64,000 nucleotides of DNA from Lytechinus pictus (lineage: Eukaryota), in the NCBI RefSeq assembly GCF_037042905.1, contig NC_087251.1, positions 10,356,001 through 10,420,000 on the forward strand. The letters run 5' to 3'. Of the stretch, positions 1 to 64,000 are shown in pieces. Both the position numbers and the translations under genes were made by a program. How positions within the stretch are numbered: position 1 is the first letter of the stretch; each line of letters starts with the position of its first letter. The notes beneath the pieces were generated by a model. That model had not been told where the DNA came from. It did not search any database and worked only from the letters and a program-made list of their open reading frames with translations.

Positions 1-1169
1 ACTAGTATAGAAGGAAGACTATAGAGATATAGAGATGGCATATTTTTATTCTGAACCAAGATGTAAACTGTTTATTACATCAAAATATAATTGTTTGGAT
101 ATCCTAACTTCCCCTCAGTTGAGATCTCAAGGGCTTATCTAACCCAGGTATTGTCTAACCATCTGAACAAAACATTGGTAGGGAAAGATAATAAGTAAGA
201 TAACATGAAAAAAAAATCATTATGAGGAAAATGTGACAGAATGGGAAAAAATGAACAAATTAAAGATAGAAGAGAGAGAAAAAAAGAAAGGGAGAGAAAG
301 AGTGGCAAGTAAGTTTTTGACATAATTAACAAAGTGGCATTTATTAACTGACATAGCAACAAAACTTGTCAGCCAATCAGACCCAAGGATTTCATTCATT
401 TATTCAGAATCAACAAATATTTAAGTTAGAACCAATATTGAATCAGGATGATATAAGAATGAAATATGAGTAGCATACTGGTTCTAATAATTCACAATAC
501 CCATAAACATAATCAGTTTAAATGCAAATTATTTTAATATATTTTCTACAAGGTAAGCTTTAATCAAATTGAAAAAAAAATGTGATTACATCTGCCTTTA
601 AGCCATGTGCAGTAATATTCATTTCATTTTCACAATTATATTATTCTTCAATCTTGTAATTTCAACTTCTTAAAGACTAAGAAAACCTCTTGAGTGGGAT
701 AGCCATATGTTTTCTCTAAATTATAACAAGCTTATTTTTTGTTTCAATTTCCCCTGAGGTTAAATATCCAATCCACCCAACGTAGTATCAATATCATATT
801 ATCTGGTTAACTTTTTAGTGTTTGGTATAGGCAGATTTGGGAAACATTGCTATTTTTTTACATTCAATGTTCCTTAAATGACTGTGACTCTGTCTTTACA
901 TGAGAGAGGGTTAAGATGAAGAAGTTAACTCAGGAAATCAACATTAAACATTACCGTTGTTGTATTACTAAATTTTTGACTGATTATTAATGTTCCATAT
1001 GCAAGTGCAGATAGCCCCTGCCCTCCCCCTCCCCTTGGCTATAAGTTGTATACAGAATTAGTTACGAATGATTATTAGTGCCCCATCTTGCCTCCCCATG
1101 AAAGCAAAGATGAAAATGGCTGACCCCCCCTTTGAGTATTGCTCATCATATATTGTTGGCGCCAATTAG

Positions 1170-1230
1170 ATAATAATAATAAGACTTGTAGAGTGCACTT
1201 CCATCTTGATTAGATGCTCAAAGTGCTTCA
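1170..1230 (-). mobile_element. 3' tail fragment of SINE/L2-type retroposon
   Basis: Reverse complement (tgaagcactttgagcatctaatcaagatggaagtgcac...tattattattat) resembles the 3' tail of the SINE at 28165-28437 (agcgccttgagcacctaacaaggtgga...tattattatt). Confidence 0.55.
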
Positions 1231-2918
1231 GAGTAAAACAAAAAAATAATAATGACATTACTTGTTTGAACAATAAGTCAATGTCTGTCAAAAAGCACTC
1301 TTATACAGGTATGCTTATGATCAACATTAAGAAGCAATAAAAAAAATGTATTCATTCTCTGTGCTCCCAATTATAATATCTTTGGTCTGACACTTTCAAT
1401 AGAAAGATTACAATCAATCTATATAATCAATTACATTATCCTACCCCACCCCTGAAAAAAAACGTAAATACATGCACGATCTACATCAAATGGCAGTTCA
1501 GTTACGTGAGATTTATCTAGGTAGACTGCAATATCACGTTTCTCATGATCCAATGCCCTCTTACCATTATCACATATAAGCTTAATGGAGATTGTCACTC
1601 AGGAAGCAAGAAAAGCAAGAACAGGATTGAATTAGAATTAACATTTATTCTCCTTTTCTCTATTCATCCCTCAATTTCTACATCCCTTTCCATAACATAT
1701 GGCAAGTGAGAAAAAGCTCAGTAACCAATCAAGAAAAAAATATTGGGTTGATTGATATATCAAACAATAAAAGGGTATACAAATTCTATAATGAATTGGT
1801 AAAAATTGAAATAAATATAAATTTGCAGTTAAAATAGAGGTAACAGATGAATAGGAAAGCATTGCAGCTGTCTAAATACAAACATAGCTTTTGGCATAAT
1901 TATCAGTGACTGCCTATGAAATCTCAAATTCCTTACACTATAACATAAAGAATTGTTTCACTCTTTCACTAAGTATAGAATGCCACTCATTCATATTTCA
2001 GTTTATATCTTTTTAAATATACTACAACATGTGTACATTCTTCTGTTCCAAATTGTAAATCTTATTTGGTTCAATATACCTTTAAATATAAAAAGTGCTT
2101 TATAAAATTTTCATTTATTTTCAATTGCTGAAGCCAACCATATATGTACATTCCTGGAGTGACCTTGTGACCTGTTACAAAGAACTACTTTGTACCAAAT
2201 AGCATTTTGATTTTTTTTCAATTTAAATATATAGTACAGTCAGACGTAACTTTGGTCACATTGTTACAAATTAAAGATCATTTTATGAAACATCCCATAT
2301 ACTGTTGGTAAGACTGCACTTACAAATTAATGATTATTCTGCTGCATTTTGTCTCATCAATTAATAAATGTTAAATTATGGAACATCAAGAATATGACAA
2401 GAATGAAATACAATGGAAAATATATGATCCTGTATTTGATTACTGTCATGCTGTTTTGATAAACAATTTGTTTGTTTATGATTCAGGTTTTGTTAAAATG
2501 AATGACAGTAAAAAGCAGCCCCCTACAATTGATGATATGTAAATCTAACGTCAAATACCACCAACATCCATGGGAACATGTTTTGAATAAGGATTGCAGT
2601 AATGTTTAGGATGGTAAGAAAAGGGTATGTTTACATCAATGTGACAATTCCAGAGCAATTCAACAATCCTCAAAACAGCATTTAAGCGTATCTTGTCTGA
2701 CAAGGTGATGGAAAGTAAAATGACTTTGGATGCTGGGGGCTATTGACAACACCATTAAGGAATGAAGTTCTTATTTCATTAATTCTTTTTTGTGAGTCTT
2801 TTCTCACTCTAATTGACTCCCAGCTGTGTTATGCTGCCATTTGTTTATTTCATTAGCACGATAAAGGGATGAAGAAGTGAAAGCGATGGGAAAAGAAGAA
2901 AACATGTTATTTGCACAC

Positions 2919-2969
2919 CTGTGAGAATGACTGACATCTTCACGTCTCCCTGCAGAGTCAAACCCAAAA
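2919..2969 (-). CDS. Candidate 51-nt internal exon of the minus-strand host gene
   Basis: Minus strand reads cttttcactgttgcag|TTTTGGG...CTCACAG|gtgtgc. Length is divisible by 3. It is open in phase 1 (xLGLTLQGDVKMSVILT) and phase 2. No recognised homology. Confidence 0.35.
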
Positions 2970-4945
2970 CTGCAACAGTGAAAAGTATCTAATTGCTTGA
3001 TTCAATACTTGAAAAGCTGGGACACATTTTTTTTCTCTCTCTACCCTTTTGCCTCTATCTCCTATTCTATGTTTGATCTATTATCTGCCATGCAGAAACA
3101 AGATCAATCGTTTTCTTACTTTACATTAGTTTTATTCTTTCATTTTCTTTCACTTTGGAAGTTACTAATTTCTTTACAAAAATTTGAAGGCATTTGACAT
3201 GAAGTGTCCTCTATTCTACACCATTTTTTGTCTAGTTCTTCCGTCACTCTCTCTCTACTTCCTCAACCTTAAAAAACAAGAATAAAGAAAATGAGTGACA
3301 CATGTATCAGAACAATACTTTTAGTGAAAGCATTGCTCAACAATAAGGACTGATAAATTTAAAGATCCCCCACCGCACTATTCATATTTATGTAGAGGGA
3401 ATCCTCGGTACAGCACATCGCTTCATGGATTTTTCGGCGCAATTTTTTTTTCTGGGCTTCATTTTTATAACATATCACAGAAACAGGCAACAAGTTAGAC
3501 CTTATAGCTCAGAGTTTAATTTTGAGTAAAATTAATGCAACTTACGCCTTTAAATCGATCACATTATCATAATTTCTAATAATCATTATTCTTCCCTCTC
3601 TAACCCAAACATCTAAATCTCCATACCCCATGATGTACACTGACCCACAGTAACACCTAGGCTTCTATCCCATTATTTCTATCTATATCCCATTTCTTAT
3701 CCATCTCTTCCTATAAAACACAGACTAGCATAAACAAGGAGGCGACTAGGGCAATTATATATGTCATAATACGTTCCTCAGTACCACTCTGATAAAAAAC
3801 AAGAACACTTAAAGCTTTTCTCCTAATTATTCAAGGACACAGTTTCCGGGGTAAGATTGATTCCGCAGAGTCTATTCTTATTCAAGTTTCATGGTGTGCA
3901 TTCCTGTACAGTTTAAATTTATTATTATTTTAATCATTAAGGAAATGCTTGGTCCTGATATCATTTACTTTCATCCACAAGTATCATACTTTTAAATATA
4001 CAGTTTCTACATCTATCTTGTTTAGAAAAGGATCTACACAAAACAAAAATGGTAATTACTTTTTTTGTAACCATGGCCACAGATAAAATCTCCATTGTAA
4101 ACATGGCAACAGTATCATGGTCACCATACTAATTAGCACAGAACAGCGTTATTCAAATGAATTTGTACTAAGATTGCATAACACCTACATAGCTTTAGGC
4201 ATTTGGGATTTCTAGCAGTATTAATGAAATAATTTGAACCAATGATTGCACTTTCACAATTGATGTTTTTATTGCCTGAATTTCTTTGAATTTTGATTTC
4301 AGTGGGAAATATAATTTCACTATAAAACTTCTAGCTTCTCACCATCTGAATATAATAATGCTCAAATGTTTGGTTTGTAGTATTTACCTTTTAGAACAAG
4401 AAGCAACATTCATAAAGCTATGAAATTGAGCAAAATACAATAATTTTCAAATAAATTCAAGGCCTTCTTTCAACGCTCACCACAACAAAACAGGGTTTCT
4501 TTTTAATGGACTTATGCATGTTTGTCCTACTGACTACTGCAGTAAACATGTTATCTAACAACAATAGTGCAAGGCAAATTATCAGATGAAATGTATTAGA
4601 ATTAATTCAAACATGAATAAACTTACACTGGTCTGTATATATTTTTGAGAAATTTATATCAAACGATGTTGCAATTACCCATTTTCTTCTTCTCATTTAT
4701 TTACAAATAAAATTATTAAATGTAAGTCCTCATAGAACATGAAATGGGTAAAAGACAATAAGACTACTCATTAATGAGATGCATTCACTCTTCACTTACA
4801 GCTTAACTTCATATGACAACAAAATTAATGAGTTATATTCAAAGAAAAGCCGGTTACTAGCTCATTAACTCTATTTACTGACATCCTTTAACTATAGTTA
4901 AAGGGTCCATATAGCCGTTGAATCCAAGAGTATGTTTTAAAGTGA

Positions 4946-5331
4946 TACCCCTTTCATAAACCCAATAAAACCAAATTATGCGGCTAATAGCAGCATAATT
5001 TGGTCGTAAAATCAGAGGAGGACAAGAGTTATCCGCATTATTCTGATGCTGCTATTATCCGCATAATAGCGGCATCAGTTTATGAACGTATTTCCAAATA
5101 ATGCGGATAATTGCCATGGTGCGGTCACAAGGTCACCCTTTTCCAACACAACCGCATTGGAGGGGGCGTGTCCAGTTGTCATGACGATTATCCGCCTTTT
5201 TCAGGACGGGCGCTCGTAAAAATAATGCGGATAATTTTCGGAGTTTGTGAACGCAATTTTTATTGAATTATCCGCATTACTCTTAGGCGGCTAATTGGAG
5301 GATAGGTTTTATTGGGTTTATGAAAGGGGTA
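4946..5331. mobile_element. PIF/Harbinger-like MITE (386 bp)
   Basis: 27-bp perfect TIR tacccctttcataaacccaataaaacc / ggttttattgggtttatgaaaggggta. 3-bp TSD TGA (4943-4945, 5332-5334). Internal ttatccgcat/atgcggataa motifs in both orientations. Confidence 0.9.
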
Positions 5332-7272
5332 TGAATTCTTCTTCTGAAGTGTGAAAAGGTTAGTGAACTGTCAGGTTTAGATATGAAACTATTGCTCTCT
5401 CAGCTATTTAAAAAGCATAACTATTTTCTATCATTTTTTAAAGAATGCACTTTTTACATATATAATGAGATTTCAATATTCTATAGAACAGATCTTGTAT
5501 GGCATGTTTATTTAATGTATTCAATGTTTCCTAATGAGAAGTTGCTAAAATGCAGTGTCTTGACTCTATATCACTTTGTCTATCCTAGCACTTAACCATA
5601 CATGTAACATACATGTACCTCATAACAAATGCAGTTTAATTTTGCAATAAATTTAAAAAGTAATCAATCAACTTTGGATTGAACATAAAGACAATAAAAA
5701 TGTTGATGACATTTCAATCTAAGGACACAAGGTTGCCCAGGAATAGACTAGACTATATATCTCACCAATGACCAATATGCAGTTAATATATCTGCTATAA
5801 GCAGTAAGTGATTTACACTGATCAAATGTGATCTACTGATATACAATGAATCTAACATGATGAATGGTCACTCTGAAATGCGACAAGTCTTGCCTCATTT
5901 ATCGCGTAATTCCATCCTGGTAATATTGCACACACATCATCATCATCCTCATTCCCAAACTTTCCTTTGACACTACACTAAAAGCCTGGAAATTAATTTC
6001 AACTCATGGCCTTCGACTTTGATTACCTGCAGTTTTCTATCGCGACAAGATAAAAGGTATTATCAAGTAAAAGAAGAAAACACAATGACTATGAGATAAT
6101 CTTGAAATGATGAGATATATAATTGCTTCCTCACTGAAAAATTCAAATTTAAAGGACTACTCAAAGTATGTTATACCATTTATTTTCTTTGGTATTAAGG
6201 ACATGATTCATTTTAAACCATCTTAGATAATATCATGTTGCACTTATGTAAGTAAATATGCACACAATACCCAAGAGCACAAGAAAAGTAAGCAATGACA
6301 AAAAGGGTGTCGAGCTGGTAGAAGGTATTAAATTTATTTGGCAAATTTGGCTACTTCAGTTTAGGTGATATTTCTTTAGAAAAATAGAAAAAAATACTTT
6401 TATTTTCACTAATTAAACCATTTCCACTGCGGTATATAAATCAAATAATCACTTTTGATTTCATTGGGCAAGACAAACAATCCTTTCCTTGGTAATATAA
6501 AAAGTGTGTATAGGCTATCTTTCCCCAGTTTGGCTTCAGGAACATAGATAATAGTTGTTTGTTTTTCTCTCTCATCACCTTAATAGATGCCATGGTTTTA
6601 CATCTAATCTACATCATGCAATTAATTTTTTTTCATATACTTTATAATACGACGTATAACACAGGAATGAATACAGGGAAACATCATATAAGAATGCAAG
6701 ACAATTTCGCTATTTTTCCATTAAGTCTTGTGTTTAAGCGTTTTTATCCCTTGTATCCATTTCTTCCTGATGGCTACGTCGACGCCTGAAAAAGGATGCC
6801 ATTCGTGACAAATCACTGAATAAATTCATTGGCATGTGAAATAAATATTCACATACAGAGGTTTTTGTTACCATTTGGCCTGTCTTTGCCTGACCTGGTT
6901 CAGCAAATTCAAACGTCTAAAACAAGATGCAGAGACTTTGCTGTTAATTTACAGGAAAACTGAAGTAATTATAGCTAAAAATGCTCCTGTGAGTAGGGTC
7001 AGGGAGGACCTATGAATGACCAATGTGAGTTAAATGTCTGACTGTAAACCTTTAACAGTTAATTTGAAAATCCTTGGTGTATTCATGCGAACAACTATTC
7101 CATGTAATGTCAATATACCCAAGTAAGCATAAAAGTACATAAAGCTTGTATCTAGTTTGGGAAAATTAGAAATCATTCATTGCCACAATTTCAATTTTTT
7201 GTCAAATAAAGTGAAAGAGAATGTAAAAGATGCAATTTAAAATCTGAAATTAATTTTATTGATGAAAATTAA

Positions 7273-7837
7273 AGGTCAAGTCCACCTCAGAATGATGTTG
7301 ATCTGAATCAATGAGAAAAATCAGACAAGCATAATGCTGAAAATTTCATCGAAATCGGATGTAAAATAAGAAATTTATGACATTTTGAAGTTCAGATTAT
7401 TTTTCACAAAATAGTTATATGCACAATTTTAATAGTCACATGCAAATGAGAGATTCGATGATGTCCCTCAATCACTATTTCTTTTGTTTTTTGAATTATA
7501 CAATATTTTATTTTATACAGATTTGAAAATAAGGACCAACTTAACTGAACCATAAAATGTAAAAAAATGATAATTCCACATGTCCATGGAGAAAGAAAAC
7601 TTTGTTTCACATGACAATGAGGAGAAGATTATAATATCTCATATTTCATATGATAAAATACAAAAGAGATAGCGAGTGAGTGATGTCATCAGTTCCCTCA
7701 TTTGCATGTGAAATTAAGCGAAACTTAAAAATGTCATAACTTTCTTATTTTACATCAGATTTTGCTAAAAAATTTCAGTGTTATGCTTGTTGGATTTTTC
7801 CTTTTTATTCAAATCAACTTTTTGTTGGGGTGGACTG
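7273..7837 (+). mobile_element. Kolobok-type non-autonomous element (family A), copy 1
   Basis: Begins TTAA|aggtcaagtccac and has ~120-bp imperfect TIRs. Colinear with copies at 17434-24239 and 56343-57058. The right tip is eroded. Confidence 0.85.
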
Positions 7838-9311
7838 ACTCATTTCCCCCTCTCTTTTTAGTGCAAAACCATTTCTCAAACATGGAATAAAATGACAATT
7901 TCACTATAAGTTCTTTTATAGCTGTGATACAAGAGCTAAATTTGTTGGTAAAGTGCCTAGTCAAAAGAATATCAGCATTACCAAGAAAGTATATTAAATC
8001 AGATTTTCATTAAGAATCACCACTCCCTTGTAAATGACAATCACTAAACTTTTGTATGACTGGAACGGTACATTGATAATCCAATACAATTCACATTTTC
8101 AACCTTTAACTAAGCATAGGCAGGCATGAATGTTACAAATGCTTTTAGTTTCCATCATGCAGCATGACTTTTCAAGAAATATTTTTTGTATTTCAATAAT
8201 CTTTTTCAGATCAGGGGAAACTTCTAGTGATCTCTTGGCTAAAAAGAAATTCATTTTGTCTAACGCATGTGAACTATTCAAATTTAATATTGACTGAAAA
8301 AAGAAACCAATGCAGATATATCATATTATTTAAGTATGCCCTATGATCTCAAGATTCAAGGCTTATAATTTGCCATTACCTTATTTCATAAGTTAATTTT
8401 TATGTAGAAATATATAGATAACTATTTACAGTGGATTAAGTGAATAAAACACAAAATATAACAGGTGGATTAGGGTCAGTTAGAGAGATATAGGACAGTA
8501 TGGAATACTGTGCTACAGCAACACTGAAAGATGAAAGTGTTATGATGTGAAAATAATGATTTCTCTACAAGCTCAACAAACCGAAGATCAAAAAATGTTA
8601 GAATAATCATGGGAAGGCCCACAATCTTGAAATGTTGAAGGTCACTAAAGAGATAAATACTTGAGACATCATGCACCTCATCTTAAAATAAATCCATTGA
8701 TTTTATGACAATCCATAGTTTCCTTCCTGCCTCTCAAAGCCTTGAATTGATCAATGCTTGTACAGTTCAATCTACTAACGTCTTTTCAAGACAAGTGAAA
8801 ACCCCTTACCTTTGAGCTAAAGAATTTATGCAGAACTCCCATAATATATCTATAAAGTAATTCATACTTTACACAGACTATTCTTCAAGCAACTGTAAAT
8901 GTTTTAATCATGTTCATGAATAAATCATTTCACAGATAACTTTACTCCATTGTATCTGCTGTGCATGCAGCTAGGCATTTCAATGGTTTTCCATCTCTAA
9001 TACTATTATGCATTATGTAGCCATATTTATGATTACCTTTATTAATTTTTGGATATTTTTTTTGCAGAGCTATCGTCATGAACATCTTGGGGCAGTGGAC
9101 ACACTTCTGAAATCCAAACCATTATTGTACCGTAATTATTACCAAATTGAGGGGATTAGAAATTCACAATAATGAACAATGTCTGTAAAATTATATTGAA
9201 ATAATTTGTATTGATTACTACTACCAAAATAATTCCAATAATTGAAAAACATACATGGCAATAATTTATATTCTTTTCATTGTTTTGAATGTTAACAAAA
9301 TTGAGACTTAC

Positions 9312-9881
9312 CCCATTCTGTGTACAGTTGACAATACAGAAAGCTTTACATCTTAGATCATCTGCCAATTCCTCATCATTCCATGGACTATCATCCCAAG
9401 ATGATTCCCAAATTGAGTCCTCATCACCTGCCACGCCAAATGGGACAGTAACATCTTCTGGTAGATAGGTGGAGGTTTGCTCCCATGGAGTAGCAGTTGA
9501 GTCTGGTATAGACGGAACAGGTGCTTTAGTAGTAGGCAATATGTCTCCTTCTTCCTGCATCATTGTAAGTAATGATGATGATGGGGTCAGTAAAGATGAT
9601 GATGAGGTTGTATCCATGTCCATTGGTAGCGCCAACACTGTGGTTTTCTCCTGATATGCTTCATTTGTCGGCCATTGTGGTTTGCTATTATTACCTGTGT
9701 AGTTGCTGCTAGTGCTGTTTTCGTTGATAAACGGAGACGAGAAGGAGTTGATGGTGGTTAATTCTAAATTTGTCTCAACATTATCATTGGTTATGGTGCC
9801 TTTTGAAGTAAGTCCAAATGGAAGCTGAAGGAGGAGGATGTTGAGGATAACAATCGATGGGCTTACCCTCATTCCCATCAT
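9312..9881 (-). CDS. First coding exon (190 aa) of a secreted or membrane protein: signal peptide, S/T-rich mucin-like stalk, acidic patch, start of Cys-rich segment
   Basis: Acceptor tttgttttcttag at 9909-9910 (exon starts 9908). In-frame TAA then GCCATG at 9881. Hydrophobic N-terminus (IVILNILLLQLPFGLTS). N-glycosylation sequons (NSTS, NYTG, NNSK). Ends CKAFCIVNCTQNG at a phase-0 GTAAGT donor (9311). The ORF track beyond this point is intron read-through. Confidence 0.85.
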
Positions 9882-11089
9882 GGCTTACCAGTAAGTGATT
9901 ATGTCTCCCTAAGAAAACAAAAAATAATAACATATCATGAACATATCAATTTCTGTTTATTGCATATATTATCTATTTCATGACTCATATTCGTTTCTGA
10001 AGAAACAAATCATGGGGTGTCCATCATAAACTGCTTTCCATAATTAGAAATTTACATACTTGTGACATTACAGCTTGAGATTAGAAAATAATTATTTTTG
10101 TGCTTGTAATGCCAGTAATAATACAAAGACCCATGCAACACATGTTTATATTCTTTTTAATTTGTTTTTCTTTCTGTTTTCTTCCCTTTTTCACTTCTTG
10201 AAAGATCATGGGGGTATAAGGTTGACCCACTTTCTGAGAAAGAGATACAGAACCAGCAATATAAAAGCCATCCATGTTGAAAGATGAAGAGGAATGTTGA
10301 GAGAAGAGGAAGAAAAAAACAAGAAGGCACACCTGAAAACGTAAGTGTCCGCATTTCCTGTTGTTACCTTAAAAGTGGATTACAGTCAATAAGCTTTCAG
10401 ACATTTCAAATTACCCTCACTAGTTAAATGGTTCAGTACATATGACTGTTCTTGTCAAGAATTGTATAGATGCTTACACTTTGAACGATGAGCTTCTAAA
10501 AGTTAATTACATAATTATATTGTTTCTATCCATAATGAACTTAAATTAAGTTCCCAGGCTTAATCATATGAGACAAAATGTAAAATTTAGGGATTTTGAT
10601 GTCCATTGACAGTTTTATTTCAATTGTTTCCAACATGCAGAAATTGCTATGCAATGAAACATGTTTTGTAGAAAACAACTGAAGAAAATCAATTCAGTAA
10701 AAGAGAGACACAATCGGATATTGCTAAAAACCAACTTCAAGATCAATAAAAAAATTGACATAACCATGCAATGATATTCTGATTGACAACAACAATTTTG
10801 AAACTATATCCAGAAAAAAATGAGGTATACTGAGACTTAAATCAACCAAGTGAAGGTAAACTGGAATAAACTAAGATTTAATGAAAACATGGAAAACTGA
10901 ATATGACACAAAACATGACCAATGTAAAAAAATGCAGAAACATGTAACCTTATAACCAACTTTATTAAACACACAGTTTGCTTTCCTCCAAGTTATTGCA
11001 AAATTTAAACTTCTTACAACCAGAAATGAGTACAGATGCAAAGATGTCTGCTGTAAAATTCAATATTTCCCAGGAAAACGGAAACTTAC

Positions 11090-11372
11090 CCTAAAAAATT
11101 CAGAAAGTATGGAGTAAGATCCAGTAAAGTAAGTCTTGATGCTCCTAATCCAACAAGCAAAGTGATCTGAAACATGTGTTCATCGGACATCACTGATGGT
11201 CTTCTCTGATATATGAAAGTGTGCTTGTACCAACGTAGGAAGTGATGAACAGCACGTGACAAAATACTACTCCATGACGAGAGAGAGAGTGGGAGGGAGG
11301 AAGAGAGAGAGAGGGGATTGAAGCGGTAGATCTGCGCACACTTCTGAGCTTGGGCTAGGATTCTGGTGAATG
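11090..11372 (-). other. Candidate 5' UTR exon of the host gene
   Basis: Strong donor TAGG|GTAAGT at 11089. Higher GC than flanks. Lies directly downstream of a promoter-like motif cluster. The 5' boundary is approximate. Confidence 0.5.
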
Positions 11373-11530
11373 ACTGGTACAAGGAGGGGGCGGGAGCTAA
11401 TATCTATGCAAATGGCGCTGACGTAGATGAGAACCGTGGTGGAGGATGCGCTGTACGTGAATAGGCCATGGATGGGTGCTGCATAAAATCTGATTGGTTG
11501 TAAGTTGCAGTAAGAGAGATGGTTGCTTTC
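11373..11530 (-). promoter_or_regulatory. Putative promoter
   Basis: GC-box GGGGCGGG (11387-11394), octamer ATGCAAAT (11406-11413), CRE-like TGACGTA (11419-11425), TACGTG (11454-11459) and CCAAT box CTGATTGGTT (11490-11499) within 150 bp. Confidence 0.55.
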
Positions 11531-11786
11531 ATATCTATTGATCAATGCCTTGGACCATCTCCATCATTGATTAATATCTTAATCAATTATTATCTTATCA
11601 TTACCATCAGTAGGTACTGTAATAAACTTTTTTTTTTATTCTTGAAGTAAAAAAAAACATCGAAATTTTTAATGGAAGTATTATCTGTCATACTTTACCA
11701 ACAAATCAATATTCATGTAAATTTATAGAATATCAATCAAAAGCGGAAAGGAATATTAATGTTAACAATATTAATAATTCAATTAT

Positions 11787-11837
<51 letters not shown>

Positions 11838-11849
11838 CACTGCCACTAC
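11787..11849. repeat. (TAC)n microsatellite
   Basis: About 17 perfect TAC units followed by degenerate units. Confidence 0.95.
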
Positions 11850-12287
11850 AATAAAGAAAACAATGAAAAATGAAAAGATGAAAAAAGAAAAGGGAGGGAA
11901 GGATAATGAAGGGAAAATAAATGACAGAGAAAAGAAAAGGACAGCCTATTATGAGTATTATTAGTACATTTACATTAGAATATCAGACACATAATGAAGA
12001 AAGGAAGAAATGCAGACAAATATTGATATAGATAATACTACAGATAGATATTCAATTTTAATGATTTGTTGATAAAAAAACTTCATTCGCAGCATAAAGC
12101 TGAATTTCAATTTTTTTAACAATATAATGAATTGATAGATAAAAAGTAGTATGAGAGAGATGAGAAAGAAAAGAAACAAAAGAGAGAAAAAGTGAGAAAG
12201 AAAGAGACAGAGAGAAAGAGAAAGAAAAAATAAAGTGTGTATGTATTCCATTCACTGTTCGTCACTGGTGAGAGCAAGCACACTCAC

Positions 12288-12450
12288 GCTACGGACTTCC
12301 GTTGTGGTAAAAGAGGCTGAATCAAACGCACAAAGAAACCATGCAGTGAATCATTCTTCAGAAAAAAAAAGCTAACCATCTCATCAAGATAACAAGGAAG
12401 AGGAGCTCTGCAGCACACTCCGCTCTCCCCCCGCTTTCCCTCCGCTCCTA
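12288..12450 (-). promoter_or_regulatory. Candidate alternative first exon/promoter
   Basis: Minus-strand donor GC|GTGAGT at 12287. CpG-containing, GC-richer patch with ETS-like acttccg and CCGC-rich boxes at 12418-12450. Confidence 0.35.
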
Positions 12451-15288
12451 CTTATCAGAAAACCATCGCACAAACAACCTGCTGTTCCGGTTCACCAGGA
12501 ATTTATTCTACAAAATGAGCCGGTATGTTCATGTTCGGAAGAGAGCAAAATATCAAATATGTTTGACAAACACTAGTGGGAAAAGGGAAGCGACATAAGG
12601 GGAGCAAATACATGCATATAATTATGAAGGAAATGTATTTAGAAAGGAAAAAAAAATATGAGGAAATGGGACATGCTCCCTAATTATCATTTTTCTGTTC
12701 TTTTTGTTTTACATCTATGAATTTAATTTGTCTATTAATGCAGTATAATTGGAATAAGAATCTATAGAATAATATATACATGTATGTAGTTTTCTTATCT
12801 ATTATTGAAAAGAATTTTAAAGATGAAATTATACATCTTTCATTTTCAAAATAAAAGAAAAATCAGAGATAAATTGGGGATATTGGGCAAATTGGTCACA
12901 AAGTCACATATATTCTAAAATATCATTTTACAATGTAACTTAAGAATCATTCATGATCTTTGTATGTATTGACTTTCATCCATCCACTGAACTTTGCTCT
13001 TTAAAAGTGATATAAAAATTGATGCATGTAAAAATAAATTCCAAGTATAATGCTTGAATGTTCTCTTATGGAGATATGGTATTTTTATTCTTAATTCAAG
13101 CTAACTGTTCATCATTTGCCAGTTTAGTTGCCCTATCTCTATAGAAAGTCCATACTTAATGTATCATTATGATGAAAAACAGTCTGAATGGAATAAATGC
13201 AAAATCAGAGATCATCAATTGGCTGGTTAAGAACAGAGTAAGATAAATCTCACTTATCCCAGCTGCCTTTTGTTGTAACTACGTACATTATAAGTGATGC
13301 TATACAACGGTAGGTCTTTTTGAGGGTACTCATTAAGCCTCAAGGCAAAAACTGAGGTTTCTGGCCGAGATTCTATGATTCGCCATTGTCGATTTGATTA
13401 GTTGCAAGTGTAGGGAATTTGTTCAAATTGATCAGCAATGATAGTCTACACATTTGAGAAGGGTCGCTTAGAGATAGATTCTTTGTGTGATAAATCTATC
13501 TTGGTGTTTTTCATAAGATTGAAAAAGGGGTTAAACAGATCATTTCCATGCAATGTCTTGCATAAAACCTCAAATTTACAACAACAAAAAATCACAGCAA
13601 AATTATCTCTCCTTTCTTAATGAAATGTCTTTGGTTTCATGGGATATTTTTATTTTAAAAATCAAGAAAATACCTCACAGAACACACATAAAAAATTGTA
13701 AAACAGCCCTCCTGATATGAGGGAAGAAGCAGCATAATAAACACATAAAATCACACCCACATGTACTAACCATGGACATTTATATAGGTCCATGTACTAA
13801 CTAATAGAAAGTATCTTATTATCAAAGGAAAACTGTGTGAGTCTTATATATTGATATGATTGAAAACAAGAACAAAATAATGTGATGATGCTTAAACAAT
13901 TTTACTTCATATGTTTGATCAGAATCCTACAAAGAGTCGGTGAACAAATAAAATTAGTGATTTGGGGCCTTCTTTACGTAATTGGGCAAATCTTTGGCTT
14001 AATGCATAAACTAGCATGATTAATTAGTTATGAGATATTTCAAGAATTTGATTGTACAATTTTGTAGATTATGCCACGGGTAATGTGTGTACCAATTTTC
14101 GTCATGGTCACACTGTCGATGGGATGAATGGGATGGATCAGCCCCCCCCTCCAGTGTTCTTAGGTGTCAAAATAACCAATTTTTTAGGGTTAGGTTGATT
14201 TCTTATAATTATATATAGGCCTTCAAAGTGATATTTTATTTGACTTGACAAGTATTTTTTGTAAAGTGATACAAGCCTTGAATTCGGAAAATTACAATCA
14301 GTTTTAAATATAGGATCTTTCCATGAAAGTAGACTCTTTCCTGATACACATTCATGAAACATTTATGAATAACCACCAAGATCAGGCTGGTCAATGAGTA
14401 TCTAGAATGAAATAGAGTGATTTGAAATTTTATATCTCTAAATTTAAGACATTGTTATGTTCTTCTCAGTAAAGAGTACTTGACAGTGAATAAAACTCAA
14501 ATCAGAACCAAATAAGAAAAACAAAAACTGGTTTATTTTGTCTATTCGCAGGGGTGTGCATATACCCATGATTTAAAGAAAGAGGGAGCAAATAAACATG
14601 CATTGTATTTGAAACAAAATTAATTTCCAAGCCCCCCCCCAAAAAAAAAATAATAATAAATAAAAAATAATAATACATAAACAACATTTAAAAAACTTTC
14701 ATGAGAAGAAAATTTATTTTAAAAATACATGACAAGCAGTAATAAAAGCTTTTATTTAAAAGATTTTCTGAAAAAAAAAACCCAACATGGATGGTAAGAT
14801 AAAATAAGTATTACAATTCTTTCAGGGGAAGAGTGTTATGGGAACTAAACCGATATTTGTATCATGTGTGGAAAATGGAATGATCATGGATTTAAGTATA
14901 TTTGAAATTTCAATATAGTATATGTGTTAAAAGCATTTTTAGCATTGACCCCCAAACAAGGAAAATGTTGCCTATTTTAATTATATGACTTGGTATAAAA
15001 GAAAAAAAAAAGCTATGTACTTTGTGGGGAGTGAGATTAAAAAGGAGAGGGGAATTCAATTTTAAATCCTACTTCATAGTATTGGGTGATAAATAAATAT
15101 ATGCAACAATTAAAGAGTAAAGTGCAATTACCTATCAGCACCTTTTCCATCTTTTTGTTATTCTTCAAAAGATACTTCATCAACCTGATTTGAAAAAGGG
15201 AGCTTTCTATGCAATCACTTAACCCTTTCAATGTCAAAAGAATACCTTTATTCATCCTTCAAAAGGTGACTTGGGTCTCCTTTCTTAC

Positions 15289-15401
15289 CCCAGTCGTCCC
15301 CAAGCTGAATACATGGGGTTCTATTTCCTGAGGATAGCTTCATCAATCCACCTGCTTTTGTCATCAAGGTCATCGCACCTTCCTCCCACCCTGGACAGGA
15401 C
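15289..15401 (-). other. Candidate 113-nt internal exon (UTR or coding)
   Basis: Acceptor tttcttttgtgaacag (15402-15403), donor GG|GTAAGA (15288). About 50% GC in an AT-rich background. One frame is open. Confidence 0.5.
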
Positions 15402-15767
15402 CTGTTCACAAAAGAAATTTAATCTAAATTAGAAACAGAGGTTTTATCATTAAGGTCAATATCTCTAAGAACTTTAGAGGGGCCCATTAATAAAGGAAAT
15501 AATATAATTAACATAGCATGTATTTATAAGGGAAATAATTTATTTTTCATTTACATGCAGTAGTAATTTCCATCGTAACATTAAGTAATGGTGATTTCTT
15601 TTAATATTAAGACAAACACAAACTGGGTAAATTGCCATCATAAAAAAGAAGACACTATCTTGACAAAACAAGGGCTCACTCAGTACCAGTGAAAACATTA
15701 TCATAATATTGCATTTCATCTACAATTAAACTACTGATTCATACTTACCTTTATATAAATCAAAAGA

Positions 15768-15890
15768 TGATTGATTGATTTTATTCTTACAGAATATCAC
15801 AAGATATGGAATATAATAAATGGAAAGAATAACTTGACAGAATAACTCGTGAAAGTCAAAAGGCTCATTTCCAATGTGGTCCTTCTATAG
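15768..15890 (-). mobile_element. 3' end fragment of L2/CR1-group LINE
   Basis: Reverse complement reads ggaccacattggaaatgagcc...aataaaatcaatcaatc: poly(A) signal followed by a short-repeat tail. Confidence 0.45.
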
Positions 15891-16324
15891 TATAAAAACA
15901 TTATAGTGACAACATCATGTATTAACTTGACAAGTACAAAAACATGGTATAAATAATGACATATCCCTCAATCAACTAATTTACAAGAACCTGAACCAAA
16001 CAGCAATTATCTACTGTATATATGAAACAAGATTATAATGTACCCTATATTATCTACAATACTGAAAACCAACTGGGCAAAATATAAGCTTTTTAATGGA
16101 AATACTGTTTTTGAGAAGATTTGGGTATTCATTTACTGCACTCTTAAAGTAAAAAAAAAATTAAATGGCATACAATTCTAAGGGGGTAGAAAGAGAGAGA
16201 TAGAGATGGGGCATGGGATGGCAAGACATAAAAGTATGATTCTGATTACATGAACTCATATTGAAATTATTGAATCCTCTTTTTGTATTCAGTGCTTTGA
16301 AATATATAAAAGCAATTAAATGTT

Positions 16325-17309
16325 AAACGGCAAACGCCAAGCATTGTCTCGTCTGCATATTGCAGTCATGAAGAGACTGCATGTCAAAACTACATGTATG
16401 CTATATGACTTAGATGGACCTCTGTTATGAATTTGGCGATCTCACCTCGAAGCTATAGAAAGTTATTGTGTGTACAACACAGCACAGTGCCAGTCATGGA
16501 AAGTTCACTGACCTTTGACCTTATTCAAATTTGACTCATATTCGAACTTGACCTGTGACTTCAGGAGATGGACCTCTGGTATGAATTTGGTGATCCCACC
16601 TCGAAGATATAGAAAGTTATTATGTGTACAACACAGCACAGTGCCAGTCATGGAAAGTTCATTGACCTTTGACCTTATTCAAATTCGACTCATATTCGAA
16701 CTTGACCTGTGCCTTCAGGAGATGGACCTCTGGTATGAATTTGGTGATCCCACCTCGAAGATATAGAAAGTTATTATGTGTACAACACAGCACAGTGCCA
16801 GTCATGGAAAGTTCATTGACCTTTGACCTTATTCAAATTCGACTCATATTTGAACTTGACCTGTGCCTTCAGGAGATGGACCTCTGGTATGAATTTGGTG
16901 ATCCCACCTCGAAGATGTGTACAACACAGCACAGTGCCAGTCATGGAAAGTTCATTGACCTTTGACCTTATTCAAATTCGACTCATATTTGAACTTGACC
17001 TGTGCCTTCAGGAGATGGACCTCTGGTATGAATTTGGTGATCCCACCTCGAAGTTATAGAAAGTTATTATGAGTACAACACAGCAGTGCCAGTCATGGAA
17101 AGTTCATTGACCTTTGACCTTAATCAAATTCGACTCATATTCGAACTTGACCAGTGCCTTCAGGAGATGGACCTCTGGTATGAATTTGGTGATCTCACCT
17201 CGACCTATAGAAAGTTATTGGGTGTACAACACAATTGTTGACGACGATGACGCTGACACCGGAAATAGTGATAACTATGTCTCGCTCCGCTACGCAGGCG
17301 AGACAAAAA
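16325..17309 (+). mobile_element. Helentron-associated/pearl-like non-autonomous element with internal tandem array
   Basis: Subterminal inverted repeat tgtctcgtctgc (16345-16356) / gcaggcgagaca (17294-17305). 3' hairpin tgtctcgc...gcgagaca, (GAC)-like microsatellite at 17240-17260 and an A-run end. Confidence 0.75.
16412..17232 (+). repeat. ~154-bp tandem repeat, ~5.4 units
   Basis: TGACCTTTGACCT recurs at 16509, 16663, 16817, 16956 and 17108 (spacings 154, 154, 139, 152). Units are near-identical. Confidence 0.97.
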
Positions 17310-17594
17310 TAAGTATGAATAACAAAAATAAAGTATGTAATAGAGAAGCTAATAAGATAGCAGAGAATAGAGAAAATCTATGTTGTAAAATAAAATGCTT
17401 CATGAGGTAGAACTGACAGACAAAATCTCTTAAAGGTCAAGTCCACCCCAGAAAAATGTTGATTTGAATAAATAGAGAAAAATCAAACAAGCATAACCCT
17501 GAAAATTTCATCAAAATTGGATGTAAAATAATAAAGTTATTTTTTTTTAAAAATAACCATTGCTGGTCTTCTTTATTCATCAAACAAAATATAT

Positions 17595-20500
17595 TCACAG
17601 TTCTAACATTTGCCTCCATTTCTGGAGGGAAATACGTGGTTTTCTAGATTTCACATTTTCTTCTATCTGTAAAGGATATCTTAATAGGTCCAACAAAATT
17701 TTAAACAGCCTTTGAATAGTTATTTTCCTTTTAGATTCTTTTCCAGCGAATCATTTATAAATCGTATATAAAGCATAATTCAAAATTATATCTACATCAT
17801 TTTTTTCTTTTGATCTAAATGAAATTCCTGATAATATATGACATGGCTGGAAATGAAAATTTGGCAAAATATATTTCTGTACATTTTCTTCAACTTTTTT
17901 CCAAAATGATATCATTATGTTACAAGAGAAAAACACATGACTGCAATCACCTTTTTTACCACAGTAAAAACATTGGTCATTTTCTTTTAATTTCCATTTA
18001 AAAAGGTTAGCTGGTGTTGCCAAAATAGTATACATGAACTTAGAATTAAAATTGACCAGTACATTGTCCTTAACAAACTTTAACTTAAATAACCAAACAT
18101 CTGTCCAAACTGGTAAACAGTCAAATACTAAGGTATTACACCAAAATTCCTCTGCTCTAGATTCTTCGGTTTTTACTTGGATCAATTCATAATATATTTT
18201 CCTAACTGTCAATTTACTTAATGAAATAATACTATCAACCAATCTAATATCATTATATACATTAAAATTGGATCTAAATTCCAAATACTTCTTTTGTAAT
18301 AAACTTGTATTAGAAAAAAGAGACATGTTGCCACATAACTGAATAGCCTGTCGTATACGAGCATACTGACTGTACCACCTTCCATCCTTAACTACTATTT
18401 TAGCGCTAATCTTATCTATAGGTAGAAAACCCTTATCACCCATTAAATCCCCCACAAACAAAATATCAGAGTTAATCCAATTCATATAAAATAACATTTT
18501 CACTTTGTATAAGATATCTTTATTCAGCCAAATAATTTCTTTGTGATAATTATGCTGTATATCTGCTTGAATATTTCTTGAATAGTTATACCTTTTTAAT
18601 AAGAAAAATGTTGATATCAAGTTATAATAGAAATAAGGCATCCTGTTTTCCAAAAAACATTTGTTTTTAATATTATATTTACAATTCATAATAACTTTTA
18701 TACCACCCAGTTGCTGAAACCAGTAATCAAACATACATTTACATCCAGGGTTTAACTCATCACTATATATTTACAAAGCCAAAATAAATTCAACGACGCA
18801 ACTTTTGTTTCAACATCTAACATATTTAGGCCACCTTCCTCTATTGTGCTTACTACATTAGTCCGTTTAACCTTTGCGGGTCGTCCTTTCCATAAGAAAT
18901 TTAAAAATAATTTATCGAGCTCCTTTACTATTTCTTTAGAACAACAAAGAACTTGTGTTGTATAACTTATTTTCAACATAATCAACGATTTTAATATTAA
19001 AATTTTCCCTCTTAACGCAAGGTTTCTCTGTTTCCATATTTGTAACAACTGTTAAATTTTTAATATTCTTTGTTCAGACCAATTCATTTCTAAACTTAAA
19101 TGCTTCTTTTTGCAAAAATAAATACCAAGAGACTTAACATAAACGTCCTCCCATAATATATTTCCAATATTATTTGTCGGATTGTTGTTTCCCAGCCAAA
19201 TAGATTTTGTTTTGTTTTCATTTAAATGAATTCCAGAATATGTTTCAAAGTTTCTAATGATATTAATAGCTGTATTGCCTGATATAACTGTCCTAACAAA
19301 TAATGTCATATCATCTGCTAACTGCAGTATCTTAAAAGTATTCTTATTTTCATGTTTGTAACCATTACTCAAACCTATGATATTATTATTTTGTCTTATC
19401 TGATTTGCAAGGGTTTCAATGCAAAGTATAAATATTAATGCGGATAAGGGACAGCCCTGTCTTATACCCCGCGATGGGTTTATATATCTTGTTAACCATC
19501 CATTTGTTAATATATTAAGATGGTGATCATTATATATAACTGAAATCCATTTCCTAAAACTATCTTTAAAACCATATATCTTTAAACAAGCATCAATAAA
19601 CTTCCATTCTAACGTATCGAATGCTTTCTGAAAATCGGCAAATATAATTGCACCATCGGTTATGTTAAAAATGCTATAATCTATAACATCCTGGATTATT
19701 CTGGCATTATAAATACCACTCCTGCCCTTGATATAACCTACTTGGTCTTCATTAATTAAATGAGTTAAAACCTTTTGGAGTCTGTTTGATAGTACTGTAG
19801 CAAGTATTTTGTAATCAGTATTAAGTAATGTAATTGGTCGCCAGTTACCTAATTCCATTGAGTCTCCACCCTTAAATAACAAAGTTACAACACCCTTTCT
19901 CTGCAAAAAACTAAGCTTACCTTTGCTATAACCTTCATTTAAACTATTCACAACAAGATCTTGTATATCTACCCAAAATTCCCTAAAAAACTGTTAATCC
20001 GTCGATACCGGGTGTTTTATTGAGACTCATTTCCTTTAACACATTTGTGGCATCTTTAATTGAGATCAGTCCCTCGCATTCTTCGGCTTCACTACCAGAT
20101 AAATGAGGATGATTTATTTCTTTAAAGCCCCTTTCACAATTGACGTACGACCATTTGCGACCTTTTGGTCGTGCGACAGGCTGCAACAGGCATCAATCGC
20201 TAGTCATCTCATAAGATCGCACAGAGGCTTTCACAGTTGCAACAGCTGTCGTACAACAAAAACAACCAGTAAACCCCGTTGCACGAGTAAGTCGCATATG
20301 CTCTTATTGTGCTCGTGCGATCACATGCGAGTGTTGCACGAGGGATTGCGAGCGGAACGGTCGCATACATGCGAATGAAACGGTAGTGCAATGTTGTAAG
20401 CCGTTGCGATCGGTCTTGCAACAGTCTTATGGCCCATATTTTTATCGCAACCAGTCGCAAGACAGGTCTCTGTACATGTAGGTCGCTTGCACATGTGCAA

Positions 20501-22616
20501 GTGTTGCACGACCTCCAGTCAAGTAAATGCGACTACTTAGTTGTACCACCTCTCGCACCAAGTCGTACAACGTTGAACAACACTCGCACGATGATCGCCC
20601 GACCGATGGTACGACCCCGGGTACGGCCTGATGCGAGTGAATCGATCGTATTTGATCGCGTTCGGATTTTGAACATGTTCAAAGTTCAGATGTGACCAGT
20701 CACGACCACCTCGAGTTCGTGCGACCGTCTACAACGACTGCGAGTGCTCGCAAGACACCAAGAGATCGATCGTGCAACAACAAGAAAAAACTGTTGCAGG
20801 CGGTCGTAAACTGGTCGGACGTCAATTGTGAAAGGGGCTGAACGGTCGCATACATCCGAATGCAACGGTAGTGGAATGTAGTAAGCCGTAATTTCGATCG
20901 GTCTTGCAACAGTCTCATATTATCGCACCCAGTCGCAAGACTGGTTTCTGTAGGTCTCCAGCACATGTGCAAGTGTTGTACGACCTCCAGTCGACTAAAT
21001 GCGACTATACTTAGTTGTGCCACCTCTCGCACCAAGTCGTACAACGTTGAACAACACCCACACGATGATCGCCCGACCGATGGTACGACCTGTTGCGAGT
21101 GAATCAATCGTATTTGATCGCGTTTGGATTTTGAACATGTTCAAAGTTCAGATGCGACCAGTCACGATCACCTCCGACCACCTCGAGTTTGTGCGATCGT
21201 CTACAACGACTGCGAGTGCTCGCAAGACACCAAGGGATCGATCGTGCAACAACAAGAAAAAACTGTTGCAGGTGGTCGTAAACAGGTCGTACGTCAATTG
21301 TGAAAGGGGCTTAAGATACGCTTCGATCAACAACAGATCAGGATTTTGTGTTGTGTATAATGAAGAATAAAACTTTTCTACTGACTTCATAATTTTGTCC
21401 CTATGAGTTACTACTTTCTTTCCTATCTTTATCCCTGATATTTATTTTTTTGTACTATTCCTATGTTCTAAATTTAAAAAGTATGAAATATTGCTCTCAC
21501 TTTCTTCAAAATGTGTAACTCTAGACCTAACTTTGGCACCATCGCATTGCTTTTTGTAATACATATTAACCTTTCTTTGAACACTAATCATCCGTTCTTC
21601 TATCTCCGAATTACCTGCATAAAGTTGCACATGTTCTTTTTTTCAATGAAATTAATTCTTCCTTCTCAGCTTTCCTAAGCTTCTTAGCAAAAGATATAGT
21701 ATAATCTTTAATTTTCAACTTACATAGGTCCCAAATATAATGAGGATCACATTCTGCTTTAAATTCATTTTTAGTATGAGTGATAACATTAATGACACCA
21801 GTTTTATAATCGCCATTTTTCAGGAGTGAGTTATTCATTTTCCAGTATGAAGAGCCACGGCAGCATTATGTGATGAATGTATTGTCATAGTAATAGCACA
21901 ATGGTCTGGACACATTGAGACTGGTTTAATGGACATATTATAAATGTAATCCACAAACTCATTTTGAACTAGCCAGTAATCTATCCTTGATGACATATTC
22001 AGATACTTACTTCTATATAGGTATATTGTTTTTTGTTTTTGTTAATTTTTCTCCATACATCAACCATCTTAAATTTTTTAACAAATTGCATATATCCATT
22101 TGGTTTCTTATATATTGTTTTATTACCTATCACGTCAATACTTGGATCGTTAACACAATTAAAATCACCTCCTATGATTAAAACATGTGGACCAGTAGTC
22201 TTACAATCATAATTACTCATAATCTTTTCCAACTTTAAGAAAAAATATTCTTTATTCTTCTTCTCTGTCGGAGCATAAATATTAACCAAAAATACATTTT
22301 TGTAATTTATTTTAGTATCTGTAATCAAAATCCTTCCGTCGTCTGATGAGTAAATCAAATTAACAGGTATTTGGGTATTCTTTTTCACTAAAATTGAAAC
22401 ACATCTGCTATGATTGCTTCCGTATGAATTAAAAATTGTTCCATTCCAGTCTCTTTTCACAATGTTCTTTAGATCTTCCATGAAAAAAGTTTCCTGTAAG
22501 AATATAACATCCGTATTTTTCTTCTCCAAATAATGAAATAGTAACCTTCTCTTTTCTTTATTTCTTATCCCTCTCACATTGAGGGACAAAAGAGAGATTC
22601 CCTTAACATCATTCAT
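17595..22616 (-). pseudogene. LINE ORF2 (APE endonuclease + reverse transcriptase + C-terminal CCHC), disrupted by stops, frameshifts and a MITE
   Basis: EN motifs SLNVRG, FLQET, VNIYAP, GGDFN. RT motifs PGIDGL, WRPITLLNTDYKI, DFQKAFD, GIRQGCPLS, LADD. C-terminal CFYC...H...C. Split over ORF-track pieces 21999-22616, 21611-21838, 21442-21630, 21148-21390, 19983-20186, 19052-19951, 18752-19048 and 17751-18734. Confidence 0.95.
20126..21311. mobile_element. PIF/Harbinger-like MITE, composite (one left TIR, two right TIRs)
   Basis: TIR agcccctttcacaattgacgtacgacc / ggtcgtacgtcaattgtgaaaggggct. TSD TAA (20123-20125, 21312-21314). An extra right TIR ends at 20839. Removing the element restores ORF2 in frame (AYLKEINHPHL). 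Confidence 0.95.
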
Positions 22617-23704
22617 TTCTTGCTCGAACCTTTTCTACGCCTTTTCCTGGTTTTTCTTCGACCTTTCTCCCGCCGAATACCTCTCGAATCACGTGATTGC
22701 TCGGATTCTGATTCAAACGACTCGCTATCATCGGTTGAATGATCAACTGGATCTGAAGACTTCTCTTCTCGCGCCCACATATCTCAGATACTCTGCTGTT
22801 TTTTTCTAAGCCTCTGTTCTTCTCTTTTGGCCTGACATCTTGTGTCCTCTCTAACGTAGAACCCTCTGTTGTCATGTGATCATCTCGCTTTCTTTCAGAA
22901 GTAGAAACGGAGGATGCCGCCAGTTGCTGGTCATACTCGAACGCGCGATGTCCGGGATTCTTGCATTGTCTGCAGACAAAAGGCTTAATTAGAACAGGGA
23001 GATGAGTGATGCCTCGTCGCTAAGCACCGTGAACACGTTGCTACCGACGCTTCCTTTATCTGACCTTCGTGAAAGATTCGCGCCTTGAAAGTAGCTATGC
23101 TGACATGGCGGGCAAGCGGCTGACGTGGCTGGTCGATGAAAACAACACTGTCCCCATTAAGACATGTAGTAAGTTGACCTCCTACTCTCAAGCGTTGTCT
23201 AAAGACTTTCCCCTTCACAACAAGTTTCCATCCTTCTAATTCAGCTACAATGAGATCATCAGAGACAGATAGTGGAACATCTTTGATAGTGAGCCTCACA
23301 GAATTTTCGGATTCGTATGAAATAAATGGGTTTCTGTCATAAACACTCACCATTTGTCATCTAAGTAGAATTCCACTGCTAATGAGAGTGATCCTTGCCA
23401 CAAACCTCTAACCTTCTGCACTCCAGTTAAGCGTTGGTGATCAACCACTTTGGCCAAGGCTAGGTACAACTCTTCACTGGTTGCCATGTTATTTTGAACA
23501 TTAGGTATGTCCCGTTGCCTGATGTAAACTGGTTTCTCTCCTTCCCTTTGAACAGGGGTACTGGGTGTGGCTCTATATACCAGCGTATGTTGTTGTGGTA
23601 CTAGCGCCTGCTTGGTCTGAATGCACATATTGATTTCTCTCATTTTTCTCACCTTTCTCTGCATTTCCTTGAAATTCTCTTCCTAAGTCTCTTCCACTAG
23701 CCAT
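22609..23704 (-). pseudogene. LINE ORF1 (gag-like, two zinc knuckles), frameshifted
   Basis: ATG at 23704 (MASGRDLGRE...TYAGI). Central VRLTIKDVPLSVSDDLI...ARIFHEGQ. Knuckles CSRCLATRHHSSPC and, after a 1-nt shift near 22986, CRQCKNPGHRAFEY. Basic tail whose stop overlaps the ORF2 start (ATGAATGA). Confidence 0.85.
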
Positions 23705-24360
23705 CTAAAAGAAAGTAATAAAAGTAAAATAATAAAGTTATGACATTTTTAAATTCCACTTATTTTTCACAAAACAGTAATATGCACAACTCTGTTGCAT
23801 GCAAATAAGACAGTCAATGGTGTCTCTCACTCACTATTTCTTTTGTTTTTATTGTTTGAATTATACAATATTTCATTTTTTACAGATTCGACATTAAGGA
23901 CCAACCTGACTGAGCCATATAGTATTAAACAATGTTAAATTCCACATGTTCAGGGCGGAATTAATTGTCGTTTCACTTGACAATGAGAAAATTAGAATAT
24001 TTCATATTTCACATAATAAAATACAAAAGAAATAGTGAGTGGACAAGGTCATCAGTCTCCTCATTTGCATACCAACCAGGACGTGCATAATATTAAACTG
24101 TTTTGTGAAATTAAGCAAAACTTTAATATATCATAACTTTCTTATTTTACATCCGATGTTGATGAAATTTTCAGTGTAATGTTTGTTGGATTTTTCTCTT
24201 TTTATTCAAATTAACTTTTAGTTGGGGTGGACTTGTCCTTTAAGAAAAACACATAAAAATATGTTATCAGTTTTTTTGTATGGAAGCATATATACTGGAG
24301 TATTAGAAAGAGTAATAAAAACACCACAGAATTATATTTATTTCTGCAGACCATATTTAC

Positions 24361-25965
24361 CTGTATCGGCCGCACAGAAACGCTGTAACAGCGTAACATT
24401 TCACTAACACTGTGCTAACAAAGGGCCCTGTTACAACCGGTAATCTCGCCGCAATGGCTATAATGCATTATTACATCTGAGATCAACGATTGACATCACA
24501 ATCTGTATAGCATTATCCATTAAAAAATCAGCTCCTAACAACATGGGTAGAATTACCGCACAGAAGGCACAGAAAGCTATTGTTAGGGGATTAGAGTTAG
24601 GCAAAATCTATAATTTGTGCATAGTGATCTAGATTTAACTTAGATTTAGTTATTATTTGCACATCCTACAAATTTTAAAAACTTGTCTAGGAAAGGGTAA
24701 AGGAATGTAATTCATTATCATATAGGCCTACAAAATTGAATTATTATTACATTTTAAACATGAAATGGCAGCAGGTAGTAAATATATATTTACTAATTTA
24801 ATTTTAAAATATATCGAATAAGCTTCAAAAAAGATTTAGAAAAATTAGCCTATCATGATATTACGATGGAGATTTTGTACAAAAAAAATGCAATCTCATT
24901 TTTCATCAGTTTCTTTTGTTTGAAAATGCTCTTCACAGACCTCACTCATCATGCTCATGATAGAGTATTTGCCAATGATGGTTATCATGCGATAAATTTC
25001 ATCAGCTATTGTTCTTCTTTCTAATGTAGGGTCCATTCATAAAAATGTCTTCAAACACCTAAAAGGTGAAAAGGATCATATATCTTGGCACTAATCAACA
25101 ACCCCCGCTATATACCTATTCCTAAAGGGGTACTCCAGGCTGAAGAAAATAATACGGTTTGAACAGTAAAGTGAGACAAACAAAACACTGACAAATTGAT
25201 AAAAATTGGAAATGAATACAAAAAATCATGGTATCTTAAAATTTTGCATTAGGCCCTATTTCGGTGAAATTTATATTCATGTCTTCAGGAATATGTAATG
25301 AGGGTCTGTTGTATCATACAAAATTAGGTTTATTTAAATTTTGTCCACACAGAATATTGCATACACACATTTATGACAATTACGAATTCATTTCAATAAA
25401 AACAGAAAAAGGGGAAAGAGCTAGAAGATATGGCATTATCGTTCCATTTATTGCATATTTGTAGCCACATGCTGCAGAGTAATATCAGTTGCAAAATGCA
25501 GTGTTTAATTTTTAATATTCAAGAATTTTGTTATTTTTATCAGATTTTGATGAAATTTTCAGCAATTTGCTTATCTAATTTTACTCAATTTATTCATATA
25601 TTGTTGGGCCCAGAATACCCCTTTAATTCGGTCAAGGTATATTTTAAGTTATTTTGGTATAAGAAAGGGAGACAAGTTTTAAAGAGAGAAATTATTCACT
25701 AACATCGTCACTATTGGTGCCCTTGGCACTGTTAGTGATTTGTATTAACATTAGCGCCACTGTTAGCTTCTGCTAAGCCTTTTATTGTTAGATTATTAGG
25801 AATTCGGCTAAGCTTCTGTGAGTTTATCGATATACTGGTAGGCCTACTTTTAGTGCTCTGTTAGTGGAAACAATGCGTCAAGGCAGTGGTCACCCGTGAA
25901 AGGTGTGACTGGCCCTAATGTTAGTGTTCTGTTACGCTAACAACGCTTCTGTGCGGTCGCCACTG
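24361..25965. mobile_element. Old non-autonomous DNA transposon with ~50-bp imperfect TIRs
   Basis: Left ctgtatcggccgcacagaaacgctgt...agcgtaaca...cactaaca versus reverse complement of right end cagtggcgaccgcacagaagcgttgttagcgtaacagaacactaaca. No TSD discernible. Confidence 0.7.
25126..25622. mobile_element. Kolobok-type MITE (second family) nested in 24361-25965
   Basis: ctaa|aggggtactc ... gaatacccct|ttaa. Subterminal sequence resembles the family A TIR (cagattttgatgaaattttcag). Confidence 0.7.
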
Positions 25966-26399
25966 AAGAATGAGAAATCATACTATTTTTTCATGCCTTG
26001 AAGCTTGTCTGATCGTTTCCGATACAAATGAAATATAACTCCTCATCACAAAGAGTAAAAAAGAAACAGCACTTCCTTTCAACTACTAGTATAACATCAT
26101 GCCATTTTCTTCCAGTCAGATTTTTTCAACATGCAAACCATATCCTCTTCTGCTTCCGGGCGATTTAGTTACCTCACTATAAAGACTGATTCAAACCCTT
26201 GGTAAAACAATGCTGATGTTCTGAGAATAACAATCAATAATAATGATTACTTTCTTAGTGTTGATTTTAAGTGTTATTTTCGAGCTTTCAAAAAGACTCT
26301 CAACAAATTCAGAAATTAAAGGGGGAGTGAACTGCATGCGGTCTCTCATTGACTGTGTGTTATAAGTACATAGTCTTAAAATATACACTTTTCAGATAT

Positions 26400-26899
26400 C
26401 TACTTATACTAAAGAGAAGGATTTTGATTACGTTTCAAGTTTTGTTTAAAGTTTTGAACCAAGTCTCATGCTTACGTCATTGTTTAATGCTCCATTCAGC
26501 TTTGCAAAGTGCCTTTTGTATCTTTATACTGTTTTTTTTTACCCAATTTCATTCAATTACCAACAATCCCACTCAACTGTGCCCGTGGATACGCTTTTGT
26601 TTTTCTTTGTCTCTCTTTCTTTCAGTCAGTTTAATATGGTTTTTCAAACTGCTTAATCAACTTCATACCGTCCCAATCAAACGTTTCCCTTTTTTTTTCT
26701 AGTTATCTTTGCAAGGTTGGATGGAGTCCGCCCTTTCTTGTGTATATTGATTAATTATATTTCACATATATATATTCTGTATTTTGTATACTGTTCTGTT
26801 AAATTTGTATGTGAATCTTTTTACTCTGTACAAACATTTACAATTCAGCCTTGGCTGCCAAGAATGTTTTGATGCCTAATAAAGACCATTATTATTATT
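26400..26899 (+). mobile_element. Probable 3' UTR remnant of a CR1/L2-group LINE
   Basis: T-rich tract ending ttcagccttggctgc...aataaagaccattattattatt. The 5' boundary is uncertain. Confidence 0.4.
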
Positions 26900-27800
26900 G
26901 ACCTATAATTGTATTTGTATAGAGAAACTAAAATGTTTTGAGAGGAAAAGTAACTGTTTTGCTACTTGGTAACATAATTATTGCAGTATAAATGTATTGA
27001 GTAGTTAATAAGCGTGTTATCATTCAAGTGGGTCTATATTACTAGACTACACTAGCATTATGGGTAAGGAAACTGACCAGGTATAAGTAGTTGAGAACTG
27101 ATGGCGCTATTGGTTCGTATCTGCTTTAAGATAAAACAAACCAGACAAAATCTTAGTTTGGTAGAGATCAGTATAAAATTGTGTGTTTTTTTTTAAAGAA
27201 AATCATTTTATTAAACTATGTACATAAATATAGAAATCAAATAAACATCAGTAAATTGAATTAAATCAAATTAAATTAACTATATATAAGCACTTAATAA
27301 ACAAAGGTATTTGAAATAAAATTATAATTATGCACCATGAGTACATGACAGAATAGAAAATCCCCTCACCCCAAAAAAAATTGTAAAAGGAGAAAAATTT
27401 CCTGAACATGAAATGCATTTGTGTAAAAAGCATTATACGAATGGGGAACAATGCAAATGCAATTAATCAAAATATTACATAAACCTGATATAACATTAAT
27501 GTGACATTGTGTAATCAATATAAAAAAGTAAAGGTCACTACTATTAATTTATCACATGATACCAGTAGTATTGATGAACGTAAATATTGTGTTTCCATAG
27601 ATTTCTCTTCAACTCATTAGAAATATTCCCTATATCCTTTTCACAAACGCTTTTCTTACTGGTCAAAGAGGTATCAGTTTGAAAGTACTCTGTGTGTGAC
27701 ATATGCTTGAAGTTTAAAAAGCATTTCTTGGAATGTCAACATAGCTGAAAGCCCACAGAGAGGCTACTATACATCAGAGGTCTTTATGACTGGGAATTTA

Positions 27801-28510
27801 CTGTTCTCGTTCTCATCTAGTTTCTTAAACTAGTTTAAGTGGAAACAAATAATGGAAACACCTCATGATGAAGCTTTCAAGACCGCTTTGCTTCTATTGA
27901 TAAACTGGTTTAGGCGTAGATGAGGACACAACTGTTCTTGGGGAAGCAATCTTTGCACGGAAGTATGAGAGTGAGAGTGTGTGCATGTTTGGTGCACTAC
28001 TAAGTTAACAACGTGTGTAGAATGCTACACTGCAGTTTGAAATTTCATGATATTTAATGTGGCCCACTGAGAGCATTTCTACAACAACAAGATCACTATA
28101 TGTAAAGTGGTTTTGGTAACCAATTCAGGAGATGGCAATGAGGATGCTAGTATATGGCTAGTGTGGAGCGTTGTGGCCCAGTGGATTAGTCTTCGGACTT
28201 TGAAACAGAGGGTCGTGTGTTCGAATCCCAGCCATGGCGTAATTTCCTTCAGCAAGAAACTGATCCACAATGTGCTGCACTCAGCCCAGGTGACGTAAAT
28301 GGGTACCGGTAGGAAGTAATTCCTTAAAAAGCTGTGTGCGCTATGAACGCCTAGCTTAGCCGGGTAATATAGGAGCGCCTTGAGCACCTAACAAGGTGGA
28401 TATGTGCGCAATATAAATACCCTATATTATTATTATTTATATCAATCTTCTAAACTGGTTTCCTAAATTGATTTAAAGGAAACCGATTCAAATAATTAGA
28501 TGAGAACAGG
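27801..28510. mobile_element. Degenerate MITE-like element enclosing the SINE
   Basis: Inverted ends ctgttctc...tctcatcta / tagatgagaacag and repeated aaact(a/g)gttt motifs at both ends. Confidence 0.45.
28165..28437 (+). mobile_element. tRNA-derived SINE, full length
   Basis: A-box TGGCCCAGTGG, B-box GTTCGAATCC, core ...caggtgacgtaaatgggtacc..., (TAT)n tail. Confidence 0.92.
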
Positions 28511-28942
28511 GTCTTAGTTTTCTACACCCAGCTACATTTATGACTCAAAGTAACAAGACCTACCAATAACTATAATATTTATGTAAGTAAGTACAATATC
28601 ACTGCACACAAAAATAGCTCAAAGTAATTCTCACAACAGAAACTATTCTTTTTTCTGGGGAAACCTGCAAAAACAGCCTTTGCTTTCCAAAATGTTCGAT
28701 TTCTATTTACCAATTCTTTATATATTGATTTGGTTTGTGAATTCATAGTTTTGTTCATTAATTTATTAATTAATTAATACTAATTTATCAATGAATCAAC
28801 TGCATACAAAATATAAAATGATTACATTTATCTAAAAAATTAGAAAAAAAATAATTACATAGAATTGAAAATAAAAATGAACAATACATAGACATTCACT
28901 AAAGAACCTTTGGTGATGTGTTCATGAGAGTATCTTGCTTTG

Positions 28943-29354
28943 CATGGCCCTGGGAAGTGGGCGTGCTGGGTGACTGCAAACAGTCCTTATAACAGGTCAG
29001 AACGTAAAAAATATCTGCTCGCGCTGATCGCGCTCACAGTAATTATTTGTTGCGTACGTATCTTGTTCAGGGTCACTGACAAACATTGCTCAAAATTTTC
29101 AATTTTCAGGACAAAATACATGAAATTTCAAAAAATTTTAGCACGTGCTCCGCACTCGCACTATTTTATATCTGAATTCTTTTACAAAAAATAAAGCTTA
29201 GAAGTGACTGTATATAATGTGTGTATGGGGGGGGGGTGCCCTTGCATGTGTGCGTATATAAAAGAACAATGAAAAACTCAATTGTGTCCCCCACCTTTTA
29301 GGAGAGATTTCAGCTGTCAGCACCCCATTAAAAAAAATCATTCCCAGAGCCCTG
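28943..29354. mobile_element. Degenerate MITE
   Basis: 14-bp imperfect TIR catggccctgggaa / ttcccagagccctg (12/14). No TSD. Confidence 0.5.
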
Positions 29355-32111
29355 TAAATTTTTTTTCCTACAGTGGCAAATACTAGAGTGATGATTCCCT
29401 ATCCTCCACAGAAAATATTTCCTTTCCCCCAGCTTTATTTGGTATGTAATTTGTATTTCTTGCTTTTTTTTGTTTTAAAGAGAGATAATCTTTGATAAAT
29501 ATGACACCAGTCTTTACCCTTTTTTCACCTTTAAGTTTTGGTAAAGAGTAAATGCTGCGAATCTGATATTGGACAATACTTGAACATGCCAGTCTTAGAA
29601 AGGTATATCCTATCAGTTGATTCTTTAAACTTGAAACAGTTCTATCAAGTTCTATCATGCTTGAGAACTGGTTTCGATACCAAAATGAAAACAAGATCAA
29701 ATTGTTAGGGACTCAAGTTTTAAAAGTTCGACATTTTAATAGTACATCTAACCTCTCATCTCAGATCACATCTCTCACAAAACATTACATAATCTTTTCA
29801 TCTGACAGTGAAATCAAACTTTGAAAAAAAGAATAATCTGTAGTTTCATCAAAACTGAATGATGGCTCTGAAAATGTATTCTACTGTTGTCTCTACACAG
29901 GGAATACACTTTATACAATTTTCATTAAATTATATTACGGAATTCTGACTATATTACTGCATCAGTAATCACAATTTCTGACATTCATCAAAATTTTAGC
30001 CAAATTGATTTAGATGAGGATTCTTTCAGTAATAATCTTCATGTTCTTAGAATGGCTGCCCAGGAAAGCTCTCCATCATAATAACCTACAATTTAAAGCA
30101 ATAGAAAGTCCCGGAATATAAACATCCTAGAAGAATTTATCTGTACTGTTGCAAAACGAGAGCCCGCTCCTGGTGGAATACACATGAACCACTTCGATAC
30201 TCACTTGAAATGTTGGAATAATCCATTTGACCTAGTAAAAACACAATGAATGAGCATTGATCTGACTAAATAGGGAACCATTTCAAATGATGGCATTTTG
30301 ACATGGAAGGACTTTTGATGGGTATATGGGGGATTGTAATATAGAAAGAACTGGTTTATTTCAAATGAGTGAGTGGCAATAAATTAGTAGATACACAATG
30401 GAACTACTTATTAAACATCCATGAAGACACTAATATTATGAAGGGTCATACATCATCATACTTTTGTGAGATAATGTAACAATATCATTAAATTGATATA
30501 TCAAAATCAATTAAAAGTCTATCCTCCTATTATAAAGGGTTGATCAAAATAAATTTTGTGTTGGTGAATATGACTTGTATCCAATCCAAAATATAAATGG
30601 CAAGGATTGGCCAATTGGATAGTCATTATTTCCAAATAACAATTTTTTGGGGCAGATTCTGACCACTGTTTTTGCCTACCCATTGTTTCGACCAATAATT
30701 TTTTACAATGTATCATATTTTGTCACTGATTATTAGCATGATTCTTCGACTGAAAGGTTACATAACATGAAAAGTAATTAAAATATCAATTTTGAATGAT
30801 TTTTGTTATGGGTGCTGAACCTGTTTACCCTATATTATCATAAATTTGAAGGGAATAAGAGGAAAGTTTTAACTTCAAACCATATCAGATTTGGAAAACA
30901 GGAAAATTCGAAAATTCGAAAGACAAAACAAGTTCTGTGTTTCAAATAACCTAAAAAGACAAATTTACTTTCTTTGTAGAGCAATTTGCCTATCATATGG
31001 AAAATCCTTAATATGGCACTAACTGCAGAGGAAAAAAAGCGTTTTTAATAAATCAAAGTCCTGACACGAGTAAACAGACAATATAATATGTTATTTTTCT
31101 ATAAATGGTGGCTAAAAAATAGAAATTTTGAGGCGGAATCTTGTTAATCTTATCAACACAAAATTCAAATATCTCAATAAAGAGTAAAAGAGAGCATTCG
31201 GACAATATTCTTTTTAATAGTAGCAGTGATTATGAAAAATGGTATTGCAGGTCAATTATTTGAGCTATTACTTTTTAAGGCCATCTCACAAGGTGCCATC
31301 TAATGATACAATTTCAATTATGTTTGTTTCCTACTTTGTACATATTTGTAATGTTTTTATATTATTGTGGAAATAAATGATTTGATACCAACTGATAAAT
31401 TAGCACATAAATTTATTTCTCTCTTAAGTTTATTTACAAAATCATCCATGGCAAGGAAAAAATGATGTTTTTGGCCATCTAACACCATCTTGCATTTGAC
31501 GAAATTTAGAAGAAAGACGGTATCATGAGTGTTTTTGTGTCTTAAAAGGCCTTTGGTATGTCTTTCATTAAAACCCATAACATTACAACAACGGAGATGA
31601 AGTAATCTTCCTAGTGAACTCCAAGGGATCAAATGTGATCAATCAATCTGGCCAAAAATATGTCATAATTTCCCCCGAAGTGAAATCTATCACTAGTCTA
31701 TGAAATATAAAAATGTCATATACCCACATTTTCAATGAACTTTAGCTGAATCTATCAGTGTTTATATCTATACTTCAAATATGAATATAATCTTCAAAAC
31801 GCTAAAGGTACTCAATTGAAAAGTCCATAGCTATATTTTTTCAACTGAGGTATTAAATTTGTTAAAAGTGTCAGTAGTGAGATTTAAATCTGTATCATTT
31901 AAAATGAAATTCAAATGCATTCTGTTCCAATGCTCACCATATTTCACCAGGTAAAAATCCTCTTAAAAAAAAAAACCCTTAAAAACATCAAACAAAATCT
32001 TGAATTGCCTACATCCCATGACCCCTGTAATATCACTCCTAACCTAAAGAAAAGCAACAAGAATCTTTGTTCTAGTATTCTAGTGATAACAATAATTTCA
32101 TGGAAAGTTCA

Positions 32112-33011
32112 TTATACAAATAGCGAAATAACAATGGTGCGAGATAACGCATGAAGTGAAAGATAGATGCTCTATTCAACGAGGCGTTAGCCAAGTTGAA
32201 TAGAGTATTTCACTGAATGCGAAATCTCGCACCATTGCACGAATAAAAATATTCAATATTTGTGTTGTACAACGCCTCGGAAGTTAGCAAAAATACAAAC
32301 AATAATTAAGTTTTTCCTCTGTTAATCTATGAAAATGAGAGAGAAAATGCGCATTTAGCCAGTAAACCCTAGGGTCCGTATTCTGAAGTCAGGTTTAACT
32401 TAGACTACGGTCTAACTCTACTAAAATTATGGGGAGCCAAAATTTCAAAAATTCTGTTTATTTTTCTTATGTTTACTATTTCATATTCTTTTGATTTCGT
32501 AATGAAAAAAAATCTTCAGTTATCATTTCCAGACAATTATGAACAATTTGAGTGTCAAATTAATTAATAAAGTGGATTTGTACTGTTAGGGATTTGTGCC
32601 CCATTGGCTCTCCATTGTTAAACCACAACTTAAAACCAGGGTTTAATTTAAACCCGAGTTCAGAATACGGACCAGTCTTTAAAATAATGGTTTGTGTGGA
32701 CTCACCATGCTTACTAGGTAAAAAATGACCTCATTTACATATCTTATTGCAAAAAAAAAACACGAAAACATAGGTTCGTTATATTCAAGAAATGTTCAAA
32801 TACAAAGTCACTGTTTTCATAGATATTTATTCAGATAATGAGTTTGCAATTACTAAGCGCATGCGATGCGTTGAATCTTTATTTTTTATTGTGACGTCAC
32901 CTTTTCTTGACCCGTGCAACGGTACATTTAGGATGGTAAGTCGTGTGCAACGGTACGAATGTTCAGCCTCCCATTTGCTCGCGTACAACAAGCTAAGTAG
33001 GCACTGTACAA
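32112..33011 (-). mobile_element. Crypton-like non-autonomous element (terminal hairpin plus internal complement of joined ends)
   Basis: Hairpin arms caatggtgcgagat (32132-32145)/atctcgcaccattg (32224-32237) and ctctattcaac/gttgaatagag. ttgtacaacgcct (32265-32277) pairs 11/13 with the far end (32999-33011). Confidence 0.65.
32373..32673. mobile_element. MITE nested in 32112-33011
   Basis: TIR ggtccgtattctgaagtcaggtttaa / ttaaacccgagttcagaatacggacc. Confidence 0.85.
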
Positions 33012-35499
33012 TTTAACTTATCACATTCATTCAGTTCATTATAAATCAACTTTTTTACAAAAAGGATTTGACCTGCGGCTTAAGATATATAACTGTGGTA
33101 TTAATTTAGTGATGTTATAATTTAAGAGTTTTGTGACCTCTTTTTAATTATGAAATTGGGTGAATCCTTAAAAAAGCATGCTCTGTTCTACTTCACGACA
33201 CAAACATCTTGAAATAATCCCGAGTCCTTCAATTTTCATGTTTTGCTACAACAAAGAAGCCAAACTGGCTAACTCCAAAGAGCCAATATCCTTTATTTTT
33301 ACCACACAAAAGAATCCCTACAAGAGAGTTAATAATTTTTTGCATCATCTTCATCCTCCTCCTCCTCCTCCTCATCCTTATCATCATCATGATCATCTAG
33401 AGGTGTTTATTGCAGCCACATAAAATAAATTGAACATAAAAAGGCACAGGAAGCATTTTTCTTTGCAGGGTGAGAAGGAAGCCTCTATTATTCACCCAAA
33501 CCTTAATTGGTTGCTAAAAGCTATCAAGTATGTCCCCTTTCTTGCCTTTCTCATGATAACAATGCAGCATGTTACTAGATAAACCTTACCCATTCCATTA
33601 TAGGTGTTTCTGTTAAATGCAGCTGTAGGAAGGTGAACCTATCGCACTTTGGGGATGATAGTATTTGTAAAGTGAGAGTACCTTTAGGCACATACCTCAA
33701 GGTTTGAGTGTCCATCCATTTATACCAGAAAACAATCTTCTCTCTATCATAAAAACATGTCAGGCAGTATCAGTACAAGGTATAAAAATGGTGGTTTTGC
33801 CTCTCTTTCTGTATGCCTTTAATGTTTTAGTTAAAAAGGAGGGTTGAACAAAATACTGGTTGCAAAAAATATGAAAACTAAAAGAAGATGAAGGATGAAA
33901 TATGGGTATCTGAAGCATTCCTAGTAAATAAATCATATATCTAACATCCTTTTTTGTCCTTCATTTGAAGCAAAATAACGATATTCCTGAAAGAAATATG
34001 ATTCAAGACTAAGTGACATGCAGCATTGATATGTGTTTATTATGAAATGGGATGAGAAAGGGAATACAAGACTGCATTTCTAATGGGATGGCTTTCATTA
34101 CCAAAAGTACATGGATGAACAACTTATCTACACAAAATTGCCTTAAACCACTGAACTGATTTTTCTAATGAGAAACATCATTAGAATAATATTTTGACTT
34201 GTAATAACCCATACTCCAACAAGCGCCCCCTCCAGGGCACACAATAAGCAAGAATATTAATATACAAGACGTCCCCAAGTCTGCCTGGGTGCCTAATTCC
34301 GCCCACCAAACAAACAAATGAACTGCATTGTATACGCAGGCTTATCAAATTAGGCTCAATTTTGCCAGGTGAAGTGGCAAGGATGGAAGGACGTAGATCT
34401 TCTCATCTCTTGTCATCGTTCTTGGGTTAACAAAGTGACGACAATGACGGTGCTTTGGCTCCAGGTTGTTCTCTTCAGCACCAGCTTTCCCCAGGTCTCT
34501 TTCTTCATTCAAGGAAAAGATTAATATGATTATGCTTTGAGCTCTACTTGATTGAAAGACATGGACAAAAATCAAATGAAATGATTATGTATCATCTGAC
34601 TTCTCATTATCTTGCCTCTATGTGCCCTGCTCTTTTCATTTGTGTTCTGTATCATCTGTTTGATGAAGCAAACTCTGGTTAATTCCATGACAATCATCTT
34701 TTGATTCTTAACTAGCCTTTGAATTTGTAAGATATAGTAAGAAAATGTCTTTCATTAGATGCTAGTCCCTACATCAATGATGAAGAAGAGAAGCTTTATA
34801 CAAACAGCTTTTAGACATCATTAGTACGCTCTTACTACAGGCAGGTTGGATGATCATTCAGAAAAGTGAATTATAGAAAATCTTTGATGACTCAGCTCGT
34901 TAATTTGATGTGACGACAACACTATGAAGGGGATATTTTTTATTTCAGTTAAAACAATTCAGTGTCAAAGTGTATTATGATACTACAATGTCAAAAGTTT
35001 ATGAATAGAAGGCCAAACTCAAATCAGTGATAGAATAAATTCAATACAAAAAATATATGACTTTGCAAATCAAGCGCTTTTTCTATGAGCAGATAAAAGT
35101 TTTAAAATGTCACGATTCTGTATAAAAGTGTTCTGGGAGTAATCCTAAAATGAGTTTGAAAAAACATCCAGAAAAAACTACAATGAAGAATTTATAAAAG
35201 AGGGAGTTCTCTTAGAATAACAATAGAACTGTTACATACCAATATGGTCTAATAAAAGTAGAACTGTTATGAAAGTGATAAACGGGTACAGACATAATAA
35301 AAAAACAAAGATTTTTTTACTAAGAATGATAGATTTAGTGATTGTGATGGGAGGAAAAAGAGATAAAATGGCAAAAACAGAGAGACATATTTTAAAAAAA
35401 GGAATGGCAGGCTAGAATATAAAATAGTTGAGGGGACATGATAGGGTCTCATGCTTGTACATACAGTTAGGTAAGAAATCAGAAGAGGAAGAGAGAATG

Positions 35500-35778
35500 A
35501 ATAATAATAATAATAATAGTTGGATTTATAAAGCGCTTTTTGCCAGAGGATACAAAGTGCTGCTATTATTACCCCGGCTTTAGCTCGAGCTACCATCACC
35601 GGCGCTCAGTGCATGTAAGGAATTACTCCTGTCGGGTACCCATTCACCTCACCTGGGTCGAGTGCAGCACAGTGTGGATAAATTTCTTGCTGAAGGAAAA
35701 TACGCCATGGCTACGATTCGAACACACGACCCTCTGTTTCAAAGGCGAGAGTCAGAACCACTAGACCACGACGCACCC
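35500..35778 (-). mobile_element. tRNA-derived SINE, full length
   Basis: Reverse complement shares the head (B-box GTTCGAATC) and core with 28165-28437. (TAT)n tail at 35500-35518. Confidence 0.92.
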
Positions 35779-38361
35779 ACTATATAGGAGTGAATGAGAG
35801 AGAAGGGGAAAGAGAGAAAGTAAGAGAGGAGGGGAAGGGAGAGAAAGATGGCAATAAATGGACAGAGATAGGAGGGGAAAGGGGAGGGGTACTCTATTAT
35901 CTATTATCATTGTATAATTTTTATTAATGGTTTTCTGCTGAAATTCTTAATATTACAAAAATCATCTCCAGTAGATATGAAAACATAATAATCAATGAAA
36001 ACATTCCCCAAGACAACTGTTCACAAATTAACAAGATGAGGTAAAACATAAATTACAGTCCGACATTCATTTTTACTTGAACAGCCTACATTAAGTTCTG
36101 TTATAGTGACATTTTGGACCGAAAATAAATGTCAGAGATCACAAAATTTTATTACTGTAATCGATGCCAATGTAGTGAGAAAAAAAATACCACAAATATT
36201 TGTAACATTCACAAATGGCAGCTGAGAAATGAGCTATCATGTGATTGTTCACTTCCTGTGTGTAAAGGGTGATGTAGTGATCGGAAAAACATCAAACTGA
36301 ATTTATTATCCTCCATTAATCAAATCAATGAAAACATGAAATGAAAGTCTTTGTTCTAATAATGGCTTATTTACATATCAATTAAAACTCTTTAAAACGT
36401 GGAACAGTAATCAAATACTTATCTTTGATAGTCTGATCATATGATTTGCTTTAAAAAAAATTCTTGAACACTTTGTCTTCTGGTAAATCTTTGAAGAAAG
36501 TTTCCTTTTTTGATTGCTTTACACATATCTCATCATTTTACATTAGAAATTCATTCACACTATACTACAAATGTACTCTAATATAGGATACTGTTTTTGG
36601 AAGTAAACATTTAAATATTCTGTTTACATTTGTATGGCAAATGTTTTATACAAGAAATTAAAACAAAGATATATATACAAGATTAACCAATTCATCAAGA
36701 TCCTTTTTTTTTCAGATCACATATGTATACTTGGGTCAATTACCTGACTGGATAAAGCAATTATTATTGTATGAGTCTAGTACAATGATTCAGCCTTGAG
36801 CCTTTTTGAATGTCATTCATGACACCAGCAGCCTCTTCCTCCAAACCTTTCTCTCATCAATCATCACCATGACGATGACTTAAACATCTGGCTATCAGGA
36901 TACTCATCAATGCTTCAAACTACTTTCTCAACAATTTTATTTCTCCTTTGCTTAATAATGTTGATTAAGAAAGAAAGAAAAAAGAATTTAGTGGACCAAG
37001 TAGGGATAATGATGAGCGAGGGGGAAAATATGCCCCCATTCAAGTGGGTGGGGTATATGAGTTTTGGAATGCTTTTCAGACACATTTCTTGATTTCAGCA
37101 GATCAGTAGCAAGGCAGGAGCTAAGCTAACATGTTAATGAATTGGTTTATCCTCCTTAAATCTTACTCTCAAGACAGTAAATATTTTATGCTACTTATAT
37201 CTCACTCTCAAGAAATAAATATTTCATCCCACTTAAGTTTTACTCTCAAGACAATACATCTTATATCCCAACTCATATTTCAATTTAGAAATTTCATTAT
37301 TAATAAATTGTAATCCATTTACTGCTTTTATTTTCTACATTTGTAATTTTCTTACTAATTAACTGTTATCATTATCAATCTTTTTAATTCATTCACTCTT
37401 GTGCTCTTCATTTTCATGAAATTTTTTTATGCATCTCAAAGCATCACTTATGCTGACACTGCAAGGACCCCGTGAGGTTAGGTAGAACTTCCTTGCATTG
37501 ATCACTTGCGTAAAACTGTTCCCATGGCATCAATTACATTAAACACTTATTTCATGCCAACGTCTAAACAGTTTTTTTTTTCCTCAAGTGGTGTTTAAGT
37601 ACAAAATATACAAAATATTTCTCTGGAAAATATTAGATTCCCACTTCAAATGTTTACTGCTCATGGCAAGGGGATTAAATCACTGTCATGGCCTTTTTCA
37701 CATATGAAATGATCATTCATTAAATCAAATTTATAACAAAAATCTTTTACAAGTCTGCCTTGAGGGGAATCTAAAAGTATTGCCCACTTGAAAGATTGTT
37801 CTTTTTTTCTCAAATATCAATCAAACAAGAAGGCTTATTTGATTACTTTACAAGTAATATAATATTTTGAGATTTTCATAATTTGAACGATGAGATGACA
37901 TTTTTTTAAAACCTTGAGAACAAGAAAACTGATATATTTGAATTGTTGAAAGACCCCCATCCCCCAGTGGTGTGATGAACCCCAAATATATTGAGGGGGT
38001 CATATTGTGGATGGAGCAAAAGATTTTAAAAGATGCAAATGAGCAAGCAAAAATGTTGACCTTTTAAATACAAAACACTAAATTTTAACATAATGTTAAA
38101 GAAATGATACACCTTTGAATGTTCATTATTTACTTGTGTTTTCATATATTTATACATTATCTGTGTATTCTTTTACATCGTATATTGTGAACATGCATGA
38201 ATAAATAAATAAATAAATAAATAATAAATATATTTTGCTGCTCCTTTCCCTCTTCTCCCCCTTGGGAGGCCATAGCCCCCAGCCCTCCTCCATATATACG
38301 CCAGATATATATATATCTCTCAAAATGAAAAATATAAAAGACTACCAGCAGTACCTTGTAA

Positions 38362-38748
38362 CCCTGCTGGAAAAAAATCAGTATCCTAAAGTGTGAAATA
38401 CAATGTGAAATCACTTCACAACTATGCAATTCGACAGTGTGAATTACACTTTCACACAGAACACTGTGGACACTCATACTGTTGAGGTGTCCAGTGTGTT
38501 TAATTTCACACTCTTGAATTTGAGCATGTATGTGAATCACATCTTCATGCAGTCTATGTGAACAGATTGAGAACACACTGTGAACACACTTAGAACACAC
38601 TGAAGTGTGAACAAATTGAGAAAACACTTTGAACACACTGTAAACACACTGTGAACACACTTTGAACACACTGAAGTGTGAACAAACTGTGAATGAATTG
38701 TGAACACATTGTTTGACACTGTGGGACACTGTGTTCTTTCCAGCAGAT
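38362..38748. mobile_element. EnSpm/CACTA-like non-autonomous element with ~11-bp subterminal repeats
   Basis: Ends ccctgctggaaa / tttccagcag, AA on both flanks. More than 10 copies of tgaacacact-like units at 38560-38730. Confidence 0.6.
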
Positions 38749-41281
38749 AAGATAATCCATTGCCAAGATGCTTTAACCCTATAAAACTAGTAGACACGAT
38801 TCAAAATGCTGAAGTATTTGTTTTGTAAATATTATCTCTTGGTGCGTGATCTCAGTCAAGGATCTTAGATACTAACAAGACACATGCCATTCCCTTCCTC
38901 CTCCTCATCATGATGTTATGATCCTCTTTACAATGACCTTGTGCTTACAGTGCTTTGACGTCTTCTGCCATCCTTACAAAAGACTGCTTGTCGCTTTCCT
39001 TGAAATATAAATGAGAATTAAGATACTAGAAAAATAGAGTCATTTATAATTTCTCACTGTGATGATAATTGTACCTGTCTTAGTGACCAGCAAAATAAAA
39101 TGTGAGCAAAAAAAAACCCCAATTAGAGGGACAATATTGACCTAATATATAATCAAATGCTAGCAAGTTATAAAAAGTTCTTTTTTTATGTTGACAATTT
39201 CAGTGGACTAGTGTCCCTAACTTCCCAATCATGAAATAGCCAATAACTTGGAAAATATGTGAACCATCATAGTTCTATTACACGCATACATTGCAAATAT
39301 ACTGGAATAAATCATCTACCTTGCAAGAATTCTTTGGTAGACATTTTTAATTACGCTATAAAGCATTTAATAATATCATGGGCTTAGAAATATATCTGCT
39401 ATATATCTTGTGAAACTTTCCAGAAGAATATGAAGGTAACAAAAAGGTATAGGATATGTGTGTGCCATTACACTTAAGGACCGCATGGTTTTATAACGAC
39501 TAATAACATTTTGTGATGTACATATGGGACGATTAAGGAGCAGAGTACGAAGAAACTAGGCAAATCAGAAGAAACAAACAATAATTTTCATTATAATGGT
39601 GGTTTCTTATTTCTTAAGATTAAATCAACTCCTTTTTTCACATTGAGAGTAAAATGACAGGGTCTAGGAATACTTGAAGAAATCAAAGATTCCTTCACCC
39701 GAGGCCATCACTTCCTTAATAATTGCCTGCCTTCATCAAAACCGGAAAACACCTAAGCGTTGTAGCAAGGAAGCTTGTCGAGAAGCTCCACTTTTTTACA
39801 AACATCCGGCCCAATCCAATCATGATTCACTATCAATATCACCTTTACTCCTCAACGATATCATAAGAGGGAAAATCAGAATTACTTTGTGAAAGTGAGG
39901 GAGGGCAACTTCTTTTATGACAGTATTTCAGATTTGAAAAGAAAGATTATTTGATCTAATTTCCATTTGTTGACATAGAACTTTATTAAATGGATTTTTG
40001 ACAGGATTATTTTCAAAGGATGGAAGATTCTATAAAAGAAGATAAAATGTATCACAAATATACTGAGTGTGCACTTCTGTTGTTTGGAGCAGTGCTAACA
40101 TTGGCACTTTCAATTACAATTCAAGAATTTTTATGAAAAGCCTCTACATGTAAGGTAATAGACAATAGCAATGAATGCAATGCGTTTATAAAAGGTAAAT
40201 TTCTTTGAGTGAGTTGGTAGATGAAACTGTTCTCCATATTACTTTACTCTATCACTTGAAGTCTGTATGTTTATTGCTTATTCAAAGATATTGCTTTATT
40301 ACATCCAAGTTTCCCATGTAAAAAGAGATAATATCTAAAGTGGTGTTGGCAGTGTGTTAACTTTTGTTAGAAATATTTATCTGTGTTAGAAGTTACTTTT
40401 ATTGAATTAAAAAAAACCCTATTATACCCTCTTTACTGTAATGTTATATAAAGATATTATAATAATGCCAAAATGTTTTTTGGAATTTAACAAAATAAAT
40501 CATAAACATAGCAAAAACAAAATAAATAAAACATTTATTATGAGGACATCAAATACTTTGTATATATTTTTATACATGTCCTTATTCTTTGTTGCTGTTA
40601 TGAGTTTATATTCTTGATCTGTAATATCATAACATTATATGTTTATTTTATGCTACTATTGTTTTAAGACCACCATCATTGGTATGGATGAGTCAACCTG
40701 TCTGAATATCATAAATAAATAAACAAATAAATTAATAAATAAATAGATAAATAAATAAATAATGAATAAATAAATAGTACAACAAGCACAACAGAGTAAG
40801 CACAATCTTTTTGGAATATCTGAGAAATAATCACATTTTCTTGGAATACATGAAATTTTTGCCTCTTGCTGTAAAAACAATAGTTGACTCAGCTGGTAAC
40901 TCATCAAAATTTCCTTCACAGCTTAACCCACATTTTTATGTATCCTACTCATTATCATCTGATGATCAAAATAAATACATATAAACTTTCATTGTAAACT
41001 TATGCACAATGTATCTTAAGAACACAAACTCCATGTTTTTTGTCAGATACTGGGGAATATATTATAGACATTGATATTTCTCTTGAAACCCCAATTTAAA
41101 GCAGTATTGCCAGTTTATAGATAACCATAGAACGTGAAACCATTAAAATGTGTCATTTTCAAATTGTTTTGATATCTGGTTTCTCATTGTTCACTCTTTC
41201 CTCTAATATTTTTTCACCAAGATTTTTTTTTTTCTAAATCATAGAATTAAAACTTACTGACATTTTGTATCTTATTTTGAT

Positions 41282-41555
41282 CAGGGTGCATGTCATCAAC
41301 ATTTATCATCTGACAAGTCGTCAGATTGGACTACTTTCCTTGATTTTGATTGGCTGAAAGGCAATGTTACTATGGTAAATGTCAGGTTAAAACAGGACTT
41401 GTCAGATAAACCATTGTCCTTTCGTTATTGCATAAAAGTTACTACAATGGTAACTTTGCCATCAAATGGTAGCTTCCCTGAAATCCTTGATTCTGATTGG
41501 CTGATTAGGATTGTTACCATGACAGTTACCATCTCTTTTCTTTGGATGAGGGTTT
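41282..41555. mobile_element. Two adjacent short degenerate MITEs with a CCAAT/X-box core
   Basis: ccttgattttgattggctg...gttactatggtaa and ccttgattctgattggctg...gttaccatgacag. Related to 42080-42200 (reverse) and 54361-54509. Confidence 0.6.
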
Positions 41556-42079
41556 AATTTTTCTTCAAGATAAAGACATTTAAACTCAACAGCCCATATT
41601 CTGAACTAGTTATTAATCTACAGACTTCAGAATACATGCCTATAACTTTGTCATTTTCAAAAACTTCTTTTGATCAAGCATTTGCATTCTAGCTGTCTTT
41701 GCCTTTTTCTAGAGTGTTCTCTTTTCACCAGGGTTTCATTATCCTGAGATTCATTTTGTATTTGTGTTGTAAAAGACATACAACATGACACTGAAACTCC
41801 ATGTCAAAGGAAATATCCAAGGATTCACAAGAAGAATTATGGATGAAATTCAGTGTATAGACGTCATGAAACGTCTTAAGTTAATGGGAAATGAAGTCTA
41901 GAAATAAGAAACAGGATATTACACAGAGAGATAATTTAACCCATTGTATACTGGAACCGATAATTTTTTTTTCATTATTAAAATATGTTTTTGCACAGCA
42001 TGCATGATAACAAGATGAATTTCCATCTATGCACAATAACTTATCTGAGACGCATTTCAAGATAGGACTGTTTTATCGA

Positions 42080-42200
42080 CAATACTGGACTTATCTGATA
42101 ATTACCATAGTAACAATGCTTCTCAGCCAATCAAAATCAAGGAAAGTTGTCAGATCTGACAACATGGCAGATGCCAAATGTACATAAAACACTCCCCAGG
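42080..42200 (-). mobile_element. Reverse copy of the short MITE at 41282-41410
   Basis: ttaccatagtaacaatgcttctcagccaatcaaaatcaaggaaagttgtcagatctgacaac is the reverse complement of the 41310-41380 core. Confidence 0.7.
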
Positions 42201-43664
42201 TAGTAAAATAAAGGCAGATTTCAGGCTTATCCTTATGTTTGTATTGCTTGTAATAATGTGGAAGGGAAGATTGCTTTAACGGTAGTAAAAAAAAACAAAA
42301 TTGTACATGACACATGGAGGAAAAAAAATAATTGAAGAAGATTACCTACAGCAATTGACAGCTTGTGAATCCCAAAACCATTTGTGCTGACGCTTGATTA
42401 TTAAACGCATAATGTTTTAATTTCATTATAATCATAGAATCTAATATGCACTCAGAACACATATCTTTTCCAATTAAATGCAATTTATGAGTTGTCAACA
42501 ATGAATTCATTCAAGATAAAGTAAATAATCAGCCCCATAAACAGATGAAATATATATCCACTGACAGTGACCCAAATTCAGATTGCTGTATATAACCCAT
42601 CATAAAGGAATAACAGGAGGGTTACCAAGGAGGGTTATAGTGGGTCCATTATCCAATTTACTCAACAAGATTTTGATCTCATACCAGTCTGTTTTTATTA
42701 ACTCAGAAACACAAAACTTATCTGTATAAAAGAAGAAAGAAATAAAGCCCTGCAATAACAATGCATGGAATTAAATGAAGTTTAAGCATGACAAATTAAG
42801 TGTAAGATTGGAATAAGGTTATCACTTTCCAGGCTGATAGAATAAGAAAACAGGTTCTGAGAATGATAGCCTAGTGACCTAAATATGATCAGCTAAAAAA
42901 ACAGAGTATCTTGGATAAATAATTTTCAATCTCCCTGATGAGATACTGAGATAAAACATCCTAAAATGAGTAAAAGCATTAGGGTACTAAGAAATTCTCA
43001 TTATACAGACGATCTGAGGAGAGTGTGTTTAAAAATAGATGAATTCATAAAAGCAAACAGGTCTTGAATTTAAGTGGAGCATGACAAAAGATCAACAAGT
43101 CTGTTATTCATCTGATAAACACCATTAAAGGCTTGTTGTAAGCAGAGGCTGGTTCAGTCTTGGATTTATATTCAACAAGACATCACAAAATACCTTATTT
43201 TTATGCTCGAATATGATATTATGCATGATTAAAAGTATTTATTTTCTGTTGCATCTGGAAATCGGTGTCCCGGGGGGCCGGCCCGAATCCAGTTGCAACC
43301 TTGACGAGAATTACGAGGATTAGCTTCGAAAACGGACCTGGTCCGTAAGTGTGCCTGTTTACATCACAGCATTTTTCCTCCCCTCTCTGGAACATGGACG
43401 CACGGGTCGAGCTGCATGTAAAGAAATGAAAGAGTGGGATATGGGACCACTAGGTTTTTTTGTTTGATAACATGATGTTATCAATTTATTTTTTTTTCTA
43501 AAAATCAAATATACAATAACAATAAGTCTCCTAAGCAATTTATACAATCACTCATACCTTTTTGGATGTATTGTAGGTTTGTGATTATTGTACAGAAGTA
43601 AATGATATGCCTGTATTGCAATATTATCTTATTCACGATACTTTGCATTCCACTCCCTTTACTT

Positions 43665-43732
43665 CTCTTTCCTCTTCTTCTTCTCCTCCTTCTTCCTCTT
43701 CTTTTCCTTCTTCTTCCTCTTCCTTTTTCTTC
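43665..43732. repeat. (CTT/CCT)n low-complexity tract
   Basis: Pyrimidine trinucleotide run. Confidence 0.85.
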
Positions 43733-46700
43733 ACTGATTTTCTAGATGTAGCAGGGGTCTTAGTAACTCTCAACATGGAATTAATCAGAAGCAATTGTAT
43801 GCTTTTGAACAAAACATAATAAATAAAATTTAAAAAACCTGGCAATTGTATTGTATTGTACACAAATATGTATTCCTGATTGGCAGAAAATCAACGGGAA
43901 TATAATCTTTAAGTTTGATTCTAACTCTTCTGCAATGTACTCTTGTGTTAGTTCAAAGAAAAAATAATGATGAAAATCTTCTATAAAAAATCTTATGACC
44001 ATGTTCTAATAGCAAATGACCAGATAGTTGGCAAAAATTTGTGAAAAGATCCTTCTTCTTCTTCGTCTTCTTCTCCTCCCTTTATACCATTCTTTGTATA
44101 TTTGACATGAAATGTTGCAAGATATATTATTTATGTTAATTGTGTAGAATGTTTACTTATGTGCTTATTTGCAATTTTAATAATAATTTATGATGTACTG
44201 GGGTTTTGGCTTCATCTCTTTAGTCTCTGCGGCCATGCTCTACCCCATTCTCTCTCTCTCTCTCAATTTTCTTATAATGCATTCCTTTTCTACTGCTGTC
44301 TCTCCCTGCTCCCTCACTTTTCTCTCTCCGATCAATCTCCTTGTATTACTTTCTGAAATACATAGATCTACATATTGTAAGTTGATTCTAAAGTTGATGC
44401 AATTCTATCTTTAAAACTTACAATTCTACATACTGTACTTTGATCTATGTAATTTTCATTTGTAATGGCATTGCAAATTGGCCCTTTCAGCTCTTCTGTT
44501 GGCTAATATTTATCTGTGTATGCCATTGAATAATAAATAATATCCTTACTATACATTATATTATTGATTACTGGAAAGAAATATATTTAATACAGCATTA
44601 TCATGCTCAGGGAAAGCTATCCACTTAATAATAGTAATATATATGGAATTTGTAATGCGCCAAATCCACTTGGCAGAGTGCCAAAGCCGCAGTAAAAGAC
44701 AGAAAGAAAGAGAAAAGTACAATACAAGACAATGATTAAGACAATTTCTCAATTCATGCAATTAAAAACAGTGTCTATTTATAAGAAATCACATTCATTT
44801 TATTTATGTATCAAGCAAAATTTGAATATAAAGCATTAAACAAGAAGTGTCAACTTCATAGTTTGATGAGAACTCCTGAGTAACTCGTAAGCAATAAATT
44901 TAAAAAGTACATAATATTAAAGGGCTGCTGACTTTAGCTCATCGTCATATTTCTTTCAAATAGGACTCTATAATTTTCATCTAGAACCTTCCCAAAAATA
45001 TGGGGCACTAACTATACGACTTAATTGAAATATGAAAGTACAGGTGATAAACGGTCAAGTATTTGGTACTTGAAGAAGGTGAAATTGATGTAGGGTGTAG
45101 GGTATCTGCAAAGATATGATGAGAATGAGATGACTGGCAATTTGATACACTCTTGACATACATTGGAAAGAACTTTTCAAGAATGATTGGAAAAGAATAT
45201 TGAACTTTCAGCACTTCACCTGCTTTGAGATCAACTCAGCAGTGCACAACAATCTATGCACAACTAGAACGGTGGTGGGTGGAGTATACAATAAAAAAAA
45301 AACTTTAAGAGGGGGGGGGGGAGATGAAATAGTAAACCCTTCATCACAGCTACAGCCATTTTCCACTACAAAGATGTTCCATCAATAGAATAACATGTGA
45401 TTAATAAAAATAAATATCCATGGACTGATATTAAAAATTTGGGATTTTGAATTTTCTAAATTGATTATTACTAATAAATCTAGGGAGTATCACTATCAAT
45501 TTTGAAATTAAGGGAATTTCTGTAATCAATCCTCAGCATTTTCAAACAGCTTTCTAAATATCTTTTCAGTCTCACTGAAGCTGATTAAAAAAATACTTTG
45601 TATGGGGCGTACGTAGCTATACATTACTGGAACAGCCTTGCATTACATCTACTCCAAAAATTTCAATTAGTCAAAATAAAATCAACTGATTCTCTTCTTT
45701 CTTTTCTATGTTTTAAAAGGCATCTCAGTACTTAGAGAGCCAATGATTAGCGTACGCAGCCCTTGAGGTGAAGTGAGATACAATCTCACATTTCGGCTTT
45801 TACGGTAAGTAATAACATCCAACGGAAAGTTCATTGAGAAAAAGTCCAGATGGAAGATATCCAGGGGCTTCCAATGATGTAGATACCATCAAATGATTAA
45901 CCAATACTCTACCTGACAAAGTAGTCACTGATTTTATTTGATGTAGTTGAATTAATCACATTACATACTGTATGGTGTCTGCTAATTGGCCCATTCACTT
46001 AATTCTACTTCAATTTTCGTTACTAATTATGATTATAAAAAGATGAGAGAAAGATGATATGTAAATCTGAAGAATCAATGGTAGAAAGAGAGAGAGATAG
46101 AGGCTGAGGAGTAAGGGGAAGGCAAAGTGCTGGGAAATATCTGATCACATTCTTTATGTGGGGAGGGGGGGGGGCACCATTTATCATAAAAGTACAGCTA
46201 TACAATAATTTTGGAAATACAATATCTGAATTTCATTAAGATTAAGGTCACAAAGTGGTTTAAATCATTTCATCAACAACAATCAAATTGAGATCATTAA
46301 TACAGGATACATTCACCCTAAGCAATTAAATCAATCTCCATTAGAACAAAAAAGTGCACTCACCATGAGGGCTTTGGTATGAGCAGATGGGGTAGTCAAG
46401 GCATCCATGGGGGGAATGGAAAGTCCTGAAAGATAAGAAGAGTAGTACTTAACCTTTTTGTGGTGAATCTTTTCATCAAAGCATTAACAATTTCCCCATT
46501 ATGTAACACTAATGTTTATTCAAATTACAAAATCTCCTTCTTTTGATAGTTTTTTCTGTTATCAATGTCTTTTTTTTCAATGATCTTGATGTGCATTAGA
46601 CATTAATTTTAATTAAAATAAAAATGTATTGTATTGTTGAAGTTAGCATCATCAGAGCACATTCAGATGTTGAATGATTTCATTGGGCTTTATGAAACCA

Positions 46701-48012
46701 TAGGAAAAATGATAGGTCCAACCTCTTATTTCAATAGTAATGATGGTCATGATGATGATGATGATAATAATAATTTTCATATATCACAACACACAAAGCT
46801 ATAAATCCTTTACGAAAGTAAAAAAAAAAAAGTAAGGTAAAAGATGCATAATTTGTTCTATAACCCTTTGTAGTGATACTGGACCACTCTATGATTAATG
46901 AATCTACTCAGATTGTCAAGTGTTTTTTTATCTCAATTTATCTGGCAAAAGGAAAAGTAGGGACTTAATAGGATGAAGCAGTGTTTGTAAAACATACATG
47001 TGACTGTCTACAAGACTTTTTCATGACTGAAAAGAAGAAACTTTTTAATCACTTTTCATCTGTTATTGTAATAAAAGGTAGATACATTTGATATTCTACT
47101 TTATTTGTCAAGATGCTGTATTGTAACATTTCCGAGTGCCCCCCCCCAAAAAAAAAAGAACTTATGAAAGCAAATCAACAGAATCAACAAACAGATCATG
47201 TGGGTATTTTTATTTCATTTATCATTTTAAATGCAATTGATTGATCTCGCATACTCGGATTGGATATTTATCAAATAACCTTGCTCAATCTTTGTGGGTA
47301 AACTCCATGTTATTTTCTACCAAAAAACCCCCCCAAAACACAACATACATAAAAAGAGGACAGGAGCCAAAAGGAACAAGAGTAGTATATCAATTATAAC
47401 TAATTTGCAGAACCTGAACTCCAGATAGATGGCACTTACTACACTATTATTCATTTTGTTGCAGTTTTTTTGATACTCATTAAAAAAATAAATTCTATGA
47501 AAAGGGCCTCAAAACAGGAAATTGAATAGAAAATGGGCATTGACATCTAACTACACAACCTTCATCAAAGGATATGAACTGTCACTTGGAGTGAATAGGC
47601 AAAGACAAGGTATAATAATTGTACACCACTAACACAAGAAAATGCAAGGGCAAACTAGTCTCAATATTTAATAACACCTTCTATTGCTTTGAACTTTTTC
47701 TCTATTATATACTGTACCCCCAAAGGAGAGAAAAGTTGAAGATAATTACTTGTTTGGTATATTAAAGCTTGTTTGAATATATTAATCATTCCAATTTCTA
47801 AAACCGTGTCAAGAATGTTTGACAAGTGGTGATGGATTTTATTTATGTTACCATCCAGAACCCTGTAAAATAAAGGCTTGCAATCAATTGCAATATGAAG
47901 ATATCCAATCAAGATCACCCTTCCATACACATATTGTTTAACATACTCACTATCAACCAATTAGATTCATTGATTGAAAGAGGCAAGTGATCACAATTCT
48001 TTGATTGGGTGG

Positions 48013-48177
48013 GTGTTTCATAAAGCTGTTCGTAAGTTACGAGTGACTTTACGAACGAATGGTGAACCTTTGTTATGGTATATGATAGACATCAGATTTT
48101 TCATGGGTGTTGATGTAGTTCCTACAAAAGAGTCACCGTCAGTCTTTTCGTAACTTACGAACAGCTTAAAGAAACAC
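48013..48177. mobile_element. Short MITE (165 bp)
   Basis: ~30-bp TIR gtgtttcataaagctgttcgtaagttacga / tcgtaacttacgaacagcttaaagaaacac. Confidence 0.85.
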
Positions 48178-49009
48178 TTATTTGGAATGAGGTAGTGGTG
48201 GTGTCTTTTTTTTTTTTTTTTTAACTTTAGAGCATGAATGCTTGATAGCAAGTTACCAGAGGACTGATTCATCTGTGAGAAGCACTGCTCTACCAACTGA
48301 GCCATCATACCACCTTTTAATCATCATGCCTCCATATAGGCCCTATTGCTTTAGCATTCTTCATTGTGCACCACATTATGATGTATTAGGATGAGCTGGA
48401 GGGTATGTATTCCTAGGGAATGACCAATATCCATATCAAGTACCAAGATGTGAGGGGAAATCAAAAGGCATGGAGAGCTGTCTGAGAGGGGACGGTATCC
48501 CGCCCTACTGTAAATGGGCTGATACTTAGCGTCGCCATGTAAATAACATGATGGGGCTATAAGCATCACCAAGTGGAGTGGATGAAGGGGGCACAAAGAA
48601 TTTGAATTGGCAATTTATCCATATCCAAGATCGATTATTTTCATTTTAATTTCTTCTTAGAAACCACTTCCATACATGAATTAAGTTCCGGTGATCATAC
48701 ATTGAAATTGGTTTTATTTATGAGTCATAAGTTGCATATATCTTTCTAAAATACATGTATAAACTCAAGTTAAACATTGTAAGGGTACTGTAGTGTGGTA
48801 CAAGGCATTAAAAAATACAAAATTGGTTATGCTGTTACCAAACACTTCATTATATAATTATCTGTGACATAGATATTTATGTGTTGCTGTACTTCATTAT
48901 GCAGTGTCTCAATGAATTTTGTGCACTACATACAAGAAAGCAAAAGGAGAAGATGAACAACGCTTAAACAAAATAATTCTTAACTTTGGCCATCATTAAA
49001 TATAATGAA

Positions 49010-50352
49010 ATATTAGATAGCCAAGACAGATAGCCAAGCGCGATTGGTCCATAGCGTGTCACGTGATATTATCGAAATCAATGTATTTTCCAGCCGGTTC
49101 ACCTTCGATGAATATATTCTTCGTGTATGGCGCCCTCTTGTGGATTAGATGTTACCAATTACACGGAAATAACATATGTGAGGCTAAAGTAGCATTCTTT
49201 TGCAATCGATCAACACTCGATATCAATTGGAATAAATCAATTTTCGAACCGGACCGCCGAATTTAAGTGAGTCCAACGACGACGAGTTAGGTTTAACGTT
49301 AGGCCTTCTTCAGGTACTAAAATGGAGTATATAGATTTGTGTAGACAGGAATAACCGTCATTTCTGAAATTCTGGGGATTTATTTAACAATTTCTGGATA
49401 TGTATTGGTGAGTGGAGCCAATATCGCCAGATAGAGACTGAAGAAGCTTAAATTAGACCTAGACTAGTCTAGTTAGTTTTAAAACTTTTAGATCCAGACT
49501 TTTGGACTTGGTCTATTAACGTCAAAGATTTGTGTGATGTGTGATGTCTGATGAGCAATGAGGAATAAGATCAGCTTTTGGACAATAAAATTGGGTAAGT
49601 AGATAGATCTAGATCTAACGTTAGATCTACATTATAAATAAGTTCTAGACTTATGTTAGACCTATTTTTTTTAGATCTAATGATAGATCTAGGGCCAGGC
49701 TTGATTCTATCGTTAAAAGTTAGAGAAATCTAATGTTAATCTTGCTAACTTCAACGACAACGTAAGTTAACATTAGTGTTGACAAAACATTAACAGTTAC
49801 ATCTAGATCTAACGTACTTGTTAGTTAGATTTGGTCCTGGACCTGGTTCGACAACAAAAAGGTCCGGACCACCACCAACAGTAGTCTGACCTAGATCTAG
49901 ACCTCTAGTCATGTTTATCTCATCCCCAATTAATCTGCACCTGATCATTGCTCAACATGCACATGCATTCGATCTGCCTTGGGTGGGTCCTGGGCCTGGA
50001 CCGGACTCTAAATTAGATCTAGATCTAGGCCTAAACAAACTTGATTTTGATTAGAAAAGGGTCATTCATTACGTTAGGCTAACGTTACTTAGATCTATAC
50101 CAGTTCCATCAGTCACTTAATATGCACGCATCGCAGACCTAACTTTAGATCTAAGGTTAGATCTATATCTTCATCATTCAAGGCTATCTAATATAACAGA
50201 TATTGACTGATGGGGTGTGTAAAAAAAACATTCTTTGGAATGCCTAAAGGATTTACATTTTCCCTCAGCGCTGTGCGCTTCAGGAAAATATAAATCCGGC
50301 AGTCAAAAGAATGTTTATATTACACACCCCATCAGTCAATATCTGTATATTA
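49010..50352 (+). mobile_element. Crypton-like non-autonomous element
   Basis: ATATTA direct repeat at both tips. atattagatagcc (49010-49022) is the exact reverse complement of 50182-50194. Terminal hairpin 50196-50346 has perfect 27-bp outer arms. Confidence 0.75.
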
Positions 50353-53300
50353 TCATAGGAAAGAATAGCCTTTGTTTTGCACCTATTTGCAATTGTGATC
50401 ATGCATGCCTGAATGATTATAAATGATTTATTATTTTCTGACCTTTCTGTGATAGCCTTTCATTTGATGGAATTCTGACATTTTTTTTTTTTTCATTTTG
50501 ACAGTATATTAAGTATGAACCTATTGCAACCCCTATACAAAAGTTAATGATGCAACAGTATTTTGAAATTAATTCATCCAAAACTGTTTGCAAGAAGAGT
50601 ATATACTGATTGAAATACAAAGCATTGTAAATCCTGTAAAAACATATCATCTCATCTCAGGAAATAAAAAAGTCATGTTCATTAAAGCATTGCAAGCTAA
50701 GAATGATAAAAAGGGTTTAAATATCAGTGCATGTTTGCCTTTTTTTATCTGTTTGCACCTTCTCATCTGTCTCTGTCTCTGTTTTTCTCCTTTTCTCTTT
50801 CTCCTTCCTTTCTCACACTATTTTCTGTTAAGAGGATTCATTACCAGTAATGAGAAATTCTAAATTCTTGATTATTATTCACTTTCAATGATTTAACAGA
50901 ATTGTGTTTTGGGGGCCCATTTACTAATTACCTCCCGAGTCTCTCTTTTCCTGGGAAAATTTGAGAAAAATATATTCTCTTGAAACTGTTCCAAGAGCAG
51001 AGATGCTTTTGGTCAAACTCACAGCACCAGAACAATCTGAGCAGAAAAGATGGTCAAATAATAATGATTATAATATACAACATTTATAAAGGTATTAATA
51101 AAATAGTGAATTGTTTGAGTAAGTTAAATTGGTTAATTATACAATTACGACTATGACAGGTAGAAGATAGTTAGGTTCTCATTTTTCATTCTTTCACCCT
51201 AAATGCCTTGCAGCCTTCCCAGTCAAGCCAATGCAATCCAATCGATGAATTGTAAAGGCAATAATAAATGTTTCAACTTAACTTGTTAATTTTATTTTGT
51301 GAATTCAACATTGCACTCTACATTGTATATTGAGGAAAAATTATATTCCATATCATGGAAATCTTACTTTTGTAACACAAGCATTAACAAAGCATGAGTG
51401 ATCAGGAGATCATGATAAAAACTAAATTGCCTGATATATTTCACAATCTACTAAAGGTTTTTGCATATTGATAACATGATTTCTATATTTCCACATTCAA
51501 AGATGAGTCATTCTCATTTTCTTGGATAAAGGAATTAGCAAAGCACTTTCATCAGATAATTCACATAGAGAGTGCATAATATGTAATAACACAACCCTGA
51601 TCAGTCCCATCTGATTTATTTTACATCAGATTTTCCTTTGATTACGAGACTAAACAAGAGGGAACACATTCCCATTCACAGAAAACTACCCACGCCTTTT
51701 TTCTCCTAACAATAGGTCAACTACCTCTAGACTCTTTCAATTACAATCCTGAAGAGATCAAATGCATTTATATTCGCCGCCACCTCCACACATTTTGGCC
51801 CTATTTGCCTGATTGGAAAACTATAACCACAGGATACGACCAAAGAAGAGAAGTCTACTTTGCAAAATAAGCCCACAAAGCAGAATATAAAAAGGGATAT
51901 TTCATTTGGATAGCACCAATTCCCCTTTCTCTCTCTCCCTATCTTTTCATCCCCTTTGGACGCACAAACATGCGCAAACATCAGAGGATTTCTACGTCAA
52001 TCTCGTTTGTGCTCCCACGTGGTTTACGTGCAGCAACATGAAATGGAATACAGTCTCAGATGATCTGTTGCGCTCATAAATTGTGCCATTAAGATGGAGA
52101 GCAAGAAGGTGTTAGAGAAAACAATTCTTTTCCCCAGTGTTTATCCCAATGGGATCATTGAGTTACATCATTGTATCTAGCAGATACTTTATCATATGTC
52201 AGATTTCTATGAAATTGAACAGAATCTATAAAGTATATCTAATCTATGATGAGCACTCACCATTACATACATGAAGATGTATGGTTTATTATATATCAGT
52301 TGAACGATGATATTAATACAGGCTCTTTTTGTTAAATGCAGTAAGGAATATATAATACTCAACAAATCATTCATATTTTTCAATATACCCAAATGTAAAA
52401 GTGCATTAAATATCAGGTAAGTAACAATTTAATTTTTCCCCAACCTGTGATCTATTAATAAATCACAAATTTGGATAAAGATCTTCATAATTACTTATCC
52501 AGGACTAGATTCCAACTTCTTCTTTCAAGCCGGACTTTGAAGAAAACCCTTAAATCTATAACATTAGGCTTAAATTATGTAACATGGGCTCATGTGTTTA
52601 AAAGGCATGTAATATCATTTCAAGCATAATTAAATAAATGGACAATACATCACAAATAAGCACTAAGTGAATCTCTGATACTTCGATCTCACATCGTTAT
52701 GTTGAGAAGCTATCTTAGACCCCATTTACAGTGAAAGAAAAGCAGTGCCAAGCTTGCATAATTTTCAGTGTAAACGCTCAAAAGGCCAAACGCAGTACAA
52801 ATGCGATTCGGCCTGGTACTACACTGTGACCACCTCTGGCCACCAAATAATTACATGTTTACATGTAGAGTGTCACTACAACAGAATATTGAAAGGTTGA
52901 AATTTAGGTCTGGCTAAGACTGCCGCTGTAAGCACACACAAATGGTCTCACTTGTCAATATCGGCAAAGTCTTGTCCGCAAGAATGAGCAAAATTGTCAT
53001 TTAGATAACTTCACATCTACTGTAGATCGTGTGTGAAGAAGGCAAAAAAATTCATAGAACATGGATATGAATGGAAATGTCACTTTGATATTTAAAAAGA
53101 AATGAATGGACAGCATGTCTGCACATGTCAATATTGATGAAAAGACTGCCCCATGCAGGATGAGAAAACTTGCATCCAGGATGAAAGAAGGCAACTGAAA
53201 TGAAGAGAGCGGGAGAGGGAGAGATGTGCCTACAGGAAAAGAAGAGGGGAAAAGACAGTGAGAGAGAGGAGGAAATCCTATGACAGGCTATCTGGAACTT

Positions 53301-54124
53301 GATTACGCAGAAACAGAAATCATGATAATGAATGATATTGTCAATAATATTGCTCAAACATTGTCTGAGGTGAAGTTCCTGTAGAGAGAGGGAATAATTG
53401 CACATTCTCCAACATTCCACCATCTCTGATAGGGAATTACTCAGAAAAAGTGGTCTCATTTTAAGAAATGTTTAACTTCAATTTGTGCCTACACGGGTTG
53501 ATATCGCATTCTGGATAGAAGGGAAGGATGGAATTTATTTGCTGAGATTGGAGTGCTTTCATCAAATGATCATTAAGGTAGAATAGGTGAATCACATGAA
53601 GTAAACTAGGCTTGACACTTGTCTTCTGACTGTCTACATATCCCACTTATCCTTGGATTTATTCTAGAAATTTCAACTGGTGTATTGTTTACAGACAAGT
53701 CAATCCCAATAAGACAGTTGACTTTAATAGAGAAAAACAAAACAAACAAAATTGGGATGTCAAATATGAAATCTATGGTATTTAACGTTCCAACCATTCG
53801 CAGAAAACAGTGACATACACCACACATAGATATGCAAATGAGAGAACTGATGACATACATATCCATGATCTATTATATGTACGACATATCAAATATTTCA
53901 ATTTTTCTTCAAAAATTGTTAAACATGGTTCAATCCTGTTTCTCTCACTGTTATGGTAACTCCCACAGGATTTTGGCAGGACAGCTATTCGCTGGTAAAC
54001 ACCAAGCTGGTTTATAACCAATTACATTGGAAAGATGTTACGTCTAAGTCAATCAGGCATAGAGACTGGCCTTTTAGATGACAGAAATTACTCTCGAGTC
54101 TTTTTATCAAAGTGGAGACAATGG

Positions 54125-54188
54125 CAGAGTGGGGATTTGAACTGACAACCTTACAAATATGAATTCAATGCTATGACCACTATACCAT
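54125..54188 (-). mobile_element. Degenerate tRNA-derived SINE head
   Basis: Reverse complement tggtatagtgg...gttcaaatccc (A and B boxes). Similar relics at ~48265-48306 and ~60700-60762. Confidence 0.5.
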
Positions 54189-54360
54189 ATGATCTCATAT
54201 AAATGTAAAATTACATCATTATCATAATTCATTGTAATCTGGTGGAGATCCTCTTGAATTCATCATGAAATTGATAAAAATTGATATTATTATACTTCCT
54301 ATGTTAGACTAGAAATGTAAAAGAACTGTTTGTGTGTGATATTATTTGCACACTGACAAG

Positions 54361-54509
54361 GGGCCTGTTTCATAAAGAACTTGCAACTGTTGTAACTTGC
54401 CATTATGGCAACTACCATGGTAACCTTGATTTTGATTGGCTGTTGAGCCCCGTTGCCATGGTAATTGCCATTATGGCAAAGTTAGAACAGTCCTTTACAA
54501 AACGGGCCC
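54361..54509. mobile_element. Short MITE (149 bp) with CCAAT/X-box core
   Basis: Imperfect TIR gggcctgtttcataaag / ctttacaaaacgggccc. Repeated tgccattatggcaa. tgattggct at 54433 and gttgccatggtaat at 54452. Confidence 0.8.
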
Positions 54510-55361
54510 AGGATGTGTACATGCAACTCTTTTGTGAAAATAGACAAAACCCAATTATCCCCTAACTTTCTCATTTCAGTTCTGATTTTTATGAAATTTT
54601 CAGTGCACTACTTATCTGATTCTCTGTTGGAGGAGAGTTTACCGTTACATCCTTAATTGATTATCAATTGATAATCAATCTTCTAAATATGTTATAAATT
54701 TCATTTGTGACCAGCCCCCCCCCCAAAAAAAAAAAAAAATCAACAATAAGATGTGAAAAAATGAATTTTGAGATTTTTATTGAGCATCAAATTGATACAT
54801 AAATTGTCAAAATTAATCAGCCATAACCCATATATTCAGTGAGTGTCAAAGAGTACGGATATATCAAGGTTTGAAGTTTGAGGTTCACTTGAGCATGAGC
54901 TGTGCACACTGTGCGATCTCAGTGAAACTTTCAAGAAATTTGGACAATCTATTGTCGAAGAACTGTTGTACGGTTTCTTATTAAACTTAAATACAACCTC
55001 AATTTTTTGAACTATGAAGAAGTAGAATTATTCCTTCAGATAAGCAAATTTTATGATTTTTGCATTAGCAAGCCCAAATTATTATTTTGGCTATTTACAT
55101 AGAACTTTCCGTTGTAACTTATTGTTAGTTTTGTGGTAGGTAGGTCACATTTATAATATTCACACAAGAGTAGAATGCATTAAGGGCAAAAGAAGAAAGA
55201 AAAAGAGAGAGGGAGAGAGAGAGAGGGGAGGGGTTACTGCAAAAGTGTAAATTTGTGCTGTCACTGCTGTGGTTTTATTTGTCATCAATTACGATCGTCC
55301 ATGTTACTAAAATAACACTTTTGTGCATTCCATAGCTGCTCCTGAATGTACTCGATTTTTA

Positions 55362-55780
55362 AGGCGACCGCACACCTTACGATTGGTCTCCGACCTGATT
55401 CTGGAATAAATAGTACTAGAATTTGATGCAAATATTGTGATATGAAATATCTAACAGTGTAATATTCTAAATCATCGTACAAATACCTATGTTCAAATCT
55501 GAGACTCAGCTATCATCCTTATTAGAACAAAATCAAATTTAATTTCTAGTCGTACTGACATCAGAGCAATCATATAATTGGCTACGATTTGAAACTATTT
55601 TGGACTTTTACTCCAAAATAAAGGCTGGTAATCATCTAAAATTGTTATATTAGTATTTTTTCAATTAATCTGCGTCTCAAATAAAAAGATACTTTACATT
55701 CACATTCTCAGAAAATGATCAAAATGCGATTTTGTTCTAAAATCAGAATGTAGATGAGTTGTAAAGTGTGTGAGGGCCCT
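55362..55780. mobile_element. Degenerate Harbinger-like MITE
   Basis: aggcgaccgcacaccttacga versus reverse complement of right end agggccctcacacactttacaa. TTA/TAA flanks. Confidence 0.5.
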
Positions 55781-56342
55781 TAACAGTTATGCGTATATAT
55801 CTGTATGATTGGATTCTGGCTTATATAGCTGGGCAATTCCATTAAATGATCAACCTTTTTGTACCTCCAACCCTCATTTTCTCAAGTCTTACTTTACTTC
55901 ATAAACTGACCAAGTCATGGTCCTTTGACAACATTACAGACTGTCAAAAGAACCAGAAATCAGAGACAGAAAATGTCATGAAGGTCCCACACATACGGGG
56001 TTGGACATGCGTATTTTATGGAATTGCCCAACTAACTATTGACTTCCTGTTCCTAACTAACAAGAGACTAATTATTAAGGTCTTCTAGGAATTTCTTGCA
56101 TTCCCTGAACTATTCTATCCGATGACTTAATAACCACCTCTGTATCATTCAACCTTGTGTATTGGATTACTTAAGATCAGAGGAGTAAGTGGGCGTGATT
56201 CTGCAAATGTCAGAGTTTTCTTTTTCTTTCATGTGTCACATTGTTGTACAACTTACAAAAAAGTATATGTGAGGCGTATGAATTACACATGTGTCCAGGT
56301 ATGTCGATATAAAAAACCAAAATCTGAAATTTCACCTATCAA

Positions 56343-57058
56343 AGGACACGTCCACCCCAACAAAAAGTTGATTTGAACAAATAGAGAAAAATCCAAGAAG
56401 CATAACACTAAAAATTTCATCAAAATTGGATGTAAAATAGGAAAGTTACGACATTTCAAAGTTTTGCTAAATTTCACAAAACAGTTATATGCATATCCTG
56501 GTCAGTATATGCAAATGAGGGGACTTAAGACGTCACTCACTCACTATTTCTTTTGTATTTCATTACATGAAATATGAAATATCTTATTTTCCTCCTCATT
56601 GGAAGGTGATATAAGTTTTCTTCCTCCATGAACATGTGGAATAACAATTTTATGGTTCCGTAAAACTGGTCCTTATTGTCAAATCTTTAAAAAATGGAAA
56701 TATTGTATAATTAAAAAAATAAATAACAAAAGAAATACATCACAGACTCTCTCATTTGCGTGTTGCCGGGTTGTGCATACACTGTAAAAAATGAAGTGCT
56801 AATTTAGCACTTACAGTGCTTGTATAGTGACTGCGCTACGAGTGCTCTAGTTTAAATTTGAACTAGAAAATCAGCACTCGTAGTGCAGTCACTATACAAG
56901 CACTGTAAGTGCTAAATTAGCACTTCATTTTTTACAGTGTCTAACTGTTTTGTGAAAAATAAGCAAAGCTTTTTAAAATGTCATAACTTTCAACGTTATT
57001 CTTGTTTGCTTTTTCTCTATTGATTCAAATCAACATTTTTCTGGGGTGGACTTAACCT
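56343..57058 (-). mobile_element. Kolobok-type non-autonomous element (family A), copy 3, opposite orientation
   Basis: tcaa|aggacacgtccacccc ... ggggtggacttaacct|ttaa. Interior is the reverse complement of copy 1. Carries a nested insertion. Confidence 0.88.
56780..56939. mobile_element. 160-bp palindromic MITE (CACTG...CAGTG)
   Basis: Two 67-bp arms differ at one position around a short, itself palindromic spacer. Flanks TA/TC fit a 2-bp TA TSD with one change. Confidence 0.93.
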
Positions 57059-58616
57059 TTAATTTATAATACCCAATTTTTCAGGATGGGTTACATATAT
57101 ATATAACCTGCATGTTGATTAACACAAATAAAAAAACAAAAAACTGTCAGTTATTAGGCTAGTTGAAATTCAATGAATCCATTATAATGAATATTGCATT
57201 CCATCATCACAAAAATTGTATCTACATTAAAATGAATTTTATAATGTCATCTGCATTTCAAAATGCAGAAACCATTGCTTGCTTACAATGAATTTCTCCT
57301 TTAGATCTGATTGGCAATTGTTCACAATTACATATCAAAGATAAATCATAAACACGTATTCATACAAAATAGCAAAGGGAAATTTTATGATATAAAGGGG
57401 GGGGGGGTATATGAAATGGTGAAGATGAATGTAATCCCACTTCAATGTTTCAATATTTTCAATAAACTCAATCTTGTGGCATTCCTGCAAAATATTTCAT
57501 TCAGAGTATAATCATTTAACATCATATAATTATGCTTAAGATGTCTCTCTAATGTCATAACTTGTCAAGAATGTAGTATTGTAACTGAACATCAAAGAAG
57601 CCTATATGTAAATTTGACCCTATACTGTCACTAATGATATACCCCAAAGTCTTTGTAAGTTTGACCTAATCATACTATTGATGATATTCTCAAATGCAAG
57701 ATTAATCAGGATTAATCAGACTATATTGTCACAATATCTACAGCCCATCAAGGCATAAATCATTTTAATGTATATATTTCCTCAGCAATTCAATAAAATC
57801 AAATTCACATTGTTTGCACTACTAATAAGCTGAACCATTTACCAAGATGTTCCATTTTTATTCATACTCATCAATAATATTTTAAGCTGTAATCAAATTT
57901 AAGCTGTAATTTAGTGTGATCACACATAATGTTTAAGGCTCTCCTTGTATTCCATTGTTAAAGAAAGTTTGCCTTCATAAAGAATTACATGAAAAGACTC
58001 ATTATTGGTTGTTTTTCTTTCTCCAGTTTTCCTCCATCTTTTGACTAACATCATTATCATTCTATGCTATTTCCTCTCCAATAATTTATAAAAAAAAGAA
58101 TCTTTATCATTATTTTCTTATCAACGTTTCCTGAATCCCTATCAAAAACGGGAAATTTCTGAGAAAGAAAAAAATAAAAGCAATAACAAGTTGACCAATA
58201 TCGGAAATGAGAACATCAAAATCAAAGTGATTTACTAACAAGCAATTTCCAACATGGAACCCCTGTCATGGTACCATACTATTCATTGCTAAGATCAGGT
58301 CAATTAATTGTCTATGTCTAGTGACATTTTAATCAATCTAGTATATCATTCTACATTCTCAAGACACACCTGTCAATTGGATTCAGTACATAAATCATCA
58401 CACGCAAATCTGATTTGAAAACGATAACTGGAAGCAGAAAATTGAAGTCTATGGGTTGAAAGAAAGAAAAAATTCTATACGATACAGGAGATTTTAGATA
58501 GGCACTAGCATAATAAAAAGATTGAAAATTAAATTGTTTCTTTTGAATCAAATTAAACTTATTTACTTATAGTTTACAAACAAAATTAGTACTATATTAA
58601 CTTACAGTAATACAAT

Positions 58617-59500
58617 AACAAGTGGAATGCCTCTGGCTGTCTCACCTGCATCACGCGATTCAATATAGCAGCAGTGCTGACTTTGAAAACTACTATAAAA
58701 CAATTATTCACAAAAAACACCATTCATATAATGATATAATACTACGTTCATTAACATTTGACCTTGATCATGTGACCTAAAACTTGTCAGTGATACTTGA
58801 TTACCCCTAGATCTATAAACTTTGAAAGTTATGACAGCAATCTAATAATTACCTCTAAAATGGCCAAAGTTCAATGACCTTAAATGACCTTTGACCTTGG
58901 TCATGTGACCTGAAACTCACACAAGATGTTCAGTGATACTTGGTTACTCTTATGTCCACGTTTTATGAACTAGACCAATACACTTACAGAGATATGATGG
59001 TAATTCAACAAATACCCCCAACATGGCCAAAGTTCATTGACCTTAAATGACCTTTGACCTTGGTCATGTGACCTGAAACTCGGATGGGATATTTAAAGAT
59101 ACTTGATTACTCTTATGGCCAAGTTTCATGAATTAGATCCATAAACTTTCAAAGTTATGATGGTAATTCAACAGATACCCCATTATGGCCAAAGTTCATT
59201 GACCTTTGACATTGGTCATGTGACCTGAAATTCGCACAGATGTTCAGTGATACTTGATTACTCTTATGTCCAAGTTTTATGAACTAGACCATTAAACTTT
59301 CAAAGTTATGATGGTAACTCAGGCAGAATGTTCAGTAATACTTGATTAACCTTATGGCCAAGTTTCATGAACTAGGTCCATATACTTTCTAAGTTATGCT
59401 GTCATTTCAAAAACTTAACTTAGGTTAAGATTTGGTGTTGACGCCGCCGCCGGAAAAGCGGCGCCTATAGTCTCACTCTGCTATGCAGGTGAGACAAAAA
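58617..59500 (+). mobile_element. Helentron-associated/pearl-like non-autonomous element with ~162-bp tandem array
   Basis: Perfect 14-bp subterminal IR tgtctcacctgcat (58638-58651) / atgcaggtgagaca (59483-59496). 3' hairpin gtctcac...gtgagac and (GCC)n. Repeat starts at 58862, 59025 and 59187. Confidence 0.85.
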
Positions 59501-61623
59501 CTAGTAACTTAAAAGCAATCCACAGCTGAAGAAAGATATGAATAAAATAAACAATTGAGAAAATGATTTTTTTGTTAATATATCCATCTTAAGAATAATA
59601 ACTGGGTTGATGAGAAAAATACTAAAATATTGCTGAATGTTCTAGTGTTCAACCGTTGAAGAGAAAACAGATGTCCCCTGAGTCCACAACTGCCCTCCAA
59701 TCAGTTGATGGTAGAATTTTAGCTGAGAATTTGATTTCAATACAAAATAGATAGATTAATCAAATCTTCAGAAATTAATTACTATCAACCTTTCCAATGT
59801 TTTGTGTCACTGCAATTTTCTGGGGCTTTCCTTAATTATACAATTTGTGAAAGTTTTTGTGCACAAGTTCCAAGCAGGCTGAAAATGACATGTGCAGGGG
59901 TATGATATGGCTGTGCACTTGCGTTTATAAAAACATGTGGCCACATGTAGAGTTTGTACGATGATGTGTCAAACTGCATGTTTTGCATGGTCCTGCATGC
60001 TTGATGATAAAGTTGCAGAGTTGTGCATGAACTTCAAGGGTTTTTCATAAAATTAGCCACAGGTCACATCTACTGAGGTGCACAGAAACTAAACTTAATT
60101 GACTGTAAATTACATTATCCTGCTATTGTGTGAGGTAAATCAAAATTACAGTACCACTACCGTCCAAAGATAAATAGTAAAATTAGCCGATTTGTTAACA
60201 AATCAAGATGAAAGAGTATGCGATGGAGAAAAATGAGACTGTAAACAAAAATACAGACAGACTGTATACGGTATTCCGTTTCTGAAATTTATACTGACAA
60301 TTGGAGGGAGAATAAAAAAAATATGGACAATAGTAACTGATGTACCGTAACACTTCAAGGTAGAGGGCAGCATATCATTTCTCTTGATAGGTGCCATGGA
60401 ACTCATTGATTGGAGTACACAATCAATTAAATTTCATATTCATATAAAACAAACCAATATAACTCGTGTTAAGAAGAGGCTGGCCTCAGAGCCACAATTT
60501 GCCTGCTTGACTGTGGCTTTGAATTGAAGTCACATGCATGTTGCGTGTAGAAAAAATTACAAGACTAATGATAGTGCTTCATCTACAAAGAATAATATAG
60601 CAACTTCAGTTTTGAAACTGTTCTAATGAGGGGCCCCCCAAAAAATGTATTATTATCATTATCTAACCTCACATCCACAACATATTGGTATGATTAAAAA
60701 TAGAATTGAACCCACAACCTGCCATTCATGAGAAGGGTGCTCAACACTGAGTCACCACGCCCTGGTGTTGATCTACTAGATATTAAGAATTAAACAGACA
60801 AAACTGTTGAACCTAGTTCAAATTTCACGGTGGATACTTCCTGCATTTCAGTTAAGACTATCTTCATCTTACCTTCTCATCTGCGGACTGCTTAAAGGAC
60901 AGGACAAATTTTATATGGCTTCCATGATCATTAGCAGACAAGATTCCTTCTGATATAAATCTGAGGATTATAAAAGTGATATGAAAATAGAACTGAATAA
61001 GGGCTTCATCATTAGAAGATATCCTTCATCCTAATTTTATGACGGTTTAATCATTAATTGATGGCTTGCAATGTGTACTCATGTAATCATGTCATGGTTC
61101 GCTATCGCATTCTGAGCAGTCATAAAAACGCATCCTCTACGAAGTACAGGGTCTACACTTTCTAATCACAAAAAGTCACAGTTCTGCGAATATGTGACAT
61201 GAGTCTTTACGTACTTTACCCATTTTTTAAAGAATTTAAAAATTGCAATCGCTTGTTAGTAAGACTAATCATGACGTCACACACCAAAATGCACCTGCAC
61301 AAAGATCGCAATGCATGTGTACAACAAAATATGCAAGTCTCACAAGCCTTTGTAGATATATTTATCCCTGATTAAATCTGAGGATTATAAAAGTGATATG
61401 AAAATAGAATTAAAAGATATTCCTTATACTACATTAATCTGAGGATAATAACAGTGACATGAATTAGAAATAGATGAGGGCTTCATTACTTCTTTTCATT
61501 TTCCACTAACAAACTTTCTAGTACTCATTTTTTTCCAGCTTGGGCAATCAAGATCACTGTTGCATGTGTATTTTGCTTAGAATATTGACCAGGAACCAAT
61601 CGTAATTGTCCTTTCATATTTAC

Positions 61624-62300
61624 TATTATTACCTATACGAAGTGTTTCTCCTTGGCAATCATTATCCATATTTTGCTTTCTCTGATTTCGCAGCGGTCAA
61701 TATCGTGCCGTATTTTCTCTCTTCCGGGTTTTCCCATTGACTTTGTGTGTAAATTTAACAGCGGGCAATATTCGCGAAATCCGGTTGGAACCAGTTTGTG
61801 AAGAGACCGCAGTTGTAGCGCAGCGCGGCTCTATACAGCGCAGCGCATAGTGCGATGCATGTCATGCACATAGACGTGAGAAAATGGCTACTTCTAAGAG
61901 ATTCGCTTGTTATGGTGCAGACGAATTTGAAAATATAGTGACAAAGACGCTGAAAATACCAAAAAGTCTATGAAACAGGCCGTTGCTGTATTCCGTGAGT
62001 ATCCGCTTGAAAAATCTATTCCGGGCGATTTCGAGACACTGGATAAAGAGACCCTTGGAAAGATTTTGGGGAAATTTTATGTGTCAAATTTTGGGGAAAT
62101 TTATCAACACAGATTTTGGGGATTTTTTAAAATCAATTTACTATATAGGTAATAATAATAGTATTAACTGGCATAGAATGAGATACAAACCTATATTTCC
62201 CTCTCTGAATCCAATATTGCCCAAGCCGAAGGCGCGGGCAATATTGGATTCACATAGGGCAATATAGGTTTGTATCTCATTCTATGCCAGTCAATATTAT
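61624..62300 (+). mobile_element. Crypton-like deletion derivative
   Basis: tattattacctata (61624-61637) is the exact reverse complement of 62144-62157. Terminal hairpin 62162-62222/62236-62296 with a GCCGAAGGC apex. Internal coding remnant. Confidence 0.8.
61884..62086 (+). pseudogene. N-terminal remnant of Crypton/DUF3504-type tyrosine recombinase
   Basis: MATSKRFACYGADEFENIV / (frameshift ~61940) DKDAENTKKSMKQAVAVFREYPLEKSIPGDFETLDKETLGKILGKFYVS. Fits the RF...NT.K...AV..F..Y.......L...L.KFY pattern recalled for Crypton, ZMYM and KCTD1-type proteins. No catalytic domain is present. Confidence 0.7.
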
Positions 62301-63735
62301 ATAATTAATCACATTCCTACCCCTTTGCCCCTATACACACACCCAGGGTCAGCTATTAATGTTCTATAGGTACTATGGAATACTTAAAACACAGCAACTC
62401 ATTACAAGTAAATCTATACAATTGTCTGTGATAATGACTATGTTCATAAGACAAGTCACAGCTCCCATCCACCAATTAATACATTACATGAATATCACAC
62501 TTATTCCATTGAAGATAAAGCAAAATCAGTTCAAGAAATAAGGAAACATATCCAGACGTTTAAATAAACAAAAATAATTTGTAGGCAAACTGCACACCAA
62601 CATGAGTTATAAGACTGACCTTAAATTCTCTTCATGATGTTAGTGTTTGAAGAGAGCAAAACTTAGGTTCCAAATTCAATGTTTGCAGAATTACCAGTAT
62701 TTCTTTTTAAGAAAAATCCATACCTTTCCATTACTTCAGAAAAAATAAATAAATTGACATATAATGAATGCTCCTTTTTGGTAGCTGGAAATGGGGCCTT
62801 TAATACCTTTGAATGTTCTTGTAAAATAATTGAGATTCTCCTGTCAATATCATTCTAGTCTGAGACGCTATATCATAAACATCTGTAAAGTATTATCAAT
62901 GCCTTCTATCTATAGGTTGATCAGAGGAACTATAACTGGGAGGAGGAACTCATGTCATATCTCATTGAATCATGTTCTGATTTACATGATGCACTCGACA
63001 GACATCAGAAAAAGAATAGTATAACACAATATAATTTCACTTCTATAAAAATGCATTTCCATCCATTAAAAAGTTTTATTACAACTTAAAAAAAAAAAAA
63101 TCCAAATACACAGGTCTTAATAAACAATTGAAGTTATCGGACGTAATGTGTAAAATACAAAATGGCAAAAATACCATCTAAATAGAATTTCACCTATGAT
63201 GTATTCTTCCATGTAATTTATTTTTTCTCTGATTTTTTGTCCAAAAGTGAAGGCAATGTAGACTAAGACTTTGGATATCAGCAGTAGATATCAACTAAGT
63301 ATAATTAGAGACCAACAACCAATTACTCATAATGAACCTCAGGAGATAGATAACAACTTCTGTACACATGTGACTTAATTCTATAATCAATCATCACATC
63401 TGCATGCAAGTAGACTTAACAAGACATCAGCACATGCAGCAAAGTAACGCACTGTGTCTACTTCATTTAAAAAGTCTATATTTCCCCCGATCTTTGGGTA
63501 TATAGAGCAAATCCCTTGGTATCAATTGAAATCATCACTCTTCTTTTCTCTTTCTCCTCTACTCCTTTAACTTCCATCACTTTCTTTCTTTTTAGGATGT
63601 TGTCTAACGCCCATACTTCTGAGTAGCGAGGCCGCTGGAAAAAACCCTTCTCCCAGAGTCTTTGTAACTGTGAGTCGGCCTGAGACCAAGGCCAGCAAAA
63701 TGTGGCCCAGGCTGGCCTTGAATACATCCCTGCAG

Positions 63736-64000
63736 TCTCTCTCTTTAAAATATCCTCCTCTCTTTCTCTCTCTCTCACCCCATCTCTCTCTTTCTTATCT
63801 CTCATGTTCTCTCTCTCTCTCCCTCTCCCTCTCTCCTTCAATCTCACAATATTGTCCCTCTCATTCCCATTTCCTATCTTTATTTTTTGTTTTCAATGGT
63901 GCCCCTCTCACTCTCATTCACATCTCCTATCTCTCATGTTCTTTTCTCTTTCCCCTTCTCCCTAATCTATTTTCCATCTCTCTCCTTCAATCTCATAATA
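63736..64000. repeat. CT-rich low-complexity tract
   Basis: (CT)n runs and a repeated ctctccttcaatctca. Confidence 0.85.

Follow-up and report, generated by a model that had tools for sequence, protein, structure and literature searches.

Animal Cryptons have been described as lacking terminal repeats, and all eight CryptonA rows in the supplement of Kojima and Jurka read 'n.d.', several of the published CryptonA elements measuring 2073–2289 bp (PMC3212892). In the portions available, a 2026 paper on CryptonA reports repeats that are variable or poorly conserved (PMC13465315), and a curation guide gives Crypton with a short direct repeat only (PMC8969392). Two further systems are relevant for the way in which their DNA pairs with itself. 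The ICR of DIRS-1 is, according to the accessible passages on it, complementary to both extremities, essential, and active after first-strand synthesis on single-stranded DNA (PMC7192593). In attC sites, extrahelical bases direct strand choice on the folded strand, as stated in the excerpt at hand (Bouvier et al. 2009, PMC2727003). Here, we describe a locus from Lytechinus pictus that shares features with each of these systems. The window is a stretch of 64,000 nucleotides (contig NC_087251.1, positions 10,356,001 to 10,420,000 of the forward strand), and all positions below are counted from its first letter.

The segment at 49010–50352 is a single repeat unit that encodes no recombinase (Table 1). 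The initial annotation of the letters had read its tips as ATATTA-gatagcc on the left and tatctgt-ATATTA on the right, and both stand at the hexamer positions. It had also proposed that the reverse complement of the junction formed by joining the tips lies internally with one extra base, which is borne out by an exact 13-nt match followed by a single A. In the window, this 13-mer is found as this pair only. Neither tip is an inverted copy of the other, and long inverted terminal repeats are absent; the 13-mer alone ties the left end to the right part. The chance of a 13-mer within 1200 nt is approximately 5e-5, a figure obtained post hoc. Of the two control hairpins, 48023–48167 has a 12-nt upstream match at the shuffle floor and 56779–56940 has none. 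Because an unrelated hairpin can carry a 12-nt match, the 13-mer alone is not decisive and independent evidence is needed. A search of 49010–50352 with 116 YR (tyrosine recombinase) homologs by tblastn gave no YR remnant (best E 0.26–0.82), and Rfam gave no match at the gathering score over 48900–50500, its three matches all being far below.

Table 1. Positions of the unit at 49010–50352 and of its companion in the window
Feature	Position	Strand	Remarks
Left hexamer ATATTA	49010..49015	+	followed by gatagcc; left boundary at or inside the hexamer
Left tip	49010..49022	+	13-mer, exact reverse complement of 50182-50194
Short tandem duplication in left tip	49015..49038	+	11 identical nt, period 13; seen in the sequence
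GATTGG box (49042-49047) and CACGTG (49060-49065)	49039..49069	+	like the same position in YR-encoding L005, L024, L038
High-copy left terminal segment, CpG-rich	49010..49170	+	contig depth, CpG counts
Variable non-coding interior	49171..50165	.	rich in TAGATCTA-like palindromes
Internal complement of left tip, ICR-like	50182..50194	+	exact 13-nt match
Extra base	50195	+	A on +, T on -; separates internal complement from hairpin arm
Outer left arm	50196..50244	+	pairs with 50298-50346, 92% over 49 nt; first 27 nt exact
Inner stem and tip	50245..50297	+	longer in other copies (loose ends at 50283, 50293)
Right arm, equal to right terminal sequence	50298..50346	+	pairing; contigs of public runs
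Right hexamer ATATTA	50347..50352	+	preceded by tatctgt; family boundary between 50349 and 50353
Companion element	61624..62300	+	left tip 61624-61637, hairpin 62158-62300
CryptonA YR N-terminal remnant of companion	61872-62083	+	frameshifted ORF remnant
Internal complement of companion	near 62144-62157	+	same layout as 49010-50352

The window holds several other features. The first control hairpin is a short inverted-repeat element whose base matches the 12-mer at 46687–46698, 1.3 kb upstream. The second is a near-perfect palindrome with 68-nt arms, inserted in another repeat, and it represents a different kind of element since its base has no upstream complement. On the minus strand, ORF pieces at 17751–23682 are interrupted by a GC-richer duplicated insert (20605–21314); we take them to be a broken non-LTR retrotransposon with presumed endonuclease and reverse transcriptase parts. 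Tandem arrays at 16412–17233 and 58807–59321, with units of 154 bp and 163 bp, share a TGACCTTTGACCTT motif. A 242-aa open frame at 9156–9884 (minus strand) with a signal-peptide-like start and a Ser/Thr-rich region is probably a host exon.

Independent support for 49010–50352 as a unit comes from population contig data. Seven public DNA runs that share 5–8% of sampled words were found, and four of the seven, from three samples and three studies, were aligned at 80% likeness. Summed contig depth, which does not equal copy number, was 0 over 48700–48967 and 22,000–100,000 over 48968–49168 in all four runs, 0–9,100 over 49169–50039, and 10,000–18,000 at 50040–50106; in each of the four runs it was 15,000–165,000 over 50174–50374 and at most 203 past 50375. 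Single contigs are only 20–110 deep, indicating that both ends are very abundant, and the similar depth of the two ends lets us infer that they occur together in most copies. The depth steps at both tips, seen in four of four runs, agree with the predicted element boundaries and with a high-copy non-coding unit. Three contig pieces begin at 49009 with 182–310 unaligned letters of unrelated DNA before them, and are probably one genomic copy in three runs. Behind 50353, loose ends were found in 20–32 contigs per run with an agreement of 0.42–0.45, and this low agreement indicates many different right flanks. Among the listed pieces that continue beyond the right end, the match stops at 50346 (one piece), 50348 (one), 50349 (four, two of which have just 4–6 further letters) and 50353 (two), suggesting that the last bases of the right hexamer may be target DNA.

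Three joints connect the left end with the hairpin by way of shorter family members, namely 49157>50013 (three runs, two samples), 50117>50166 (three runs) and 50022>50187 (four runs), and the segment 50013–50117 is common to these shorter members. The initial annotation had named an independent MITE as one finding that would overturn its proposal; in all four runs, the hairpin was instead joined to upstream element sequence. Repeat depth in the interior (49171–50165) is low and uneven, and internal deletion joints are numerous there. None of the listed contigs reaches across all of 49010–50352, and each joint is only as deep as a few copies. No contig covers the left flank of this locus in the four runs, and no empty allele was seen. 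One contig in run X2 joins 50353 back to 49028, head to tail, and maps only to the second unit of the left-tip duplication. Two readings were considered and rejected: that other copies are without the 13-bp duplication, because so high a depth in 48968–49034 would not arise if most copies began at 49028, and that the joint 50353>49028 is the predicted circle junction, because it has three more bases. In the same run, a 2194-nt contig (record 2) begins at the left tip (49028), matches to 49170 and continues with approximately 2 kb of other sequence, a length matching that of a full-length CryptonA. Searched against viral contigs and metagenome contigs, a 20-nt left-tip pattern gave 0 exact matches. 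Overall, 49010–50352 is a single multi-copy unit whose ends are conserved and whose non-coding interior varies.

The sequence 50170–50370 folds into a single hairpin (-64.4 kcal/mol, z = -17) that none of 200 shuffles equalled. The hairpin noticed in the initial annotation is present but longer than stated, since its loop is itself paired and 50190–50352 is all one stem. At the left end, no stem comparable to this 160-nt 3′ hairpin was found. Close to the tip, a tandem mismatch at 50265–66/50280–81 reads C.T/T.C on the plus strand and G.A/A.G on the minus strand, and the loop of 3 nt at 50272–74 is a purine-rich triloop on the minus strand. G.A/A.G mismatches and triloop-type features stabilise one DNA strand. 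The predicted folding energies of the two hairpin strands are near-equal (-60.6 and -61.0), which weighs against a strand-specific folding reading. In the family contigs, the majority letters at 50240, 50282 and 50305 mend stem mismatches of 49010–50352, which indicates that the present copy is old and decayed. Positions 50241 and 50301 change together from T-A to C-G, and 50215 runs the opposite way, with no partner change among the rows listed.

The window contains a companion at 61624–62300 that has the same layout and is probably the 'first' element to which the initial annotation had likened 49010–50352. Its YR remnant is 85% identical over 46 aa to the protein P0001 (E 1e-14; one match among six candidates), and Pfam did not recognize the 73-aa remnant. 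P0001 has DUF3504 and Phage_integrase domains, both above the Pfam cut-offs; R194, H318, R321 and Y353 are invariant across 47 aligned homologs (47 of the 116 were used), and KIAA1958-like proteins from Strongylocentrotus and Lytechinus are among the named homologs. Judged from these sequence characters, the P0001-type recombinase is a YR of the CryptonA type. The left arms of 49010–50352 and the companion gave no significant local alignment (p 0.32); a 10-mer is common to their right arms. In the tip of the companion hairpin (62200–62260), the GAA loop is on the YR-sense strand, a polarity opposite to that of most YR loci and of 49010–50352; the tip was possibly flipped between the arms, and its opposite polarity weighs against strand-specific folding.

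In a scan of metagenome contigs, we kept the best 80 of 468 confirmed YR relatives, which fall into 51 clusters; a YR alignment against viral contigs gave 44 pattern matches, none of which was confirmed. Counting hairpins that score 80 bits or more and lie no further than 1.1 kb downstream of the YR match, in clusters whose flank reaches 800 nt, we found a long 3′ hairpin downstream of the YR in 15 of 25 clusters among these best 80 of 468 relatives, versus 1 of 24 upstream. The other 10 of the 25 had no detected 3′ hairpin. L057/L067, L053/L054 and L060 have long flanks and no detected 3′ hairpin; such loci are possibly decayed copies, domesticated genes or a subfamily that lacks the design. 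For clusters with a hairpin and 200 nt of upstream DNA, the complement of the hairpin base was compared with the upstream DNA at p <= 0.02. A left-tip complement at the hairpin base was found in 10 of 13 clusters and with a control probe in 0 of 13; it was missed in L048, L051 and L062, the remaining three. Within the L075 cluster, L077 and L080 have the real tip, and three loci gave their match at another place. Tip sequences are wholly different from family to family, each matching its own internal copy over 12–46 nt.

In the L008–L012 family, four left flanks and five right flanks are all different and diverge at the predicted ends without a variable duplication. It should be noted that metagenome contigs may be chimeric, as L010/L012 and L038/L040 share one flank only. 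The YR elements span approximately 1.8–2.3 kb, resembling published CryptonA sizes, and those with the design are, judged by their size, too short for an RT plus a YR. Of 32 hairpins, 28 fit a loose pattern for the hairpin-tip polarity of 49010–50352 and 6 fit the opposite pattern; its tip mismatch and triloop polarity recur in L005, L008, L024, L048 and L070. The same end design therefore surrounds CryptonA YR genes and, together with the YR remnant in the companion, upholds the earlier claim that architecture is conserved.

The earlier description of the element as sequence-unrelated does not wholly hold. All ten families compared have a GATTGG box or a close variant (seven have it exactly) at a distance of 30–45 nt from the left tip; in 49010–50352 the box stands at +33. 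Comparison with ten families (20 tests) gave p values of 0.001 for the left end and 0.003 for the right end of L005, and 0.003 for the left ends of L024 and L038; the left-end match to L005 is weak by itself (blastn E 0.31) and partly a promoter-like motif. A CAGTCAATAT just before the right tip is common to 49010–50352, the companion right arm and the L005 arm, and the hairpin tip is similar to the tips of L048 and L024. At 49128–49143, in the high-copy left end, a stretch that resembles a CTCF site stands next to CCAAT-like and E-box-like motifs, and the family may spread regulatory motifs.

The crossover core required closer inspection. The initial annotation had proposed a 6-bp direct-repeat core, which is exact in 49010–50352 but exact in only 3 (L008, L010 and L012, all of one family) of the 15 YR loci whose two ends can both be read, per-locus counts that chimeric contigs weaken. 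In addition, several family contigs stop matching after the first three bases of the right ATATTA, contrary to a 6-bp core. The L038 and L024 families have a left hexamer that tracks the internal copy and is unlike the right hexamer. An exact direct repeat of 6 bp thus seems not to be a trait of the family. The internal copy can be read as arm, T, hexamer and tip, which fits best in 49010–50352, the companion, L008–L012 and L020 and is plausible for L023, L024, L038–L040, L070 and L077/L080. In the YR families too, T stands at the extra-base place on the complementary reading. As far as the aligned letters indicate, the extra base is a kept feature whose register depends on the 6-base model. 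The conserved features are thus tip-to-internal pairing, the extra base and the strand-asymmetric hairpin tip. Two head-to-tail junctions from different families (the run X2 joint 50353>49028 and L077 positions 1–70) have 9 bases between the right arm and the left tip, and fit insertion beside an older copy better than a 6-base circle.

The best explanation of these data, to which we assign as a whole a probability of approximately 0.7, is an old non-autonomous CryptonA whose ends would form a recombination site by folding. The assignment of 49010–50352 as a non-autonomous CryptonA is very likely by itself, because YR loci share its end design and L005 bears a moderate likeness to both its ends; no autonomous element with its tips was seen among the metagenome YR loci. 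Like other Cryptons, the unit has neither terminal inverted repeats nor a variable target-site duplication, as judged from one locus of the family with both flanks. The YR of a full-length relative would move it in trans, and the end design would be the recombination site. Once one strand is exposed, the right arm would pair with the left arm and the left tip with the internal complement, an arrangement in which the two ends and the two flanks meet at a single point and a duplex site containing a bulged base is formed. The minus strand, which is YR-antisense in the coding relatives, would be the likelier substrate because of its G.A/A.G tandem mismatch, its 3-nt loop of the G-N-A type and its bulged T. 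The YR may exchange that strand to release a single-stranded circle, which would be inserted at an AT-rich target, with host replication completing the excision or insertion. Such a crossover would need few matching bases, so the exact 6-bp repeat of 49010–50352 may partly reflect target preference. For the folded single strand as the actual YR substrate, we put the chances slightly below even.

To our knowledge, the movement of Cryptons has never been shown. If the proposed explanation is true, any DNA between such ends can be mobilised, as the gene-less family shows. The defined end structure provides a rule for annotating CryptonA boundaries and a concrete substrate for a purified YR, which would be a compact structure-guided recombinase if the folded-strand reading holds. 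The copy at 49010–50352 is old and inert, and its value is that of a further independent family showing the kept features.

An alternative that we regard as unlikely places the unit in the same family but lets it move classically, as a double-stranded circle closed through a short core (the Goodwin model). The internal copy would then serve as an additional YR site in inverted orientation, used to flip the hairpin segment or to help the circle replicate in the way that the FRT pair does in the yeast 2-micron plasmid. In the duplex circle, the internal complement with the left arm and the right arm with the junction would form one long inverted repeat, and the companion tip, flipped relative to most YR loci, is what inversion would give. 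YR sites are moreover described as 11–13 bp inverted repeats around a 6–8 bp spacer (PMC3212892). However, such a circle leaves the strand-asymmetric mismatches and loop kept in most families unexplained, the extra base would break core identity between the two sites, and the tandem junctions seen have 9 bases rather than 6.

It is still more doubtful that the internal complement serves as a template for repair or priming, like the DIRS-1 ICR, instead of as a recombination site, with the 3′ hairpin self-priming synthesis, the ends being rebuilt on the internal copy and the YR acting later on a duplex circle. The layout equals that of the DIRS-1 ICR as given in the available text (PMC7192593), and the left hexamer co-varies with the internal copy. 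Nevertheless, the YR loci of approximately 1.8–2.3 kb have no RT beside the YR, judged by size only, and a copied extra base predicts 7-base junctions whereas the two seen have 9. A non-autonomous element of the Helentron/Helitron2 type, moved by an HUH enzyme, is highly improbable. The 13-bp pair as a short asymmetric inverted repeat and the 3′ hairpin fit the description in the accessible part of the curation guide (PMC8969392), and HUH enzymes read hairpins (PMC10288648), but the same partial description gives a small hairpin at either end and a 5′ T terminus in place of one 160-nt hairpin, and the sequence likenesses lead to YR loci, the Helentron being compared by description only. An independent palindromic MITE beside another repeat, with the 13-mer arising by chance, would suit an interior 10–1000 times less deep than the ends, the lack of a spanning contig among those listed and the 12-nt match of the control hairpin, but is largely refuted by a depth whose onset at the predicted left tip does not rest on the 13-mer, by the joints from the left end to the hairpin and the contig linking the right tip to the left tip, by family contigs that pass unbroken from 50166 across the hairpin base into the hairpin, by diverse flanks on the right side only, and by the same layout in 10 of 13 YR clusters.

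Returning to the folded CryptonA, the unit and its YR-encoding relatives agree with described Cryptons (PMC3212892) in the DUF3504-type YR of relatives of approximately 2 kb, the presence in sea urchin and the abundance of non-autonomous derivatives that retain only the ends, and differ in the internal complement, the long 3′ hairpin and the extra base, none of which is described there. These three features are likewise absent from the portions available of PMC13465315, PMC5753468 and PMC8969392. No description of the design was found in the literature as far as its text was accessible, and Repbase or Dfam entries or Goodwin 2003 may mention palindromic ends. Eulor5/Eulor6 and the salmon elements Crypton-N1_SSa as well as CryptonA-N2_SSa (Kojima 2018, PMC5753468) are similarly non-autonomous Crypton repeats known by conserved termini; the part of that text at hand, by which alone they were compared, uses neither 'hairpin' nor 'palindrom'.

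Going by the available text on DIRS-1-like elements (PMC7192593), both systems have an internal segment near the 3′ end that is complementary to both extremities (the circle junction), as well as a YR and single-stranded DNA intermediates, which in our case belong to the proposed mechanism. In contrast, 49010–50352 has no RT, gag or long inverted terminal repeats, the segment from its internal complement to the right tip is a 160-nt hairpin, and the complement has a left half of just 13 nt. By analogy with attC, as far as the excerpt describes it (PMC2727003), structure is kept while sequence varies, an extrahelical base lies near the likely crossover, and the strands are asymmetric. The attC sites belong to a bacterial cassette system, whereas a CryptonA site would use three distant segments of the transposon, and binding of the CryptonA YR to folded DNA is itself an analogy. 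More tentatively than for the substrate itself, we propose that animal CryptonA may be a eukaryotic folded-single-strand system, in which the YR would read not sequence but a structure made by ends annealed internally, the bulged base and the G.A-capped hairpin would choose the strand, and the design would correspond at the DNA level to the DIRS ICR, of which it is possibly the ancestor. A link by mechanism would then join bacterial integrons to Cryptons and DIRS elements, should the folded-strand reading hold.

Follow-up and report, generated by a model that had tools for sequence, protein, structure and literature searches.

Two ends, an inner mirror copy and a tail hairpin of a Lytechinus pictus CryptonA element likely fold on one strand into the site of its recombinase

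The element described here lies within a 64,000-nt stretch of Lytechinus pictus DNA (hereafter the window), and is a dead, internally deleted, non-autonomous CryptonA derivative. Its two ends, an inner copy that mirrors them and a hairpin that forms its tail likely fold together on one strand into the site on which the recombinase acts, a reading to which we assign a probability of roughly 0.55. By analogy, an attC-like single-strand recombination site is the model that probably describes this arrangement best. We propose a single-strand fold because both the layout and a pronounced one-strand bias are conserved across families of different sequence. Within a known superfamily, the end design is both real and conserved, and it appears to be undescribed.

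The extent of the element (Table 1) follows from an empty allele, in which DNA read contigs on 61300-62600 pass directly from the left flank, which ends at 61628, into the right flank, which resumes at about 62308, the letters after 61628 matching 62308-62316 plus a small indel. This joint is represented by one contig each in two of three DNA runs, from two studies, and the runs, which share only a small part of the stretch's words, may come from another population or species. A second basis for the same extent is provided by the many partial contigs of other copies across the three DNA runs. Many partial contigs also cover the interior, which indicates that the family of the element is multi-copy, their depth giving no copy number. 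No second copy of the element is present in the 64-kb window, and no end-to-end (circle) joint was among the joints listed for the DNA runs, the contigs of which drop rare forms. The original prediction, made from the sequence alone, had placed the ends at 61624 and 62300. The empty site moves them to 61629 and 62307, so that the predicted right end falls 7 nt short. TATTAT, a 6-bp repeat present at 61624 and again at 62295, had also been considered as marking the ends, and was abandoned in view of the empty site.

At these revised ends, the left core closes with the 4 bp ATTA (61625-61628), which are found again at the right end and are present once in the empty allele. The two 6-bp cores are identical at 4/6 positions, and thereby include an exact 4-bp direct repeat, as expected for the 4- or 6-bp end repeats of Cryptons. 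Ordinary terminal inverted repeats with a target duplication, which, if shown by other copies, had been named beforehand as speaking against the prediction, are found at the element neither by self-comparison nor at the empty site, in agreement with a CryptonA assignment. The element borders a fragment (61545-61621) of a different repeat, which is very abundant and is seen also in RNA reads; one RNA run on 61300-62600 returned mostly other repeat families, a result that is uninformative as to expression.

The interior retains a remnant of a tyrosine recombinase gene, with a frameshift near 61932-61940 that divides it over two frames into pieces of 28 aa and 49 aa. Both frames match P0003, the nearest relative at the protein level, a DUF3504 protein of 506 aa that also has a phage-integrase domain and is known here as protein only; for the second piece the identity reaches 83% over 48 aa (E 3e-16, HMMER). 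This bears out both the frameshifted Crypton/DUF3504-like N-terminus and the Crypton identity that had been proposed from the letters. A profile search likewise derives the element from a DUF3504-like tyrosine recombinase (E 1e-14), as is the case for CryptonA. A Pfam search of the remnant gave no meaningful match, and a word-index search with the 49-aa piece found nothing, unlike the full HMMER search. In P0003, the catalytic residues R194/R196, K228, H318, R321, H344 and Y353 are present, and its predicted fold is Cre-like (pLDDT 75), the fold search ranking Cre at 1 and an integron integrase entry at 41. With its catalytic residues intact, and an extra C-terminal domain and a reverse transcriptase both absent, as for CryptonA, P0003 represents an autonomous-type partner for the element. 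Its named relatives are largely from echinoderms and molluscs.

Table 1. Features of the CryptonA element and of two further elements of the same layout (window positions).
Feature	Position	Strand	Remark
Whole non-autonomous CryptonA element	61629..62307	+	679 bp including one core copy; from the empty site
Left 6-bp core	61623..61628	+	target sequence of the host, which the empty allele retains
Right 6-bp core	62302..62307	+	first two bases element-owned; from empty-site and core comparison
Arm A, the element's first bases	61629..61637	+	exact complement of 62144-62152
Internal complement of arm A	62144..62152	-	
4-nt spacer of the internal complement	62153..62156	-	2 nt shorter than the 6-nt junction core
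Hairpin left arm, complement of the right end	62157..62227	+	
Hairpin right arm, arm B at its end	62231..62301	+	
Hairpin apex: 2x2 loop, 3-bp stem, GAA triloop	62223..62235	+	
Tyrosine recombinase N-terminus remnant	61884..62083	+	about 66 codons; truncated by internal deletion
Degenerate 19-nt direct repeat, three copies at 25-nt intervals	62061..62129	+	at the deletion breakpoint
Second element with the same layout	about 49007-50352	+	no detectable coding remnant
Third element with the same layout	about 32110-33014	-	no detectable coding remnant

The right end of the element is formed by a long hairpin, with arms of 70 nt (62158-62227 and 62231-62300) that are 90% complementary around a 3-nt loop, and with a z of -17.7 against 200 shuffles. 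A hairpin had been predicted here, with arms of about 60 bp; its presence is confirmed and only its size needed correction. Upstream of the left arm, the sequence continues into a complement of the far end: 61624-61637 and 62144-62157 form a 14-nt exact complement, which was reached in 0/2000 shuffles of the upstream 557 nt. When the window was searched with a 17-mer, 3 matches at no more than 2 mismatches were obtained, versus 0.02 expected, one of which is an unrelated TAA run. Joining 62284-62300 to 61624-61637 does give the predicted match to the reverse complement of 62144-62174 at 29/31 positions, 17 of the 31 bases being the hairpin itself. That this 31-mer would equal the junction of the ends was incorrect: once the true ends are joined, arms B and A are separated by 6 nt, against 4 nt in the internal complement, which makes the junction 2 nt longer. 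Within the stem, position 62256 is mostly C in other copies (DNA read contigs), which forms a TC/TC loop with 62202-62203. The apex of the studied copy carries its G..A loop on the gene strand, in a polarity opposite to that of the other families, and we infer a local flip. A GGGCAATAT-like motif occurs at 61687-61703 and 61755-61771 in the 5' region and at 62236-62271 in the hairpin stem; these copies are candidates for additional recombinase binding sites, and may possibly serve as such.

Two further elements in the window keep this layout, spacer and polarity, while their sequence differs from that of the studied element. In the element at 49007-50352, the 5' arm is located at 49013 and the 4-nt spacer near 50192, followed by a long hairpin to 50346 with a TC/TC apex loop. 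The antisense strand of the element at 32110-33014 carries loops of GA type as well as a GTTA tetraloop; the element is seemingly interrupted by another repeat near 32370-32675.

The layout also extends well beyond the window. A scan of metagenome contigs, of which the best 80 of 470 relatives were kept, yielded 52 families at 80% identity, the counts of which are not fully independent, since the families are related and the contigs may merge copies. Among the families from these best 80, 16/52 carry a long hairpin, located 0.3-1.3 kb downstream of the gene region that was matched. For the 32 families with at least 700 nt downstream, this amounts to 14 with a long hairpin, 5 with a weak one only and 13 with none. 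On a quick tree, built without named reference Cryptons, the hairpin families are scattered over both halves, and only 4/136 hairpin pairs are alike by BLAST. One locus, L087, was placed outside the 16 representatives, as its detected hairpin belongs to a neighbour. The related elements measure about 1.8-2.2 kb. In one autonomous family, visual inspection indicates that the recombinase gene apparently retains a GT..AG intron, as would suit a DNA intermediate.

The sequence immediately beyond the left arm could be compared with the element's own 5' end in 14 families. In 8 of these it matches at a level found in 0/100 shuffles, with 2 further families at 6-7/100 and no match in the other 4; the shuffle control used fewer offsets than the test and is hence slightly lenient. 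Furthermore, in 13 selected elements with optimised anchors, in several rows of which the register was slid, the internal complement agrees with its own 5' end at 8.8/9 positions and with those of other elements at 3.5/9. The covariation of internal complement and termini across families, on which the original prediction depended, is thus observed. Two multi-copy families (5 and 3 copies, in different flanks) start to diverge at 6 nt past arm B; their internal spacer measures 4 nt, and copies differ from one another in the end core. The register between left and right cores is a weak test, with an identity of 0.62 at 6 nt and also 0.60-0.62 at 2-3 nt. Averaged by family, it gives 0.52 at 6 versus 0.44 at 4, one of 15 rows being mis-anchored. 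In two other end comparisons, automated anchoring misplaced 4/17 and 4/15 rows.

Some individual contigs deviate from this picture. The left flanks of L114 (1-70) and L096 (2293-2332) look like an end, or like the internal complement, of a related family; their spacer exceeds the internal one by 2 nt, and they could represent insertion into the site of a relative, a tandem junction or an assembly chimera. In L046 (3775-3853) and L098 (2010-2090), the outer right arm perfectly complements the left arm, unlike in sister copies, either through gene conversion or as an assembly artefact. Viral contigs contained 36 loci with the hairpin pattern, none of them like the element, and a protein scan of the same kind of contigs detected no Crypton relative. 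Genome contigs, when scanned for the protein, gave 2 loci. One of these, L118, carries the label of a bacterial genome, but the transposon fragments next to it suggest animal DNA, and we do not take it for a bacterial Crypton.

The imperfections of the hairpins are strongly biased towards one strand. In one representative each of the 16 families, the stems together contain 35 two-by-two loops, of which, on the gene strand, 29 show TC/TC and 0 show GA/GA. Read on the antisense strand, these TC/TC loops become tandem G-A pairs, and 26/29 stand in a pyrimidine-GA-purine context, a setting that has been described for sheared G-A pairs occurring in tandem in DNA (PMC10085684). G..A tri- or tetraloops form the apex on the antisense strand of downstream hairpins in 13 families, on the sense strand of upstream hairpins in 2 cases, and never otherwise; such loops belong to the DNA mini-hairpin types, which according to PMC13037366 resist nucleases. 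L037, the closest of the relatives represented by DNA, obeys the antisense rule at its apex. Strand-asymmetric unpaired features in an imperfect hairpin are therefore a property of these families, to which the apex of the studied copy is the exception. Standard folding energies favour the antisense strand mildly, in 12/16 families, and other inverted repeats in the same loci have mixed mismatches, save those that resemble Crypton ends. A bias of 29:0 is difficult to account for without the folding of one DNA strand, and as a pattern in sequence it points to such folding. In L118 (4490-4680) and L069 (40-90), the hairpin is located upstream of the gene and the G-A motifs are on the gene strand, which suggests that hairpin polarity follows the ends of the element rather than transcription; the far ends of these two elements were not found.

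So how might a recombinase make use of such an end? In the model that we favour, the antisense strand would become single-stranded, at a replication fork, as a displaced strand or in a cruciform, and would then fold, held in shape by the tandem sheared G-A pairs and the G..A mini-hairpin loop. Arms A and B would stack on the continuous internal strand, giving a duplex recombinase site with a spacer of 6 against 4. Due to this lopsided spacer, exchange with the host target, which is AT-rich and has TA or TG at its end, would be limited to the junction strand, after which replication would resolve the product, as in integron attC x attI recombination. For a deleted copy such as this one, the recombinase would be supplied in trans by an intact relative. 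The folded single-strand site of integrons undergoes exchange of one strand and is then resolved by replication, since a second exchange would lead to abortive linear products (PMC3458562), and the unpaired features of attC set the strand (PMC5027507). By extension, animal CryptonA elements might in general be single-strand recombinase transposons, which read a fold, exchange one strand and leave the finish to replication, as a eukaryotic counterpart of integron cassette movement; this wider proposal is tentative, and we rate it at slightly below even odds.

The main rival, which we deem unlikely, borrows from DIRS elements: the internal complement would act as a splint that holds the ends of a linear single strand for circle joining, with the circle then made double-stranded and integrated by exchange of both strands. 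The layout is that of the DIRS internal complementary region, which is required for DIRS-1 movement (PMC7192593), and a splint would also fit the strand bias. The internal complement may serve as a splint. However, the DIRS region is an exact complement that serves as a template, whereas in the Crypton the spacer falls 2 nt short, and the core at the ends, being longer and variable between copies, is not copied from the internal region. The lack of a reverse transcriptase domain in P0003 also argues against it. Of the fold-back put forward in the original prediction, the single-strand folding itself holds up, and the templated end-joining in the DIRS sense has become doubtful on account of this longer, copy-variable core. 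Less probable again is that the hairpin serves as a replication or protection signal (an origin, a priming site or a nuclease-resistant cap) on a copied-out single-stranded circle, with recombination taking place on double-stranded ends. The nuclease resistance of mini-hairpin loops would agree with this, in a review that also has sections on phage single-strand origins (PMC13037366), as would the bacterial SE elements, which circularise one strand by means of a tyrosine recombinase (PMC9345347). Such a signal nevertheless leaves unexplained why the base of the hairpin continues, over a fixed 4-nt spacer, into a covarying complement of the far end.

The remaining readings carry little weight. 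It had been suggested that an excised circle could undergo FLP/FRT-like inversion or amplification, by recombination in double-stranded DNA between the circle junction and the inverted internal copy. Such a circle would indeed bear two inverted near-copies of the site, the apex of the studied copy is reversed, the hairpin lies upstream of the gene in two cases, and the left flank of the L114 contig is a stretch like the internal complement. Some integrases, of the Tn916 type, tolerate unequal spacers, which counts for this reading too. Nonetheless we find it very improbable: the spacers are not equal, at 6 and 4 nt, inversion would bring GA/GA to the gene strand, where it is seen in 0/35 loops of the 16 families, 0/13 downstream apical loops are flipped, and the lower stem of the studied copy is unflipped. 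We are just as sceptical of a hairpin that acts in RNA, as a transcript end or a source of small RNA. It is located behind the gene in most families, and miRNA models (Rfam) do score it, all far below their cut-offs. On the other hand, the motifs that stabilise the hairpin occur on the antisense strand, its triloops are of DNA type, and the layout both reaches the far end of the element and persists where no coding remnant is detectable. A functionless by-product, arising from fold-back duplication of one end, would be in keeping with how common palindromic MITEs are, one being present in the window. This reading is largely refuted by the recurrence of the same geometry in families of unlike sequence, by the covariation, and by the 29:0 strand bias of the mismatches.

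Comparison with known systems places the element among tyrosine recombinase transposons while setting its ends apart. In non-autonomous elements of the Helitron2/Helentron group, the 5' end is inverted relative to a subterminal stretch beside a 3' hairpin; the hairpin is short and the enzyme is an HUH nuclease. The studied remnant and its partners, in contrast, are tyrosine recombinases without an HUH Rep-helicase, and the layout is shared by autonomous relatives. Phage CTX attP, which is grouped with the SE elements, is also served by a tyrosine recombinase, through one-strand exchange or a folded single-strand substrate. The Vibrio SE elements themselves resemble the Crypton in their tyrosine recombinase, 6-bp spacer, and exchange of one strand or use of a folded single-strand substrate, but are bacterial and either multi-gene or dependent on a host recombinase, and the part of PMC9345347 consulted does not describe a long terminal hairpin for them. 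Like the Crypton site, attC is recognised by a tyrosine recombinase and consists of an imperfect hairpin with unpaired features that differ between the strands and an unpaired central spacer (PMC3458562, PMC5027507). The attC site, however, is one local hairpin, whereas the Crypton site needs long-range pairing with the far end; its strand bias stems from tandem G-A pairs, and the predicted fold of the recombinase has no special likeness to integron integrase. Single-strand use has been demonstrated for attC and is only inferred for the Crypton. DIRS-1 likewise relies on a tyrosine recombinase and has, close to its 3' end, an internal region that is complementary to both termini (PMC7192593). 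The studied element and its relatives differ in having no reverse transcriptase, RNase H, gag or long inverted repeats, and in a complement that is 2 nt short at the junction instead of exact; they are likely DNA-only.

With CryptonA, the element shares a single DUF3504-like tyrosine recombinase, the existence of non-autonomous derivatives, a short AT-rich end repeat and the absence of ordinary terminal inverted repeats, and it differs by its long terminal hairpin and the internal complement of both ends. Animal Cryptons have been listed as having no terminal repeats (Kojima and Jurka 2011, PMC3212892), the supplement giving 'n.d.' in two medaka rows, and for Glomhopper, a fungal CryptonA, a 2026 paper gives terminal repeats as undetectable (PMC13465315). 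A 2025 paper states that Cryptons are without conserved structural features (PMC12130899), while salmon Cryptons and Eulor5/6 are reported to have similar termini (Kojima 2018, PMC5753468). The searched parts of PMC3212892, PMC13465315 and PMC5753468 do not mention a hairpin or palindrome, and a description of this end layout was not found in the literature outside Repbase notes and subscription journals.

The movement of Cryptons has so far been proposed by analogy only, and a conserved end design offers a concrete, testable substrate. The layout can also serve as a simple criterion by which to locate the ends of Cryptons and to classify their many non-coding derivatives. If the single-strand model is true, it would link DIRS elements, Cryptons and integrons mechanistically, and would offer a compact recombinase from eukaryotes in which shape guides the insertion of DNA. 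The implications may extend to Eulor5/6, human repeats derived from Cryptons, and to domesticated DUF3504 proteins (PMC5753468).

Elsewhere in the window, a near-perfect palindromic, MITE-like insert at 56779-56940 was searched for two-by-two loops; none were found, and it looks ordinary. It sits within an inverted-repeat family at 56338-57065, with relatives at 7266-7836 and 23724-24243. Self-comparison of the window further shows tandem repeat arrays at 16412-17233 and 58746-59410.
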